A DNA stretch of 47,921 nucleotides, taken from IMG/VR virus record IMGVR_UViG_3300045988_102864. One strand, 5' to 3'. Position numbers and translations under genes: made by a program. The stretch is from a virus. How positions within the stretch are numbered: the first letter of the stretch is position 1; the number at the start of each line of letters is the position of its first letter. This document shows positions 1 through 47,921 of the stretch, piece by piece. The notes under the pieces are model-generated. The model worked only from the letters and a program-made list of their open reading frames with translations. It ran no database searches and had not been told where the DNA came from.

Positions 1-99
1 ATGGCTTGATTACGGCAAATACAGCGGTTTCGGTCAGTGGCGAAATTCCGGAAAAGGCAGATATACCTGGGAAGAAATCGTATAAAGTCCAAAAAAAAG
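1..99. repeat. Terminal direct repeat, identical to 47823..47921 (circular closure or terminal redundancy)
   Basis: Base-by-base comparison: atggcttgattacggc...ccaaaaaaaag occurs at both ends. Positions 1..85 duplicate the 3' end of CDS 47305..47907. Confidence 0.95.
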
Positions 100-121
100 A
101 GAGCCGAAAGGCTCTTTTTTA
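91..121. terminator. Bidirectional intrinsic terminator
   Basis: A-run, stem AGAGCC/GGCUCU with GAAA loop, then a T-run. It lies between convergent CDS 47305..47907 (wrapped end at 85) and 133..780. Confidence 0.7.
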
Positions 122-132
122 TTTATTCGCTG

Positions 133-780
133 TCATTCTTCCGCAGTTATATTAACCTGATAATTAGATACAGGGAAATTGTAGTCGCTATCCATAATCG
201 TAATTGTTGTCGATAAGGTTTTAACCACCACGTAATAAGGAATTTCCGGCTCTCCGAATGAGCGGTAATTCACCGTTTTCTTCGCGTTCGCCGCGCATGA
301 ACCTCCGAGAGATACGACAGAGTAACTTTCGCCATTTATAGCCACCTCGCCGAAAGATACATCAATTTCCTTATCACATTTGTTTTCGATGGTTACTCTC
401 ATGCTTCCGACATTAGGAAACCATTCTTTATCGAGAACCGTTCCCTGATATGTGATTTTAGCGTAATCGCCATCATAAAGCACAGTTCCTTCGGGTATCT
501 CAACAACCTTTTTGGTTTCGGTGGGGACTTGCTTTCTTATAGTCACAGTGCGCGAGGTTTCTTCGCTTGTCTCAGTCGCCTTTTCTACTTCTTGCCGAGC
601 TTGTTCTATGCTCTCTGCTTCCTGTCGCTCCCTAAATTCTTTCACTTTAGCGTCAGACCGCACAGAAGCATAGAAAACAAAAGCTATAGTAAGAATCGGC
701 AGTATAATCGCTATTGTCCAAAGCGTTCTTTCCCTTTTGAGTTTTCGCCTGTACTTCCGTGCTCTATCTCCATCATCCAT
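133..780 (-). CDS. Membrane-anchored protein of unknown function (possible moron or exclusion protein)
   Basis: ORF 133..876 trimmed to the internal ATG (MDDGDRARKY...) preceded by AAAGGAGAAAGGAAG. Basic N-tail, one TM helix (LWTIAIILPILTIAFVFYA), charged linker, beta-rich C-domain. No family recognised. Confidence 0.6.
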   Translation of the reverse strand: MDDGDRARKYRRKLKRERTLWTIAIILPILTIAFVFYASVRSDAKVKEFRERQEAESIEQARQEVEKATETSEETSRTVTIRKQVPTETKKVVEIPEGTVLYDGDYAKITYQGTVLDKEWFPNVGSMRVTIENKCDKEIDVSFGEVAINGESYSVVSLGGSCAANAKKTVNYRSFGEPEIPYYVVVKTLSTTITIMDSDYNFPVSNYQVNITAEE

Positions 781-903
781 TTTGTTATTCTTCCTTTCTC
801 CTTTTTTTACTATTTTATTATATTTTTGATAACTTGTCAATGTTTTATTGCATTTTTGTTCAACTTGTGGTATCATTTTTTCAAAACCGAAAGGAGCATC
901 AAT

Positions 904-1137
904 ATGAAAGTACTGAAAATTTTCCTCGTATTTCTGCTTGCAATGGTTCTCATGGGCGCGTGTACGTTTTGGCTCAGAGCGAAATGGAATAGGGAATATG
1001 AGCAGGACGAACTCTATAAACGTAGTAGCGAGCTTTACGAAAAATCGAAAGAGAATTTAGCAAAAGAAGAGAGCGCAAGACAAGCGTTAGACCAAATCGG
1101 CAAAGACCTTGAAAGCAAACTCGAAGAATTAGAGTAA
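904..1137 (+). CDS. Small lipoprotein with coiled-coil tail
   Basis: SD GAAAGGAG upstream of the ATG. Signal peptide plus lipobox LMGAC. The remainder is charged and helical. The upstream part of ORF 529..1137 is antisense to 133..780. Confidence 0.6.
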   Translation: MKVLKIFLVFLLAMVLMGACTFWLRAKWNREYEQDELYKRSSELYEKSKENLAKEESARQALDQIGKDLESKLEELE

Positions 1138-1150
1138 AACCAATCAATCC

Positions 1151-1187
1151 AAAAAGAGCAAGGAATCACTTCCCTGCTCTTTTTTTA
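1151..1187. terminator. Bidirectional intrinsic terminator
   Basis: A-run, about 10-bp stem GAGCAAGGAA/UUCCCUGCUC (one mismatch), T-run. It lies between convergent genes. It is near-identical to the hairpin at 13686..13718. Confidence 0.65.
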
Positions 1188-1604
1188 TTTGCTTTGTTCT
1201 TTTGGTTCGCCACCGCCTGCTTGTTTTCGCCATTTCGCGACGTTCAAAGCGAATTTCTCTATCACTTTCCAGTCTTCCGGCTCAAGCTCGGCAAGTGCCA
1301 TCACAAATTGCTTCACAAAAGATTCATCGGATTCATTCACTAATTTTCCGAACGCATCTATCAATGCATCTTCTGTGTCTTTCGGGCGGAACATATCTCC
1401 CTTGCCCGTTCTAAGCCAATTTTCGGCAACACCGTATGTATTGCATATATCGGAGATAACTCTATCAGTGACACCTATTCTGCCTATCTCTATATTGCCT
1501 AAGTTCGAACGCGATATGTTAATTCCCGCCGCGAACTCTTCCTGTGTTATCTTGCAGGCTTTTCTGACAGCGCGGATTCTTTTACTGATTTTATCTTCGC
1601 TCAT
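1185..1604 (-). CDS. XRE/cI-type HTH repressor
   Basis: N-terminal HTH (ITQEEFAAGINISRSNLGNIEIGR), 139 aa, divergent from the early operon across a dual-promoter region. Confidence 0.8.
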   Translation of the reverse strand: MSEDKISKRIRAVRKACKITQEEFAAGINISRSNLGNIEIGRIGVTDRVISDICNTYGVAENWLRTGKGDMFRPKDTEDALIDAFGKLVNESDESFVKQFVMALAELEPEDWKVIEKFALNVAKWRKQAGGGEPKEQSK

Positions 1605-1632
1605 TGATGTATCAACTCCTTTCCGTACTTAA

Positions 1633-1661
1633 ATTATACCATCATTGCAATTGTTTGTCAA
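1633..1661 (-). promoter_or_regulatory. Consensus sigma-A promoter for the repressor
   Basis: Minus strand: TTGACA, 17 nt, TATAAT, with TGG immediately upstream of the -10 (extended -10). Confidence 0.6.
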
Positions 1662-1703
1662 TGACATTGGATAAAATTTTTTTTATTTTTTGCTCGAAAA
1701 TGC

Positions 1704-1732
1704 TTGACAAGCGCATTTAAGAGTGATATAAT
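1704..1732 (+). promoter_or_regulatory. Consensus early rightward promoter
   Basis: TTGACA (1704..1709), 17 nt, TATAAT (1727..1732), with TGA upstream of the -10. Confidence 0.65.
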
Positions 1733-1760
1733 GATTACAGCGTGATATAATGATTACAGC
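1723..1760 (+). repeat. Exact 19-bp tandem duplication gtgatataatgattacagc x2 (duplicated extended -10, or an operator)
   Basis: 1723..1741 equals 1742..1760. Confidence 0.95.
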
Positions 1761-1804
1761 AAACAAATTTAAGGCTTTCACAAACATTTTATACGGAGGT
1801 AAAA

Positions 1805-1981
1805 ATGAAAAAGTATCAATTACAAGAGATTGACAATCTCGTTCTTGAAAGCATTCAATCAGCTTGCCTTGAATCAGGCGATATAGGACGCGCAATCATT
1901 CTCGCGTACGCCCAAGGCTATGCAGAAGGCAAAAAGCACCGTGAAGAGTGCAAAGACGGCGAAAAGAAAGAGGAAAAATAA
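1805..1981 (+). CDS. First early gene (58 aa, Cro position); below the ORF-track size cut-off
   Basis: SD ACGGAGG 7 nt upstream of ATG 1805. Hand translation MKKYQLQEIDNLVLESIQSACLESGDIGRAIILAYAQGYAEGKKHREECKDGEKKEEK. Its stop overlaps the next ATG (TAATG). Confidence 0.5.
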   Translation: MKKYQLQEIDNLVLESIQSACLESGDIGRAIILAYAQGYAEGKKHREECKDGEKKEEK

Positions 1982-2274
1982 TGACATCCCCCTGCAAATT
2001 CAGCGAGTGGACATACGTCGATAAGGCAATCGCCGAAAATCACCACGTATGCACCCGCTGTCACAGCGACATCACATCGGACCACATCGAGAAGCCCGCC
2101 CTCATCACATACGACGGAGACAATATCGAGTATATATGCCCCGACTGCACAGTAGACTTCTTCTTCTACTCCCTCGGCAAAACGTTGGAAGCACTGAACT
2201 GCGACCCCGTAGACACCGAGCAGGGCGAAGAAGACCGAAAGGAGCGGATGAAGAATGCCGAGATACCTTTATGA
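1981..2274 (+). CDS. Small zinc-ribbon-like protein
   Basis: ORF 1948..2274 trimmed to ATG 1981 (MTSPCKF...). Two CxxC pairs (CTRC, CPDC). Confidence 0.55.
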   Translation: MTSPCKFSEWTYVDKAIAENHHVCTRCHSDITSDHIEKPALITYDGDNIEYICPDCTVDFFFYSLGKTLEALNCDPVDTEQGEEDRKERMKNAEIPL

Positions 2275-2449
2275 TGTGACCAATCTGCACACCCAGCCGC
2301 CGGAAGTAAAGCCACGCAATGGACGCAAAGTCGCATCACATAACAAAATAGACCCGACAGATACAGCCGTCCGCCTGACCTGCACCGCAAAGAAATGCAC
2401 AGGCGCAGCTGCTTGCTTTAAGCGAAGAAAAAAGGAGTTGGCAGAATGA
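2255..2449 (+). CDS. Hypothetical basic protein
   Basis: 64-aa ORF that fills the gap and overlaps both neighbours by a few nt. No motif. Confidence 0.35.
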   Translation: MPRYLYDVTNLHTQPPEVKPRNGRKVASHNKIDPTDTAVRLTCTAKKCTGAAACFKRRKKELAE

Positions 2450-3264
2450 AACGGAAAGAATCACTGAAAGAGTATCATTCCCAGCACTGTCTTTCCAAGA
2501 CAAAACTGTTCCGTATCATCGACAAATGCCCCGAATGGTTTAAGTATTGCGAAGACCATCCCGAAGCAGCAGAGGAATCTAAATCACTTCTGTTCGGCGC
2601 GGCACTTCACAAGTACGTGCTTGAACCGGAATCATTTTTCGACGAATACGCAGTAATGCCGAATGTTGACAGGCGTACAAAGGCAGGAAAAGAAGAGTAT
2701 ATCGCATTTTCCGAAAGCATAGGTACAAGAGATGTGATATCAAACGATGATTTTACCGTTATACAGCAGATGAACTCAAAAATCAAATCATTCCCCCTCG
2801 CGAAATACCTGCTGACAGGTGAAATCGAAACCTCGTACTACTATAAAGACAGTCTGACAGGAATAGACCTGCAAGCAAGACCCGACGTTTACAAGCGTGT
2901 CGGAGAGCGCGGATTGATAGTCGACCTCAAAACGTGTGCAAGCGCAGACAGCGATACTTTCCGCAAATCCGCAGTAAACTACGGCTACGATATGCAAGCC
3001 GCGATGTTTATCGACGCTTGTACCGCCGAATACGGTATCCCGTGCGACTTTGTGTTCGTTGCAGTCGAAAAAACACCGCCATATATGGTAAATGTGCTGT
3101 CGGCTGACGAACTGCTTATCAAGTACGGCAGAGACAGGCTGAGAGAAGCCATAGGAATTTACAAAGAATGCTCCGAATCCGGCAACTGGTACGGTTACAA
3201 CGGATTCTCAGGCATAATAAACAACCTCGGATTACCATCATATTTAGCAAAGGAGATTCAGTAA
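2446..3264 (+). CDS. PD-(D/E)XK family exonuclease (recombination exonuclease)
   Basis: ARPD...IVDLKT... (D, then D-x-K) followed by YGYDMQAAMF. It lies directly upstream of an SSAP-like gene. Confidence 0.8.
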   Translation: MKRKESLKEYHSQHCLSKTKLFRIIDKCPEWFKYCEDHPEAAEESKSLLFGAALHKYVLEPESFFDEYAVMPNVDRRTKAGKEEYIAFSESIGTRDVISNDDFTVIQQMNSKIKSFPLAKYLLTGEIETSYYYKDSLTGIDLQARPDVYKRVGERGLIVDLKTCASADSDTFRKSAVNYGYDMQAAMFIDACTAEYGIPCDFVFVAVEKTPPYMVNVLSADELLIKYGRDRLREAIGIYKECSESGNWYGYNGFSGIINNLGLPSYLAKEIQ

Positions 3265-4127
3265 TGAGAAGCGACACCCCAACTACAAACGTTCAGGAAT
3301 ACGCACAAGCCCCGAATATGCCGCAGTCGGCTAATGTACCCACAGGAGATATAAATCAAGGCACGGTGCTCATAGAGAGCCAGAGAGCAATTGCAGAAGC
3401 ACAAGGCAAGCTTATAATTGCACAGCGTTTCCCTCGCGACCCCATCAGAGCATACGCGAAGGTCATGGAAGCTTGTCAGAGACCTTCACTTGCAAATTCA
3501 GCTTTTTACAGCTACAGCCGCGGCGGTTCTTCCGTTTCCGGTCCTACTATCAGATTTGCGGAAGAGCTTGCAAGATGCTGGGGAAACATAGACTACGGCA
3601 TTAAAGAACTTTCTCAGGATAACGGAAAATCGGAAATGCAGGCTTATGCATGGGATTTGGAAACAAATACAATCAGCGTTCAGAATTTCACCAATCCACA
3701 TATACGCGAAACAAAGACAGGTTCGGTGCAGCTCACGTCACAGCGCGATATATACGAGCTTAACGCAAACATGGGCGCAAGACGCTTAAGAAGCCGCATT
3801 CTCGCGATTCTTCCCGCCGACCTCGTTGAAGACGCAATCAAGAAGTGCAAAGAGACTATAGCCGGAAAGTCAGACGAACCGCTTGTTGACAGAGTAAGAA
3901 AGATGGTTGTTCAGTTCTCGAAGTTCGGCGTAACGCAGGAACAGATAGAAAAACGTCTCGGCAGAAAGATAGACACCATGAACACAGAAGACTTTGTTGA
4001 GTACGTCGGAATTTTCAATTCGCTCAAAGAGGGCGCGTCGAAAATCGCAGAATGGTTTGAATCAGCTCCCGAAGCAAACGAACTCACAGCTAATATCGAA
4101 GCGGCAATGAAAGCAGAGCAGAAATGA
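3264..4127 (+). CDS. Single-strand annealing protein (family not assigned)
   Basis: ORF 3168..4127 trimmed to ATG 3264 (TAATG overlap). The call rests on synteny with the exonuclease and on size. I could not place the sequence in RecT, Redbeta or ERF by eye. Confidence 0.55.
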   Translation: MRSDTPTTNVQEYAQAPNMPQSANVPTGDINQGTVLIESQRAIAEAQGKLIIAQRFPRDPIRAYAKVMEACQRPSLANSAFYSYSRGGSSVSGPTIRFAEELARCWGNIDYGIKELSQDNGKSEMQAYAWDLETNTISVQNFTNPHIRETKTGSVQLTSQRDIYELNANMGARRLRSRILAILPADLVEDAIKKCKETIAGKSDEPLVDRVRKMVVQFSKFGVTQEQIEKRLGRKIDTMNTEDFVEYVGIFNSLKEGASKIAEWFESAPEANELTANIEAAMKAEQK

Positions 4128-4579
4128 AGATTATAGTCGACACAAGAGAAAAGCCGAGAGCAATAGCGCAAATCCTCGCATATTTCGAGCAAAACGGAAT
4201 TGAGTACGAAAAGCGAAAGCTCGATACGGGAGACTACATGAGAGAAGATAAACCGCTTCTCACAGTCGACCGAAAGCAGAACCTCGGCGAAGTTGCAAAC
4301 AATCTCACGAACGACAACGGAAGATTCATGCGTGAGGTGCGCAGAGCTTCTGAGAGCGGACAAAAGCTCATAGTCCTTGTAGAACACGGCGGCAGGATAA
4401 TGACGCTCACAGACGTTCACAGTTGGCAGAATCCAATCCGCGCAAAGCACCCCGAAGCGATAGACGGCAGAGCACTTTTAGAGCGTATGCACAGAGTATC
4501 GGTGATGTACGGTGTCGAATGGTGGTTTTGCGATAAGTCGAACACAGGAGCAGAAATAGTGAGGGCTTTAAATGCCTAA
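4124..4579 (+). CDS. ERCC4-type nuclease
   Basis: IVDTREK...DTGDY...VDRKQNLGE matches the ERCC4 pattern (GDxn-ERK-like). Confidence 0.7.
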   Translation: MKIIVDTREKPRAIAQILAYFEQNGIEYEKRKLDTGDYMREDKPLLTVDRKQNLGEVANNLTNDNGRFMREVRRASESGQKLIVLVEHGGRIMTLTDVHSWQNPIRAKHPEAIDGRALLERMHRVSVMYGVEWWFCDKSNTGAEIVRALNA

Positions 4580-4784
4580 GCGCGGAAGCGGTAAACTGTA
4601 CGAGCTGAACGGCGAACGGCATACGCTGACAGAGTGGTGCCGGATATATCACACATCGTCTACACGCACGGCAGACCGTCTGAAAAACGGTTACAGCCTG
4701 CTTGACGCGCTCACATTGCCAATGCAAAGCCCATATGCAAACCGTAAACGAAAGGAGGCACAGACAAATGAAAAAAGCAACTGA
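4572..4784 (+). CDS. Small DNA-binding-like protein
   Basis: 70 aa. HTLTEWCRIYHTSSTRTADRLKNGYSLLDALTLP resembles short phage HTH modules. Confidence 0.45.
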   Translation: MPKRGSGKLYELNGERHTLTEWCRIYHTSSTRTADRLKNGYSLLDALTLPMQSPYANRKRKEAQTNEKSN

Positions 4785-5022
4785 GATAATCGACGAGAGA
4801 CAGCTTGTAGATGAGCTGCACAGAAACTGGAAAACACGCGGCTACACCGACGGCGGAATGGCGGAATTGCTCGAAATAACACCGAAAACAATTCATTACA
4901 AAATCAGCGGAAACTTCCCTCACAACGGCTACAAGGCGCATTTTAAGGTCAACGAGATATTACAGTTAATACACTATCTCGGCTTCAAACTCTATCTTGT
5001 GAGAGAGGATGACGCGAAATGA
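4768..5022 (+). CDS. HTH protein
   Basis: ORF 4702..5022 trimmed to ATG 4768 (SD AAAGGAGG). MAELLEITPKTIHYKISG is HTH-like. Confidence 0.5.
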   Translation: MKKATEIIDERQLVDELHRNWKTRGYTDGGMAELLEITPKTIHYKISGNFPHNGYKAHFKVNEILQLIHYLGFKLYLVREDDAK

Positions 5023-5948
5023 ACATCCCCGACAGATGGATAGCTAAGCTCGATATGCTCCCTCCGAATGACTTCAAAACACTTGTGATGGCGATTCTGA
5101 GAGACGAGAGCGAACCCGAGATAACAGGAAAATTACAGTATATTGCGACCGACATTTATGTCGACCGCAATAGAGCGGAGTATCACAAGCTGATAGTCCG
5201 AAAGGCAAGAAACAAAGTCACAGAGACGTCTCTGTTAAATCACAGTGTTAGTCACGGTGACGGTCACGGTGATAGTCACGGTGATAGTCACGGTGACGGT
5301 CACGGTGACGGTCACGGTGATAGTCACGGTGATAGTCACGGTGACGGTCACGGTGATAGTCACAAACAAGTCACAGTGATTCAAGAAGAGAAAAGAGAAG
5401 CGTCTCCCCCTTGTTCCCCCTCTTCTTTTCCCCCACACCCCCTTATTAACTCCCCCTATAATCCCCCTCTTGAAGAGAAAAGAGAAGAAGCACTAACGGG
5501 CGTGTGCGCGGGCGCGTGTGAGGACGAGCAGATTTCCTTTGAAGGCTTTGAACCCCTTGAACCGCCAGAATCCGAGGTTAAGCACAGAAAACCGACGATA
5601 GCGGAGCGTTTTGAAGCCTTATGGGCAGAATACCCCAAGAAAAACGGCAAAAAGAACGCTTTTGAGAGCTATCAGAGAGCTATAGCAGCCGGAGTAACCG
5701 ACGAGACTATAGCCGACGGTATCAGGCGGTACAAGGACTACATAGCCGCAAAGCGCACGAGCGAACAGTACATACTTGCAGGCTCGACATACTTCTACCA
5801 GTGGCGTTGGCAGGACATATACGACACCGTATCAGTCGCACCAACTTGCAGCGAAAAATCGGGAGGTGATGAATTTCTAAATTACCTCAACGAGGAACTT
5901 GAAAAAGAAAAAGCGAAAAGAGAAAGCCGATGGACAGAACAGACGTAA
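5019..5948 (+). CDS. Replication-organiser/DnaD-like protein with a His-Gly-Asp repeat and a Pro-rich linker
   Basis: The C-terminal FEALWAEYPKKNGKKNAFESYQRAI...YFYQWRWQD resembles phage replication-organiser C-domains as I remember them. The central part is low complexity. Confidence 0.55.
   Translation: MNIPDRWIAKLDMLPPNDFKTLVMAILRDESEPEITGKLQYIATDIYVDRNRAEYHKLIVRKARNKVTETSLLNHSVSHGDGHGDSHGDSHGDGHGDGHGDSHGDSHGDGHGDSHKQVTVIQEEKREASPPCSPSSFPPHPLINSPYNPPLEEKREEALTGVCAGACEDEQISFEGFEPLEPPESEVKHRKPTIAERFEALWAEYPKKNGKKNAFESYQRAIAAGVTDETIADGIRRYKDYIAAKRTSEQYILAGSTYFYQWRWQDIYDTVSVAPTCSEKSGGDEFLNYLNEELEKEKAKRESRWTEQT
5253..5363 (+). repeat. In-frame 12-bp minisatellite (cacggtgacggt / cacggtgatagt) encoding (HGD[GS])x9
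   Basis: Read directly. Higher-order 48-bp unit G-S-S-G x2 plus one more unit. Confidence 0.95.
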
Positions 5949-6538
5949 TATCAACGCTGAAAATTCTCAAAGTCGCATATCCCGGATTTTACGCGAAGAT
6001 GAGCAAAACGGACGCAGAGGACACCGTATCTGTGTGGTGCGATATGTTTTGCGAAGAGGACGTGAACGTTGTCAAAATCGCTCTGTACAAGGTCATTGAA
6101 GAACACACAGGCTTTCCTCCGACGATAGCGGACATCAAGACGAAGATACGAGAAATGCGCAGAGCGGCGACGGGAGAAAAGACGGACGAAGAACTGTGGT
6201 CTCAGCTGAAAGCGGCAGTGTCGAACGGCTACTACGGAGCAAAAGAGGAATTCGCGAAACTTCCTCCCGAACTGCAAAGATACCTCGGAACGCCTAACAC
6301 TCTCCGCGAACTTTCACAGGTTGACACCGATACGTTTAACACCGTCACTCACGGGCAGTTCCTCAAACAGATAGGCATCATCCGCGACAGAGTGAGATTT
6401 GACAACGAAACGCCGCCCGAAATCAAGGCACTGCTCGGCACAGTAACAAAGCCGATACCCGCAAACAACAGACTTACCGAAAACGAATTTAACGAGAGCA
6501 GAAACAGACTGCTCAACACATTACAAAACAATCCGTAG
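5930..6538 (+). CDS. Helicase-loader-like protein (SPP1 G39P-like, tentative)
   Basis: LKILKVAYPGFYAKMSKTDAEDTVSVWCDMFCEEDVNVVKIALYKVIEEHTGFPPTIADI matches my recollection of G39P-type loaders. It follows the organiser-like gene. Confidence 0.45.
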   Translation: MDRTDVISTLKILKVAYPGFYAKMSKTDAEDTVSVWCDMFCEEDVNVVKIALYKVIEEHTGFPPTIADIKTKIREMRRAATGEKTDEELWSQLKAAVSNGYYGAKEEFAKLPPELQRYLGTPNTLRELSQVDTDTFNTVTHGQFLKQIGIIRDRVRFDNETPPEIKALLGTVTKPIPANNRLTENEFNESRNRLLNTLQNNP

Positions 6539-6553
6539 AAAGGACACAATACA

Positions 6554-6778
6554 ATGACAGACAACACAATACTCGCAGATTTCGCACCATGGAATCCCAC
6601 AAGCCGTAAACCGAAAGCATCCGGCAAGTACCTTATCTGGACGAACGACGGAAGCATGATGGTAGCCGATTACTCCGTAAAATACGACGGATGGGGAATC
6701 CTGCCGGACGGCGGCAGAGCCTACGAAATCAAAGACGTTGAGTTCTGGATGAGCATTCTTCCCCCGACAATCTTCTGA
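6554..6778 (+). CDS. Hypothetical protein
   Basis: 74-aa ORF in the early operon. Coding-like composition. Confidence 0.5.
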   Translation: MTDNTILADFAPWNPTSRKPKASGKYLIWTNDGSMMVADYSVKYDGWGILPDGGRAYEIKDVEFWMSILPPTIF

Positions 6779-6795
6779 ACGAAAGGACAAAGGCA

Positions 6796-7104
6796 ATGAA
6801 ACAAAGGCTGATACAGAATACACTGATATCGAGCGGCGTGACAATGTTCGGAGTTATAACCTCATGCGGAATGTGGTACTACACCGTTCCCTCGTGCGTC
6901 GTGTTCGCCGTAAGCGCATTGACAATGTGTCTGCTCACCATAGCAATAACAGCCGTCAGAGAGCTTTTCAGAGCGTATGAGCGCACACTGCCGAGAAAGC
7001 GCAGGAGAATCCGCATGAGATACGACAGCCGCGGAATGCACACCGACAGTCAGCGTCTCGGCTACGTATCGGCGGAAACAATCAGAGAGGTGTGCAGAAG
7101 ATGA
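6796..7104 (+). CDS. Small membrane protein
   Basis: Two hydrophobic helices followed by a basic tail. Confidence 0.45.
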   Translation: MKQRLIQNTLISSGVTMFGVITSCGMWYYTVPSCVVFAVSALTMCLLTIAITAVRELFRAYERTLPRKRRRIRMRYDSRGMHTDSQRLGYVSAETIREVCRR

Positions 7105-7124
7105 AAAACGAAAGGAGCAAAACA

Positions 7125-7382
7125 ATGACTGACGCAGAAAGATGCGTAACGTGCGGAGCTGTGATACCCGAAGGGAGACAGGTATGCCCGATATGCTATG
7201 CGAAATACCACAACGACTACTCTGAAGAGCTGGCGTACCTCTGGAAGGTGCTGAAAAAGACCGAAAGCAGTCTCAAAACAGCCGACAAGAGAAACGCGCC
7301 GAACGAAGAACGCGCAAACCTCCGCAAAAGGCGCGATATGCTGTACACGATAATCAACATAGTGGAGGACGCGGGAACATGA
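7125..7382 (+). CDS. Zinc-ribbon protein
   Basis: ORF 7092..7382 trimmed to ATG 7125 (SD GAAAGGAG). CVTCG...CPIC. Confidence 0.5.
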   Translation: MTDAERCVTCGAVIPEGRQVCPICYAKYHNDYSEELAYLWKVLKKTESSLKTADKRNAPNEERANLRKRRDMLYTIINIVEDAGT

Positions 7383-8173
7383 AGTGCCTGGTAAAGAAAA
7401 TACAGTACCAAAAGGCGGAAAACGCACTTACCACCGAATACGGAATGTGGCTTCTCGAATATGTTGACGTTGCTTTCGGCGTAACACTTGCCGAGAACTA
7501 CGGCTTCCGCGAGAAGAGACTGCAAAGGTTTTACGATGGGAACCGAAACGGACTGTGCGAAATGGTGAACGCCAATATGCCGACGGCAATGTTCGTTGAT
7601 AAAGGCAAGGGCAGGCGCAAGGGAGACAGCTCCGACCTCGTTGACGACGGAGTAGACACGACGGAGTACATGATAAAACGCGAACTCCGCAACATAGGCT
7701 TTTCGGACTGCGATTTTGAAGCACTGTCGCCGGAGAACCGCTACAACGAGAGCGAACGCCGCACACAGCTTGATGTCATGTCGCACAACGTGAGAACGGC
7801 GTGGTACGAAGCAAACGCAAGACGCGCTGTAAGGCTCTACGCGGCGTATACGCTGAATTACATGCACGACACCTACAACTACGGCGCGGAGAGATTAAAC
7901 CGCCTGTACGCGCTTGTAGCCCCTCAGATAAAGTCCTATATCGAACGCTTCTTAATAGGCAACCGCCGCGTCGACAGAGAGCTGCACAAGGAACTGGACG
8001 AGATGCACGGCAAACTTGAGAAATGCGGGCTGCACCTCGAAGAAGTTGTAAAGGAAGACGCGGTAGCGGTAAGCCGAAAAGAACCGCCGAAAGAACCAAA
8101 GAACCCGCCGATACACCTTGACATAGGCGAATACGAAAAAATCATGAAAGAAGTTGCCCGAGTGGCGTTATAA
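7379..8173 (+). CDS. Hypothetical protein (264 aa)
   Basis: Long ORF with an ATGA overlap to the upstream gene. No motif recognised. Confidence 0.55.
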   Translation: MKCLVKKIQYQKAENALTTEYGMWLLEYVDVAFGVTLAENYGFREKRLQRFYDGNRNGLCEMVNANMPTAMFVDKGKGRRKGDSSDLVDDGVDTTEYMIKRELRNIGFSDCDFEALSPENRYNESERRTQLDVMSHNVRTAWYEANARRAVRLYAAYTLNYMHDTYNYGAERLNRLYALVAPQIKSYIERFLIGNRRVDRELHKELDEMHGKLEKCGLHLEEVVKEDAVAVSRKEPPKEPKNPPIHLDIGEYEKIMKEVARVAL

Positions 8174-8183
8174 GGAGATACAT

Positions 8184-8525
8184 ATGACACACATACTACA
8201 GTTCGCAATAGACATTGACGATGAAGGAATAAAAAAATCAATCAACTCGTCAGCAGAACAGCAGATAATGCAGAAGCTCTACGATGACTGCCGGAAAGCC
8301 TTTATATCGAAGCACAGTAAAGGAAAGAGCTGGAGCTGGCACGAAGAAACACAAGAAGCAAAGTTTTTAGACTGCCTGGACGAAATGGCAACAAAAGCGG
8401 TACAGGATATAATTGACGAGAACAAGGATGTGATAATCAGCCGCGCGGCGGAAATACTCGCTGATAGGATATCGCGAACAAAGAAATGCAGAGAACTTAA
8501 GAACGCACAGGAGGAACAGGAATGA
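8184..8525 (+). CDS. Hypothetical protein
   Basis: ORF 8154..8525 trimmed to ATG 8184 (SD TAAGGAG). Confidence 0.5.
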   Translation: MTHILQFAIDIDDEGIKKSINSSAEQQIMQKLYDDCRKAFISKHSKGKSWSWHEETQEAKFLDCLDEMATKAVQDIIDENKDVIISRAAEILADRISRTKKCRELKNAQEEQE

Positions 8526-8932
8526 ACTTTAAACTTAAAGCAGGAGCGTTCGCACCGATAAGAGCGCATAAGCAGGACGCGGGAGTAGACCTCTTATCCC
8601 CCGTCACGGTCACGATTTACCCTGGAGACAGCGCAACGATAGATACAGGAGTGTGCGCGGAGATACCCGAGGGATTCTGCGGTCAGATATGGTCAAAGAG
8701 CGGACTGAACGTCAACCACGGCATTCTCTCGACAGGAATGGTGGATGCGCTTTACTCGGGCAGTATCAAGATAAAGCTCTACAATCACTCTCACGAGATT
8801 TACACGGTAAATCGCGGAGATAAGATATCACAGCTTGTGGTAACAGCCTGCGACACAAGCGACGTGGTCATAGTAGACGAAATAGCAAGCGGAGAGCGCG
8901 GAGAAAACGGCTTCGGCAGCACAGGAAGATAA
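8522..8932 (+). CDS. dut: dUTPase
   Basis: AGVDL, SKSGL, GMVDALYSG and C-terminal RGENGFGSTG motifs. Confidence 0.85.
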   Translation: MNFKLKAGAFAPIRAHKQDAGVDLLSPVTVTIYPGDSATIDTGVCAEIPEGFCGQIWSKSGLNVNHGILSTGMVDALYSGSIKIKLYNHSHEIYTVNRGDKISQLVVTACDTSDVVIVDEIASGERGENGFGSTGR

Positions 8933-9303
8933 CCGCAACGGAACAGATAAGCTACGACACGATTAGCAACGGAATCGAAATGAATCGAGAAGAAACGCGC
9001 CGAAAAGGAATCGAATGGACAGGCGGCGAAAGGCACAGCAACGGAAACGTATTGATATGATAGGCATAGAGCAGGACCGCGACGGAAAAGCGAAGCACGG
9101 ACAAGCGCGGAAACGGAGAAGACAGGCGTCGCAGAGAGCGGCAGCGGAAAGGCAACGTAAGGACTTGAATCGCGACGAAAGGTGTAGCAACGGAACAGCA
9201 GTGCTAAGATACGCCACGGAATGGCACCGAATCGCTACGACAAGACCCGAAACGGAAAAGCAAAAATACCGCGCCGGCGGAATCCGGCAGAAAGGAAGAT
9301 AAT
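8933..9303 (+). other. Purine-rich, T-depleted 371-bp tract with repeated gcaacggaa / cggaa motifs (ncRNA, binding-site array, or a very basic protein)
   Basis: gcaacggaa occurs at 8935, 8966, 9038 and 9187. There are about ten cggaa motifs. Some 60-nt lines contain only 2-6 T. The open frames on both strands are expected from stop-codon depletion alone. Confidence 0.5.
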
Positions 9304-9894
9304 ATGGCAAAATTTAAAGTTGGAGATAGAGTTAGGGTAATTTCCGTTGGTTGTCGGAAAATAATAGAAGTAGGAGATGCAGGAACAATAAAAGGTTGCA
9401 GCGCTTTAGGGAACTATGCTGTAGAATTTGACCGTCAAAGCAGCTATTTCATTCGATGTGATGGGCTGACAAAGCGCGACCGTGGTCTTTGGGTAAGCCC
9501 TGAGGACCTTGAACTCGTCGAAGAGAAACCAACCCGTGAATTTAAGTTGATTATCACCTCAAAGGGCGACACCACCACGGCAAAGCTGATACACGGCAAG
9601 GACGTAGCGAAAGAAGCAACCGTGACGCGATACAGCAAAGACGAATACAGCGAGAAAGCCGCCGTTGAAGCTGTTACGAAGAAGATTTTCGGCGAGGATG
9701 AGAAGAAAGAAGAGCTATTCAACGGAAAAGTAGTGTGTTTGATGGATTTAACGTATATCCCTAAGTACACAAAGGGACGTGTGTATGAATTTGTAAATGG
9801 AAATTGCAAAGACGATTACGGGAACGTCATAAATTTTAGATACACATTGGAGGAAGTGGAAAAATCAAAATGGTTTCTTCCGATAGTGGAATGA
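9304..9894 (+). CDS. Hypothetical protein (196 aa)
   Basis: Good ORF immediately after the purine tract. The region is more AT-rich than its flanks. Confidence 0.55.
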   Translation: MAKFKVGDRVRVISVGCRKIIEVGDAGTIKGCSALGNYAVEFDRQSSYFIRCDGLTKRDRGLWVSPEDLELVEEKPTREFKLIITSKGDTTTAKLIHGKDVAKEATVTRYSKDEYSEKAAVEAVTKKIFGEDEKKEELFNGKVVCLMDLTYIPKYTKGRVYEFVNGNCKDDYGNVINFRYTLEEVEKSKWFLPIVE

Positions 9895-9904
9895 CGGAGG
9901 ACGA

Positions 9905-10291
9905 ATGAAAGACCCGACAAAAATAAATGTCCTTGTGGCTTGCGAGGAATCGCAGCGCGTGTGCATGGCGTTCCGCGAGAGAGGATTTAACGCTTTCTCC
10001 TGCGATATACAGGAGTGCTCCGGCGGACATCCCGAATATCACATACTCGGAGACGCGGTGAAAGCACTTGACGCGGGAGAAATAACCACGATGGACGGTA
10101 GGACACACAGCATACCGAAGTGGGATTTGCTTATAGCTCACCCGCCGTGTACATATCTAAGCAATGTCGCGACACGTGCATTTTCGCTCAGATGTACCCC
10201 TCCCGAAAAAGTTGTGCGGCGATGGGAAGACAAATCTTGTCACGCTCTGCATAAGCTGCCATCTCAAAAGGCACGGAAAGGTAAAACATGA
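9905..10291 (+). pseudogene. Truncated phage-type C5-methyltransferase-like gene
   Basis: INVLVACEESQRV...LLIAHPPCTYLSN matches the N-half of small phage MTase-like proteins. After about residue 95 the frame reads through unrelated sequence. Confidence 0.5.
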
Positions 10292-10295
10292 CTGA
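10164..10295 (+). pseudogene. HNH endonuclease remnant (43 codons, +1 frame relative to 9905..10291)
   Basis: Hand translation MSRHVHFRSDVPLPKKLCGDGKTNLVTLCISCHLKRHGKVKHD contains H-x-H...N-L-x-x-L-C-x-x-C-H-x-x-x-H. The N-terminal CxxC part is missing. Confidence 0.45.
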
Positions 10296-10602
10296 ATACG
10301 AAAGATTACAAGAGCTGCTGTATAGGTTGCGCGAGATAATGCCGGAGATAGGAGAGAATCCCGTTGCCGACGAGATGTACAACATGGTGTTTGAGAATAC
10401 CGAGAACACGGACGAAGATGTTGTAGAAGTAGTGAGGTGCAAAGACTGCATCCATCACAGGCAGCTTGACCGCAAAGACCCCTACGAGGACAGCTTCATC
10501 GAGGGATGCCTTTGGTGCATGCTGGGACGCGGAGACGGTGTTATGCCAGAACAGTTCTGCGACGACGGCGCGAAAATGTTCGAAAGCGAGGATGAAGAAT
10601 GA
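10288..10602 (+). CDS. Hypothetical acidic Cys-containing protein
   Basis: 104-aa ORF, translationally coupled to its neighbours. Confidence 0.55.
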   Translation: MTEYERLQELLYRLREIMPEIGENPVADEMYNMVFENTENTDEDVVEVVRCKDCIHHRQLDRKDPYEDSFIEGCLWCMLGRGDGVMPEQFCDDGAKMFESEDEE

Positions 10603-10817
10603 ACGATAAAACAGACCGCGCAAGCGAAATAATGAAACAAATGGAGTTTGTCGAACAACTCACACAGAAGCTCAACAGAGCTATATACCTCGGCGCAAAA
10701 ACGGCTATAGGATATAGCGGCATGTGCGGACACACTCAGGTGCAGTCCGACATAAAGCGGCTCAGGCGTGAGCTGATGGAGCTGTCAAACATGATAGGCT
10801 GTCAGTATAGGAGGTAA
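10599..10817 (+). CDS. Hypothetical protein
   Basis: 72-aa ORF with an ATGA overlap. Confidence 0.5.
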   Translation: MNDKTDRASEIMKQMEFVEQLTQKLNRAIYLGAKTAIGYSGMCGHTQVQSDIKRLRRELMELSNMIGCQYRR

Positions 10818-10822
10818 TAACG

Positions 10823-11131
10823 ATGGGAGAAAAGAAAGAATACAAAATCGGAGTGCCGATATACGAAACGGAAATATACAGCGAAGAGAGCCGGAGCTGG
10901 CCGCGTCCGAGAAGAATGACACGAAAAAGATTCATTAAATTGCTAATGGGGAAGTTTCATTTTTCTCGAAATCGGGCAAGATACATTGCAAAGAAGATGT
11001 TATTATGGCAGGAAATAGGAACCACAAACAACGTCACCTTGAAAAAGCTGGGAGATAAGACACGGGAAATGCCACCATCATATTCCGATTTTTGGCTATC
11101 ATATCCTATACCTGGGGGAAAAAAGGAGTAG
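10823..11131 (+). CDS. Hypothetical protein
   Basis: 102-aa ORF with SD TAGGAGG upstream. Confidence 0.5.
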   Translation: MGEKKEYKIGVPIYETEIYSEESRSWPRPRRMTRKRFIKLLMGKFHFSRNRARYIAKKMLLWQEIGTTNNVTLKKLGDKTREMPPSYSDFWLSYPIPGGKKE

Positions 11132-11136
11132 ATTAA

Positions 11137-11421
11137 ATGAGAACAACATCAGATGAGCTTCTTAAAAAGTGTGGACTATTGTTCATTACGTCGACAGAAG
11201 TGGAAGAACTTGCGGGAGAATCCCCATGCCTGAACTGCGCAAGAGAAGACTGCAACCTCAGCGGATTTTTCGAACTTGCAAGACGGAGTTTGTACATCCA
11301 CGCGATGCTTGTACGCAAAGAAGAAGAATACAACTTACTGAATGTGTTCGCCGAAGCACTTCCCTTTTTGTTGATTGACTGCAAAGAAAGGATTGCAAAG
11401 AACGAATGCACTGCAAAATAA
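11137..11421 (+). CDS. Hypothetical protein
   Basis: 94-aa ORF. Confidence 0.45.
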   Translation: MRTTSDELLKKCGLLFITSTEVEELAGESPCLNCAREDCNLSGFFELARRSLYIHAMLVRKEEEYNLLNVFAEALPFLLIDCKERIAKNECTAK

Positions 11422-11858
11422 GCGACTGCTTCAACTGCCCCTATCCCGACTGCATCAACGATACCTTTACCTCGCCGAGGGAGTTTACGCCGGAGCAGAA
11501 GAAACGGCAGTGCGAGCTGAAGAAGAAAATGCTTGCGCGGCGAAGAGAGAACGGAGTGTGTATCTACTGCGGAAAGAAGCCCGCGGACAAAGGTTATAAA
11601 TCCTGCATGGAGTGTCGGATAGAACGAACGAAGAAGAACCGCGAATACAGCCGCAAAACGGAAAGATTTACTCCGCGTGAACTGATGGACGGCGTAAAAC
11701 TGTGCAAGCTGTGTGGGAAAAGACCGCCTGTTGACGGAAGAACGATTTGTGAAGAGTGTTTTAAAAAATGCCTTGGCAATCTTAATCACGCCGACAGCAA
11801 AGAGCAGCCGAACAACGGCTTTAGAGCATCAATAGAAGCGTACTGGAGGGAGAGATAA
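11406..11858 (+). CDS. Multi-zinc-ribbon protein
   Basis: Repeated CxxC pairs (CIYCG...CMEC, CKLCG...CEEC). Confidence 0.55.
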   Translation: MHCKISDCFNCPYPDCINDTFTSPREFTPEQKKRQCELKKKMLARRRENGVCIYCGKKPADKGYKSCMECRIERTKKNREYSRKTERFTPRELMDGVKLCKLCGKRPPVDGRTICEECFKKCLGNLNHADSKEQPNNGFRASIEAYWRER

Positions 11859-12130
11859 TGACAAGGGATGGAATTATAAAAATCTTAGACAGAGCCATGC
11901 AACGCTATGTCGAGCGGAATCAGCAGCTTTTCCTCAGCAAGGGAAAAACCGACAAGGAAATGTGGGAGGAGCTTGAAGCTATAAACAATGCGCGGTATAT
12001 TCTCTCACGCTTGCCGCAGGTCGTGAATTGCCCTGACTGCGGGAGAATGTACGATACCGATTATCTTCACTTCTGCGGAGGTGACGAGTGTGTGAGTGGA
12101 GGTGGTACGCACGAAAACGGTAATGTTTAA
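11858..12130 (+). CDS. Hypothetical protein
   Basis: 90-aa ORF with a CPDC motif. Confidence 0.5.
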   Translation: MTRDGIIKILDRAMQRYVERNQQLFLSKGKTDKEMWEELEAINNARYILSRLPQVVNCPDCGRMYDTDYLHFCGGDECVSGGGTHENGNV

Positions 12131-12497
12131 AATCGACTACCCGCCGTCCAAAGCCGGAAAGACCGCATGGAACAGACGCTACGGGCTGAACGCATACTAC
12201 GCGGGAAAGCATTGGGCGGTACGCAAAAAGGACGCAGAGTATTGGCACACAATAACCCGCGCCGCAGTCAGAGAGTGCATTAAAAAGCCTGTGATGTTCG
12301 ATAAACCAGTTGCGTTTACATATTGGTTCAACTCTCAATTAGATTTGTCAAATTGCAGCTCGTTTGTGAAACTCATAGAAGACGGTACGAAAGACTTGCT
12401 GATACACGACGATAGTCGCAAGTATGTGAAACAAATCAATATGCTGTGGCACAACGAAGACTATATTTTAGTAAAGATACAGGAGATAGACGCATGA
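12123..12497 (+). CDS. RusA-like Holliday junction resolvase
   Basis: ORF 12096..12497 trimmed to ATG 12123 (ATGTTTAA overlap). LDLSNCSSFVKLIEDGTKDLLIHDDSRKYV fits the RusA acidic pattern. Confidence 0.6.
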   Translation: MFKIDYPPSKAGKTAWNRRYGLNAYYAGKHWAVRKKDAEYWHTITRAAVRECIKKPVMFDKPVAFTYWFNSQLDLSNCSSFVKLIEDGTKDLLIHDDSRKYVKQINMLWHNEDYILVKIQEIDA

Positions 12498-12832
12498 GCA
12501 AAGAAAACCGCGAAACAATACTGAGCGAAGTAAAGAAGATAATCTGCGACGACCGCAACGAGCAGTACGGCGAGCCGGAAGACAGCTTTGAAAAAATAGC
12601 CGACTACTGGACAACGTATCTCAAGCACAATTGCATTGCACCCGACGCGGACTGTTGTTTAGGAGCGCGAGACGTAGCTATATTGATGGTACTGTTCAAA
12701 CTCGGTCGAATGGAGACAAGCTATTTCCAGAGCTACGACAGCTTTATAGACGCTATAGGCTATATGACCTGCGCAACGGATATCGAATACCCGAAATCGA
12801 CAAACTGGGAGAAAACCAATGCAGATAATTAA
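12494..12832 (+). CDS. Hypothetical phage protein
   Basis: ORF 12446..12832 trimmed to ATG 12494. RNEQYGEPEDSFEKIADYW...DVAILMVLFKLGR is a recurrent phage motif of unknown function. Confidence 0.55.
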   Translation: MSKENRETILSEVKKIICDDRNEQYGEPEDSFEKIADYWTTYLKHNCIAPDADCCLGARDVAILMVLFKLGRMETSYFQSYDSFIDAIGYMTCATDIEYPKSTNWEKTNADN

Positions 12833-13001
12833 AATAATCGTCGCAATACTGCTGTATGGGTATGCCGTCGGTTATTTCATCGGAGCGTTTGCACTATATG
12901 AAGCACCGAACGCAAAACCTGTCAAGCCGAAAATAAAGGCAATGATGTACGGACAAATAGCGGTTGAAATCATAGCCGCTACACTATTGCTTAAAAATTG
13001 A
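12819..13001 (+). CDS. Small two-TM membrane protein
   Basis: 60 aa, two hydrophobic helices. Confidence 0.45.
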   Translation: MQIIKIIVAILLYGYAVGYFIGAFALYEAPNAKPVKPKIKAMMYGQIAVEIIAATLLLKN

Positions 13002-13059
13002 AAGGAAGTGTTGACTTATCGCTAACTTTAACTTTAACCGCGTTATCCTCGGAGGACGT

Positions 13060-13482
13060 TTGACGGCAGACCCCGAGCTGAAAACCACGCCGTCCGGAAT
13101 TTCCGTAACATCATTTACCGTTGCGGTCAACAGACGTTACTCCGGCAAAGACGGAGAGGAAACTAAAGCGGACTTCTTCTGCGTTACCGCATGGAGACAG
13201 ACAGCTGAATTCATCACGCGCTATTTCAGAAAAGCAAGTTCCATCTGCGTAGTAGGAACTCTTCAGACAAGAACATGGACAGACCAGCAGGGACAGAAGC
13301 GTTTTGCTACAGACATTGTCGCTGACGAAGCACATTTTGTTGATGCAAAGTCGGAAATGCCGCAACCGCAAGCCGCTCCGCAGTCAAGCTACATTCCCGA
13401 CGCATACACCCAACCGAAAACAGCTGCCACCACACCTGTATTCGAGGACATAAACCCCGATTCGGAAGAACTGCCTTTCTAA
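13060..13482 (+). CDS. ssb: Single-stranded DNA-binding protein
   Basis: OB-fold core and a C-terminal acidic tip EELPF. The conserved N-terminal strand (NRVILGGRL) is encoded in frame upstream of the TTG at 13060, back to 13015, with no canonical start codon. Confidence 0.85.
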   Translation: MTADPELKTTPSGISVTSFTVAVNRRYSGKDGEETKADFFCVTAWRQTAEFITRYFRKASSICVVGTLQTRTWTDQQGQKRFATDIVADEAHFVDAKSEMPQPQAAPQSSYIPDAYTQPKTAATTPVFEDINPDSEELPF

Positions 13483-13488
13483 AGCGAG

Positions 13489-13683
13489 GTGCATATGAAA
13501 GAACTGCCAACGATAGAACAGATGCAAAAACTATTCCCCGACTATCCGTGCGGACGCGGAAAATGCAAATATCAAGGCAATCAGCTTTTCAGAGCACGTC
13601 GTTGTTCGAATGTTGATTGCCCAGAATTTAAAGCATGGTTCGTAAAACACTGGGCTAAAATTTGTGGAAGAAAAGCCGAATAA
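13489..13683 (+). CDS. Small Cys-rich protein
   Basis: 64 aa, several Cys, last gene of the early operon. Confidence 0.5.
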   Translation: MHMKELPTIEQMQKLFPDYPCGRGKCKYQGNQLFRARRCSNVDCPEFKAWFVKHWAKICGRKAE

Positions 13684-13685
13684 AA

Positions 13686-13718
13686 AAAGAGAGCAAGGAA
13701 TCGCTTCCCTACTCTTTT
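13686..13718. terminator. Bidirectional intrinsic terminator (paralogue of 1151..1187)
   Basis: aaaaaagagagcaaggaatcgcttccctactctttt. It lies between convergent genes. Confidence 0.6.
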
Positions 13719-13883
13719 CTATTTTGCGTGTCTTGCAATGCTTAGTACGGCTTTCTCCGAAAGTCCCGCTGTTCTGTCGGTCGCTGTGGCGAGAACTGTT
13801 ACAAGTCGCACAATCAGCTTTAGCCGTTCCTCGGAGTAGCTTTGTAGTATCTCGGCTATCTCGGTTATAATTTGTTCCTTCAT
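13719..13883 (-). CDS. Small helical protein (54 aa), not in the ORF track
   Basis: SD GAAGGGAAG upstream of ATG 13883. Hand translation MKEQIITEIAEILQSYSEERLKLIVRLVTVLATATDRTAGLSEKAVLSIARHAK. The stop abuts the terminator. Confidence 0.45.
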   Translation of the reverse strand: MKEQIITEIAEILQSYSEERLKLIVRLVTVLATATDRTAGLSEKAVLSIARHAK

Positions 13884-13965
13884 TTTGCACTTCCCTTCTT
13901 TATTCTGCTGTCGATTATATCACACGAACGCTTGTTTGTAAATAGCTTTTGTGAAGAAAATGTGT

Positions 13966-14082
13966 TTACTTGAGAAGTTTTTTATTTTTCTCGAGAAGTT
14001 TCGCGAAGCGCAAAAGAAGGATTATGCCTTTGTCGTTTAGTTTGCTTACGATATTTGCTAACTCAAATCTGCAATGCTTCAT
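13966..14082 (-). CDS. Small helical protein (38 aa), possible paralogue of 13719..13883
   Basis: SD GAAGGGA upstream of ATG 14082. MKHCRFELANIVSKLNDKGIILLLRFAKLLEKNKKLLK. Confidence 0.35.
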   Translation of the reverse strand: MKHCRFELANIVSKLNDKGIILLLRFAKLLEKNKKLLK

Positions 14083-14265
14083 CTGTCTGTCCCTTCTTTG
14101 TTGGAAATATTTTCTAATTCAAGTGTAAAATGCTATTCGAGAGAAGGCAATAGCCGAGTTTAATATTCCGTATTAAAATCAGATACAAAAATATACTGGT
14201 TTTACATTCGACAAATTTATGCACTTATCGGCGCACATTCAATGTTGACAAACATTTAACAACGT

Positions 14266-14299
14266 AAAAGAGCACCCCCATCCAGAAGAGTGCTCTTTT
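14266..14299. terminator. Bidirectional intrinsic terminator
   Basis: 9-bp stem AAAGAGCAC/GUGCUCUUU flanked by A- and T-runs. Confidence 0.6.
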
Positions 14300-14347
14300 A
14301 CACAGCAAATTCATAAACAAAGGAGGAACATGACAGAAGTCACGAAA

Positions 14348-14414
14348 GGAAACGGAGGGAGTTGAACCCTCGCAAGCAGTCTGTTGACCGCCAAACGACC
14401 GATTCGCCGTTCCC
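14348..14414 (-). ncRNA. tRNA-like element 1 (non-canonical, 67 nt)
   Basis: Acceptor GGGAACG/CGUUUCC (7 bp, one G.U). D-arm CGAA-UCGGUCG-UUUG. T-arm GAGGG-UUCAACU-CCCUC. The anticodon arm GCGGU-CAACAG-ACUGC has a 6-nt loop. No encoded CCA. Confidence 0.4.
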
Positions 14415-14484
14415 ATGTGTGACAGCTTTAAAAGCCGCCACGGGTTGAAACAACACGACCGAAAGGACGAACGACCATGTTTGC

Positions 14485-14552
14485 CGCGCTTTGCGGAGTT
14501 GAACCGCAGTTGTACACATTACGGTATCGTCTGCCGTTGAACGTATAGCGCG
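14485..14552 (-). ncRNA. tRNA-like element 2 (non-canonical, 68 nt)
   Basis: Acceptor CGCGCU/AGCGCG. U8-A9. D-arm CGUU-CAACGGCA-GACG (GG present). T-arm UGCGG-UUCAACU-CCGCA. The anticodon region is 3-4 nt too short and forms only a 3-bp stem. Confidence 0.4.
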
Positions 14553-14716
14553 ATATCCGAGCAGCCCGTTGGCGGTTCATCACTCCCGCTTTTTGCTCGG
14601 ATATTTTAAAAGAAAGGAGTTTCAATATGAAGAACAACCAGAGTTCATTGTTCCACAACAATATTATAGCACGTTTAAACGCGTTTGTCAACATTTCTGT
14701 CAACGTTTAGTAACGT

Positions 14717-15334
14717 TTAATGTTTACTAAACAGCTTTGCAAACCAATTCAACTTACGCTTGTTACCTTGTTCAACATCGGATTCGTTTGTTGTCTCAAC
14801 GTTATTCTCGTCTGCGGCAGTGCTTTTGCCAACTGTGGCGTTCTGGGAGACGTTCTGAGGTGCATTAACAAACTTGTCAGATTCACTGACCGCATGGAGC
14901 GTTTGCGCCTGCACAGCGGTTTGTAGCGCGTTGTGGGCGAGTTCGGCAAACTTGCTGGCGTAGTCTGCAATCTGCCTATCACGTTCGTCAAGCATTTCCG
15001 TCTTCTGTTTCAACTCGTCTGCCTGTCTGTCAATTACGTTTCTGAGAGCTTCTACAGTCTCCTGTAGGCTCTTTATTGTTTCTGCGTTCAAACACTCGTG
15101 TCCTTCGTTTTCTTCGCTCTCACAAACCTGTGGTGCGTCACACGCGGTTTCCGCAACTGCTTCTTGTTTTTTTGAGTTGCTATATAGTTTCAATGCATCC
15201 TCGGAAATTCTTTTTACTCCGTCCTCGCTTGTCACTATATATTCTTCAAGACCGTTCCGCTTAATTCTTTGATATACCGATTGACTTGTCACTCCGGCTC
15301 TGTCGGCGAATTCGGCTATTGTGAGGTATTTCAT
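14717..15334 (-). CDS. Replication-associated HTH protein (MerR/excisionase-type N-terminal HTH plus coiled coil)
   Basis: MKYLTIAEFADRAGVTSQSVYQRIKRNG. ATGA overlap with the rep gene. Confidence 0.6.
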   Translation of the reverse strand: MKYLTIAEFADRAGVTSQSVYQRIKRNGLEEYIVTSEDGVKRISEDALKLYSNSKKQEAVAETACDAPQVCESEENEGHECLNAETIKSLQETVEALRNVIDRQADELKQKTEMLDERDRQIADYASKFAELAHNALQTAVQAQTLHAVSESDKFVNAPQNVSQNATVGKSTAADENNVETTNESDVEQGNKRKLNWFAKLFSKH

Positions 15335-16023
15335 GGATTACTCCTTGTTTTTGTGATTGAGAATTTAATGTGAGTTATACTTCTTCCCGTCCGCGTCGGC
15401 TCATAGGCTACACGCAAATCACTAACGGCGTTAATTTCGTCAACGGCAGTGTCGATTACGCGCTTGCGAAAATCAATAAAATCCGAATAACCGCCTATTT
15501 GCATAAGCGTTTTCAAATTTTCAACAGAAACGGTGTACTCGCCTATATTGGCATAGCTTTTAAGTATCTCGTACAAACGTATAGTGTGTTTCGATTCCAT
15601 GTTTAACACGGTTTGAAGCTGATATGCCGTATACGATTCTTTGAGTTCGAGCAAATAAGGTGCTAACCGCTTGTCAAGCTGAATCCTAACCCGCGATTCA
15701 TTTTCGTATATTTCCGCACCCGAAATCCATGCGCATAGCTTCCTTACATTTCCGTCCACTATCCAGAATGACTTGTCGCGTATGGATTGCAGCGTTTCAC
15801 GGAGATTCTTGTAATTCTTGCCGTTTTGAGTAATTCCAAGTGCTTCACACATATCTTGCAGATTGAAATCATACTCATAAAGTTCTTTATCATCTGGTTT
15901 TACCTTGCTTATCGTATACAATATGACTTTTTGCTCCTGTGTTGTCATTCCGTATCTTGACTTTTGAATTAGTTCGTTCTTTTTGACAACCAAATTATTA
16001 ATTTTTTTATCGCTATTTTCCAT
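15331..16023 (-). CDS. Rep_3-family (RepB-like) plasmid replication initiator
   Basis: NELIQKSRYGMTTQEQKVILYTISKV...HTIRLYEILKSY... is the typical winged-helix Rep_3 pattern. ORF 15331..16038 trimmed to the second ATG (SD GAAGGGAG). An iteron array lies immediately upstream. Confidence 0.85.
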   Translation of the reverse strand: MENSDKKINNLVVKKNELIQKSRYGMTTQEQKVILYTISKVKPDDKELYEYDFNLQDMCEALGITQNGKNYKNLRETLQSIRDKSFWIVDGNVRKLCAWISGAEIYENESRVRIQLDKRLAPYLLELKESYTAYQLQTVLNMESKHTIRLYEILKSYANIGEYTVSVENLKTLMQIGGYSDFIDFRKRVIDTAVDEINAVSDLRVAYEPTRTGRSITHIKFSITKTRSNP

Positions 16024-16037
16024 GGTTACTCCCTTCA

Positions 16038-16083
16038 TGTTGAAAACTCTGTGTAAAACCTTGTTGAAAACATTGTTGAAAAC
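16038..16083. repeat. Three exact copies of tgttgaaaac (a fourth lies at 16358..16367) flanking the iteron array
   Basis: 16038..16047, 16062..16071 and 16074..16083. Confidence 0.8.
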
Positions 16084-16124
16084 TGCAAAAGAACAATTTT
16101 CCCGTGTGTTTTCTCGGTTTTACA

Positions 16125-16257
16125 GTTACCAAATGTCCTGTTTATCGTTACCAAATGTCCTGTTTATCGTTACCAAGTGTCCTGTTTTACAGTTACCAAA
16201 TGTCCTGCTATCCGTTACCAAATGTCCTGTTTATCGTTACCAAATGTCCTGTTTAAC
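16125..16257. repeat. Iteron array: six tandem 22-23-bp repeats GTTACCAAATGTCCTGTTTATC (plasmid origin)
   Basis: Copies start at 16125, 16147, 16169, 16192, 16214 and 16236. They are contiguous with no spacers. Confidence 0.9.
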
Positions 16258-16330
16258 ATTTCCCTACTTTAATTAAATAAAAATAGTAAAATAATAAGTA
16301 TCTCTTATAAAAGTAATAAGTATGTTGTTT
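16258..16330. other. AT-rich stretch next to the iterons (candidate DNA-unwinding element)
   Basis: atttccctactttaattaaataaaaatagtaaaataataagtatctcttataaaagtaataagtat, with aataagtat x2. Confidence 0.5.
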
Positions 16331-16808
16331 CACGAACTAAAGCGCATAAATTTTGCCTGTTGAAAACTCAAAAGCGAATACACGGTTAGTAAGCAGGAAG
16401 AGAAAATTTTTACCATATTGTAATTTTAAGCTATCTGTCATGCCTTGTCAAGATGTTTTCTAAATATTGACAAACGTCTAAATAAACATTTTTCAACGCA
16501 TTGGTAAACTGATTTACAAACATATTGACAGGGAAGTGCATTTTAGGCAAATGCCGAAAATGATTTGATAAACAGCATTTGTAAACTTAAAGAAAGATTG
16601 ACAAACCTATTAACAAACCACACTAAATATGAAGGAAACGAAATTAATGTAACTCAATCACGTTCCGCAACCAACTGTATAGAATCGCCCATTCTTTACA
16701 GTTTTTTCTTGCTATTCTTAAGTTCTATTAAAGCACCACTTATAAAGACAAGCGTGTTTATTGCTCATATCTTTAACGATTAAATCAACTTGCAGAAGAT
16801 TAAACAAT

Positions 16809-16841
16809 AAAAGAGGGTAGTTTTACAACTATCCTCTTTTA
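16809..16841. terminator. Bidirectional intrinsic terminator
   Basis: Stem AAGAGGGUAG/CUAUCCUCUU with flanking A- and T-runs, directly after the stop of CDS 16870..17478. Confidence 0.6.
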
Positions 16842-16869
16842 AGATTTACTCATGTTTACACAACATTTG

Positions 16870-17478
16870 TCAATGTTTCTCAACTATGCATTCATAGTAT
16901 TTTGCGAGTTTATCTTCTCCCGCATCCTCATCGTCAAGGAAAGCGTGAGCCATTGCCGCATAGAAATCAACAGAGTTGAGATTAAACTCCTTGCCTATTT
17001 TGTAGTAATCGGAGTACATCATGTTAATTGCAGCGTAAAATTCGGCAGGGTCGCAGTCATAGCCGTGCTGCCGTCTCACCTGCTCCGTTTGTTCAAAATT
17101 CCAGTGTCTTCCGGTTGAGCCGTCGGCGTTTTTCATTTTCTCCGTCCACTCGTCCGCGTCCTCACGGGTAAATTTGTCGTGCTTTTTCCCACGTTTGCCG
17201 TAGCTCTCACGCTCACGCCCGTCATAATCGCGGCGGTCTCTCATGTCGTACTCGCCATAGTAGTCACGCTTGCCGTGGCCGTCGTACTCGTCATAGTCAG
17301 GTTGACGGCGGCGGTCATAATCGGGGTATCTGTCCTCGCGTCTATCGTATCTGTCATAATCGCGCGGTCTATGGTCACGGTCATAGTCACGCTCTTGTCT
17401 GTCGTAGCCGCCGTATTCACTGCGCTTGTCCTTGCCGCTTGACATCATGAGCAGCCAGTTAGGATTCATTCTCTTCAT
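16870..17478 (-). CDS. Cargo protein E: Arg/Asp/Tyr-rich disordered N-half plus a conserved-looking C-domain
   Basis: N-half is DYDR-type low complexity. The C-half (DEWTEKMKNADGSTGRHWNFEQTEQ...MMYSDYYKIG...) looks globular. Confidence 0.65.
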   Translation of the reverse strand: MKRMNPNWLLMMSSGKDKRSEYGGYDRQERDYDRDHRPRDYDRYDRREDRYPDYDRRRQPDYDEYDGHGKRDYYGEYDMRDRRDYDGRERESYGKRGKKHDKFTREDADEWTEKMKNADGSTGRHWNFEQTEQVRRQHGYDCDPAEFYAAINMMYSDYYKIGKEFNLNSVDFYAAMAHAFLDDEDAGEDKLAKYYECIVEKH

Positions 17479-17885
17479 ACTGTCTCACCTCCCGTTGTGG
17501 TGGTCGTCGGTGCTGTGCCGTTGATTGAGCGCAGGTCGTTGTTAGGCGCACAAGCCGGTCTGCCGAGCAGTCTAAAGCTGCCGCCCGTCGGTGTGGTGAC
17601 TACAACCGCGCTGTATCTCGTCCGTGCCCTTATCGAGCAAGCGGTCAACTGAGCGCAACAACGGTTAGTCAGCGGATATAACGTAGTGCCGTCTCCGATT
17701 GTGACGTACACGGGAGCGTTGATTGTCGTCGCTGTCGGTATTGCCTGAGCGACTACGATACAGTATTTTTCTCTCGCGTTATACGCGCCCGCCGGGAGAT
17801 TGATTATCAGATTGCCGCCGGTAAAGGACACCGACTGCGACAGGGTAAAGCGCGGACAAAGTCTGCATACATTAGTACAAGCCAT
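17475..17885 (-). CDS. Cargo protein D: Cys-rich beta-type protein with a Thr-rich tail
   Basis: MACTNVCRLC N-terminus, further Cys (CIVV, RCCAQLTAC, PAC), tail TAPTTTTTGG. Confidence 0.6.
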   Translation of the reverse strand: MACTNVCRLCPRFTLSQSVSFTGGNLIINLPAGAYNAREKYCIVVAQAIPTATTINAPVYVTIGDGTTLYPLTNRCCAQLTACSIRARTRYSAVVVTTPTGGSFRLLGRPACAPNNDLRSINGTAPTTTTTGGETV

Positions 17886-17967
17886 TTTTTATACCTCCAA
17901 AAAATCAAAAGGGAAGCGGTACGCCGCTCCCCCGAAATCGGTCACGGCTCAAAGCCGGAGTTGTGAA

Positions 17968-18719
17968 TCAATAGTTGCCGCAACCGGAACAGCCGGAATT
18001 ACATCCGTAGTTGCCGTACTGCCAAGGCGCGGGAACGTTGAATGCGGGCACGGGAGCCTTACAGCCGAGCTGACTTACAAGATACTGATTCTGCGCCTGC
18101 TGTGATGCGGCAAGCTCAAGTCCAAATATTCTCTGTGTCTGAGCCGCAATCTGCGCGTCCTTCGTCGCTATCTCCTGCGCCGTCAGTCTGTCGGATATGC
18201 CGCGGAATCCGCTATTCATCGCGTCGATTATATCGCGGGTGTTGTTAGCGGCGTTAGTGTTAATCGCGCAGGTGTCGGTTGCCATGCGGTAGCCAACGTC
18301 GGCAAATCCGCGCTCCATCGCTCTGCCGTTTTCGCAACAGCACTGCTGGAGCTGTGTCGCAAGAGCCGCCTGTCCTCTCTCAACACCGTTAAATCCCTGC
18401 ATCATAGCCACATTTGTGTCGTTAAATCCCTGCTGTGTCTGATAGCCGAGGTTGCAAATCGCGTTGCCGACGCCGTGGAAGCCGTTGAGCATTGACGAAT
18501 TCATATCGTAAAATCCGTCGCAAAGTCCGTTTTGTACGCCGCGGACGGAATCCTCCAGTCCGTTGAATCCAAACTCGCTCTGTAGGTCTGCGCGGGTAAG
18601 TCCGCCCTGAGTGCCTGCCGCCATTACGTAGGGGAGTGCGCCCATGCCCGAGGAATCGCCGACGTTTCCGCCGAAGCCGTTACGTCCCCAGCCAAAGATG
18701 ATGGCGAGAATGATTACTG
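17968..18719 (-). CDS. Cargo protein C, exon 2 (Gly/Asn/Gln-rich, (N/Q)GF repeats, Cys-rich C-terminus)
   Basis: This is the frame of ORF 17968..18744, whose only start is a TTG with no SD. It is joined to exon 1 by the group I intron. Eight (N/Q/R)GF repeats. The protein ends GCNSGCSGCGNY. Confidence 0.75.
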
Positions 18720-19131
18720 CCAATTTGTTCACGTCAAAGCGCAACCCCTGACGCAGTCTTGCCGTTATAGGTAGACTTCTGACGTTTTCACGCCAGTGCA
18801 GACTATATCTTCACCTGTATTTCTACAGGGCAACATTTTTCTTCCGTCATTAGCTTACGGTTTTACTCTCCGTCAAGGAGATAGTCGTTGAGGGTCTTCC
18901 ATGCCTTAAAAAGGTTTAGGACTGTCCCTGCTAAACACCCATTGTAGAAGCACTTAGGACTGACACCGTGCCAGTTTTTTTATTTCGCCATATGCCATCT
19001 CACTGTTTTTTCTGCTTTCGCGCCGTTCAGTTTGCCGTTTCCGACTGCTGTTTAGGTAGTGAGCTTTAGGGATTAAAAGCATTTAACGTTGAGTTTACAC
19101 CGATTACTCGATATAAAGGGTAGCCGTAGTT
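18720..19131 (-). mobile_element. Group I self-splicing intron (IA-like, T4 td-like core), no internal ORF
   Basis: R-like UCAACGACUAU (18890..18881) and S-like AAGAUAUAGUC (18811..18801) form P7. P3 is CAACGUU/AAUGUUG. P7.1, P7.2 and P8 hairpins are present. P9 is CUGGCGU-GAAA-ACGUCAG. The 3' end is UGAACAAAUUGG. P1 is GAUUAU/GUAAUC with a U.G pair at the 5' splice site. Boundaries are accurate to a few nt. Confidence 0.8.
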
Positions 19132-19237
19132 ATAATCCTACTTTTGCCCAAAGTCCTTCATTTCCAAAAAAACCACCATCGCGATTACTATTGTCTCCCT
19201 GTCCAGCAAGGAAACCTGTTAAAAGTTCGTTGCCCAT
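19132..19237 (-). CDS. Cargo protein C, exon 1 (35 codons plus 1 nt)
   Basis: SD AAAGGAGAG 7 nt upstream of ATG 19237. MGNELLTGFLAGQGDNSNRDGGFFGNEGLWAKVGL. The in-frame TAA straddles the predicted 5' splice site, as in T4 td. Confidence 0.65.
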
Positions 19238-19374
19238 TTTTTTCTCTCCTTTTCGATTTATTCATCCGCTTTCGCGTGATGTTCAAAAATTAAATATTGG
19301 ACAGTTTTTTAATCAGGTCGACTGTCAAACCGAAAAGGGAAGTGTTATTTGTTGATATTTGCTTGTATTTGTTG

Positions 19375-19602
19375 TTATTTGCTGATACCGAGTGAGCGCA
19401 TTAAATCACCAAGGTCTATACCGCGCTCTTTCGCCATATTTTGCGCCATGGTCTGGAGCTGGTGCGCGTCCTTGCCTTTGATAAGTTCGACGGCTTTTGC
19501 GTACTGCGCCCCTTGTCCCGCGAGATTGCCGAGAATATTATTCAGCGGCTGACCTGCGCCGAGAGCCTGCATTACAAGCATTTCGGGATTAATATTAGGC
19601 AT
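19375..19602 (-). CDS. Cargo protein B (75 aa, helical)
   Basis: ORF whose start overlaps the end of the upstream gene. Confidence 0.55.
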   Translation of the reverse strand: MPNINPEMLVMQALGAGQPLNNILGNLAGQGAQYAKAVELIKGKDAHQLQTMAQNMAKERGIDLGDLMRSLGISK

Positions 19603-20017
19603 TTTCCGTTACCTCTTTCCTTCCCTTAGTGGGATTTTTCATCTTTTCGACCTCCGTTTGGAGAGCGGCAAAAGCTGCGCAAAGTTTGTCAAAATCCGCA
19701 CGGGGAGTGTAGTCCGCCGTGTCCTTAGCCGGAGTTGTCGGAGGTGTGTATGCAAAATCCGCAAAATCCGACGCGCCGGTCTGCGAGTTGAATCTCTTGA
19801 GATATATCATGCCGTGCGCCATATCGGGCATAATCACTCCCGCCGCCATAAAATCGCAAGGCGTCGCGAGTGCCTCTTCACGGCTTGTGACCGGGCGGCA
19901 GATAAATCCGCTCTGTATCTGCGGTTGCGGTGCGGTCTGCTGAGGCTGCGCCTGCTGAATCTGCGGATTGTAACCGCTATAGTACGGATTTGTGTTATAA
20001 CCAAAGTTGTACGCCAT
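19595..20017 (-). CDS. Cargo protein A: Tyr/Asn/Gln/Pro-rich N-terminus plus a globular C-domain
   Basis: ORF 19595..20056 trimmed to ATG 20017 (SD GGAGGA). MAYNFGYNTNPYYSGYNPQIQQAQPQQTAPQPQIQ... Confidence 0.6.
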   Translation of the reverse strand: MAYNFGYNTNPYYSGYNPQIQQAQPQQTAPQPQIQSGFICRPVTSREEALATPCDFMAAGVIMPDMAHGMIYLKRFNSQTGASDFADFAYTPPTTPAKDTADYTPRADFDKLCAAFAALQTEVEKMKNPTKGRKEVTENA

Positions 20018-20032
20018 ATATCCTCCATACAA

Positions 20033-20077
20033 AAATCTCTCTGTTACTGATATCATTATACCATTACAGAGAGATTT
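20033..20077 (-). promoter_or_regulatory. Extended -10 promoter (TGGTATAAT) embedded between the arms of a 12-bp inverted repeat (operator or hairpin)
   Basis: aaatctctctgt (20033..20044) and acagagagattt (20066..20077) are perfect inverted repeats. The -10 is at 20055..20060 (minus strand). Confidence 0.5.
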
Positions 20078-20120
20078 ATTCTTTCAAGAGATTTTCAGAT
20101 TATTTGCAATACTTTTGCAT

Positions 20121-20140
20121 TTAACTTGCCTATAACTTGC
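20121..20140. repeat. 20-bp direct repeat ttaacttgcctataacttgc, copy 1
   Basis: Identical to 20218..20237. Each copy contains taacttgc twice. Confidence 0.9.
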
Positions 20141-20217
20141 TTTCAAACTTGATTTCGCACATTGCAAACTAAAACAGTCCAAATATAGCACCAAAACAGT
20201 CTAAATCCAGTCCTGTT

Positions 20218-20237
20218 TTAACTTGCCTATAACTTGC
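20218..20237. repeat. 20-bp direct repeat, copy 2 (overlaps the stop of CDS 20227..20475)
   Basis: Identical to 20121..20140. aaaacagtc x2 (20171, 20193) lies between the copies. Confidence 0.9.
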
Positions 20238-20475
20238 CGGACTTATGTAAGATGTATACGAGCTTCACAAGAGCTGCCTTGTGCCACTTTGAGACGGTGG
20301 TGTATTCACGTCCTACTGCTTCGCACACGTCCTCCAGACAGCCGTTGTCAACATACAGTATTTTGAGCAACCGCTTGTACTCCGGCTTGAGATTGCATCG
20401 GTCAATAGCGTCCGCTATGTCCTGAGTATCGCCGACACTATGCACCGCTTGTCTGCGTTTCGCATGGTCGGTCAA
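20227..20475 (-). CDS. Small sigma-70 region-4-like HTH regulator
   Basis: 82 aa. LKPEYKRLLKILYVDNGCLEDVCEAVGREYTTVSKWHKAALVKL resembles a region 4.2 HTH. Confidence 0.5.
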   Translation of the reverse strand: MTDHAKRRQAVHSVGDTQDIADAIDRCNLKPEYKRLLKILYVDNGCLEDVCEAVGREYTTVSKWHKAALVKLVYILHKSGKL

Positions 20476-20477
20476 CC

Positions 20478-20750
20478 TTATCCCTCCTCGCTGTCCTCCT
20501 TTTCGGCAGTGTCGATAATGCCTTTGATTCCCTCCGCGTCAATCCGCGCCGCGTCAACTTTGCTCTCGCCGTAGATGTAGCCGATAATTGAGGATATCGC
20601 CGTAATTGCGCCCGCAACCTTTCCGGCAATCTCGCCGTAGTCGCTCTCACCCACACCAAACGACATTGCCACACCGATAATGATACCGATGATTGTCACC
20701 CACAGTTTTCTTGAGGTCAGCTTCTGCTTCCAGTTGATTTTGTTGTCCAT
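20478..20750 (-). CDS. Holin (two TM helices, charged C-tail)
   Basis: ORF 20478..20774 trimmed to ATG 20750 (SD AAAGGAG). TM helices LWVTIIGIIIGVAMSFGV and AGKVAGAITAISSIIGYIYG. Confidence 0.65.
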   Translation of the reverse strand: MDNKINWKQKLTSRKLWVTIIGIIIGVAMSFGVGESDYGEIAGKVAGAITAISSIIGYIYGESKVDAARIDAEGIKGIIDTAEKEDSEEG

Positions 20751-20751
20751 A

Positions 20752-20877
20752 TTATTCTCCTTTTTCATCTTCATAAGTTATTTCTTCCTCTCCGTAGTCG
20801 GAGTGATATTCCTGCTTGATTTTTTCGCGGTTTTCCATCGCCGACTTGATGAGATAGCCCACCACGCCGCAGCCCAT
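20752..20877 (-). CDS. Possible 41-aa peptide between endolysin and holin
   Basis: Hand translation MGCGVVGYLIKSAMENREKIKQEYHSDYGEEEITYEDEKGE. No clear SD. Weak. Confidence 0.25.
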   Translation of the reverse strand: MGCGVVGYLIKSAMENREKIKQEYHSDYGEEEITYEDEKGE

Positions 20878-20925
20878 GGGAGCGCCGATGTATGTCAGCA
20901 GTCCGTTAATGCGTTAGTTAATGCG

Positions 20926-22131
20926 TTAAAACGCGATAATGTTGTTAACCGCACGACTGCCGCCCGTTGACCGTCTCTTGATTCCCTCAACACGGATATA
21001 CGAGCCGCCGCCGTCAAGAGCAATAACGTCTTCAAAACCCTCGCCCTGTATCTTTCGCCAAACCTCGCCGGATTTGATGTAGTTTGCCGAGGTGGTTTTG
21101 AGCGTGAGCACCCATATCTCGCCGTTACGGATTCCGAGCATGTTTCTCGATGTGCCGTAGGTGGTGGAGCTGTCCCAGCCCTCCGCGCCCACGTAGCTCA
21201 TGTCGACAGGCTTTTTGTCGGACACAACAGGCACTCCGCTGACGGCGTACTTGATTCCCGACGGGATTTTGTCAACACGCTCAATTGTCGGCTTGCCGGA
21301 GTACGGCACGAGCAGTGTTGATACCTTTTTACCAGCAAACTGCTTTGTCGCGTTGTCGGCGATACTGTACACAAGGTGGTTTCCGTAGACGTGTTCAAAA
21401 AGATTTTCTTTCGCCGCCGCCGGAATCTCCTTGATATCACAGGCAAGGTTAGCGACAGGGAGCGTGTACACCTCGCCGTCTTCCGAGCAGTAATTTGCGA
21501 AGAAGCCGCCGTTAATATATCTCTTCACGCCACCCTTGCGCTTGTCCGCGTCGTGATAGAGGATTGCAAAATTCTTCGCGCGGGTGTACGTAATTCCGTC
21601 CTTGTCGTAGCTGTCCTTGACGTTGGTATTGCCCTTTTTGCCGGACACATCGAGACTGATGTTTGTGTTCACGTTTTTTTCTCCTTTTGATATAGATTTG
21701 ATGTCGTACTGTCCCCACTCGTTAGGTATGCCGAGATATGGAGTAGGGTCTACGGATTCACCGTTTTTGCGGACCTCAAAGTGACAGTGACTACCGAAGG
21801 AGTAGCCGGTGTTGCCCTCAATTCCGACCACGTCTCCCGCCTTAACCTTTTGACCGACTTTAACTTTTCGCGCCGCCATGTGGCACATGAAAATCTTAAG
21901 TCCGTCAGCCGTGTCAATGCGGATGTAGTTGCCCCACTGCCATGTGAGATTAGACTTGTCCGTGATGATTGTCGACGAGCCGATAACTCCGTCACAAGGT
22001 GCAACAAGCGTTTTGTCCGTGCCGCTGAGGTCTACGCCCTTGTGGTAGTCGCGCTGTCCGTTGAGCGTACGCCAGCCAAAGTGTGACGTGAGCGTGACCT
22101 TGCCGGATTGATAAGGGAGATTCATTTTCAC
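20926..22131 (-). CDS. Endolysin: M23 peptidase plus a C-terminal phosphodiester-glycosidase-like (NAGPA-like) domain
   Basis: HxxxD (YHKGVDL) and HxH (SHCHFE). The C-terminal ...IALDGGGSYIRVEG... resembles NAGPA/DUF2233. Confidence 0.8.
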   Translation of the reverse strand: MKMNLPYQSGKVTLTSHFGWRTLNGQRDYHKGVDLSGTDKTLVAPCDGVIGSSTIITDKSNLTWQWGNYIRIDTADGLKIFMCHMAARKVKVGQKVKAGDVVGIEGNTGYSFGSHCHFEVRKNGESVDPTPYLGIPNEWGQYDIKSISKGEKNVNTNISLDVSGKKGNTNVKDSYDKDGITYTRAKNFAILYHDADKRKGGVKRYINGGFFANYCSEDGEVYTLPVANLACDIKEIPAAAKENLFEHVYGNHLVYSIADNATKQFAGKKVSTLLVPYSGKPTIERVDKIPSGIKYAVSGVPVVSDKKPVDMSYVGAEGWDSSTTYGTSRNMLGIRNGEIWVLTLKTTSANYIKSGEVWRKIQGEGFEDVIALDGGGSYIRVEGIKRRSTGGSRAVNNIIAF

Positions 22132-22463
22132 TGCGAGTTACCTCCGTCATGCGGCGGCTCTGTCGGCAGTGCCATGACCTTATTGTATAGCTGTGTTGCG
22201 ACGTCGTTGCCGTGGAGCGCATGATAAGCCGCATAGGCGCGTTTGAGTGCTTCCTTTGCGTAGATTGGGCAATATCCCCTATCGAGATACTTGTCGTGAT
22301 TGCGGATTATCTCTGCACGGAGAAGGCACTTTAATCCTTCCTCGAGCGCACTTTCATGCTTTTTTCGCAGCTTGATGTATGTAACAGCCCATGTTACCGC
22401 ACCGCCGCATACAAACGGCACCGCCCACTTGATGATTGTCTCTACTATCATTTTTCTCCTCAT
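22128..22463 (-). CDS. N-terminally anchored membrane protein (lysis accessory or holin-like)
   Basis: One TM helix (WAVPFVCGGAVTWAVTYI). ATGA overlap with the endolysin. Confidence 0.5.
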   Translation of the reverse strand: MRRKMIVETIIKWAVPFVCGGAVTWAVTYIKLRKKHESALEEGLKCLLRAEIIRNHDKYLDRGYCPIYAKEALKRAYAAYHALHGNDVATQLYNKVMALPTEPPHDGGNSQ

Positions 22464-22473
22464 TATTTCGTTA

Positions 22474-22902
22474 TCAAGAGAGCATTAAGCCTCCTGCTTC
22501 TTCGATTAGTATCCAATACACATACATTCTGCGGACTGTTGGAAATAAGCCAAGCTCTTTGTAGCCGCTTCCGCCCTCAACATTAAAATAATCCTTTTGA
22601 GACGCAACGCAAATGACAAGCATATCGCCGACATTCACTGTCAAAACGACATCATCACCGCCAACTTCAACAGGCGTTTGTCCATCTTTAGTAAAAGCGA
22701 CGACATTTACGCTCGATTTCACAAAAAATTCAACTGCTTCTCCGCCCCCACCCGTGGGAATCGCACGAATGCAAGCAGGCAAGTCCTCGATTTTCGCTCC
22801 GCTGGTGACAGTGCCGCCTTTTGCGGTTATGGCGGAGATAATGTCGGTTTTTGCTTTCGATATCCGCTCTAAATTTGTTTTAATTGTAGTTATAGCTGCC
22901 AT
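22474..22902 (-). CDS. Tail-fibre-associated protein sharing an N-terminal module with 22911..23795
   Basis: MAAITTIKTNLERISKAKTDIISAITAKGG... compares with MAATTSELLTALTNARNTIRTKLVALG... Confidence 0.5.
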   Translation of the reverse strand: MAAITTIKTNLERISKAKTDIISAITAKGGTVTSGAKIEDLPACIRAIPTGGGGEAVEFFVKSSVNVVAFTKDGQTPVEVGGDDVVLTVNVGDMLVICVASQKDYFNVEGGSGYKELGLFPTVRRMYVYWILIEEAGGLMLS

Positions 22903-22910
22903 ATTTCACC

Positions 22911-23795
22911 TCATATAGCCGCCAGAGCCGCGCGGATATCGTCTGTAAGAGATACCGTGCCGGTGCCGTCGTGATAGCCTGCGGGGATAGTTGCGCTCAA
23001 AGTAGTAAGTCCGTCGATGGTGAGCTTCTTCGCACCCTGATTAACCATAGTACCTTCAACCGCCGCGCCTGTGCTGTCGACAAAAACAGCTCCGTCAAGC
23101 ACTTTGTCTGCGGTTGCCGTTACGCCGGACACATCCTTGTACTTTGCAGGAATGGCGGCTACTGTAACTTTAGACAGCACTTTTCCCGCAGTCGGGGTAA
23201 TGTCCTGCGCCTTTTCTGTCGGAGTAGCTGTTTTTGTCTCGGTTGTGATTGATACCTTGCCTGTGCCGCTGTGATAGCCTTTCGGGACGGTGTAAGACGT
23301 GTCTGTCGTGCTGAGCGACTTTTCGACAGCTCCATTGTTGGGCATTGTACCCGCAATAGTAGTGCCATCCGCTCCCACGATAGTTTTGTTTGCAAGCACG
23401 TCTCCTGCCGCAGCCGTCACCGCCGAGGTGTCGTTAAAGTTGTCAGGTATCGCGTCAACCGTCACTCCGGACAGCGCATAGTATCCCGGATCCGGTGTGA
23501 CCTGCTGCTGCTTTTTGGTCGGCGTTACAGTCTTAGCCTGCGTGTTGTAGTTACCGCCGCCCGAGACACCTTGCACAGTGCCGCTGCCGTTGTGATAACC
23601 TTTCGGGATGGTGTAGCTCTCGCCTTCCTTAACCTGCGCCGACACAGCGCCGTTATTGTCTATGCCGTCGATTGCCGTAGCACAGTCCGCAAGTTTTGCC
23701 GTAGCCGCCACAAGCCCGAGTGCGACAAGCTTTGTGCGTATAGTGTTTCGCGCGTTGGTGAGTGCCGTCAAAAGTTCTGATGTTGTTGCTGCCAT
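22911..23795 (-). CDS. Tail fibre-like protein with three internal repeats (xIPxGYHxGxGxV)
   Basis: YTIPKGYHNGSGTVQGV, YTVPKGYHSGTGKVSIT and ATIPAGYHDGTGTVSLT at roughly 95-aa spacing. Confidence 0.6.
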   Translation of the reverse strand: MAATTSELLTALTNARNTIRTKLVALGLVAATAKLADCATAIDGIDNNGAVSAQVKEGESYTIPKGYHNGSGTVQGVSGGGNYNTQAKTVTPTKKQQQVTPDPGYYALSGVTVDAIPDNFNDTSAVTAAAGDVLANKTIVGADGTTIAGTMPNNGAVEKSLSTTDTSYTVPKGYHSGTGKVSITTETKTATPTEKAQDITPTAGKVLSKVTVAAIPAKYKDVSGVTATADKVLDGAVFVDSTGAAVEGTMVNQGAKKLTIDGLTTLSATIPAGYHDGTGTVSLTDDIRAALAAI

Positions 23796-23811
23796 TTTTC
23801 AAAATCCTCCG

Positions 23812-24552
23812 TTAAATAATCGCAAGTAATGCGTTGATGTTTCCCACGACGAGATTAACCCCCGCCGATGTGATAGGTTTGGTGTTGTCCTGCTCGGCGC
23901 TATCGGTAGTATCTACTGACAATACGCCGTCTTTCGTGATTGATAAGTTTTTTCCGACAGTGACAATGCCCGCTTTTTCCGTCGTCGCGATGTCTACGCG
24001 CACCGGATTTTCGTCGAGGTATTTGTTTACCGCGTTCTGTATGTCTTCAGGCGAGCCACCTCCCTCTGCGGACAGCACGCCGTTTTCGTCAACCGCCAGC
24101 CCGCTGCCGAGCGTGGAAAACGGCTTGTTCTGTACCGCGTCCCATGTGGGGGATGTGATGCTCTCGAGCATTGCTATAATCTGCTCATATACGTCGGGTG
24201 TCGGGTCGGGGATGGGCTGACCGAGCAAGTCCGCGATACTGTCTCTAACCTTGAGACAACACGGACAAGTGGTTTTGAGTACGCTCGGCTTTTCAATCGA
24301 CCCTGCCTGCACTCCGACAAAGATACGTCTGTGTTCTCCGTTAAGCACGGGCACAGGACAAGCGTTGCCGTTAATCACAACAGGCTGATGGCTTCCGTCT
24401 TCGCAGACAAAATACACCGTCTTGTAATTGTCCGTCCACTCTTCGTCAAAGTCAAACTCAATCACATAGTCTGAGTTGTGAGATATAACCTCCTCTCCCT
24501 CTGTAATTGTCGGCACACGTGAGCGCACCGTGATGTGGATAGTTGTTAGCAT
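23812..24552 (-). CDS. Tail fibre / receptor-binding-like protein
   Basis: Repeated G-x-LSA/LSV motifs. The C-terminus ...NALLAII parallels ...AALAAI of the next fibre gene. Confidence 0.55.
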   Translation of the reverse strand: MLTTIHITVRSRVPTITEGEEVISHNSDYVIEFDFDEEWTDNYKTVYFVCEDGSHQPVVINGNACPVPVLNGEHRRIFVGVQAGSIEKPSVLKTTCPCCLKVRDSIADLLGQPIPDPTPDVYEQIIAMLESITSPTWDAVQNKPFSTLGSGLAVDENGVLSAEGGGSPEDIQNAVNKYLDENPVRVDIATTEKAGIVTVGKNLSITKDGVLSVDTTDSAEQDNTKPITSAGVNLVVGNINALLAII

Positions 24553-24920
24553 TCATTTTCACCTCCTGTGAGCTTGATGAATTTCCTAAGTGTGGTTAAG
24601 TCACTGTAGGATAACTTAATATCCTCGTTTTCCGATATTTCTATCGGCAGTTCGGTGTCTCCGAGGTCAACATCAAGGTTCATAAGCTCATTGAATCTTT
24701 GGTTGAACTCAGCTTCCGTTTCCGCAATAGGTTCATATCTGCCGTTTTCGAGCCTGCAATACTCGCCGAGAATTCGCATTCGCTGAACGTCGTAGAACTT
24801 CATCTGCGCTTCTATCTTGTCGAGAAAGCCGAATAGCCTATATAACGTTTTCAGCGACAGGTTCTGCGCACAGAGTTTTTTGAACGCTTCCTGCGCATAG
24901 ATTAAATCTGACATTTTCAT
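24546..24920 (-). CDS. Hypothetical tail-module protein
   Basis: 124-aa ORF in the operon. Confidence 0.5.
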   Translation of the reverse strand: MKMSDLIYAQEAFKKLCAQNLSLKTLYRLFGFLDKIEAQMKFYDVQRMRILGEYCRLENGRYEPIAETEAEFNQRFNELMNLDVDLGDTELPIEISENEDIKLSYSDLTTLRKFIKLTGGENEC

Positions 24921-24935
24921 GTTATAGTATCTCCT

Positions 24936-27900
24936 TTAGGGTGCTGTTGTTTGAGATGAGTTGTCACCAAAGATTATTTTTTCGACATATAGCGTTTTGA
25001 AATAGTTTTGCACACCTCCTATATCCCAATATCCGTTACCTCCGGGGATTATTTTCCTGTTAGCTGTCTGCACCTGCAACTGATAGTTTGTAGACGAACT
25101 GTCTGGGTCTATAAAATAGATAAACGAACCATACAATTCAAGGAACGCCGCCATTCCCGATATTGGAGACTGTACACCGACTTGAACAACGCCGTTTTGT
25201 GCGCTTATCTTTGATGTGACAATAGTGTAGTTCTCGTTTTCCGCAAAAAATACCTTGTTGACATAAAGGTTGTCTGTGGTGACATTGCCGCCGTCTATTG
25301 TTGTTGCACCGCTTGTTGACAGGTCTGTAAACGTTACAAGTCCGTTGAAATTAATATCAGCCGATGAAATTTGAACATTTCCGCTTTTCAGAGATATTGT
25401 AGCCTTGCCGCGTGACTGCGTTGTTGTGAAACATTTGACTTTGAAATAGTCTCCGTTTTTGTCGTACGAACCGTCTTTGATGTATTTGAACGACACGTAA
25501 TGATTTCCTGCCGGAATTGTCATTGAAAACGTCTGTGGCGTTGCGCTCGATTCTCCTTTGAAGCTATGGTAAACTCCTGTTGAATCTGCAGTGTTATCAC
25601 TTGATAAAGACGTGTCAAGGTTGGACATTATGCCGTAGTCATAATCGCTTTCACCGTAGGATATGCAACGGAATTTTACCTGCGTCGGCTTAGTGAAAGT
25701 GAACTTAAATCCGCCATATGCGTATGAATTTGCAACACCCGCATTCTGAGAAGTGTAATACCCATCAGAGGTCAGCGTGAAATCATATGCTTCCTCGGGA
25801 GTTACTTGTATGTCATCACCGAAATACCAAGGTGTATTGCTCCATGTTCCCGCCGAAACTTCTGACGTGCTTCCCGCAGTTTCCGTAGCTGTAAGGTCAA
25901 GCGCGTTCGCAGAAAGACGTATGGATGAGCTGTCGGCATTTGCAAACAAAGTCAACAGCGCGCGGACGTTTGAACCGATTGTTCCCGAACCGTAGGAAGC
26001 TGATAGGGATATTTTTGATTCAATGCCTTTCTCGGTTTTTTGTATAAGTTGTTCGATTGCCGTTGTTGTGGTTATCGTGCTTCCGCTTGACACCTCAACG
26101 AATTTGCCCTTGACAGCAGAGGTAATAGAGGCTTTGCCCTCCTGCGTGTTCAGATAGCTCTCTACAGCTGTAGACAAATCCGTATCGCGTAGCATTGACT
26201 TCTTGATTGCTTCAAGTTCACGCTGCTGTACCGGCTCAATCTCGCGTACCAGTCCGCCCGTTGATTCATACTCAACCTTGCCGAATCCGTTCCATTTGAT
26301 TGTTTGGGAGAATATCGGGAGAGTTTTCACCTCGTCATAATCATTAACTACGGTGATAATGTCTCCGCATTTAATTTCGGGATACCATTCGGCACGTACC
26401 GCAATAGGAGAATAAGCAGGGAAGAGTGAAGCCTTTGCAAAAATCGCGTTCACATAAGGCTGTAGCGCAGATATTTCCGTGTCGTTCTCGATATACAGAA
26501 ACGGATTGTCGCTGATAACATAAGTATTTGTTCCCGTACCCGCAGTCACGAGCTGGTCTCCGTATGACGTGTAACACTCGAGCTTGCCTATAACGGGAGT
26601 TTCAAATTCACTCTCGCTCATCTCAAATCGGTCTGTTTTGAGAATTTTGTAGGAGTTTGTTGTAAATGTGTTTAACTCAACTTTACCATCCGCATTTACT
26701 CTCGCGTAACAGCCCGCCGCTTCCGCAATCCACGCAAGCACTTCACGCGCCGTGTAGTCCGAGGTTGAGAACGGATTGAAAGTAAAGTTTTTTGTAGAGT
26801 TTGTAAACGTTGTCGTGATAGGTTCAACACCCACTGCGGCGCAAAGGGAAGAGAAAACCGCGCCGAGAGTGATGGGGAATTTCATGTTTTCGATGAAATC
26901 CGAAGCAGAAACTTCAAACTTCTGCATACGGTCATAAGCGGTAAAGTCTATGAGCTTGCCGCGAACTTTGTCGGGTCTCTTGCCTTTGAAAACGCCGACC
27001 GCCACATACTGAAAAGCCGCGCCGACCTTAACGCCTATTTGCAAAGTAAATTCCTGCGTAAAATCGAAGTTGTTAAACTTGTTGTCAACATTGAACAACG
27101 TCATTTCAACTTGTTTACAAACAGCTTTGCCGAAAGTATAGTCAGTGTCTCCGTTCAGAATGTCCGTAATCTTAACACCATCACCCGTTATCGCAACGTC
27201 AGCTTTTCCGAGAACCGTGTTGTCGGCAAAAGTTATCTTGATATCCTGTTCGGTATGAGCGCGTATAGCTTCAAGTAAACTCGCGACAGGTTGAGCAACG
27301 TTCATCACGTCCGAAGTCTTGTAGTCCGAACTGCTGTTGTTTGAATCGTAAGCGCATACTCTATACTGCACTGTAAGCCACGCAGAGCCTACTGTGTCGA
27401 TGTAAGATGTGTTCTCGCCCCGATATACCGTCATGTAGCTTGCGCCGTCCACAGAACGTTGTAGCGCATATTCCGCCGCATTTGAAACGCCCGCCCATGA
27501 GATTGTTGCCGACTCTCCCGCAGTGAGGGCAGGAACGGTTATAGTCTCTGGCATTGACGGGACAGTTGAAGTGCCGCCGACAATCGTTCGTATGTCCGAA
27601 CCCGACCACGTTGCGGAATATACATCTCCGTCTATATAAGCCGCAACTCTGTACTGCACTTTAGTCCACGTAGACTGAGCCGTATCGGTATATGACAGGT
27701 TCGCGCCTTTGTAAACGGTAATATAGTCTCCATCATCTACTTTGCGCTGTAGTTCATATCCTTCCACCTCTGAAACCGAGGGGGCTGTCCACGTTACTGT
27801 ATAAGTATCTCCGATGTTAATAGTGTCAGGAATTACAGGATAGCCGGGTGGATTAGGTGCTGATATGGCGGTTATGTCATCGCTTGTGTTCCAATCGGAC

Positions 27901-28988
27901 TGCGTTTCTCCAGATACCGCACATACGCGATAGCCATATACTGTGTAACGCGTTTGTATCTGGTCGTCAAAATAAGTGTTTGTGCCGCTGTATCTTTGAG
28001 AATAAGAACCGTCCGCGCTGGTTTTTCTCTGCAAGATATACGAATCCGCACCGTCGACCGCCGACCACTCAATAAGAGCACCTCTACCTTTAACTAACTT
28101 CGGTATAGTCAGTGTTGCGGGAGGTGTTATCGTACCAGCAAACATGACCGTGTAACATCCGTCTGAATCCGCAGTGTCCGAAACGAGCAGGGAAGAGGAA
28201 AGATTCAAAGCAGGGCGAACGCCATTGTTACCACAGTAAGCATTGTTGCCGCCCAAACCACCATCCGAGTTGACACGCCGAGCGAGGTAGGCGAACGAGT
28301 AGTGAGGCGTTCTCAGCCACCAATACCAAGCCACAGTCTTGCTTGACGGCTTAGAGCTTGACGGCGTATTGCTGAAACACTGCTGCGTGACATACCCGAC
28401 ACGAGCGGAATTGCTTGTGTAGTAACCCCACGCACTACCTTCGGCGATGTTGTTCTCGTTGGAAAGACCAACTTCCGTAGCAGACGGGAAGAACACCTTG
28501 CGCTGAATATCCTCATAAGAGCCGCCGTCCACACTCGGCTTTACCACCCGGATTGTGGTAGAGAGGATAGCATTGATTTCATCGGTAGTAAAACCATTCA
28601 GAAAACCGGGACGGTTTGCATACTGCGTGTTTGCAGAGACAACCGTTGAACTGTTAGGCGATTGGTCTGTCGCATGAGCGGCAGTATACCACGCATTAGT
28701 AGCAGCATTTTTGTTGAGCCATTGGTCGAGATTGGAGACGGAATAGCGGTTGTTACCATATTTCTGCCTATCAGAATTGCTGTTACTCGGCTCTTCTGCA
28801 TCAAAACATCTTAAGTCAAGAATCTCAGCGGCGTGAAGAGTTACCGAGTTCGAAGGATAAGCGGGAGTGGACACATGATTTTTCGCAACAATAGTCCATA
28901 TTATAGGCTGCGCTTTCTCTGTGTTCACTTGATACTTGCCGAACTTGACTTTTGAGCCTACGGCAAGATTGGATAAAGCCTGCGACAC
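24936..28988 (-). CDS. Very large tail tip / baseplate protein: N-terminal WWLRTP-type domain, three FN3-like repeats, phage tail-protein core, C-terminal beta-rich domain
   Basis: ORF 24936..29054 trimmed to GTG 28988 (SD GGGGGA directly after the upstream stop). Three repeats of about 90 aa (..W.AV.GA..Y.LQRK..DG.Y...Y.G....Y.D.......Y.Y.V.A). Confidence 0.8.
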   Translation of the reverse strand: MSQALSNLAVGSKVKFGKYQVNTEKAQPIIWTIVAKNHVSTPAYPSNSVTLHAAEILDLRCFDAEEPSNSNSDRQKYGNNRYSVSNLDQWLNKNAATNAWYTAAHATDQSPNSSTVVSANTQYANRPGFLNGFTTDEINAILSTTIRVVKPSVDGGSYEDIQRKVFFPSATEVGLSNENNIAEGSAWGYYTSNSARVGYVTQQCFSNTPSSSKPSSKTVAWYWWLRTPHYSFAYLARRVNSDGGLGGNNAYCGNNGVRPALNLSSSLLVSDTADSDGCYTVMFAGTITPPATLTIPKLVKGRGALIEWSAVDGADSYILQRKTSADGSYSQRYSGTNTYFDDQIQTRYTVYGYRVCAVSGETQSDWNTSDDITAISAPNPPGYPVIPDTINIGDTYTVTWTAPSVSEVEGYELQRKVDDGDYITVYKGANLSYTDTAQSTWTKVQYRVAAYIDGDVYSATWSGSDIRTIVGGTSTVPSMPETITVPALTAGESATISWAGVSNAAEYALQRSVDGASYMTVYRGENTSYIDTVGSAWLTVQYRVCAYDSNNSSSDYKTSDVMNVAQPVASLLEAIRAHTEQDIKITFADNTVLGKADVAITGDGVKITDILNGDTDYTFGKAVCKQVEMTLFNVDNKFNNFDFTQEFTLQIGVKVGAAFQYVAVGVFKGKRPDKVRGKLIDFTAYDRMQKFEVSASDFIENMKFPITLGAVFSSLCAAVGVEPITTTFTNSTKNFTFNPFSTSDYTAREVLAWIAEAAGCYARVNADGKVELNTFTTNSYKILKTDRFEMSESEFETPVIGKLECYTSYGDQLVTAGTGTNTYVISDNPFLYIENDTEISALQPYVNAIFAKASLFPAYSPIAVRAEWYPEIKCGDIITVVNDYDEVKTLPIFSQTIKWNGFGKVEYESTGGLVREIEPVQQRELEAIKKSMLRDTDLSTAVESYLNTQEGKASITSAVKGKFVEVSSGSTITTTTAIEQLIQKTEKGIESKISLSASYGSGTIGSNVRALLTLFANADSSSIRLSANALDLTATETAGSTSEVSAGTWSNTPWYFGDDIQVTPEEAYDFTLTSDGYYTSQNAGVANSYAYGGFKFTFTKPTQVKFRCISYGESDYDYGIMSNLDTSLSSDNTADSTGVYHSFKGESSATPQTFSMTIPAGNHYVSFKYIKDGSYDKNGDYFKVKCFTTTQSRGKATISLKSGNVQISSADINFNGLVTFTDLSTSGATTIDGGNVTTDNLYVNKVFFAENENYTIVTSKISAQNGVVQVGVQSPISGMAAFLELYGSFIYFIDPDSSSTNYQLQVQTANRKIIPGGNGYWDIGGVQNYFKTLYVEKIIFGDNSSQTTAP

Positions 28989-28998
28989 GTTATCCCCC

Positions 28999-29382
28999 CT
29001 AAAATTCAATGATGTTGAACGACAAATCGAAACGCGCAACTTCTTCTTTGTCAATCCAGTAGTATTTTGTTGTTGCCGACCTGTCGCCCGCGTAGTATGT
29101 GCCGGAGCGCGTACCGCCTTTTTGATACGGGTCTGGGCAGACTGCCGTGAAACTGTCGGAATTGACGGCGTTGAGTATTGAAGCCATTTCAGTCCACGTC
29201 AGGCAGTTCCACTTGAAACCGAAGTTTATCTTCTGTCCCACACGGTTTCTGTGCAAAACAGATGTCGCGTCTCTCTCAGCACTTTCATCAACGTCTGCTA
29301 TTGAGGGATTCCATTCGGAAGGGTCGGGAATACTAACCCCCCCGAACTTTATTCCCATTGTGTAATTGAGTAATGATATCAT
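28999..29382 (-). CDS. Small tail protein (distal-tail position)
   Basis: 127 aa, between the tape measure and the large tail protein. Confidence 0.55.
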   Translation of the reverse strand: MISLLNYTMGIKFGGVSIPDPSEWNPSIADVDESAERDATSVLHRNRVGQKINFGFKWNCLTWTEMASILNAVNSDSFTAVCPDPYQKGGTRSGTYYAGDRSATTKYYWIDKEEVARFDLSFNIIEF

Positions 29383-29384
29383 GT

Positions 29385-32357
29385 TTAACCACCCGTAACC
29401 TGTTCAACCATCTTCTGGGAGCGTTTTACCGCGCGTCCCAAAGCAACAGACGGAGAAATCGAAAGTTCCTTGTCAGCAATCTTTTGTAACAGTCTGTTTT
29501 GTTCTCTGAGAAGTTTGTTCTGCTCTGCGGTATCCTTGTCCGAGCCTGAACTGTTCGCGCGGAGTACGCCGTTCATAGCGTTTGTGACACCTGCCTGAAT
29601 GCCCGCTATAATCTGACCGTTGTTCGCAACAGCGTTTCTGCCGCCTATAGTTCCTACCAGTTCGGGTCCTGCTTCACGCGCGACGAATAACTGTCCCATA
29701 GTCGGGAAACCGCCGTTAGCAAACTGATTATCGAGAGAACCGAAAAGCAAATCGTCAACAATGGAATCCGTCTTAGTCTTGCGAATCTTTTCTCTCGCTT
29801 CCTCAACCTTGCTGAAATCGGCTTTTACATCAATAGTGACACCTGCGGTCATACCGTCAAGGTCTTTGACTTTTCCGCTGAAATAATCGACTTTATCCGC
29901 CGCGTCTTGGAGCGCAGTTTCCGCATTATTAACCGCAAGTGATGTATCTTTAACGGCTCCTTCCGCGTCTGCGAGGTCGTCCATCCATGATATAAATTGA
30001 GTTGACAGTTCACCACCTAAAAGGCTTGCAAGTTCTGCGTTTTTTACGCTTAACCAGTGTATGCTGTCGGTTGTTATATCACTCGCGCTTGTAATGTCCT
30101 GCAACGCTCTTGTGTTAAGTCCGAGAGAATCAAGGAAGCCCTTGTTGTCGCTTTTGATAAGGTCATATATCTTCTGTTGTGCTTCTTTCTGTCTCTCCGT
30201 AGCTTCTATATTATCTTGCTTTAGTTCGATAAGTTTATATTCAGCGTCCGATTGCAGGATGTATGCGTTTTTGATTGATTCATTGTACGCTTCAAGCAGA
30301 AGTTCCTTTTCTCGCGACTTGATGAGCTTGTTAAGTTCGTCGCGCGTCTGAACGATAGAACCCTTGTCGTTAACTTCAATTTCTATAATCCCCATTGAAT
30401 TGATTTCGTTTACGAGAGTTTTCAAAAGTTCAGCTTCCGCTGTGGTTCTTTGTTCCTCCGGAATGTCGTTGAGTTTGAACGCTTCATTTATAAGCCTTTT
30501 AAGCGTAGCCATTTTTAGTTCAACCTCTTTTACCGGAGCATCGAGCTTGTCTACGCGCAATTGTAATTCAGCCGCTATTTCAAGGTCTATCTTTGCCTTG
30601 TCTGCAATTTTCTGGATTTTTGCGTGAAGTTCCTGCGTGTCGAGAAATTTTTGCTTCTTCTCATCAAGCCCAACCTTGACAGCCGCAATAGCCGTAGCAA
30701 TTGTAGCCAGTATGCCTATCGCAAGTCCAGCCTTGCCCCATTTAACGGTAAGTCCCGCTATAGTAGCAAGCGAACCAAGAACCGCTTTAAGTATATTTTC
30801 TTTCGTCACTTCGCCTGAAGCAAGATTCTTTATACCGTCAAACTCAAACGCAAGTCCCGCAAAAGATATAGCAAGCGTAGCAGAGGTTCCAAACCCTCCA
30901 CCGAACAGCTCCGATACCTTTATGCCGAGAAGAGCCGCCCCAATTTCTGTTGCATACTCTTTGATTTCCGCCCATGTGTCATGAAGTCTGTCCGACCACT
31001 CGGTAACGCTTGACGAGATGTTCTCCATTGATACCTCTTCAAACATTCCGCTGTAGTCGGGTGTGGTCTTGCCGGAAGAACTGCCCGTGCTTGATATAAC
31101 GTTCAGCTCGTCAAATCCCGCAAGGAGCTGTTTTTGAGCCACCGCCGAATCCTTAGCCGCTTCCGCATATTCTTTCTGCTGGCGAATAGCCTTAGTCCAC
31201 GAAGAAGCCCCAGTCATTTTCGCGGCAAGCTGATTCAGCCAGTTTACACCCTCGACTATTCTATCAATGAGCGAATCGAATACGGGAATGAGCGCATTGA
31301 GTATCGGAGCTGTCATAGCACCTACAGAGTTTCGGAAATATTGCAGTGAAGTGGCGGCGCTGTCCATACTGCTTGCAAAGTCAGTCCCGACCGCCTTACT
31401 GTATTGGTAAAGGTTGTTTACACCCTCGCTGAATGCCTTGGCAATCTGTTTCAAGAACTCATTCACGGTACGATAACGAAGGATTCTTTCAAGTGAACCC
31501 GCAACCTTGCCGATAGTCTCGCCGAAAACCGAGTTCTTGAATCTCTTGCTCATCTGTTTGCCGAGGTCTTTTATGGACTTCGCAGCACCTTTTGCTTTGG
31601 CTTTGAGTTCGCCAAATTTCGCCGTTATCGAAGCAAGCGGTTTTTCTACGGTGTCGAGTTGTTCCGCGTTTTTGATAAGGCTTTCGAGTATGTCGCTTTG
31701 ACTTGTCTCTTTGCCCGCCGACTTGAGTATGTCGTTAAACTGCTTATTCTTCGCCGCAGTCGGTTTGGCAAACATTTCATCGAAGTTTTGTTTCCATACA
31801 TATTTTCGGACGTAGTCGCTTACCTCTTTTTGCTGTCTACGGATTGAAGCCCAATCAATTGTGTTGTCTATCTTTTCTTCGCCACTATCGGCAATACCGT
31901 ATTTCTTGTTATAAGCAGCTTCCGCTTTTTTCGATATAGCAAGGTCTCGTGCCAATTGCGCCTTCATACGCTGAGTTTCCGCAATTTCGTCCGCGGCTCT
32001 GTCTATTTCCGCTTTCATTTCCGCCATGTAACTATCATCATCGGCTTTTTTCAAAGTTATCTTTTGCGCCTTATCCATGCCTTTCATGACGGCAGCGGAG
32101 TTTTTCACAACGTCCTTTAAAGCGCGGTATTTCTTTGTCGCATTTTCCGTTTCTGTAGCAAGCGTTTTTAGAGAAGAAGCTGTTTCCTTTATGTCTTTGC
32201 CGCCTAAAAAATTGCTTACCTGCGGCATTGACTTGAAATCTCTCATAAGTTCTCTGAGAGGTTCGAGCGTTTTCACAAGATTTTTCAGCGCGCTTTCCGC
32301 TTTCTTTGTCTCGGCAGTGACTACTATTTGCAGATTGTCTATTGTTCCGTCAGCCAT
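29385..32357 (-). CDS. Tape measure protein
   Basis: ORF 29385..32378 trimmed to ATG 32357 (SD GAAAGGAGAA). About 990 aa, helical/coiled coil with central hydrophobic Gly/Ala segments. It follows the chaperone pair. Confidence 0.85.
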   Translation of the reverse strand: MADGTIDNLQIVVTAETKKAESALKNLVKTLEPLRELMRDFKSMPQVSNFLGGKDIKETASSLKTLATETENATKKYRALKDVVKNSAAVMKGMDKAQKITLKKADDDSYMAEMKAEIDRAADEIAETQRMKAQLARDLAISKKAEAAYNKKYGIADSGEEKIDNTIDWASIRRQQKEVSDYVRKYVWKQNFDEMFAKPTAAKNKQFNDILKSAGKETSQSDILESLIKNAEQLDTVEKPLASITAKFGELKAKAKGAAKSIKDLGKQMSKRFKNSVFGETIGKVAGSLERILRYRTVNEFLKQIAKAFSEGVNNLYQYSKAVGTDFASSMDSAATSLQYFRNSVGAMTAPILNALIPVFDSLIDRIVEGVNWLNQLAAKMTGASSWTKAIRQQKEYAEAAKDSAVAQKQLLAGFDELNVISSTGSSSGKTTPDYSGMFEEVSMENISSSVTEWSDRLHDTWAEIKEYATEIGAALLGIKVSELFGGGFGTSATLAISFAGLAFEFDGIKNLASGEVTKENILKAVLGSLATIAGLTVKWGKAGLAIGILATIATAIAAVKVGLDEKKQKFLDTQELHAKIQKIADKAKIDLEIAAELQLRVDKLDAPVKEVELKMATLKRLINEAFKLNDIPEEQRTTAEAELLKTLVNEINSMGIIEIEVNDKGSIVQTRDELNKLIKSREKELLLEAYNESIKNAYILQSDAEYKLIELKQDNIEATERQKEAQQKIYDLIKSDNKGFLDSLGLNTRALQDITSASDITTDSIHWLSVKNAELASLLGGELSTQFISWMDDLADAEGAVKDTSLAVNNAETALQDAADKVDYFSGKVKDLDGMTAGVTIDVKADFSKVEEAREKIRKTKTDSIVDDLLFGSLDNQFANGGFPTMGQLFVAREAGPELVGTIGGRNAVANNGQIIAGIQAGVTNAMNGVLRANSSGSDKDTAEQNKLLREQNRLLQKIADKELSISPSVALGRAVKRSQKMVEQVTGG

Positions 32358-32823
32358 TGTTTTTGTTCTCCTTTCCACTGAATTTTTGTCGCATAGCGGA
32401 AAGCCACGAGAACGCTTGATTTTGTACTTCCGCTTGTTTTTTAGCTTTTTCCGCTTCTTCCTCGGTTTTTCTCTGCCTTTCGGTTACGGAATACGGCTTT
32501 TCGGGATATTTGCCGGGCTTTGTACCGCGTTTTGCAAAAGCATGAAGAATAGGAGCGAGACAACCTACAGCCTCGTATACATAGATTCCTTGTAACCACG
32601 CCGCATAATTATCTCGCTCCTGTCTGTATTCTTCTGCTTCTCGGTAGTAGCGAAGTTCTGTAAAGTCTCCGTCCCAGTATGTGTCATAGGGAACTCCTAT
32701 AGACATATAGTAGGAGCACAGATTATCCGCATACTCCGCAAACCACGGCTTGTCAACTGTCGGCTCAGCGTCAGTCATGCCCGTTTCGCCGGAAGATGGT
32801 GTTATCCCTTCACCGTCTTCCAC
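32350..32823 (-). CDS. Tail assembly chaperone, -1 frame extension (gpT-like part of a G-T fusion)
   Basis: Open in the -1 frame relative to 32802..33152 from the slippery site onward. Its only own start is a GTG with no SD. Confidence 0.6.
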   Translation of the reverse strand: MEDGEGITPSSGETGMTDAEPTVDKPWFAEYADNLCSYYMSIGVPYDTYWDGDFTELRYYREAEEYRQERDNYAAWLQGIYVYEAVGCLAPILHAFAKRGTKPGKYPEKPYSVTERQRKTEEEAEKAKKQAEVQNQAFSWLSAMRQKFSGKENKNNG

Positions 32824-33152
32824 TTCACGTTTCCCTTGGGAGACATTTCTTCGATTACCTCATTTACCATTCTGAAAAGGATGTCGGAAAGAGTGTTTGC
32901 AGTTTCGCCTTCTTCTCCGTCTTCCGAATTGGCAAATTCCTTGTAAATAGCCATTCTTTCATTTCTCGGTACATTCTTGTGGAAAGCATCGAAAGCCGCA
33001 CAGAAAAGGTCTTCCTGCGCCGTCAGAAGATGGTCTTCAAGGTTTCCGAAAGAAAATCCGCTTTTCTCAAGTCGTTTGAGCGACGCAATTGTGTAGCCGA
33101 GGGTATATGCTGTTCCGTTGTATTCAAACTGAATTGTAGTTCTGTTAGCCAT
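32802..33152 (-). CDS. Tail assembly chaperone (gpG-like)
   Basis: 116 aa, acidic, between the major tail protein and the tape measure. Confidence 0.7.
   Translation of the reverse strand: MANRTTIQFEYNGTAYTLGYTIASLKRLEKSGFSFGNLEDHLLTAQEDLFCAAFDAFHKNVPRNERMAIYKEFANSEDGEEGETANTLSDILFRMVNEVIEEMSPKGNVKWKTVKG
32829..32835 (-). promoter_or_regulatory. -1 programmed ribosomal frameshift heptamer G GGA AAC
   Basis: Minus strand aaG GGA AAC in the zero frame of the chaperone gene, 9 codons before its stop. The shifted frame reads GGG AAA CGT GAA... and stays open to 32350. Confidence 0.6.
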
Positions 33153-33174
33153 GGTTTATATTTCCTTTCTTTAA

Positions 33175-33621
33175 TCAGGTATCGTCTGAAAGTGAGGGAG
33201 CTGTCAGTGCGGTTACGGTGACGGTGCAATGAACAACTTCGTTTACTCCCGCACCGTTTATTTTAAGAGAGTACATTCCCTTAAAATTGAACTTGCCGTT
33301 AATACCTGTTGCTGTGTATGTGCCGTCGTTCGCACTTGTACCGCCAAACCAAACGGAAAGGTCTGTTTCGGTGTTCTGACCTGCCTCAAGAGCTTTGTAT
33401 TCCGTCTTAGTGTAGTTAGCTTCAAACTCAATGCTTTCCTGCTGCTGAATGCCGAGTACACTGACAGATACGTAATGCGAAAGAGTTGTAGCGTCAAGCG
33501 TTTCGGGAGTACCGCCGAGGTCGCCGAAAGAGTTTATATCAATGAGCTTTGTGTATGTGCTTCCTGCGTCTTTCTTCATCAGGAATACGCCCATCGAGGT
33601 TACAGGGGTAGGTATAGCCAT
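33175..33621 (-). CDS. Major tail protein (siphovirus type)
   Basis: 148 aa, beta-rich. Position upstream of the chaperone pair. No sheath gene is present. Confidence 0.75.
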   Translation of the reverse strand: MAIPTPVTSMGVFLMKKDAGSTYTKLIDINSFGDLGGTPETLDATTLSHYVSVSVLGIQQQESIEFEANYTKTEYKALEAGQNTETDLSVWFGGTSANDGTYTATGINGKFNFKGMYSLKINGAGVNEVVHCTVTVTALTAPSLSDDT

Positions 33622-33626
33622 CTAAA

Positions 33627-34028
33627 TTACCTCCTATAGATAACATTATTCTTGTCCGCACATCCTGTATAACGTGCGATAATTCTGTAAATCGTGCCGT
33701 CGTTTAAAGAAACAGGCTGCGCCGCAGTCCTCAAAAATCCGCGCATGGTGAACTGTCGGTCTATTTCAGCGAGAATTGATTTCGCTTCCGTTTTACGTTC
33801 CCCCGCTTTGTTGGAGTAAATATTCACCTCATAAAGCAGATTCACGTGATTCTCGCGGTTAGAGCTGTCAATCGTGTCCGAACGCACAAGATTGTCCGCT
33901 TCAACAATGCTCATAAACGGAAATGATGAGGGCAAACGCTCTTCAATGCCCGATACAGACAGAGCAGGAAACTTCTCTTTGAGCGCATTGTAAAGCTCCG
34001 TGTAAAGCACGTTTTCAATGTCAATCAT
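33627..34028 (-). CDS. Tail terminator / tail completion protein
   Basis: ORF 33627..34178 trimmed to ATG 34028 (ATGA overlap). Its upstream part overlaps the preceding gene. Confidence 0.6.
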   Translation of the reverse strand: MIDIENVLYTELYNALKEKFPALSVSGIEERLPSSFPFMSIVEADNLVRSDTIDSSNRENHVNLLYEVNIYSNKAGERKTEAKSILAEIDRQFTMRGFLRTAAQPVSLNDGTIYRIIARYTGCADKNNVIYRR

Positions 34029-34528
34029 GAGAACACCTCCTTTGCGATGTCGTATATTCTTCGGCGCATTTCTTCTGAAGCGTCCCACATGCAGCGGTTG
34101 GCATTGTTGCCGTGAGTTCTTATTCTTCCGTTGCCGAGGTCTTCGCCGTTCGTTCCAGGGTCTCCACGATAGTACCATGTGTAGTTTTGACCGTAGCCCT
34201 TGCCGTATGCACCACGAATCATGCCGAGTTCGTCAGCCTTGGGATGCGTCACTGGATTATATACGCCGGTTCCGAATTCGATAAACAGTATTGATTCTCC
34301 CGAAGCGTTTATGGCAAGCGTGTGTTCGTCAAGCCATGTCGGCGAAGAATCAACCACAACATCATTTACGCCGTCATACTCCGCACTTTGAAAATGGATT
34401 GCCGCCTGCGTTATGCCTATGTCGGCGAGTTTTTCAAGAAACGTGTTCAGTTTTGCTCCGAGACTTCGCGTGTAGTCTTTTATCTGACGCGCGACTTTCC
34501 ACGTGTTTCTTATTCTGATGTTTATCAT
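34025..34528 (-). CDS. HK97 gp10-like head-tail joining protein
   Basis: Size, position, and N-terminal pattern MINIRIRN... Confidence 0.55.
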   Translation of the reverse strand: MINIRIRNTWKVARQIKDYTRSLGAKLNTFLEKLADIGITQAAIHFQSAEYDGVNDVVVDSSPTWLDEHTLAINASGESILFIEFGTGVYNPVTHPKADELGMIRGAYGKGYGQNYTWYYRGDPGTNGEDLGNGRIRTHGNNANRCMWDASEEMRRRIYDIAKEVFS

Positions 34529-34917
34529 CCGTCGACCGTCACCCGCCTTATCGCATAGGAAACGCTGTTTAACGACCGTGCAGCTTTTGTCACAATGTAG
34601 TCGTATTCCATGCGCCCGTTCGCGTCATAGGTTAAAGGCTTGTCGATGCATAATACGGTGTGTTCGTCAATCTCAAAATTCGGTTCATCTATCACAATAA
34701 TTTTGTCGTACTGTATATCCGTTCCGAACGTTTCAACTATAACGTCGCCATACATCGAAGCCGACTTAGCCGCTGATATGTTAGCCTTATACTTCTTCGG
34801 AGCTGAGTATTTCGCTGTGTGTTCTCCCGTGTAAAGTCCGTTTTCGTCTTTTCCGTCCTCGTTTCCGAGATATAGTGCATACCAAAATTCACGCTTGTTC
34901 TTTCTCAAACATCTCAT
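34525..34917 (-). CDS. Head-tail joining protein (unassigned)
   Basis: 130 aa, ATGA-coupled within the connector block. Confidence 0.5.
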   Translation of the reverse strand: MRCLRKNKREFWYALYLGNEDGKDENGLYTGEHTAKYSAPKKYKANISAAKSASMYGDVIVETFGTDIQYDKIIVIDEPNFEIDEHTVLCIDKPLTYDANGRMEYDYIVTKAARSLNSVSYAIRRVTVDG

Positions 34918-35219
34918 GTGGGTCTGCCTACTTTCGGAATGATTTCATTTAGAAGCTGTTCGGACACCCATTCGGAACTCCACTTTCGGTCAATACCGTT
35001 TTCGGAATGAGAGAGCTGCCCAGACGCGCCGAGCCTGTTGTACATGTCTTCCGCTATGCGTATTTTGAGGTCTCTGTACCGTTCTTCAAATGTAGCATTA
35101 TCTCCCCCAAAGGGGAAACGGCGGGAGATTATGATATTTTCCGCGCTTTCAAGCAGCTCATAGAGAATGCGTGTATCACTTTCTTCCGTTCTGATTTTCA
35201 AGCGTTCAATGTCGGTCAT
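34914..35219 (-). CDS. Head-tail connector (gp6-like)
   Basis: 101 aa, helical. LKIRTEESDTRILYELLESAENIIISR pattern. Confidence 0.6.
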   Translation of the reverse strand: MTDIERLKIRTEESDTRILYELLESAENIIISRRFPFGGDNATFEERYRDLKIRIAEDMYNRLGASGQLSHSENGIDRKWSSEWVSEQLLNEIIPKVGRPT

Positions 35220-35234
35220 TTTCTCCCGCCTTTC

Positions 35235-35426
35235 TCATTTCTTTTTGCGTGTGTTAGTTGTTGTCTTCGGTTTTTCTTCCGCTAAAACAGCCTTTTCTTT
35301 TTCTTCGGTTATCACTCCGTGCGCCGAAAGTTCCGCAGTATCGGAGGAAGATATCTCAAACTTTTCTCCCGCATTGTGCCACACACCACGGTAATTAACC
35401 GAATAATTAGGTGTGAGGTAAATCAT
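35235..35426 (-). CDS. Small hypothetical protein after the capsid gene
   Basis: 63-aa ORF with a Lys-rich tail. Confidence 0.4.
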   Translation of the reverse strand: MIYLTPNYSVNYRGVWHNAGEKFEISSSDTAELSAHGVITEEKEKAVLAEEKPKTTTNTRKKK

Positions 35427-36493
35427 CAGGCAGTTACCTTGAGAGTTACAACTTCGTTCATTCTCTCGTAGGAAGGAAGAACGATTTCGGAAGCGTAGAT
35501 ATTTGTGACGGCGGGATGAATTTGTACATTCTGTGTAATTGTGATGCCTGTATCAACAATGCTGACTTCTGTGTTCGCACCGGAAATAAGTCTCGCTTCC
35601 TCGGGAGTTGTGCCGTACCAAGTTCTGCCCAGCGCACCTTCGGGAATGAATGTGACATATCCGTCGGGAACGAATGATTTGGTTGCACCGCTTTCGTTCT
35701 TATACTTCTTCGAGTAAACAATAGGTCTGATTCCGGTTTCGTTTTCGATAACATCGGAAGCTCTTGCGCCTGTTACATAGCTCTGAACAACGCCCGATGT
35801 TGAAACAATGGAGTTCTTAACAGCGGAAGTGGCTTTCAGTAGATTGAATGTTGCAGAGGACATAATGGCATATCTTATTTCAGAACCTGAAACGTCAGCC
35901 GCCTTGTTCTTCATATCCTCAAAGTCCTTAATCGGGTCTGCCGTGGAAGCCGCTGACCAAAGAGCTGTAGAGGTAAGTGCAGAATAGTTGTTAGTCTTCC
36001 ATGTATCGTTGGGGTCGTAGTCGTATTCATAGGCTACACCGTTCGCTTTTATTGAAATAGCCATATCGCCACTTTCGGGGAAAAGAAGAGACATTCTCAT
36101 ACGTTCAGAGACAACATGAGCGCCGTCAATGAGGTCTCTTAAATAGTCAAAAGTGCGATTAAGTATAGCCAGTGCGTAAGGATCATTAGATTCTCGCACC
36201 TGAAGGAATTCTTGAATGTCATTTTCAGAGAGCTTATGAGCTGCGCGGAAAAAAGGCATTTCTGTTTCGAATCTTGAAAGTTCGCCAATCTCACGATAAG
36301 TTGCCTGAGCGTCAAAAGCTGAAGGAGCGAGAGAAACAGGAAGTCCACCGTATCCTTTTATCCAAGCAAGACGCAGTCCTGTCTTCTTTTCGGCAGGGAA
36401 AAGTCCTTCGCCGAAATATGGAATTCTGTTAGAGGCTGTCTGCTCATAGTTGGCTGCAATTACGCGCGGCGTGATAAATTCGCTAAGATTCAT
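35426..36493 (-). CDS. Major capsid protein, lambda gpE-type
   Basis: N-terminal ...GLFPAEKKTGLRLAWIKGYGGLPVSLAPSAFDAQA... 355 aa. It follows scaffold and decoration genes. Confidence 0.85.
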   Translation of the reverse strand: MNLSEFITPRVIAANYEQTASNRIPYFGEGLFPAEKKTGLRLAWIKGYGGLPVSLAPSAFDAQATYREIGELSRFETEMPFFRAAHKLSENDIQEFLQVRESNDPYALAILNRTFDYLRDLIDGAHVVSERMRMSLLFPESGDMAISIKANGVAYEYDYDPNDTWKTNNYSALTSTALWSAASTADPIKDFEDMKNKAADVSGSEIRYAIMSSATFNLLKATSAVKNSIVSTSGVVQSYVTGARASDVIENETGIRPIVYSKKYKNESGATKSFVPDGYVTFIPEGALGRTWYGTTPEEARLISGANTEVSIVDTGITITQNVQIHPAVTNIYASEIVLPSYERMNEVVTLKVTA

Positions 36494-36513
36494 TATTCAA
36501 GTCTCCTTTCAAA

Positions 36514-36846
36514 TTAAACGTTAGTCTCTGTGTCGGTTCTTATAACAAGTCCCGAAACAGCAGTGCCAAGAGTTGAAATGTCTATGCCGGAGTGAGCCTT
36601 TGCTTTAACACCGTCTATAACGCCCTGTACAACGATTGCACCGTTGGGATTGACTGTGGGGTCTACGTCATAAAGAAGTACGCCTACAGCACCCGTAACA
36701 CCGCTTGAGGGAGCTGTGCCGTCTGCTGTGAGCGGCGTTCCGGCTTTAACAAGGGAAGTGCCGGCGACGGTAATGGGGATTGCATTGTAGTTATTAGTCG
36801 CAAGAATAGTGAACATCTTGCCGGATTTTGTTTCTTTTACCTGCAT
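36514..36846 (-). CDS. Head decoration-like protein
   Basis: 110 aa, Gly/Thr/Val-rich, between the scaffold and capsid genes. Confidence 0.5.
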   Translation of the reverse strand: MQVKETKSGKMFTILATNNYNAIPITVAGTSLVKAGTPLTADGTAPSSGVTGAVGVLLYDVDPTVNPNGAIVVQGVIDGVKAKAHSGIDISTLGTAVSGLVIRTDTETNV

Positions 36847-36871
36847 TTTCTATCTCCTTTTTTAAATTTTT

Positions 36872-37441
36872 TTAAAACTTCAAATAATGTTCAAGTGCAT
36901 TCTTATTGACTTGATTAGCTTCTGCGGTACGTTTGCCGAGCTGCTTAGCGAGAGCAATTTCAGGACTGTCTTTTTCAGTGCTGCTCCCGCCGTTCGGATG
37001 AAGCCCGCGTTCAATATTTTCTTTGAACCTCTTTTCACATTCGGCGTTATATTTCTTCTGATTTTCGAGAACCGCGTCCATGTCACCGTTGAATATTGCT
37101 TCTGCGGTAGACTTTGCAAGTTCGGGAGAGTATCCGACTTCCAGGTATTTAGCGGTGTTCTCGGCAATAGAGGTCTTTTTCAGCAGTTCATTGTATTTGT
37201 CCTGTAGTTCCTTCATTGCTTCGTCGGACTGAGCCTTAGCCGCTTCTTCGGAGGTCATTTTCTCTTTAAGGCTTCTCTTTGCCGCCGCGAGGTCAGACGC
37301 GGTCTTGTCAAGCAGCTCTTTCTTTACATATCCCGATAAGTCGACTTTTTCAGGGATATCAAGTCCGAGAAGAGCCTTGACCTGGTCTTCCGCGCTCATT
37401 GCGTCGAATCCTTCGATTGTTGAGGTGTCAATGTTAGGCAT
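36872..37441 (-). CDS. Scaffolding protein
   Basis: 189 aa, helical, charged. Position upstream of the capsid gene. Confidence 0.7.
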   Translation of the reverse strand: MPNIDTSTIEGFDAMSAEDQVKALLGLDIPEKVDLSGYVKKELLDKTASDLAAAKRSLKEKMTSEEAAKAQSDEAMKELQDKYNELLKKTSIAENTAKYLEVGYSPELAKSTAEAIFNGDMDAVLENQKKYNAECEKRFKENIERGLHPNGGSSTEKDSPEIALAKQLGKRTAEANQVNKNALEHYLKF

Positions 37442-37576
37442 AATAAATTCTCCTTGCGTTTTTCGGTCTTCTCTGACCTGATTTTTTTGCGCTTTTATAC
37501 TGTATCTCCGCAGTCTGCGAATTTTATAAAGCGACTTCTCTGCCGCTGATATATGAAGGCATGAGCCGTATATCCA

Positions 37577-38227
37577 TTATTTTCTTTCTATAGGTACGAG
37601 ATAACATCTGCAATGCCAGTGTTGCTTGTCAGGTGCTTCGTTAATAGGGAATATCTCTCCGTCAAGCGGCTTGCAAATCCCGCATACCTTTTCGCCCTCT
37701 TGCGTCACCCACATCACATACTCAACTCCCGCGTCCTTGTATGCTCTGAGTGCCGTCTCATCAGTCACTATATCGGCGTATTGGGCGGTCATATTCGACC
37801 ATAGGCTTACTGCACGTCTCCACTCGCTGTTAACGTCTGAACGTGTCCTGAGAGCTTCTGAAAGCCTGTCGCGCTTTCTTAAGACTTCGTTCTCGTATTC
37901 ATACTTTGTTACGGAATTCGGAGACGAGAGGACAGTCTCGACAAGGGTCTTTTTTGCTTTTGCGGAAATTTTTCCGATGTCCTTGTAACCGTATCGGCTT
38001 ACTTCTTCGCCTATTTCTTCATATATGGCAAAGGCAAGCTCGAGCATGGTGTCCCGAAAATCGTTATCAAGGTTCTTGTAGAGTGTCGCGACGGTCTTTA
38101 TAATGTGAAGCTCGTCGAATTTGGCGAGCCTTATCGAGGACTTAGCTTTTTCAAACCGCCGTATTGTTTTCTTTCGCAGTATTTCTATCGCGCTGTCCGT
38201 CGTTATGTACCGCTCTTGCATTCTCAA
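37577..38227 (-). CDS. Head morphogenesis protein (SPP1 gp7 / Mu F-like)
   Basis: C-terminal CGICKPLDGEIFPINEAPDKQHWHCRCYLVP. Confidence 0.8.
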   Translation of the reverse strand: MRMQERYITTDSAIEILRKKTIRRFEKAKSSIRLAKFDELHIIKTVATLYKNLDNDFRDTMLELAFAIYEEIGEEVSRYGYKDIGKISAKAKKTLVETVLSSPNSVTKYEYENEVLRKRDRLSEALRTRSDVNSEWRRAVSLWSNMTAQYADIVTDETALRAYKDAGVEYVMWVTQEGEKVCGICKPLDGEIFPINEAPDKQHWHCRCYLVPIERK

Positions 38228-39674
38228 GCTCCTTTTCTAAGCTGTTTTCAAGTTCAGACTGTGCTTCTTCATACCACTCCATACCGCGCTGGTATGCATT
38301 CTCTACATCTGTAAACAAACCGGAAATGTCGTAAGCGTCGCGCGGATGAACCTTTTCGTTGTTGAGCAGTTCGCAAAGAACCTGTGCTTTCGATTGAATG
38401 TCGGTGAGGTTTTCGCGGGTAAACTGAATCTTAACATCGTTCGGGTCGAGGTCGAGAATGCCCTTGTCTTTGTAGATTTTGAGAATCAGCTTCAAAATCT
38501 CTCTTTCTGAACGCGCAAATAGCTTTTCAGTGTCGTTGGCTCTCGCGGAAGCGTCCTGCCAACCGTTGCGGAATCTCGTTCCCATGCCCGTGTCTGCCGC
38601 GGCTGAATCTCCGGCTCTTGTCGGCATACCCGTTATTTCATCAATGTAGTCATACAGCGCGTCTATTTCCGTCTGAACGCCCGTCTGAGAGATTTCGGAG
38701 GATATGCGGTAAACCTTTGCTTCCGTTCCCTGACCGCTTCTGATGCAGATACACTGACCGCCCCTTGCAAGCTCCTTGTATGTGTTCTCGTCGATTTCGC
38801 AGTTTTGGAACACGTCATAGGCGTTCACAAAGTCAACAACATTGTCAACACGTGCGGATTCAAGAGTGTTTATCATGTTGATAGGCGAGAGAACCGTCTC
38901 AAACGCTCCTAAACGAGCTTCATTCAGCGGATATTCCACTATCGGAACGCGCTCAAAGTCGTAAGCAAGCCAGTCTACAACGTCATTACCCTTTACGGTG
39001 TATCTTCCTTCCGGCACATAAACGTAGTAAATGAGGTTAGCGTCCTCGTCGTACTGTTTCAGAACACCCGCGAGAGGTTTTTTCCCGATACCCGAAGAGT
39101 AGATAACAAACGCTTCTCTCGGGTCAAGGGAATAAAGAGCAGCGGGACTTCCGTCTTTCTCGTTGTCGGGGTCGGGAAGAACCATCCTCGGTTCAACTCC
39201 GCAGATATGCATCCAGTCGGAGCACTCTTTGTCTTTTGATTCTTTTCCCTCGGAAGTCATAAGAACGTTCAGATAAGCCACCTTGTCGGATATATCCTCT
39301 TTTCCGTTCGCCGCTACATACTGAATGGGAGAGCTGAGGAAGAACGAGGATTTAAAAGTAACTATCTTGTTCGGAAGGTTGATAGTGACCTTGTTGTTGT
39401 TGTCGGGTCTTACGGATTTGTCTTTATAGCGGATATCCATTATTCCGCGATAAACGTCATATAAGTAATTTATTTCCGCGACATTTGCGCTGTCGAAACC
39501 GAGCGAATCTTCAAGCACGGACACAACGTTGTCGCTGGTTATTTTTTGTTTGTTCGTTAGTATCTTTCGCCGACCATGAAGGCTATCACAAGTAGTAAGG
39601 CGAACAATATCATTTTCAAGCACGAGAAAAACCTCCGTGTAAACAAAAATAGGGACTACCCGTATGTTTTCCAT
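38151..39674 (-). CDS. Portal protein
   Basis: About 500 aa, immediately after TerL plus a small ORF. The alternative start GTG 39623 has a better SD (GGAGG). Confidence 0.85.
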   Translation of the reverse strand: MENIRVVPIFVYTEVFLVLENDIVRLTTCDSLHGRRKILTNKQKITSDNVVSVLEDSLGFDSANVAEINYLYDVYRGIMDIRYKDKSVRPDNNNKVTINLPNKIVTFKSSFFLSSPIQYVAANGKEDISDKVAYLNVLMTSEGKESKDKECSDWMHICGVEPRMVLPDPDNEKDGSPAALYSLDPREAFVIYSSGIGKKPLAGVLKQYDEDANLIYYVYVPEGRYTVKGNDVVDWLAYDFERVPIVEYPLNEARLGAFETVLSPINMINTLESARVDNVVDFVNAYDVFQNCEIDENTYKELARGGQCICIRSGQGTEAKVYRISSEISQTGVQTEIDALYDYIDEITGMPTRAGDSAAADTGMGTRFRNGWQDASARANDTEKLFARSEREILKLILKIYKDKGILDLDPNDVKIQFTRENLTDIQSKAQVLCELLNNEKVHPRDAYDISGLFTDVENAYQRGMEWYEEAQSELENSLEKELENARAVHNDGQRDRNTAKENNTAV

Positions 39675-39712
39675 ACGAATAGCCCCTATCGGCTCTTACT
39701 GCAACCCGATTG

Positions 39713-39895
39713 TTACAGCGTTTTTATAGTGTATTTAGCTTTTCTCGAAGCGGTTATTTCAAGTATAGTGACCTCTTCGCGCGATTTCTTTATTTTAACG
39801 TCATTACCACGCTCTAAAATCTCGTTGATTATAAGAAGCGCATCTTCTTTGACGTACTTGAGACGGTGCGCGTGTTTCTCTTCTTCCATAGCCAC
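39713..39895 (-). CDS. Small protein between TerL and portal
   Basis: 60-aa ORF, tightly packed. Confidence 0.45.
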   Translation of the reverse strand: MAMEEEKHAHRLKYVKEDALLIINEILERGNDVKIKKSREEVTILEITASRKAKYTIKTL

Positions 39896-39896
39896 C

Positions 39897-41567
39897 TCAA
39901 TAAGGTCTTTGTATTACTCTTACCGTCTGCGTCTCAAACGATTGAATGAAGTCCGAAAGCATTGAGAACGCGTCGGGTACATCGTCATGTGCGTTTCTTC
40001 CCGCCATTGTATAACTGCAAAGCATACCGAGAGCGCGTTTATACTCTTTGTTGTTCTTTATAATGCTGTTATCTTTGAATAGGAAATGCTCTTTGACAAA
40101 TGGAGAATCAACTATAATTCGCGTAGCCTTGTTGGCTGTCGAATATTTTGTAGTAATCCTTGTGATTCCGCCACGAGATTTTACCTCTTTTTGAACCTTT
40201 TCCGCGATTTTTCCGCCCGCAGAGTTTGATTCAAAGCGGCTCAATTTGACTTTGTGCCGCAAAAGGACCTCAACAAGTCTTGTTTCAACTATTTCGGGAT
40301 TACTGTTGTCGCAGATTATTTCTTCGATGTAGAAGTCATTGCCATACTGGTAAGCAATAGGCATTACACAGTAGTCCGCTCCTTTGTCCTTTGTGTCACA
40401 CACAGATATAACAGCGTCCGGCGAATCCGAGGGAAGTTCAAAATAACGTCTGAGTTCGTCCTCGTTGTAGAGAAGTCCCTCGCGCTCTATCGGCTGATTC
40501 ATAAACAAAGCCCGCCACGAACAATCGTCGAGGTTGTTTTTCATGTCCTCGAAGTACGCCTTATCAAAGCCGACACCATAGCGGTAATTGAAATTGCTTT
40601 CGCCGTCCTCGTCAACCGCAGGCATTACGAGAAACTGAGCTTTCGGAGAATCCGCGTACATTGTTTGCAGTCTCCCTATAGGGTCATGCACCGACCATCT
40701 TGTAGCAATGTGCAGTTCCTTACAATTCAGCTTCTTTCTTGACTTCAAATCGTTTGTGTAAGCCGTCCAAAGCTTGTCAAGTCGGTCAATGCTCAATGCT
40801 TCCTCAATGCCCGACACAAGGTCGTCGGCGGTCAGAAGCTTTTCACAACGTGTAGCACCTGTAAGGGAAGCACCTATAGCACGGCAGGTAAGAGACGAAA
40901 ATCGGTGTTTCTTGCCGAGGTCTATTGTCTGTTCCTTTGCGTTGGTTATAATCGTGCCTGCGGCAGGGTACACGTCGTGCCATAAATAATCAGGGTCTGA
41001 CAGAATGCTGTTCACACCGTCATATATTGAGTTAGTAAGCGTTCCCGAATGTCCCGAAGCAAGGGAACAGCTGTCAGGGAACGCGCCTATCATCATCGAA
41101 TGCAGGAAGATTTCGAGAGTGCTTTTGCCGCAACCGGGCGGAACAGATATAGACAATATGTCAAGTTCTCCGTCCACAAGCTTTTGCATTGCGCGGCAGA
41201 CAGGTTCAAGCTGCTTCCTTCGCGGAATCCAGAATCTTTTCTCCGGTTCTCGTTGAATTTCTATATACTGCATGTAGCTGTCGAGCCTTAATCCCTGCGC
41301 TTCAAGCAAAAGCACAGCCTTAAAAAGAGAATTCGCGTCTTTCGACTTATTTTGTATAATTCGCTCGGTGCAATATCTCTTCAAAACCTCCGAATACCGC
41401 CACTTTTCAGCACAGCTATTCATCGAAGACAGCACCGAATACATAGCCGTATAATGTTTCATGTTCTCAGGCTCGGCTTTGATGTGAGAAAGAATATTTT
41501 CCGCTACGTCAAGATAACGCCTATCAGTGTGTTCGCTCGCTATTATCTCCGCTTGCAGTGCTTCCAT
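39897..41567 (-). CDS. terL: Terminase large subunit
   Basis: Walker A-like VPPGCGKST, 556 aa, nuclease-type C-half. The start may be slightly downstream because of a 44-nt overlap with the upstream ORF. Confidence 0.9.
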   Translation of the reverse strand: MEALQAEIIASEHTDRRYLDVAENILSHIKAEPENMKHYTAMYSVLSSMNSCAEKWRYSEVLKRYCTERIIQNKSKDANSLFKAVLLLEAQGLRLDSYMQYIEIQREPEKRFWIPRRKQLEPVCRAMQKLVDGELDILSISVPPGCGKSTLEIFLHSMMIGAFPDSCSLASGHSGTLTNSIYDGVNSILSDPDYLWHDVYPAAGTIITNAKEQTIDLGKKHRFSSLTCRAIGASLTGATRCEKLLTADDLVSGIEEALSIDRLDKLWTAYTNDLKSRKKLNCKELHIATRWSVHDPIGRLQTMYADSPKAQFLVMPAVDEDGESNFNYRYGVGFDKAYFEDMKNNLDDCSWRALFMNQPIEREGLLYNEDELRRYFELPSDSPDAVISVCDTKDKGADYCVMPIAYQYGNDFYIEEIICDNSNPEIVETRLVEVLLRHKVKLSRFESNSAGGKIAEKVQKEVKSRGGITRITTKYSTANKATRIIVDSPFVKEHFLFKDNSIIKNNKEYKRALGMLCSYTMAGRNAHDDVPDAFSMLSDFIQSFETQTVRVIQRPY

Positions 41568-41952
41568 TCTCGTTCACCTCTTCCATTCGCCTGAAATAAT
41601 CACGAAATACAGATTTTATCTTCTGATACCACCTATACTGTACCGTGTGAACAGCCGCAGAATCATCTATTACCATCCACAAATCAAGATTGCTTTTCCT
41701 CTTCCATCCGACCTCAAACGTTTTCGGGATGAAGTCGCATTGAGTGTATACCGTAACATTGCACGGTTCTTTCAATGCTTTCAGCCCCTCGGCTATAGCT
41801 ACCATCGTACAACGTATAGAATTCCATCCGGCGATTCTTCCGCTAATGTATTTCTCGCGCTTTCCATACCTCAACAGTGTCTGCCAATACCCAATTCCGC
41901 TGTCTTCGATAAAACCTCCGAAAACGTATATATCGACATATCTCATATACAC
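41524..41952 (-). CDS. RNase HI-like protein with substituted catalytic residues
   Basis: Aligns by eye to E. coli RNase HI: GYWQTLLRYGKREKYISGR vs GYGAILRYRGREKTFSAGY, and NSIRCTMVAIAEGLKALKEPCNVTVYTQCDFI vs [31 protein letters not shown]. D10, E48 and D70 equivalents are F, T and Q. Confidence 0.7.
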   Translation of the reverse strand: MYMRYVDIYVFGGFIEDSGIGYWQTLLRYGKREKYISGRIAGWNSIRCTMVAIAEGLKALKEPCNVTVYTQCDFIPKTFEVGWKRKSNLDLWMVIDDSAAVHTVQYRWYQKIKSVFRDYFRRMEEVNENGSTASGDNSERTH

Positions 41953-42209
41953 CTCAGAGGTCTTTTTTATTTCTTGCGGATATTTGGGAGACTAACACGC
42001 GCCCCACACTCCACAGCCGACAACCACCCAGTGTCGCATATAGGGTATCTCTTCCCCGAATTATACAAAATCTCCATTTTGTCTAATTGGGTATGTGTTT
42101 GTCTGGGTGTGTCTGTACGCTCTCATAATGCTTTATACGCTTAACTAAGTCCTTCCCTGCCCTGCCGCAAAACCGTGAATATATCGCTCTCGCGGCGTTG
42201 TGGCGCGTC

Positions 42210-42839
42210 TCAATCGTCGCTCGTGTCCTTGCTGTCGTATATCTCAAAAACATCGTCAAGTTTTGGCGCGTCGATTTGCTCTGTGGGCGTTTGTGCGACC
42301 TCTAAGCGCGTGTTATTTGCAAAGCCTTGTGAACTGTTGTTAAGTAAAAACATCGCGTATACGGGATTGAGAGAGCCGTCAGCACCTTTTTGGACGGTGT
42401 TTGCAGCTATGAGCGTCTTCATTCTTTTTATAATTGTAGAATGACGTTGACCTATACGCGACTTAGTCCCCCACTCTATAAGAGTAACGCGGTCAACACC
42501 GAGAGCAACGGCGAGACTTGCCAGCGAGGGAAAAGCGTGATAACGGCTGCACCATGATATATAGTCGTTGCAGCGCTGCTCGACCTCGTCCGCACTGTCA
42601 AGGTCAACAGCCGGCAGCGCCATAAGCTCTCGCAGAGCGGTAAGCGTATCGGGGTTTACTTCGGTAAGCGGCGTTCTGGGGTCTGAACATCCGTTTAATT
42701 CACACTCCAAACGTTCTCTTGCTGCAATCGCTTTGTTGTGGTTGCTTGTCTTGCGCCCTTGCTTCTTCCGTTTCTTCGGTTGTTCTACATTTGTAAGTTC
42801 TTCCGTCGTCTCAAAGTCTGCTATATGCTCAACTTTCAT
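42210..42839 (-). CDS. terS: Terminase small subunit
   Basis: Basic N-terminus, HTH-like SLASLAVALGVDRVTLIEWG. First gene of the late operon. Confidence 0.7.
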   Translation of the reverse strand: MKVEHIADFETTEELTNVEQPKKRKKQGRKTSNHNKAIAARERLECELNGCSDPRTPLTEVNPDTLTALRELMALPAVDLDSADEVEQRCNDYISWCSRYHAFPSLASLAVALGVDRVTLIEWGTKSRIGQRHSTIIKRMKTLIAANTVQKGADGSLNPVYAMFLLNNSSQGFANNTRLEVAQTPTEQIDAPKLDDVFEIYDSKDTSDD

Positions 42840-42963
42840 TTTGCTTTCTCCCTTCCGTATAATTTATTATATAACTATATTATAACAATAATATTGTATA
42901 CTAACATAATCCCATTTATTACTATAATATAACTATATTGGTAATAGTGATATTTTAAGGCTG

Positions 42964-43005
42964 TTTTCCTTCTTCTTTCCTTTTCTTCCTCTCCCCCCCT
43001 CCCCC
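42964..43005. repeat. 42-nt pure pyrimidine tract (polypurine in the late-operon leader RNA)
   Basis: ttttccttcttctttccttttcttcctctccccccctccccc. 13-bp direct repeats atataactatatt lie at 42869 and 42927. Confidence 0.9.
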
Positions 43006-43012
43006 GTGATTG

Positions 43013-43041
43013 ATTATAGCACTAAACTATACGTTTGTCAA
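43013..43041 (-). promoter_or_regulatory. Consensus promoter of the late (structural) operon
   Basis: Minus strand TTGACA, 17 nt, TATAAT, with TGC upstream of the -10. Confidence 0.6.
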
Positions 43042-43080
43042 GTGTGGAGCGGGAGTAAATTATGTCGGAATTGTTAACGG

Positions 43081-43108
43081 CAAAAAGAAAAGAGGCTTGC
43101 GCCCCTCT
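43081..43108 (-). terminator. Intrinsic terminator after the RHH gene
   Basis: Minus strand AAGAGG-GGCGCAAG-CCUCUU followed by UUCUUUUU. Confidence 0.6.
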
Positions 43109-43111
43109 TGC

Positions 43112-43423
43112 TTATATAAGCCCCTCCAATCGCTTTTTGATGTCCTCGTCAAAGTCTGATTTGTCCGGCTTTAGCGCGTCTGCGACTTTCGCCAGCACTT
43201 CCCGCCGCGCTTCTTCTTTCGCTCTTTCTTTTACTTTTGTAAAATTCTCTATCCCTGCATAGTTGTCAACCGCTCTTGTAATGTAAGCATTAAGCGACAG
43301 CCCCGCCGCCTTGGCTTTCTCCGTCCATTGGGTTTTCTTCCCTTTTGCCGTCATTAGGTTAATACGGTCATATGACTGTTTGTTGTATTCGTTGTTATAC
43401 TTGATTTTGTTAAATTCTGCCAT
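43112..43423 (-). CDS. Ribbon-helix-helix (CopG/Arc-like) DNA-binding protein
   Basis: YDRINLMTAKGKKTQWTEKAKAAGLSLNAYITRAVDNY has a beta-alpha-alpha pattern. cattgtgcat x2 (43483, 43509) lie in its upstream region. Confidence 0.5.
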   Translation of the reverse strand: MAEFNKIKYNNEYNKQSYDRINLMTAKGKKTQWTEKAKAAGLSLNAYITRAVDNYAGIENFTKVKERAKEEARREVLAKVADALKPDKSDFDEDIKKRLEGLI

Positions 43424-43547
43424 TTTTTTAATCCTCCCATTTTACTACATTTTAAAACAACAATGCCCCATTTGTCAATAGGCATTGTGCATAAAATGTT
43501 ATCTCAAACATTGTGCATTATTTAACTCAAAATATTGAATAAAACCA

Positions 43548-43576
43548 TTGACAAGTATTGTTCAATGTGATATAAT
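43548..43576 (+). promoter_or_regulatory. Consensus promoter of the plus-strand accessory island
   Basis: TTGACA, 17 nt, TATAAT, with TGA upstream of the -10. Confidence 0.65.
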
Positions 43577-43651
43577 ATAGATGTCAAAGGGAGAGAGCAA
43601 ATACAACTCCCCCGAAAAACAAAAATAAATAAATGAAACGGAGAAAACAAA

Positions 43652-43939
43652 ATGAAATACTACGCACAAATGATAATCTCTACAGCTAGCTACAGTCAAT
43701 ATCTCGACCAGCCCGAGGAAATCGAGAGAAAGGAATTTACTCAACGTAACGTCAACGACTGGTGTGAGAGCTACATTGTTGACAACTACGGCAACGACGC
43801 GGACGAGCAGAGAGAGCACGGCGCGCCCGTCCTCGGAGACCTCGGATTTATCCTCACCGACGAGGACGGGGAAGAAATAGAAACTCTCTATTACCGTGAG
43901 CACCGCGCCGATTATCACGGCTCACACAAAACCCACTAA
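43652..43939 (+). CDS. Small acidic protein
   Basis: 95 aa. D+E clearly exceed K+R by eye. Confidence 0.5.
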   Translation: MKYYAQMIISTASYSQYLDQPEEIERKEFTQRNVNDWCESYIVDNYGNDADEQREHGAPVLGDLGFILTDEDGEEIETLYYREHRADYHGSHKTH

Positions 43940-44031
43940 GCAGAGTGGCGGGGGGAAAACCCCGTTAATGCGGTCTGGCAGACGGTCACAAACCCCGACA
44001 GCCGAAAGCGAAGCAAAGAAAGGAATCAATC

Positions 44032-44832
44032 ATGACAAACTACGAAATCAGAGAAAATCCCCAGTTTAACAGTCGCGAGGTTTATTTCGACGGCAAGCCG
44101 TCCCGCGCAACTCTCGACGCGCTGAAAGCTCTCAAGATGAGATGGAATCATGTTAAGGCGTGCTGGTACGGCTTTGCGCAGGAATGCGACCTTATCAACG
44201 CCATCATCACCAACGACAGAGACGGCGAGGACATCACCGGAGAAAAGACGGAGGGCGCGACGGTCTACACAGATGGCTACCTCGGCGGCGGCGCGATCTA
44301 CGGCTCAAAGTCCGATAAACACCTCTACGGCGCGGACTTATCAAAAGCAATCAGAGAGGATATCAAAGCGGCGGGCATTAAGGGCGCGTCCGTGCGCTGT
44401 AAAACTTACAGCGGCGGGCAGTCAATCACTGTCACGCTTTCCCTCCCCGCGTCCGCGTACGTCACAAAGGAACAGTTCGCCGCCGATTATCATATTCCCA
44501 CGTCCGCAAGCTGGATTTACTACGAGGACGAGGACGGGAAAAGCCAAACAATACACATTGAGAAATACTACAGCCGCGAGATATCAGCCGAGGAACAGGA
44601 GAAAATCAGAATCAGCGCGGCAGCCTCGGAATACCATCGCGAAGCCGAAAGCGAAAACGACTTGAATGTTTACCACCTCGACAAATATAAAGTGTACACC
44701 CCAGAAACGATGAAAATCATTGAGAGAGTGAACTCAATCATCGCGGCATACCGCTATGACGAATCAAACGCCATGGTGGACTATTTTGATACAAACTTTT
44801 ATTATGACATCCACACAAAACCGATTTCATGA
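44032..44832 (+). CDS. Plasmid/ICE-type accessory protein (polyvalent-protein-associated-like N-domain)
   Basis: YEIRENPQFNSREVYFDGKPSRATLDALKALKMRWNHVKACWYGF matches my recollection of a module common in conjugative-element and phage accessory proteins. Unverified. Confidence 0.55.
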   Translation: MTNYEIRENPQFNSREVYFDGKPSRATLDALKALKMRWNHVKACWYGFAQECDLINAIITNDRDGEDITGEKTEGATVYTDGYLGGGAIYGSKSDKHLYGADLSKAIREDIKAAGIKGASVRCKTYSGGQSITVTLSLPASAYVTKEQFAADYHIPTSASWIYYEDEDGKSQTIHIEKYYSREISAEEQEKIRISAAASEYHREAESENDLNVYHLDKYKVYTPETMKIIERVNSIIAAYRYDESNAMVDYFDTNFYYDIHTKPIS

Positions 44833-44932
44833 TAAAAGTTATCCCGCTTCGGCGGGAATCGTCAGCCGGTAAAAGTCCGGCTCTGAAGAGCAAGAGCGAA
44901 ACGAAAAGCAATGGAAAAGGAACAAAAAAACA

Positions 44933-45190
44933 ATGAAAAGAATCACATCACTCGTCCTCATCATCCTGTTGGGAATAGTCTCCTGCTCCCCCATCAAGCA
45001 GGAGCGTTACCAAAGCGGCACATATACCGCCATCAATAGCGGCTGTGGCTACATCATCACCGACGACGGCAACGTATGGGGGTATTTCGACCGGTCAATC
45101 CCCAGCGGCTCTTCCGTCCTCGTCGCCTTTTCCGACGAGGGCACGGAAGAAATCGAAGACGACGTAATCACAAACATCGTCGAAAAATAA
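44933..45190 (+). CDS. Small lipoprotein (candidate superinfection exclusion)
   Basis: Signal peptide plus lipobox LGIVSC. 85 aa. Confidence 0.65.
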   Translation: MKRITSLVLIILLGIVSCSPIKQERYQSGTYTAINSGCGYIITDDGNVWGYFDRSIPSGSSVLVAFSDEGTEEIEDDVITNIVEK

Positions 45191-45224
45191 ATCAAAAAAA
45201 TCAAAAAAAATTTCCCAAAACCCA

Positions 45225-45253
45225 TTGACAAATGCGCCAATGGGTGGTATAAT
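45225..45253 (+). promoter_or_regulatory. Consensus promoter
   Basis: TTGACA, 17 nt, TATAAT, with TGG upstream of the -10. Confidence 0.65.
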
Positions 45254-45304
45254 ATAATTACAGCAAGGGAATAAAACAAAAAACAAAATCAAAGGAGAAT
45301 CAAA

Positions 45305-45877
45305 ATGAAAATTACACTTTACGAAATCCACGACAACAGAATCGCCACTAAGGCTCACGACATCGCCGGCGAGGCAACATATTACACTTTTGCCAAAGAT
45401 GAGGCGGAAACGCTCGAGTTCAACGCAATCGAGCATGATAAAATAGAACCGAAATCAAAATACTACCCAGGAGCAATCGGCGATATTAAAAGCGAATACG
45501 ATGATGTCGGCGATTTAGCGAATGCGATCCTCACCGATTCTGAAGCTATTAAGAATCCGTGGTCATGCATTGAATATACACAAATTAACGCCGGAAATAC
45601 AAATAGAATTGCACTTTTTAAATTTGCCAGAAATTATTGCAGAAAAATCCACGAGTTAATGCTCGAAACAATAGCAAACAATTATGGCTATGGCGAGAGC
45701 AACATTGACGCCCTCGAAAATCTTGTGAAAGTAGACAAGAGTAGAACGATGTGTCTTTTGCCTTTTGGCGAAGGGCAGGAAAGAATTGAGGCTTCGCGAT
45801 ATGTTTTCCCGAATGAAAATCCTTGCAAAATATATCTTTATGAACTATTAGCGGCAATTCGCAAAAAAATACAATAA
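45305..45877 (+). CDS. Hypothetical protein (190 aa), AT-richer moron with its own promoter
   Basis: Good SD (AAAGGAG). No motif recognised. Confidence 0.55.
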   Translation: MKITLYEIHDNRIATKAHDIAGEATYYTFAKDEAETLEFNAIEHDKIEPKSKYYPGAIGDIKSEYDDVGDLANAILTDSEAIKNPWSCIEYTQINAGNTNRIALFKFARNYCRKIHELMLETIANNYGYGESNIDALENLVKVDKSRTMCLLPFGEGQERIEASRYVFPNENPCKIYLYELLAAIRKKIQ

Positions 45878-45931
45878 ACACTTGACAAATTTGTTTAAAT
45901 TGATAAAGGAAAAACGAAAGGAAAAACGAAA

Positions 45932-46552
45932 ATGAAGAACATCATTCTTGCCCTTGTCGAGACATTCGACCGTCACGACAACAACGATCAGAAATATTAC
46001 TACTCAGCCGCCGAGGCTCTTTCAGATGCGCGCGAAATGGCACGCGAAAAAGACCCGAAAGTCAAAGATGGCTACGTACAGGCATGGGAAATTCCCTTTG
46101 CCGACGACGTCGAAATTCCGAAGAACCCCGAAAACCTCTTCTTCGATTATCGCTGGAACGGCGAAATCGTTGAAGACCTCACTGACGAGGACGAAGACGG
46201 AACAAATCTCGCTGAAATTCTCGACGACATCCACCCCATTTTCTGCCGCTCCTTCGACGAGCTGGCGAAGGAAATCGTAGTCGACGGCGGAAAGTACATC
46301 ACCGCCGAAGAAGCGATTGAGAAATACGGCTTTGAGAAAGTGGCAAACGCCGCAGTCGAAGCCGTACGCCACGGATACGAAACTGACGTTTTTGAAAAGC
46401 TGGCGGAAGTTTCCGACGGCGAAGACGACGACATTAACGGCTACAAAAACTGCATTGCCAGACTTGCCGGCGCGAAGTACTCCAAGCAGTTTTATGTTGA
46501 TATAATAGAAGACTTAGCGAGCGAATGTCTCAACAAGTGCTTCGAACTTTAA
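45932..46552 (+). CDS. Strongly acidic protein (206 aa)
   Basis: Runs such as DLTDEDEDG and SDGEDDDING. D+E make up roughly a quarter of residues by eye. Confidence 0.55.
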   Translation: MKNIILALVETFDRHDNNDQKYYYSAAEALSDAREMAREKDPKVKDGYVQAWEIPFADDVEIPKNPENLFFDYRWNGEIVEDLTDEDEDGTNLAEILDDIHPIFCRSFDELAKEIVVDGGKYITAEEAIEKYGFEKVANAAVEAVRHGYETDVFEKLAEVSDGEDDDINGYKNCIARLAGAKYSKQFYVDIIEDLASECLNKCFEL

Positions 46553-46691
46553 GAACTTTTTTGAAAGACATCAAACGCGGAAAAGTTGAGTGTGATGGCT
46601 TTAAAAACCCCGCAACACTCGACTTTGACAACGCCGAGAACGAGCGAATAACGGAAATCAACGAATGAATCACGAAAGGAGATGAATAATC

Positions 46692-47051
46692 ATGTTATTA
46701 TCAGATTTCCACCGCCTCCGCATCGCCGCGGAGGATTGCTCATCGCTTGATGAGTACATCGCCGAGGAAGGCGGCAGCCTGCCGGAGGAATGCTATTCCG
46801 CCGACGGAAGCGGAGACGCTCCGATCAAAATTTTAACAATCATCTGGGAGCTGGCGCACGATTTTCGCGCATCAAAAGTCCGCGCCGTCAGCGGCATGAC
46901 GCAAGCGGAATTTGTCCGCGAATACTGCATCCCGAGAAGAACCATCGAGCATTGGGATGTGGACGAAAGAACGCCGCCGCCCTACGTTCTCGAGCTGCTG
47001 GCGGCGGATGTTGTGTCGGCGAAAATTAAGGAGGTGATGGAAGAAAACTGA
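46692..47051 (+). CDS. Protein with a C-terminal XRE-like HTH
   Basis: SGMTQAEFVREYCIPRRTIEHWDVDERTPPPYVLELL. Confidence 0.6.
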   Translation: MLLSDFHRLRIAAEDCSSLDEYIAEEGGSLPEECYSADGSGDAPIKILTIIWELAHDFRASKVRAVSGMTQAEFVREYCIPRRTIEHWDVDERTPPPYVLELLAADVVSAKIKEVMEEN

Positions 47052-47100
47052 AAAACAGAATGGCAACGGATTTGCGAAGCTACGCGGGGACTAGTAATGC

Positions 47101-47196
47101 ATGGAAAAGCAAAGGAATAGCACTGCAATCAACAGATGGAAAAGCAAAGGATAAGCAAGGTGCTGATTCGCTCAGTGTGCCAAGAAAAGCAAAGGC
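47101..47196 (+). repeat. Direct repeats atggaaaagcaaagga (47101, 47136) and a degenerate third copy (47182) in a 253-bp purine-rich leader
   Basis: Spacings of 35 and 46 bp are not multiples of 3, so the motif falls in different frames of the only open frame (47060..47215, no SD). Confidence 0.8.
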
Positions 47197-47304
47197 ATTG
47201 CGACGAAGAGCTTAGCGTGGACCAGAAACGAAAAGGAAATGCACTGCATTGCATCCAAAAGAAGGAAATGTGGTGAAAAGGAAAAGAAAGGAAAGGAATA
47301 AAAA

Positions 47305-47907
47305 ATGGCAGATTTTGTAGCAAAAGAGTTAAAAGTTCGCTTGACGTTTGTCGAGGAGGTGTTAGGCTCTTCCCCGTCGAGCGAGAAGATTTACAGCGAA
47401 TACATAGCAAGCAAAGCACCCGACCCGCTCGATACGGAAGACGAGATTGAAGCAATCGGCTCCGAAGAAGACAACAAAGGCGTGACAGTTTTTCCGAAGC
47501 AGGACGGGAAACCCGGCGTTTGGGATTACCAAATCAAAGGCGCGTTCAAGGACGCCTGCGGTGGTCTCTCCCGCGTAAAAACGACGGAATCCGCTAAAAT
47601 CAAGGCTTATAAAAAAGTCATTGATAAGCTGATTTTCGTCGAGCCGCGTTTCGCACCGTACACGGTCAACGGTGAGATTGGCATATGCGAGCGACCGCTG
47701 AGAACCAACGGTGCGACAGGCGAAAGAACAGCACTCGCCGCATCGGAAACACTTCCCGCCGGTTCTTCCGTCGAGTTCACAATTCTGCTGTTCGACGAAA
47801 AATTGGAGCCGGCAGTACGCGAATGGCTTGATTACGGCAAATACAGCGGTTTCGGTCAGTGGCGAAATTCCGGAAAAGGCAGATATACCTGGGAAGAAAT
47901 CGTATAA
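47305..47907 (+). CDS. Protein with RAMP-like motifs (function unknown); it crosses the circular junction
   Basis: VWDYQIKGAFKDACGG (h-x-x-x-h-KG-h-h-basic) and C-terminal GFGQWRNSGKGRY (GhGxxxxxGxG). 200 aa. Confidence 0.65.
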   Translation: MADFVAKELKVRLTFVEEVLGSSPSSEKIYSEYIASKAPDPLDTEDEIEAIGSEEDNKGVTVFPKQDGKPGVWDYQIKGAFKDACGGLSRVKTTESAKIKAYKKVIDKLIFVEPRFAPYTVNGEIGICERPLRTNGATGERTALAASETLPAGSSVEFTILLFDEKLEPAVREWLDYGKYSGFGQWRNSGKGRYTWEEIV

Positions 47908-47921
47908 AGTCCAAAAAAAAG
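47823..47921. repeat. Second copy of the 99-bp terminal repeat
   Basis: Identical to 1..99. Confidence 0.95.

Follow-up and report, generated by a model that had tools for sequence, protein, structure and literature searches.

A Rep_3 initiator gene and a translationally coupled partner

Within the 47,921-nt viral record IMGVR_UViG_3300045988_102864, the whole of which we refer to as the window, a gene on the minus strand at 15331..16023 encodes a 230-aa protein with the WH1 and WH2 domains of a Rep_3/RepE-type replication initiator. When compared with the Pfam models of the Rep_3 family (PF01051 and PF21205), the N-terminal WH1 domain matched Rep3_N over the whole profile (E=3e-35, 122 bits against a cut-off of 22.4) and the C-terminal WH2 domain matched Rep3_C (E=1e-18, 67.5 bits against a cut-off of 21.1). 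A preliminary description of the same DNA had proposed a Rep_3-type initiator at this place and suggested a profile search as a check, and the two strong matches bear it out. A profile made from the homologues matched RepE of plasmid F in the PDB (1rep and 2z9o, E~2e-25) over the full length, as well as R6K pi and pPS10 RepA, while the match to NCBIfam RepM (E=5e-34) is yet below the cut-off of that family. The start ATG at 16023 is preceded by a ribosome-binding site (AAGGGAG), and homologues at 99% identity are likewise 230 aa long. Further homologues are found in >5000 plasmid records, with a best identity of 42%, and in 24 phage records, all at ≤31% identity; the nearest proteins, at 42% identity, are those of small plasmids from gut and rumen Clostridia. 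In PHROG the homologues split over two families, one named "replication initiation protein" and the other without a function name. The rep product is a two-domain Rep_3/RepE-type initiator, for which iteron binding and autonomous replication are predicted from the family.

The start codon of the next gene (14717..15334, minus strand) overlaps the rep stop codon, as read from the sequence (ATG and TGA joined as ATGA), and its 205-aa product is a candidate replication-associated or segregation protein, translationally coupled to the initiator. It has a MerR-like winged helix-turn-helix (wHTH), then a long helix of the coiled-coil type, a disordered segment and, at the C terminus, a conserved helix predicted to be amphipathic. 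The match to HTH_17 is weak in the window protein itself (E=0.007) but is present in 19 of 19 homologues (best E=1.9e-5), which upholds the coupled HTH gene of the preliminary description. In the AlphaFold2 model the wHTH occupies residues 1-45 and is followed by a helix at 84-156 (pLDDT >95) and another at 185-203, which has low pLDDT and a hydrophobic moment of 0.63 for KRKLNWFAKLF. The best Foldseek match was the DNA-binding domain of RacA (5i44), other leading matches belonging to the MerR family, at E-values that are weak (0.014). An invariant motif, FAELAxNALQTAxQAQxLHAVSES (x, variable position), runs through the homologues, all of which also conserve a C-terminal W..LF. The alignment to NCBIfam NF038291 (rep_pAB02_ORF2, "plasmid replication DNA-binding protein") spans both full lengths and lies below the cut-off (E=6e-4, 20.3 bits against 85).

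The order of domains, a wHTH, a coiled coil and a C-terminal anchoring element (here a putative one), is the same in this protein as in RacA, RocS and pSK1 Par. A C-terminal amphipathic helix is used by both RocS and Par, the latter being a one-protein partition system (PMC11500499). Par and RocS share DUF536 (PF04394), whereas this domain was neither among the families listed for the window protein nor among the 25 families most widely matched by its 19 homologues, at E-values up to 10, and a search of the PDB by sequence returned noise, with no Par or RacA match. Assignment of the protein to the Par/RocS family was therefore rejected. Its predicted architecture, with a likeness to RacA, RocS and pSK1 Par, nevertheless makes the coupled HTH gene a candidate for a stability function.

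The putative origin and its transcriptional setting

Six direct iterons of 22-23 bp, with the core GGACATTTGGTAAC in rep orientation, occupy 16125..16257 on the minus strand. Tandem Repeats Finder reported a period of 22 and 5.9 copies at 16125..16255, and the 16-nt core GTTACCAAATGTCCTG occurs six times at ≤1 mismatch against 0.28 expected, both in agreement with the six contiguous iterons described previously. Homologous arrays with a 22-bp period stand upstream of nearly all relatives of the Rep gene that were located in genome and viral contigs, and the sequence of the array varies with the Rep protein. No second, incA-like iteron cluster was found in the window. Adjoining the iterons, as had also been described, is an AT-rich stretch (16258..16330) of 16.4% GC with two 22-bp-spaced A/T-rich repeats (repeat D8), within which the second-lowest-GC 80-nt segment of the entire sequence falls; it is a candidate DNA-unwinding element.

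The 10-mer TGTTGAAAAC is present in exactly four copies (16038, 16062, 16074 and 16358) against 0.26 expected, a count attained in 1 of 100 shuffles. Relative to the iterons, three copies lie towards rep and the fourth lies past the AT-rich stretch, so the earlier observation of four exact copies bracketing the array stands. The three proximal copies fall in a group of four 12-bp-spaced DnaA-box-like 9-mers (TTTTCAACA three times and TTTTACACA once, in rep orientation) between the iterons and the rep start, at 16038..16083 on the minus strand; the fourth, identified from the 10-mer count, corresponds to a distal DnaA-box-like site, GTTTTCAACA, at 16358..16367 on the same strand. One of the five 9-mers in the window matches TTWTNCACA exactly and the remaining four match it with one mismatch. 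The 12-bp array (AGTTTTCAACAN, 4-5 copies) is preserved in the relatives L123 and L108, though the iterons of L108 differ, and in L001 and L003 DnaA-box-like 9-mers are found between the iterons and rep without a strict 12-bp array. Exact TTTTCCACA boxes occur at the position equivalent to the distal site in L001, L003 and L108, and exact TTTTCCACA or TTTTACACA boxes at matching places in the same three phages. Our preferred reading of the 10-mers is that of predicted DnaA-box-like sites; they do not vary among sister phages, in contrast to the iterons. The parts of the origin are the canonical ones and follow the canonical order.

A promoter scan revealed a sigma-70-type promoter (TTGACA-17-TAAAAT, 11/12 matches) at 16423..16451 on the minus strand, reading through the origin to rep, and an equivalent TTGACA...TATAAT promoter in L001 and L003. 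Downstream of the last late gene, a hairpin followed by a T-run at 16798..16851 on the minus strand (inverted repeat I1, 25-nt arms, 80% complementary) is a likely terminator, with a similar one in L001 and L003, and it likely keeps late transcription from entering the replicon. The Rep cassette, which has a promoter to itself and sits behind this terminator, thereby belongs to neither the early nor the late operon. In the repeat-rich spacer at 16440..16620, a possible protein-binding array, motifs of the TTGACAAAC type occur some eight times (GTTTGTCAA on the other strand), and relatives carry an 11-nt-period TGTTAAA array at the equivalent position. The motif is enriched (43 against 16 expected); a role as operators shared with the cI region was considered and is not proposed here, as most of the occurrences fall on extended -35 boxes of consensus promoters.

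The replicon is adjoined by a further element at 14330..14691 on the minus strand, in which a perfect promoter (14691..14663) precedes a conserved, structured and ORF-free region of ~330 nt with two T-arm-like hairpins, and which is at most a possible member of the replicon. A tRNA-like element inside it (14347..14414, minus strand) scores below the Rfam threshold, and neither the window nor any of 34 related loci gave a tRNA prediction with ARAGORN.

The genome around the replicon

Bases 1..99 of the window are identical to its last 99 bases (47823..47921), a terminal repeat which marks a circular assembly path of 47,822 bp and agrees with the circular unit of 47.8 kb in the preliminary description. 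Profile scans recovered a complete virion and packaging set (small and large terminase, SPP1-type portal, MuF-like protein, major capsid), tail genes (tail terminator, major tail, tape measure and a large distal tail protein of 1372 aa with DUF6273) and lysis genes (holin and M23 endolysin). A cI-like XRE-family repressor gene at 1185..1604 on the minus strand (Pfam HTH_3, E=7e-10; PHROG transcriptional repressor families, E down to 4e-11) is divergent from the early operon and has consensus promoters, also divergent, on both sides. The complete siphovirus morphogenesis, lysis and cI-like module reported earlier is thus recovered in full. The repressor has no recognisable cleavage or sensor domain, and for this reason the temperate lifestyle is itself something that we infer. 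An exonuclease gene is located at 2446..3264.

The early operon contains a second, phage-type replication module (5019..6538, plus strand), separate from the Rep_3 unit. It is made up of a DnaD-like initiator (5019..5948; PHROG 270 "replication initiation protein", E=4e-27) and a G39P-like helicase loader (5930..6538; Pfam Inhibitor_G39P, E=7e-14). GC skew along the genome tracks the coding strand and carries nothing independent on the origin. Taken as a whole, the window is most likely the complete genome of a temperate siphovirus from uncultured gut Clostridia (Eubacteriales).

Integration and stability functions

Pfam and PHROG were scanned with essentially all ORFs of at least 100 aa plus small genes, and NCBIfam with ten selected proteins, and no integrase, resolvase, recombinase or transposase was matched in any of these searches. 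The Pfam and PHROG scans of the ORFs likewise gave no match to ParA, ParM, TubZ or ParB, and no toxin-antitoxin pair, multimer resolvase or addiction module was recognised in the profile scans. In a search with the dif sites of B. subtilis and E. coli as queries, the best Xer/dif-like site in the window scored no better than shuffled sequence. These results are in line with the preliminary description, which had recognised no integrase, transposase, ParA/ParM or toxin-antitoxin pair and had proposed a profile search for an integrase. Its further statement that no stability function could be assigned holds for Par proteins and toxin-antitoxin pairs, but has to be amended now that the coupled HTH/coiled-coil gene offers a candidate.

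A low-copy plasmid of 48 kb normally needs partition, multimer resolution or addiction functions. A recognisable partition system is expected of large low-copy phage-plasmids (PMC7969092), and none was found here. We consider it a conceivable, though doubtful, arrangement that a phage-plasmid maintenance module of a new and minimal kind is formed here by three parts, the Rep_3 initiator, the wHTH/coiled-coil/amphipathic-helix protein translated with it and, perhaps, the structured tRNA-like RNA transcribed from the neighbouring promoter, in which the HTH protein would tether the 48-kb episome in the fashion of RocS, RacA and pSK1 Par, without DUF536 or a ParA/ParM NTPase.

The same searches bear on the possibility that the phage is integrated by a recombinase that escaped recognition or by Xer-type enzymes of the host, in which case the Rep_3 cassette would be a captured plasmid fragment without a role in maintenance. 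Many ORFs received no annotation in the Pfam and PHROG scans, leaving room for such an enzyme, and the tRNA-like element at 14347..14414 is a conceivable attP core. Against this stand the missing profile matches to integrases, resolvases and transposases, the lack of a dif-like site above chance, and the evidence from related contigs considered below.

Conservation of the cassette in sister phages

The lineage is represented by >45 independent metagenome contigs, of which the full-length ones measure 47-54.5 kb and have breakpoints that are arbitrary on the circle, with a marker gene at arbitrary offsets. Host DNA flanks or host-phage junctions, the search for which the preliminary description had recommended, were seen in none of the >45 assembled contigs, and all contigs that cover the tRNA-like region have phage genes on both sides of it. 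The position of the Rep and HTH genes between the last late gene and SSB is constant in sister phages whose Rep proteins are 55-90% identical. L108 differs most plainly within the cassette: its Rep and HTH proteins are 55% and 67% identical to those of the window, against 88-97% for neighbouring genes, and its iterons are changed while the DnaA-like boxes are kept. Faster divergence of the replicon cassette than of its flanks is the pattern that would be expected under plasmid incompatibility. Since the cassette is kept with intact iterons across lineages whose Rep proteins are 55-70% identical, it appears to be under selection, which, together with the absence of junctions and the phage genes on both sides of the tRNA-like region, makes integration with an idle Rep_3 fragment quite improbable.

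The replicon is lower in GC (39% for rep and 33% for the 16-17 kb region, against 46.7% for the whole genome), as it might be if assembly had fused a phage and a small plasmid into a chimera. However, the order of late genes, Rep, HTH gene and SSB recurs in >45 independent assemblies produced in different studies and with different assemblers, and this recurrent synteny effectively refutes a chimera.

Dozens of gut metagenomes, drawn from different cohorts, contain the lineage; they include a Hadza sample and the source of a contig with an HMPC prefix, and one sample assembled it at ~300x coverage. One copy has been binned into an Eubacteriales MAG. The copies in NCBI are MAG contigs, with no isolate genome found among them, and megablast of the 13.0-17.5 kb region against GenBank phages and PLSDB plasmids gave no match, which indicates that there is no close cultured relative in these collections.

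A candidate phage-plasmid lifestyle

A temperate siphovirus without recognised integration machinery that carries a self-contained theta-plasmid replicon is, in our view, probably a phage-plasmid, and we propose it as a well-supported candidate. The Rep_3 match, the lack of an integrase and the lack of host junctions all favour the explanation put forward in the preliminary description, that lysogeny is most simply extrachromosomal. Circular assemblies of 47-54 kb with arbitrary breaks are equally expected from headful-packaged virion DNA of a lytic phage, and so the episomal state of the lysogen is one that we can only infer.

The best-known arrangement of this kind is that of phage P1, in whose oriR iterons, an AT-rich stretch and DnaA boxes on the flanks lie ahead of the gene for the iteron-binding initiator RepA, and which has a separate lytic replicon and repressor-controlled lysogeny with no chromosomal integration. 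The window resembles it in having a Rep gene, iterons, an AT-rich stretch, DnaA-box-like sites, a second, phage-type replication module and a cI-like repressor gene, and in the lack of a recognised integration module. P1 is a 94-kb enterobacterial myovirus equipped with ParAB/parS, Cre-lox and phd-doc, whereas nothing equivalent to these three systems and no incA-like cluster was found in the window. The closest Rep proteins (39-42% identity, full length) are those of small Rep_3 theta plasmids, such as rumen plasmidome HG796263 and the 2970-bp Butyrivibrio fibrisolvens plasmid NC_011376. Such Clostridia plasmids differ from the window in being cryptic, 3-8 kb in size and without phage genes; the relatives L023 and L039 have a weak homologue of the HTH gene beside rep.

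Phages with related initiators offer a further comparison. KS14, a P2-like temperate phage of Burkholderia with no tyrosine integrase and a RepB/Rep_3-type gp37, was shown experimentally to be a plasmid prophage (PMC3091744). Its Rep is homologous to that of the window at an identity that is low and partial (29% over 57% of the query), and it differs in being a myovirus of Proteobacteria that carries a DNA-partitioning gene (gp40). In Clostridioides difficile, phiSemix9P1 and phiCD38-2 have been reported as extrachromosomal in lysogens (PMC6127314). The RepB-family gene of phiSemix9P1, like that of the window from a phage of Clostridia, is homologous at 26.5% identity, but its product is larger (404 aa) and distant, both C. 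difficile phages have parA, and neither shows nucleotide similarity to the window. Another phage with a weak Rep homologue, phiSG1, is a suspected phage-plasmid (PMC7969092).

These three, KS14, phiSemix9P1 and phiSG1, are among the named phages with the nearest phage Reps, which weighs against a different use of the locus, namely that the Rep_3/iteron unit is an infection-time origin for early theta replication in a virulent or pseudolysogenic phage with no plasmid prophage. That some phages may use Rep_3 lytically is suggested by the spread of the homologues over two PHROG families, one of them named for replication initiation; it would also fit such a use that partition, resolution and addiction genes were not found and that all contigs are phage-sized, as virion DNA would be. 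The early operon, however, already has its own initiator and helicase loader, the Rep cassette is set apart from both operons by its promoter and terminator, a cI-like repressor switch is present, and near-identical phages differ in the specificity of the cassette, an exchange of the sort that incompatibility would favour. On balance we regard an infection-time origin as unlikely, though still a serious competitor, and keep the phage-plasmid as the preferred reading.

As a phage-plasmid, the virus could be maintained as follows. Headful-packaged, terminally redundant DNA would be injected and circularise, after which the cI-like repressor would silence the early and late operons, with the Rep_3 cassette presumably staying on by virtue of its promoter (16451..16423) and the terminator. 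As predicted from family membership, Rep monomers would bind the six iterons and host DnaA the flanking boxes, the 16%-GC stretch would melt and the host replisome would be loaded, in the manner of the RepE, pi and P1 RepA origins. More speculatively, the HTH/coiled-coil protein may serve this replicon as well, by assisting replication or the setting of copy number, or else by tethering the DNA for segregation as a single-protein system. Lytic growth would then depend on the DnaD-like initiator and G39P-like loader of the early operon, comparable to the distinct lytic replicon of P1.

Implications

For enterobacteria, Bacillus, Clostridioides and mycobacteria there is ample documentation of phage-plasmids, but to our knowledge hardly any for the uncultured Clostridia predominating in the human gut. 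The lifestyle as such is already known, and what is new here is most likely its occurrence in a widespread uncultured gut lineage. The rapid turnover of Rep/iteron specificity among otherwise near-identical phages provides a natural test of incompatibility-driven evolution. If episomal, these phages would be a prevalent multicopy means by which genes could pass between the phages and the plasmids of gut Clostridia, and their natural 2.2-kb replicon might seed shuttle vectors for members of this group that are hard to engineer.

Plasmid-type initiator and origin

The gene at 15331..16023 (-) encodes a 230-aa Rep_3-family protein, with hits to Rep3_N (E=3e-35) and Rep3_C (E=1e-18), the family's two Pfam domains. 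In a structure-sequence comparison, a profile of this Rep and 13 homologues matched, over its full length, the mini-F RepE crystal-structure sequences (E~2e-25), and also R6K pi and pPS10 RepA. The Rep_3 initiator recognised in the preliminary description is thereby borne out, and its coordinates were right: the start lies at 16023, because AAGGGAG precedes the ATG there and 99%-identical database homologues are also 230 aa long, which rules out a longer ORF from 16038 as the rep gene.

At least 5000 plasmid records in PLSDB match Rep, the best among those listed being small rumen-plasmidome replicons and a 2970-bp Butyrivibrio fibrisolvens plasmid, with 39–42% identity over the full length. 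Matches were found in 24 of 50,697 phage records, all at ≤31% identity, among them Burkholderia KS14 and C. difficile phiSemix9P1. The former has been shown to be a plasmid prophage with a RepB-type gene and without a tyrosine integrase (PMC3091744); the latter, in which the matching gene is annotated 'RepB family protein', is reported to be extrachromosomal in lysogens (PMC6127314). Almost every Rep relative examined has an upstream array with a 21–24-bp period, the sequence of which varies by lineage.

Read towards rep, the origin region consists of a hairpin with a T-run (16851..16798), a likely terminator downstream of the last late gene (DUF7841, 16870..17478); a repeat-rich spacer (16620..16440); a promoter (TTGACA-17-TAAAAT, 16451..16423); a single GTTTTCAACA site (16367..16358); an AT-rich stretch (16258..16330); six iterons; four 9-mers at 12-bp spacing (16083..16038; three copies of TTTTCAACA and one of TTTTACACA); a ribosome-binding site; and rep itself. 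The parts of an iteron origin described earlier all hold up. The six iterons placed at 16125..16257 correspond to a 22-bp unit in 5.9 copies (16125..16255, upstream of rep; Tandem Repeats Finder), with six occurrences of the 16-nt core at ≤1 mismatch against 0.28 expected. The four exact 10-mers around the array are copies of TGTTGAAAAC, which occurs exactly four times, always within the origin region (0.26 expected), and the AT-rich stretch beside the iterons, at 16.4% GC, holds the second-lowest-GC 80-nt window in the entire sequence. Against the relaxed DnaA-box consensus, TTWTNCACA, the 9-mers gave one exact match and four with one mismatch. Rep and the iterons presumably fire with host DnaA.

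The gene probably coupled to rep

The ATG of the HTH gene (14717..15334, -) overlaps the rep TGA as ATGA, which suggests that the two are probably translationally coupled, as proposed in the preliminary description. Homologues of the HTH protein are confined to this phage lineage, their longest contigs reaching ≤53.6 kb. Their alignment shows a conserved N-terminal HTH, a variable acidic linker, a nearly invariant helix (FAELAxNALQTAxQAQxLHAVSES, x being a variable position) and, beyond a disordered stretch, a conserved basic/aromatic tail, KRKLNWFAKLF. The AlphaFold2 model has a winged HTH at residues 1–45, a 73-residue helix (pLDDT >95) and a C-terminal helix.

Structurally, the best match was to RacA, which anchors the B. 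subtilis chromosome, in its DNA-binding domain; MerR-type regulators and Xis came next, and E-values were weak. The HTH protein has its domains in the order seen in RocS and in pSK1 Par, the latter being a plasmid partition system that consists of a single protein and carries an amphipathic helix at its C terminus (PMC11500499). Par and RocS share DUF536, however, which was detected in 0 of 19 homologues of the HTH protein. A role in segregation is speculative. NCBIfam gave a weak end-to-end match to rep_pAB02_ORF2, a 'plasmid replication DNA-binding protein' encoded after RepM in Acinetobacter Rep_3 plasmids, and on this likeness we treat rep and the HTH gene as a putative plasmid-type two-gene cassette.

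Phage modules and missing functions

As the first and last 99 bases of the 47,921-bp window are identical, it is a circular assembly path of 47,822 bp, in agreement with the 47.8-kb circular unit described before. Essentially all ORFs of ≥100 aa plus real small genes were scanned with Pfam and PHROGs, and ten selected proteins with NCBIfam. The siphovirus morphogenesis, lysis and cI-like modules were confirmed: a P22 gp3-like small terminase (42210..42839), large terminase (39897..41567), SPP1-type portal (38151..39674), MuF-like protein in the packaging/head module, major capsid protein (35426..36493), tail terminator and major tail protein, tape measure (29385..32378), a 1372-aa distal tail protein, holin, M23 endolysin (20926..22131) and a cI-like XRE repressor (1185..1604, -).

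Headful packaging, to be considered given the P22 gp3-like small terminase and SPP1-like portal, likewise yields circular assemblies, so public assemblies do not separate plasmid lysogens from a phage that uses the cassette for replication during infection and forms no stable plasmid lysogens. We regard the latter, the chief alternative, as possible but rather doubtful, and consider it probable that this is a temperate siphovirus maintained as a plasmid prophage. The repressor gene opposes the early operon, with two consensus promoters between them, and would confer true lysogeny.

The early operon encodes a RecE-like exonuclease, ERCC4 nuclease, dUTPase, RusA and SSB, together with a DnaD-like initiator (5019..5948, +) and a G39P-like helicase loader (5930..6538). 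Replication genes thus form two modules: a phage-type one inside the early operon, and a plasmid-type one lying where the early and late operons converge, with its own promoter and presumably expressed in lysogeny.

Integrase, resolvase, transposase, ParA/ParM/ParB and toxin-antitoxin pairs went undetected in the Pfam and PHROGs scans and among the ten NCBIfam-scanned proteins, so that the absences first noted by eye now extend to profile searches. No dif-like site above chance was found in the window. Cryptic integration is unlikely.

Several further features were observed. In the DnaD-like protein, some nine (S/G)HGD tetrapeptides run in succession (HGDGHGDSHGDS...), after which comes a proline-rich linker. 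Three conserved genes (16870..18744, -), which may be lysogeny-expressed accessory genes, separate the lysis cassette from the replicon: that of the DUF7841 protein, with a repetitive Arg/Asp/Tyr-rich N-terminus, that of a 136-aa protein rich in Cys and Thr, and that of a 258-aa Gly/Asn/Cys-rich protein (PHROG 16490, no known function). At 9905..10602 (+), a DNA methyltransferase-like ORF covers just positions 1–95 of the 247 in the PHROG 757 profile, and after it a second ORF, in line with the first, occupies 10288..10602; the methyltransferase may be split or truncated. An RNase H-like ORF (41524..41952, -; PHROG 531, E=2.5e-11) overlaps the large terminase gene by ~44 nt.

Related contigs

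ENA and Logan assemblies yielded at least 22 contigs with an identical Rep, 14 IMG/VR contigs carry a Rep 98–100% identical, and one MAG labelled uncultured Eubacteriales encodes a Rep of this lineage. The lineage-specific HTH protein as query retrieved 16 further metagenome contigs and a sub-lineage of seven in the 50–200-kb length class (two shown, at ~53.3 kb). Across all these sets near-complete contigs measure 47–54.5 kb with widely differing marker-gene offsets, and none runs into bacterial DNA, in line with the earlier proposal of extrachromosomal maintenance.

Four sister phage contigs, L123 (Rep 90% identical), L001 and L003 (70%) and L108 (55%), keep both the order late genes, Rep, HTH gene, SSB and the origin layout; an assembly chimera of phage and plasmid is extremely improbable. 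The iteron core GGACATTTGGTAAC or GGACATTTTGTAAC is common to the group with 70–100% Rep identity, and is altered in L108 to GGACGTTTGGTTAT, in two copies. The 12-bp DnaA-box-like array adjoining rep is kept in L123 and L108, and exact TTTTCCACA boxes lie beyond the AT-rich stretch in L001, L003 and L108. Iterons thus vary while the 9-mers stay constant, a pattern expected if each Rep reads its own iterons and a conserved host protein the 9-mers.

When 9300..10700 of L108 was compared with 14717..16900 of the window, the flanking genes of this otherwise near-identical phage were 88–97% identical, against 55% for Rep and 67% for the HTH protein. The cassette thus evolves, or is swapped, more quickly than the genes around it, which looks like cassette exchange or incompatibility-driven divergence. 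This is similar to P1-like phage-plasmids, which have replicase variants at one locus (PMC7969092).

In another relative, L010, an rve-family transposase gene (10839..11756) has inserted between small ORFs of 38 and 54 aa, in the region past the HTH gene where ORFs are scarce; this region therefore tolerates insertion. L001 and L004, of the lineage with a 70% identical Rep, have beside the cassette, on the other strand, an additional XRE/HTH_3 gene of ~150 aa (11707..12162 and 1920..2366, respectively); the window has non-coding sequence there instead.

RNA motifs

The region next to the end of the HTH gene on its downstream side (14330..14691, -) opens with a perfect sigma-70 promoter at 14691..14663 (TTGACA-17-TATAAT, with TG). 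Behind it comes an ORF-free stretch of ~330 nt that folds well (z=-4.1) and has two T-arm-like hairpins (loop TTCAACT). Its tRNA-model match is below threshold (19.6 versus 29 bits). The stretch is 73–100% conserved in >25 related contigs, L108 included despite its 55% identical Rep; compensatory changes occur in 4 of 87 predicted pairs, a thin covariation signal. We see in it a candidate for a new structured RNA, or for a degenerate tRNA pair, adjoining the replicon.

Elsewhere, an Rfam gut-2 motif (39675..39722, -; 48.9 bits, gathering score 39.8) begins one base past the portal ORF (38151..39674) and reaches into a small ORF (39713..39895) at its 3' end. A borderline type-P5 twister ribozyme (43939..43998, +; 38.3 bits, gathering score 37.6) occupies the spacer that directly precedes ORF 44032..44832, close to where gene direction switches from leftward to rightward.

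Significance

Several known phage-plasmids carry Rep_3-type genes. What is new is a gut-Clostridia lineage that is uncultured and seems to be prevalent, and for which a search with 13.0–17.5 kb of the window gave no nucleotide match to deposited phages or plasmids. The points for follow-up are its missing partition system, the RacA/RocS-like protein coupled to rep, and the fast-evolving replicon cassette.

Follow-up and report, generated by a model that had tools for sequence, protein, structure and literature searches.

A six-gene cassette behind the lysis genes of gut-Clostridia phages and the cysteine-stapled protein assembly that it may encode

Organization of the locus

The window, which is the whole 47,921-nucleotide stretch of virus record IMGVR_UViG_3300045988_102864, carries five co-oriented open reading frames (A to E) on the minus strand between positions 20017 and 16870, where the original prediction had placed them. 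Holin and M23 endolysin genes lie upstream and a Rep3 initiator with iterons (22-bp x 5.9 at 16125-16255) lies downstream, which bears out a position between the lysis and plasmid-origin regions. The proposed operon of five stands as far as A to E are concerned, but the count was incomplete, since a sixth conserved gene is found upstream at 20475-20227. The features are the following.

20227..20475, minus strand: R82, sixth gene of the unit, 82 aa, small sigma-70 region-4 / RinA-ArpU-like HTH regulator
20018..20226, minus strand: control region between R82 and A, from motif positions and fold
20017-19595, minus strand: gene A, ORF of 140 aa
19602-19375, minus strand: gene B, ORF of 75 aa
19237-17968, minus strand: gene C, split ORF
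19148..19237, minus strand: gene C exon 1, 30 codons, acidic N-terminal tail, from alignment to the intron-less L009 allele
18721..19147, minus strand: group I intron of about 427 nt with no ORF, from the Rfam Intron_gpI match
17968..18720, minus strand: gene C exon 2, predicted spliced protein of 280 aa, phrog_16490
17894..17959, minus strand: two-hairpin RNA element, terminator-like, between C and D, from a covariance model
17885-17475, minus strand: gene D, ORF of 136 aa
17478-16870, minus strand: gene E, ORF of 202 aa
16798-16841, minus strand: terminator-like hairpin, AAAAGAGGATAGTT...AACTACCCTCTTTT then TTTATTGTTT, closing the unit before the iterons, from the computed fold

The many relatives of D and C, together with the kept order A-B-C-D, establish that A to E are real genes, and with R82 they form a six-gene unit. 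The cassette occupies the end of the late region and, in integrated prophages, adjoins host genes or tRNA genes; the prophage end after the lysis genes is a classic site of phage cargo. Searches of A to E against Pfam, PHROGs, NCBIfam and PADLOC matched no virion, replication or lysis family, in line with the earlier view that the genes serve none of these functions, and no enzyme or defence family was among the matches.

The regulator R82 and the control region

The R82 gene starts 3 nt past the holin stop, and a homologue is found upstream of A in 64 loci despite varying lysin and holin families; the linkage to the cassette extends to one distant phage. Only the C-terminal part of R82 matches PHROG 36 (E 2e-7) and PHROG 248 (E 8e-6), both annotated as transcriptional regulator/activator, and its Pfam matches to HTH_23 and DUF1492 are weak (the latter with an E value of 0.014, under the cut-off). 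The homologue in locus L004 matches Sigma70_r4_2 (E 5e-9), and that in the distant phage matches Sigma70_r4 (E 4e-6, above its cut-off).

The control region contains four GCAAGTTA repeats, of which the first pair overlaps with the R82 gene end, and four hexamers of the form TTG(C/A)AA. It also has a GGAGG ribosome-binding site and, at 20077-20033, a terminator-like hairpin (fold -24.5 kcal/mol) with a T-run behind it. The candidate promoter is an extended -10 element, TGgTATAAT (20063-20055), located inside the loop of this hairpin; a generic promoter scan found no promoter, and the element was identified from motif positions instead. Compensatory changes in the hairpin stem occur in L001 and L010. 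Of 69 loci, 27 have a terminator-like hairpin upstream, against an expectation of 1.7, and 11 have a TG-extended -10 element, against an expectation of 0.9. The upstream hairpin parts the cassette from late transcription, and with the hairpin downstream of E these signals substantiate in silico the promoter and terminator that had been proposed. Like a moron, the unit thus has signals of its own at a module boundary, and they are enriched across loci. Judged by its motifs, the promoter looks to be of sigma-A type and not of sporulation type, with no CATA-type -10 of the kind used by sigma-E/K.

Gene C and its group I intron

Gene C is interrupted by a group I intron, as had been foreseen; splicing itself is predicted. 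The assignment rests on an Rfam match, on homology to phage introns and on an uninterrupted allele. The interrupting segment aligns to Intron_gpI over the full length of the model (1-253) with 32.6 bits (E 2.7e-6 on 1 kb), under the gathering score of 50, and at the DNA level the region is similar only to introns found in phages of Staphylococcus, Enterococcus and C. botulinum. The uninterrupted gene C of L009, a 96%-identical relative, places the junction at ...GLW/AVI..., although GGC, common to both exons, leaves the end of exon 1 uncertain by 1-2 nt. At exon position -1 the nucleotide seems to be G, not the usual U. The intron is present in L001-3, L220, L237 and L238, and absent from L009 and most loci; P0121 is a 280-aa uninterrupted homologue with 90% identity over the full length.

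The product of exon 2 contains a TM helix, GF-type repeats spaced by roughly 11 residues, a CCC motif at residues 157-159, a coiled-coil-like segment, a PVPA(F/Y) linker and a Cys/Gly-rich tail that ends in GCNSGCSGCGNY. The single hydrophobic segment AVIILAIIFGW, the CCC motif and the C-terminus are all as originally described, whereas the eight (N/Q)GF repeats are not: the strict (N/Q)GF pattern occurs 4 times, and any xGF 10 times. The protein matches phrog_16490 with an E value of 3e-35. It has more than 7,100 relatives. The CCC motif and the Cys tail are near-universal in the family, and the last 35 residues contain no fewer than 2 Cys and in nearly all cases 3-7. The charge distribution suggests that most of C faces the reducing cytoplasm.

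The RNA element between C and D

A two-hairpin RNA element splits the cassette into A-B-C and D-E. It is ordered as hairpin 1, UGA, UUC, a GC-rich hairpin 2, UGAUUUU and a ribosome-binding site. The covariance model yields one match per locus, always directly after gene C (66 matches in 1.02 Mb), and 94% of the cells are paired, whereas slid controls reach 55-62%; double changes number 142. Exact matches to hairpin 2 in IMG/VR precede D in 107 of 111 cases. No Rfam family matched the element.

Gene D, a conserved protein with a predicted beta-sandwich

D starts with MACTNVCRLC, has a CC pair at residues 76-77 and ends in a PTTTTTGG tail, in agreement with its first description. The AF2 model of moderate pLDDT (69) displays an 8-strand beta-sandwich, with strands over residues 12-106, preceded by an unstructured arm of 11 residues in which C3, C7 and C10 are invariant in the alignment. 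Cysteines 42, 77, 83 and 112 are conserved in and after the core, and the tail is rich in Thr, Ala and Gly. The relatives of D amount to 3,664 clusters at 90% identity but only 358 at 50%, nearly all of them single-domain. D is the most conserved gene of the cassette (median identity 66%, versus about 37% for A, B and C), as would be expected for a lattice or polymer subunit.

A Foldseek search of D against the PDB gave nothing under E 0.1, and no Ena entry was found in the top 50; the profiles of C, D and E had no match in the PDB either. The structural neighbours of D in BFVD come from fibre and collagen-like phage proteins, where they form distal domains. Among these neighbours is a 294-aa DUF7841 protein, possibly a fusion of a D-like domain with DUF7841.

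Genes A, B and E

A has a low-complexity N-terminus followed by a small core domain and, at the C-terminus, a helix. Its N-terminal residues 1-35 are 66% Y/N/Q/P, compared with 15% in the remainder, which supports the composition reported for it, and this character is kept among homologues. A matches phrog_21718, of unknown function, and has homologues in 74 of the 87 loci. Homologues of B were detected in 56 loci, every time between A and C, and the 75-aa protein matched no family.

The start of E overlaps the stop of D (ATGA). Residues 16-100 of its Arg/Asp/Tyr-rich, disordered N-terminal half are 71% R/D/Y/E and include eight (D/E)Y(D/Y) motifs; a globular five-helix domain follows, identified as Pfam DUF7841 (E 7e-28), so that the predicted sequence of charged Tyr repeats and globular domain is borne out. 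The AF2 model has a pLDDT of 88.6, and Foldseek found no fold relative of the DUF7841 domain in the PDB. E is present in 49 of the 87 loci, and the others have a different Arg/Tyr-rich protein at the same place.

Distribution and an alternative cassette

The cassette was found in thousands of phages of gut Clostridia. The order A-B-C-D is seen in about 200 loci from phages of Oscillospiraceae, Ruminococcaceae and Lachnospiraceae, always after lysis genes, and it is kept in nearly all of the 87 loci. The same gene order recurs on many different phage backbones, behind differing tail and lysis gene sets, and also in a phage that has its own polymerase and in which no integrase was detected. The low-complexity and Cys-rich features are kept in character among divergent homologues. 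Host contigs carry the sporulation genes SpoIIR, CotJA/B and SpoVT. We found no cultured phage with the cassette and no paper mentioning these protein families.

Some near-identical phages have an alternative cassette at the same place, behind the same R82 and promoter. It encodes a protein with a hydrophobic N-terminus, a coiled coil and a Cys-rich tail; at the D position comes a beta protein that is BclA_C-like and bears an NCC motif near its N-terminus, and a DUF7841 protein follows. The D-position protein matches BclA_C (PF18573) over nearly its full length, with E values of 4e-5 to 2.5e-4 and 21-24 bits, the cut-off being 38. No link between D and this protein was detected with hhalign. 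As far as these sequences tell, the alternative cassette is non-homologous and of the same design.

Among loci that share the endolysin and have enough downstream sequence, 18 carry the present cassette, 6 the alternative and 1 a truncated variant. The view of the cassette as phage cargo is thus upheld in one respect, an insulated unit at a module boundary, and not in another, as its occurrence is not sporadic: every close relative has either this allele or the alternative one, which makes it less like dispensable cargo than was first assumed.

Search for spore-surface proteins

The composition of the proteins had suggested an affinity to spore coat, exosporium or Ena proteins, a suggestion that the searches do not sustain. 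No coat, exosporium or Ena family was matched by any of the proteins, and the promoter is sigma-A-like. DUF3992 gave no match at E <= 1 for D, for 41 members of its family or for 8 distant representatives, and members of the D and C families had none at this threshold to DUF3992, CotZ/Y or BclA_C. Spore-coat CotZ (PF10612) had no match among A to E or the scanned family members, and BclA_C had none in D or its family. A to E contain no Pfam Collagen match and no GXX tract, and AlphaFold models of D and E searched with Foldseek retrieved no Ena or BclA structure. None of the tests run ties the cassette to spores. Two features lean towards the idea, namely the Ena-like anatomy predicted for D and the consistent sub-threshold BclA_C matches of the alternative-cassette protein.

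Discussion

The cassette probably encodes five non-enzymatic, structure-forming proteins along with R82, and their product is probably a Cys-linked protein assembly. A self-regulated accessory cassette of gut-Clostridia phages that builds a Cys-stapled assembly of stalk (C) and knob (D) is the explanation that we tentatively prefer, with somewhat less than even confidence. C would be a membrane-anchored helical stalk, with its one TM helix, roughly 11-residue repeats, coiled coil and Cys/Gly-rich tail, and D a small beta-sandwich knob or polymer subunit whose Cys-bearing arm may be stapled to the tail of C or to a neighbouring D, through disulfides or shared metal ions. Multivalent contacts could be supplied by E (Arg/Tyr-rich disorder plus DUF7841, coupled to D) and by A (Tyr/Gln/Pro-rich disorder), and B would be a small accessory component. 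Produced from the late operon, R82 would bind the repeats upstream of the promoter and time expression, activation being likelier than repression, and the RNA element would fix the ratio of A-C to D-E. The anticipated product, a fibre or coat-like assembly stabilized by cross-links, would be built in or on the host cell carrying or expressing the phage, and would not be a virion core, replication or lysis function.

Several points run against this reading. The model of D is only of moderate pLDDT (69). The bulk of C would point to the reducing cytoplasm, where disulfides would form only on lysis or exposure to air, and the presence of one allele or the other in every close relative is unlike dispensable cargo. 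Moreover, a lytic-cycle or virion role fits equally well with the RinA-like R82, the intron in C, the fibre-like neighbours of D, the swapping of alleles and the integrase-less phage.

Alternatively, the product could be a virion side or head fibre added late, with C as stalk, D as knob, E or B as chaperone and the alternative cassettes as host-range alleles. In its favour, D has BFVD neighbours that form distal parts of tail-fibre and collagen-like proteins, alleles are swapped among near-identical phages as receptor-binding genes are, the RinA-like regulator sits in the late operon, C has an intron, and one phage that carries the cassette encodes its own polymerase and has no integrase that could be detected. 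We nevertheless regard a virion fibre as unlikely, because the cassette is not part of the structural block but follows the lysis genes and a terminator, and it recurs behind differing sets of tail and lysis genes; the late genes of L004 are set apart from it by divergent XRE regulators. Furthermore, the TM helix of C and the long disordered regions of A and E are unusual for virions, and D is strongly conserved, unlike receptor-binding tips, which are hypervariable.

A membrane complex for superinfection exclusion, or for another form of defence or counter-defence, expressed in lysogens and diversified by an arms race, would account for the consensus promoter insulated from late transcription, the location at the prophage end, the membrane-anchored component and the differing alleles of close phages. 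It is made quite improbable by the lack of a PADLOC match, by the unusual conservation of D and by the number of structural-type proteins: five are far more than in known exclusion systems, which to our knowledge are single small membrane proteins or lipoproteins.

Production of A to E in the mother cell of a sporulating lysogen, with deposition on the forespore in the manner of Ena or BclA, seems quite improbable too. A, B, D and E are without signal peptide, like coat and exosporium proteins; D, as modelled, would share the Ena layout of a Cys-bearing N-terminal connector and an 8-strand sandwich of about 100 residues; the BclA_C-like protein of the alternative cassette has an N-terminal double Cys, as L-BclA does; the Tyr-, Cys- and Gln-rich composition is kept; and host contigs bear SpoIIR, CotJA/B and SpoVT. 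These points are countered by the failure of the present proteins to match DUF3992, CotZ or BclA_C, or any Ena or BclA structure by Foldseek, by a promoter with a consensus sigma-A extended -10 in place of a CATA-type -10, and by a regulator that is similar to the late activators of phages and has its gene in the lysis operon; in addition, the BclA_C matches fall under the Pfam cut-off, and the BclA_C fold is also common in phage fibres.

Finally, a very late role in egress or after lysis, in which R82 turns the cassette on after the lysis genes for breach of the envelope (thick wall or S-layer) or for a matrix released with the progeny, would suit an R82 gene that abuts the holin gene and resembles late activators, a cassette always directly downstream of the lysis genes, and Cys cross-linking that may be possible only outside the reducing cytoplasm, but it is quite improbable given that a consensus extended -10 should need no activator, that Pfam revealed no wall- or S-layer-binding domain and that we know of no precedent in Gram-positive phages.

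Comparison with known systems

Among the known systems closest to the cassette are the Ena clusters of Bacillus (ena1ABC; ena3 with exsL, l-bclA and ena3A), which combine an anchor with small subunits, each a single beta-sandwich domain of about 100 residues. A flexible Cys-bearing N-terminal connector precedes the domain, as in D, and the knob protein of these clusters, of C1q/BclA_C type and with a double Cys at its N-terminus, has its counterpart in the BclA_C-like NCC protein of the alternative cassette. The Ena proteins have no signal peptides, like A, B, D and E, and their assembly is joined by intermolecular Cys links. By contrast, the cassette has no DUF3992, CotZ or collagen-repeat homology and no Foldseek match of D to solved Ena structures, its anchor is a TM and coiled-coil protein, and it is phage-borne, with a sigma-A-type promoter and a phage-type regulator; its hosts are gut Clostridia and not the Bacillus cereus group. 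The BclA nap glycoprotein, with a collagen stalk and a C1q/TNF-like BclA_C knob, follows the stalk-plus-knob logic that is proposed for the cassette. The BFVD neighbours of D include collagen-repeat proteins, and the alternative D-position protein gives BclA_C matches under the Pfam gathering score. D itself has none, however, GXX collagen repeats are absent, and the putative stalk and knob of the cassette are separate polypeptides, the stalk being helical.

Tail-fibre and assembly-chaperone cassettes resemble the present one in that the fold of D recalls distal fibre domains in BFVD, sister phages exchange alleles and small downstream genes are translationally coupled. The cassette differs in lying outside the tail module as an insulated transcription unit of its own, and in having a TM helix, long disordered regions and a highly conserved putative knob.

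Prophage morons and lysogenic-conversion genes, such as those for toxins in prophages of S. aureus and S. pyogenes, sit at the junction of lysis genes and att site. The cassette likewise follows the lysis genes at the prophage end, adjoining host or tRNA genes, with its own promoter and terminator and on various phage backbones. Unlike morons, it is a six-gene unit with a regulator dedicated to it and an RNA element in its interior, has no secreted product, is found as either of two alleles in all close relatives that were examined, and is also carried by a phage-plasmid and by a phage without detected integrase.

R82 in turn resembles the RinA/ArpU late activators of Firmicutes phages, as its HTH part matches PHROG 36/248 and, weakly, DUF1492, and is sigma-70 region-4-like. 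It is half the usual length, however, its gene follows the holin gene and does not precede terS, and its target appears to be the cassette only.

Organization of the cassette

The five open reading frames A to E are packed tightly on the minus strand from 20017 to 16870, with D and E overlapping at their stop and start codons, respectively. The original prediction placed this operon between the lysis genes and the plasmid origin, which is correct, as holin and endolysin genes lie upstream, and iterons and the gene of a Rep3 initiator lie downstream. A siphovirus-type structural block, with a terminase, an SPP1-type portal and a major capsid protein of the E type, takes up the remainder of the window. 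The features of the locus are as follows.

22131-20926, M23/NAGPA endolysin, upstream of A-E
20774-20478, holin (PHROG 297), upstream of A-E
20475-20227, minus strand, gene of an 82-aa regulator
20077-20033, hairpin with a 12-bp stem followed by a T-run, between the regulator gene and A
20017-19595, minus strand, gene A
19602-19375, minus strand, gene B
19237-17968, minus strand, gene C, interrupted by an intron
17894-17959, minus strand, covarying two-hairpin RNA element, between C and D
17885-17475, minus strand, gene D
17478-16870, minus strand, gene E
16841-16808, terminator-like hairpin, downstream of A-E
16125-16255, iterons (22 bp, 5.9 copies), downstream of A-E

The unit is larger than first described and includes the regulator gene, which begins 3 bases past the holin stop codon. 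In 64 loci a homologue of the regulator immediately precedes A, whereas the endolysin and holin families of the window occur in only 9 and 14 loci, respectively. Elsewhere in the window, a gut-2 RNA lies between the portal and terminase genes (39675-39722, minus strand; Rfam RF02990, 48.9 bits, above gathering), and a type-P5 twister ribozyme at 43939-43998 on the plus strand only just exceeds its gathering score (RF02684, 38.3 versus 37.6 bits).

Regulator and transcription signals

The C-terminal part of the regulator matches PHROG 36 and 248 (transcriptional regulator/activator), and weak matches to Pfam HTH_23 and DUF1492 were also obtained. Its homologue in locus L004 matches Sigma70_r4_2 (E 5e-9), and that of a distant 58-kb phage, in which holin, lysin, regulator and A-B-C-D again follow in succession, matches Sigma70_r4 above the cut-off (E 4e-6). 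Two variations were seen between regulator and A: the L004 locus, an integrated prophage, contains two divergent XRE-family HTH genes and two small genes (6732-8253), which suggests an additional control layer in that lineage, and L006-type loci contain an extra 129-aa gene (phrog_3754).

The loop of the hairpin between regulator and A contains a consensus extended -10 (TGgTATAAT). Transcripts initiating within the loop would be devoid of the 5' arm of the hairpin and would thus escape termination. This hairpin is preserved in relatives by compensatory changes. Among 69 distinct upstream regions, with promoters and terminators called from sequence only, terminator-like hairpins are present in 27 (1.7 expected), a -10 matching at 5 or more of 6 positions in 32 (15 expected) and a TG-extended -10 in 11 (0.9 expected). 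Locus-specific tandem repeats lie 5' of the -10, and in the window they consist of four GCAAGTTA repeats. A generic promoter scan gave none upstream of A, and the promoter was recognised through the comparison between loci. A -10 of the CATA type, the consensus for sigma-E or sigma-K, is absent. Because of this absence and of the arrangement of hairpin and -10, the operon is predicted to be shielded from late read-through and to have a vegetative-type promoter. The sign of regulation is ambiguous, as the family of the regulator would suggest activation, whereas the consensus -10 would make an activator unnecessary.

A group I intron in gene C

The group I intron model of Rfam is matched over its full length at 19126-18779 (32.6 bits, E 2.7e-6 in a 1-kb search), below the gathering score of 50. 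At the DNA level, no other part of the operon resembles known phages or plasmids. The matches of this segment comprise introns of Staphylococcus and Enterococcus phages, the C. botulinum phage c-st, and C. botulinum and Selenomonas plasmids. In a related locus, L009, whose D is 96% identical, gene C is uninterrupted, and the alignment to it puts the end of exon 1 at 19148 (or 19147) and the start of exon 2 at 18720 (or 18719). The intron is thus about 427 nt long, without an open reading frame, and the predicted spliced C has 280 residues and reads ...GNEGLW-AVIILAIIFGWG... across the junction, for which the predicted nucleotide sequence is CTTTGG|GCAGTA. An uninterrupted homologue, P0121, likewise has 280 residues and is 90% identical. 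The exon nucleotide before the 5' splice site is apparently a G, where a U is usual. For this splice site, a canonical P1 helix (GAUUAU/GUAAUC, U.G at 19132) was weighed and ruled out, since the intron-less allele sets the junction at 19148/18720.

Only a few close relatives carry the intron. In two of them, L220 and L237, a reverse-strand open reading frame resembling an HNH-type homing endonuclease lies beside it; that of L220 (9985-10866, minus strand, 293 aa, motifs judged by eye) is located between B and exon 1 of C. Next to an intron without a reading frame, it may represent a free-standing endonuclease that mobilises the intron.

Covarying hairpins in the C-D spacer

The spacer between C and D measures 82 nt and folds as two hairpins, each followed by UGA; after the second, a U-rich run is also present, immediately ahead of the ribosome-binding site of D. 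In a 20-sequence alignment, compensatory changes were found at 10 of 12 pairs. A covariance model derived from this alignment returned exactly one copy per locus (66 matches in 1.02 Mb), always directly 3' of gene C, even where an extra small gene precedes D. In the model-fitted alignment, from which these covariation figures come, 94% of the cells are paired, compared with 55-62% when the partners are slid, and double changes number 142 versus 14-47 in the slid controls. The exact pattern of hairpin 2 occurs at least 120 times in IMG/VR, where it precedes D in 107 of 111 cases and follows C in 107 of 108. The element is linked to the C-D junction across more than 170 loci. Rfam contains no family for it. 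It would act as a partial terminator, or as an mRNA processing or stability element, and in this way fix the proportion of A-C to D-E.

The extra gene between the element and D, found in L019, L032, L041, L043, L054 and L067, encodes a helical protein of about 70-90 residues. A separate hairpin with a GNRA tetraloop, CATCACGC-GAAA-GCGGATG (19263-19281, minus strand), lies just 5' of the ribosome-binding site of gene C and is shared with L009.

Distribution of the cassette

At 90% clustering, D has 3,664 relatives, mostly from contigs of 30-58 kb, none of which is named or has a Pfam domain, and C has more than 7,100. At 50% identity, D collapses to just 358 clusters, almost all of single-domain proteins of 110-170 residues. 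With one genome taken per GTDB species, D is present in at least 80 loci, cultured strains among them, and the host labels are nearly all Oscillospiraceae, Ruminococcaceae, Acutalibacteraceae, Lachnospiraceae and related Clostridia; among the hosts taken from metagenome-assembled genomes, the labels Akkermansia, Alistipes, Phocaeicola and Treponema are probable binning errors. The order A-B-C-D is essentially invariant in 87 loci, and E, a DUF7841 protein, follows D in 49 of them. In loci without E, D is followed by another protein, of about 140-300 residues, that is likewise disordered in character and rich in Arg, Tyr and Gly, with short motifs in common, RRDSRGRY and GRYAPR among them. Because tblastn of C and D matched only uncultured metagenomic phages, and that of D no plasmid, no annotation or proteomics could be borrowed.

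Several atypical arrangements were noted. Fusions of D with ROK, Terminase_2 or Big_2/YARHG domains, and P0061, an in-frame A-D fusion without B and C, were judged assembly or deletion artefacts. In L213 (2816-4663), the holin gene runs directly into a shortened C, followed by D and E; this variant and P0061 are either defective phages or assembly artefacts. In L041 (4617-4687), L043 (6768-7037) and L067 (6022-6177), tRNA genes lie directly downstream of the cassette on the opposite strand, which is consistent with prophage integration at tRNA genes and an att-proximal cassette. A Lachnospiraceae contig, L075, has Pistol and type II hammerhead ribozymes about 230 nt apart, a few kb past the cassette (10856-11215, minus strand).

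Composition and predicted structure of the proteins

The compositional features described in the original prediction were largely reproduced. Residues 1-35 of A are 66% Y/N/Q/P; C has one hydrophobic helix, a CCC motif and the tail GCNSGCSGCGNY; D begins with MACTNVCRLC and ends in a Thr-rich tail; and in E a region of about 85 residues, 71% R/D/Y/E, precedes a globular domain. The eight (N/Q)GF repeats attributed to C are reduced to 4 by a strict count, and its xGF motifs number 10, many at a spacing of about 11 residues. These low-complexity features are alike in kind across homologues just 30-45% identical: the Y/N/Q/G/P-rich N-terminus of A, the CCC motif and PVPAY linker of C, together with a Cys/Gly tail that ends every homologue, and the Thr/Ala-rich tail of D. 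The cysteines of D are invariant at positions 3, 7 and 10, in the N-terminal arm, and conserved at 42, 77, 83 and 112. Median identity to the window protein is 66% for D, compared with about 37% for A, B and C. The acidic N-terminal tail of C and the Arg after its transmembrane helix suggest that most of the protein would face the cytoplasm, in agreement with A, B, D and E, which have no signal peptides.

Searches of A-E against Pfam, NCBIfam and PADLOC gave no family except DUF7841, and in PHROGs two families were matched, both of unknown function. By HMM-to-sequence comparison, no match to DUF3992, CotZ, BclA_C or collagen was obtained at E <= 1 in 41 D-family, 37 C-family and 8 distant D proteins. 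Sequence and profile searches of the PDB with A, C, D and E were empty; a marginal match of A to T4 Hoc (E 0.027) was dismissed. Literature searches found no papers on DUF7841, PF25223 or the PHROG numbers and nothing relevant on prophage-encoded coat genes, nor was a cultured phage, proteome or paper found that bears on the A-E families.

Structures were predicted for two monomers. The model of D (pLDDT 69, pTM 0.61) consists of an eight-stranded beta-sandwich (residues 12-106) with an unstructured N-terminal arm of 11 residues and a disordered tail. Foldseek found no relative of it in the PDB (best E 0.16), and in BFVD it retrieved first the homologues of D and then distal domains of tail-fibre and collagen-repeat phage proteins (TM about 0.45-0.5). 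The neighbours in BFVD include a DUF7841 protein of 294 residues that may be a fusion of D-like and DUF7841 parts. The DUF7841 domain of E is confidently predicted as a five-helix bundle (pLDDT 88.6) that has no neighbour in the PDB (best E 1.5, TM < 0.32), and matches to HIV matrix (E > 1, TM < 0.32) were dismissed. Kinship of B with the alpha-helical A-ENA 'sporesilk' fibres was dropped, with no evidence in its support.

An alternative cassette behind the same regulator

Among phages with endolysins 88-97% identical, 18 carry the A-E cassette and six carry an alternative, non-homologous gene set. These six retain the regulator and the same hairpin and promoter, and a tyrosine integrase follows the cassette in place of Rep3. 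The alternative cassette is located at 9169-11069 in L218 and is also present in L211, L225, L226, L230, L232 and L248, with near-identical endolysin and regulator. Its genes encode the following proteins.

Gene 1, 183 aa, Gly-rich hydrophobic N-terminus, coiled coil and tail CNTGCGTCNGNM
Gene 2, 148-aa beta-protein with RRVCPRTNCC near the N-terminus
Gene 3, 112 aa
Gene 4, DUF7841 protein (E 1e-23)

The best Pfam match of the 148-aa protein and of two variants (91% and 69% identical) is BclA_C; it covers the near-complete profile with E 4e-5 to 2.5e-4, yet reaches only 21-24 bits against a cut-off of 38. No homology between this protein and D was detected by hhalign. An analogous hairpin pair with a U6 run lies between the first two genes. 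The two unrelated cassettes thus appear to have one design in common: a hydrophobic anchor with a helical stalk and a Cys-rich tip, a beta-sandwich with a Cys-bearing N-terminal arm, and then a DUF7841 protein.

Functional interpretation

The findings are best fitted by a self-regulated accessory cassette, formed by A-E and the regulator, whose products form a Cys-stapled assembly without enzymatic function, either a stalk and knob or a polymer. Several features agree equally well with its main rival, a role in the lytic cycle or as a virion fibre: the late-type regulator, the intron in gene C, the fibre-like structural neighbours of D, the swapping of alleles between near-identical phages, and the presence of the cassette in a phage that has its own polymerase and no detected integrase. 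For the spore-coat, exosporium or appendage part of the original proposal, every search for family membership that could be run was negative, and both promoter and regulator suggest that expression is vegetative or lytic. The accompanying term 'cargo' agrees with the position and insulation of the operon, but less well with the fact that each close relative has one allele or the other.

For the accessory cassette, a more specific proposal, which we regard as improbable though worth stating, is a portable kit of gut-Clostridia phages, with at least two alleles, for Cys-stapled appendages or coat in the style of Ena and BclA, put on the host cell, the spore or released virions. In such a kit, C would be the membrane-anchored stalk and D the knob or polymer subunit, and the disordered Tyr- and Arg-rich partners would complete the assembly. 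If true, phages would for the first time be seen to encode an appendage or coat system, one that brings along a new fold (DUF7841) and a new cis-regulatory RNA. Through a cross-linked surface or spore structure, phages would have a direct influence on the surface properties of the host, on transmission or on phage resistance in the gut. Among gene sets that still lack an explanation in phages of the dominant spore-forming gut Clostridia, the cassette ranks with the more widespread, as it has thousands of clusters at 90% identity and is carried by several cultured type strains. Cultured carriers are Anaerotruncus colihominis DSM 17241 (L062), Flintibacter muris DSM 110149 (L060), Muriventricola aceti (L016) and Agathobaculum desmolans ATCC 43058 (L064), which bring the question within reach of experiment. 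Whatever the function, the DUF7841 fold, the strongly conserved D and the covarying C-D RNA element are new handles.

The spore coat or appendage idea may legitimately be kept as an analogy of the 'works like' kind, because of the anatomy of D and the BclA_C-like allele. Ena subunits are eight-stranded jellyrolls of about 100 residues that follow a flexible connector, whose cysteines bond to core cysteines of neighbouring subunits, and the model of D would share this layout of a Cys-bearing arm and an eight-stranded sandwich. In the L-ENA system of Bacillus, L-BclA is proposed to dock onto the fibre by means of an N-terminal double Cys, and a double Cys likewise lies near the N-terminus of the 148-aa protein of the alternative cassette.
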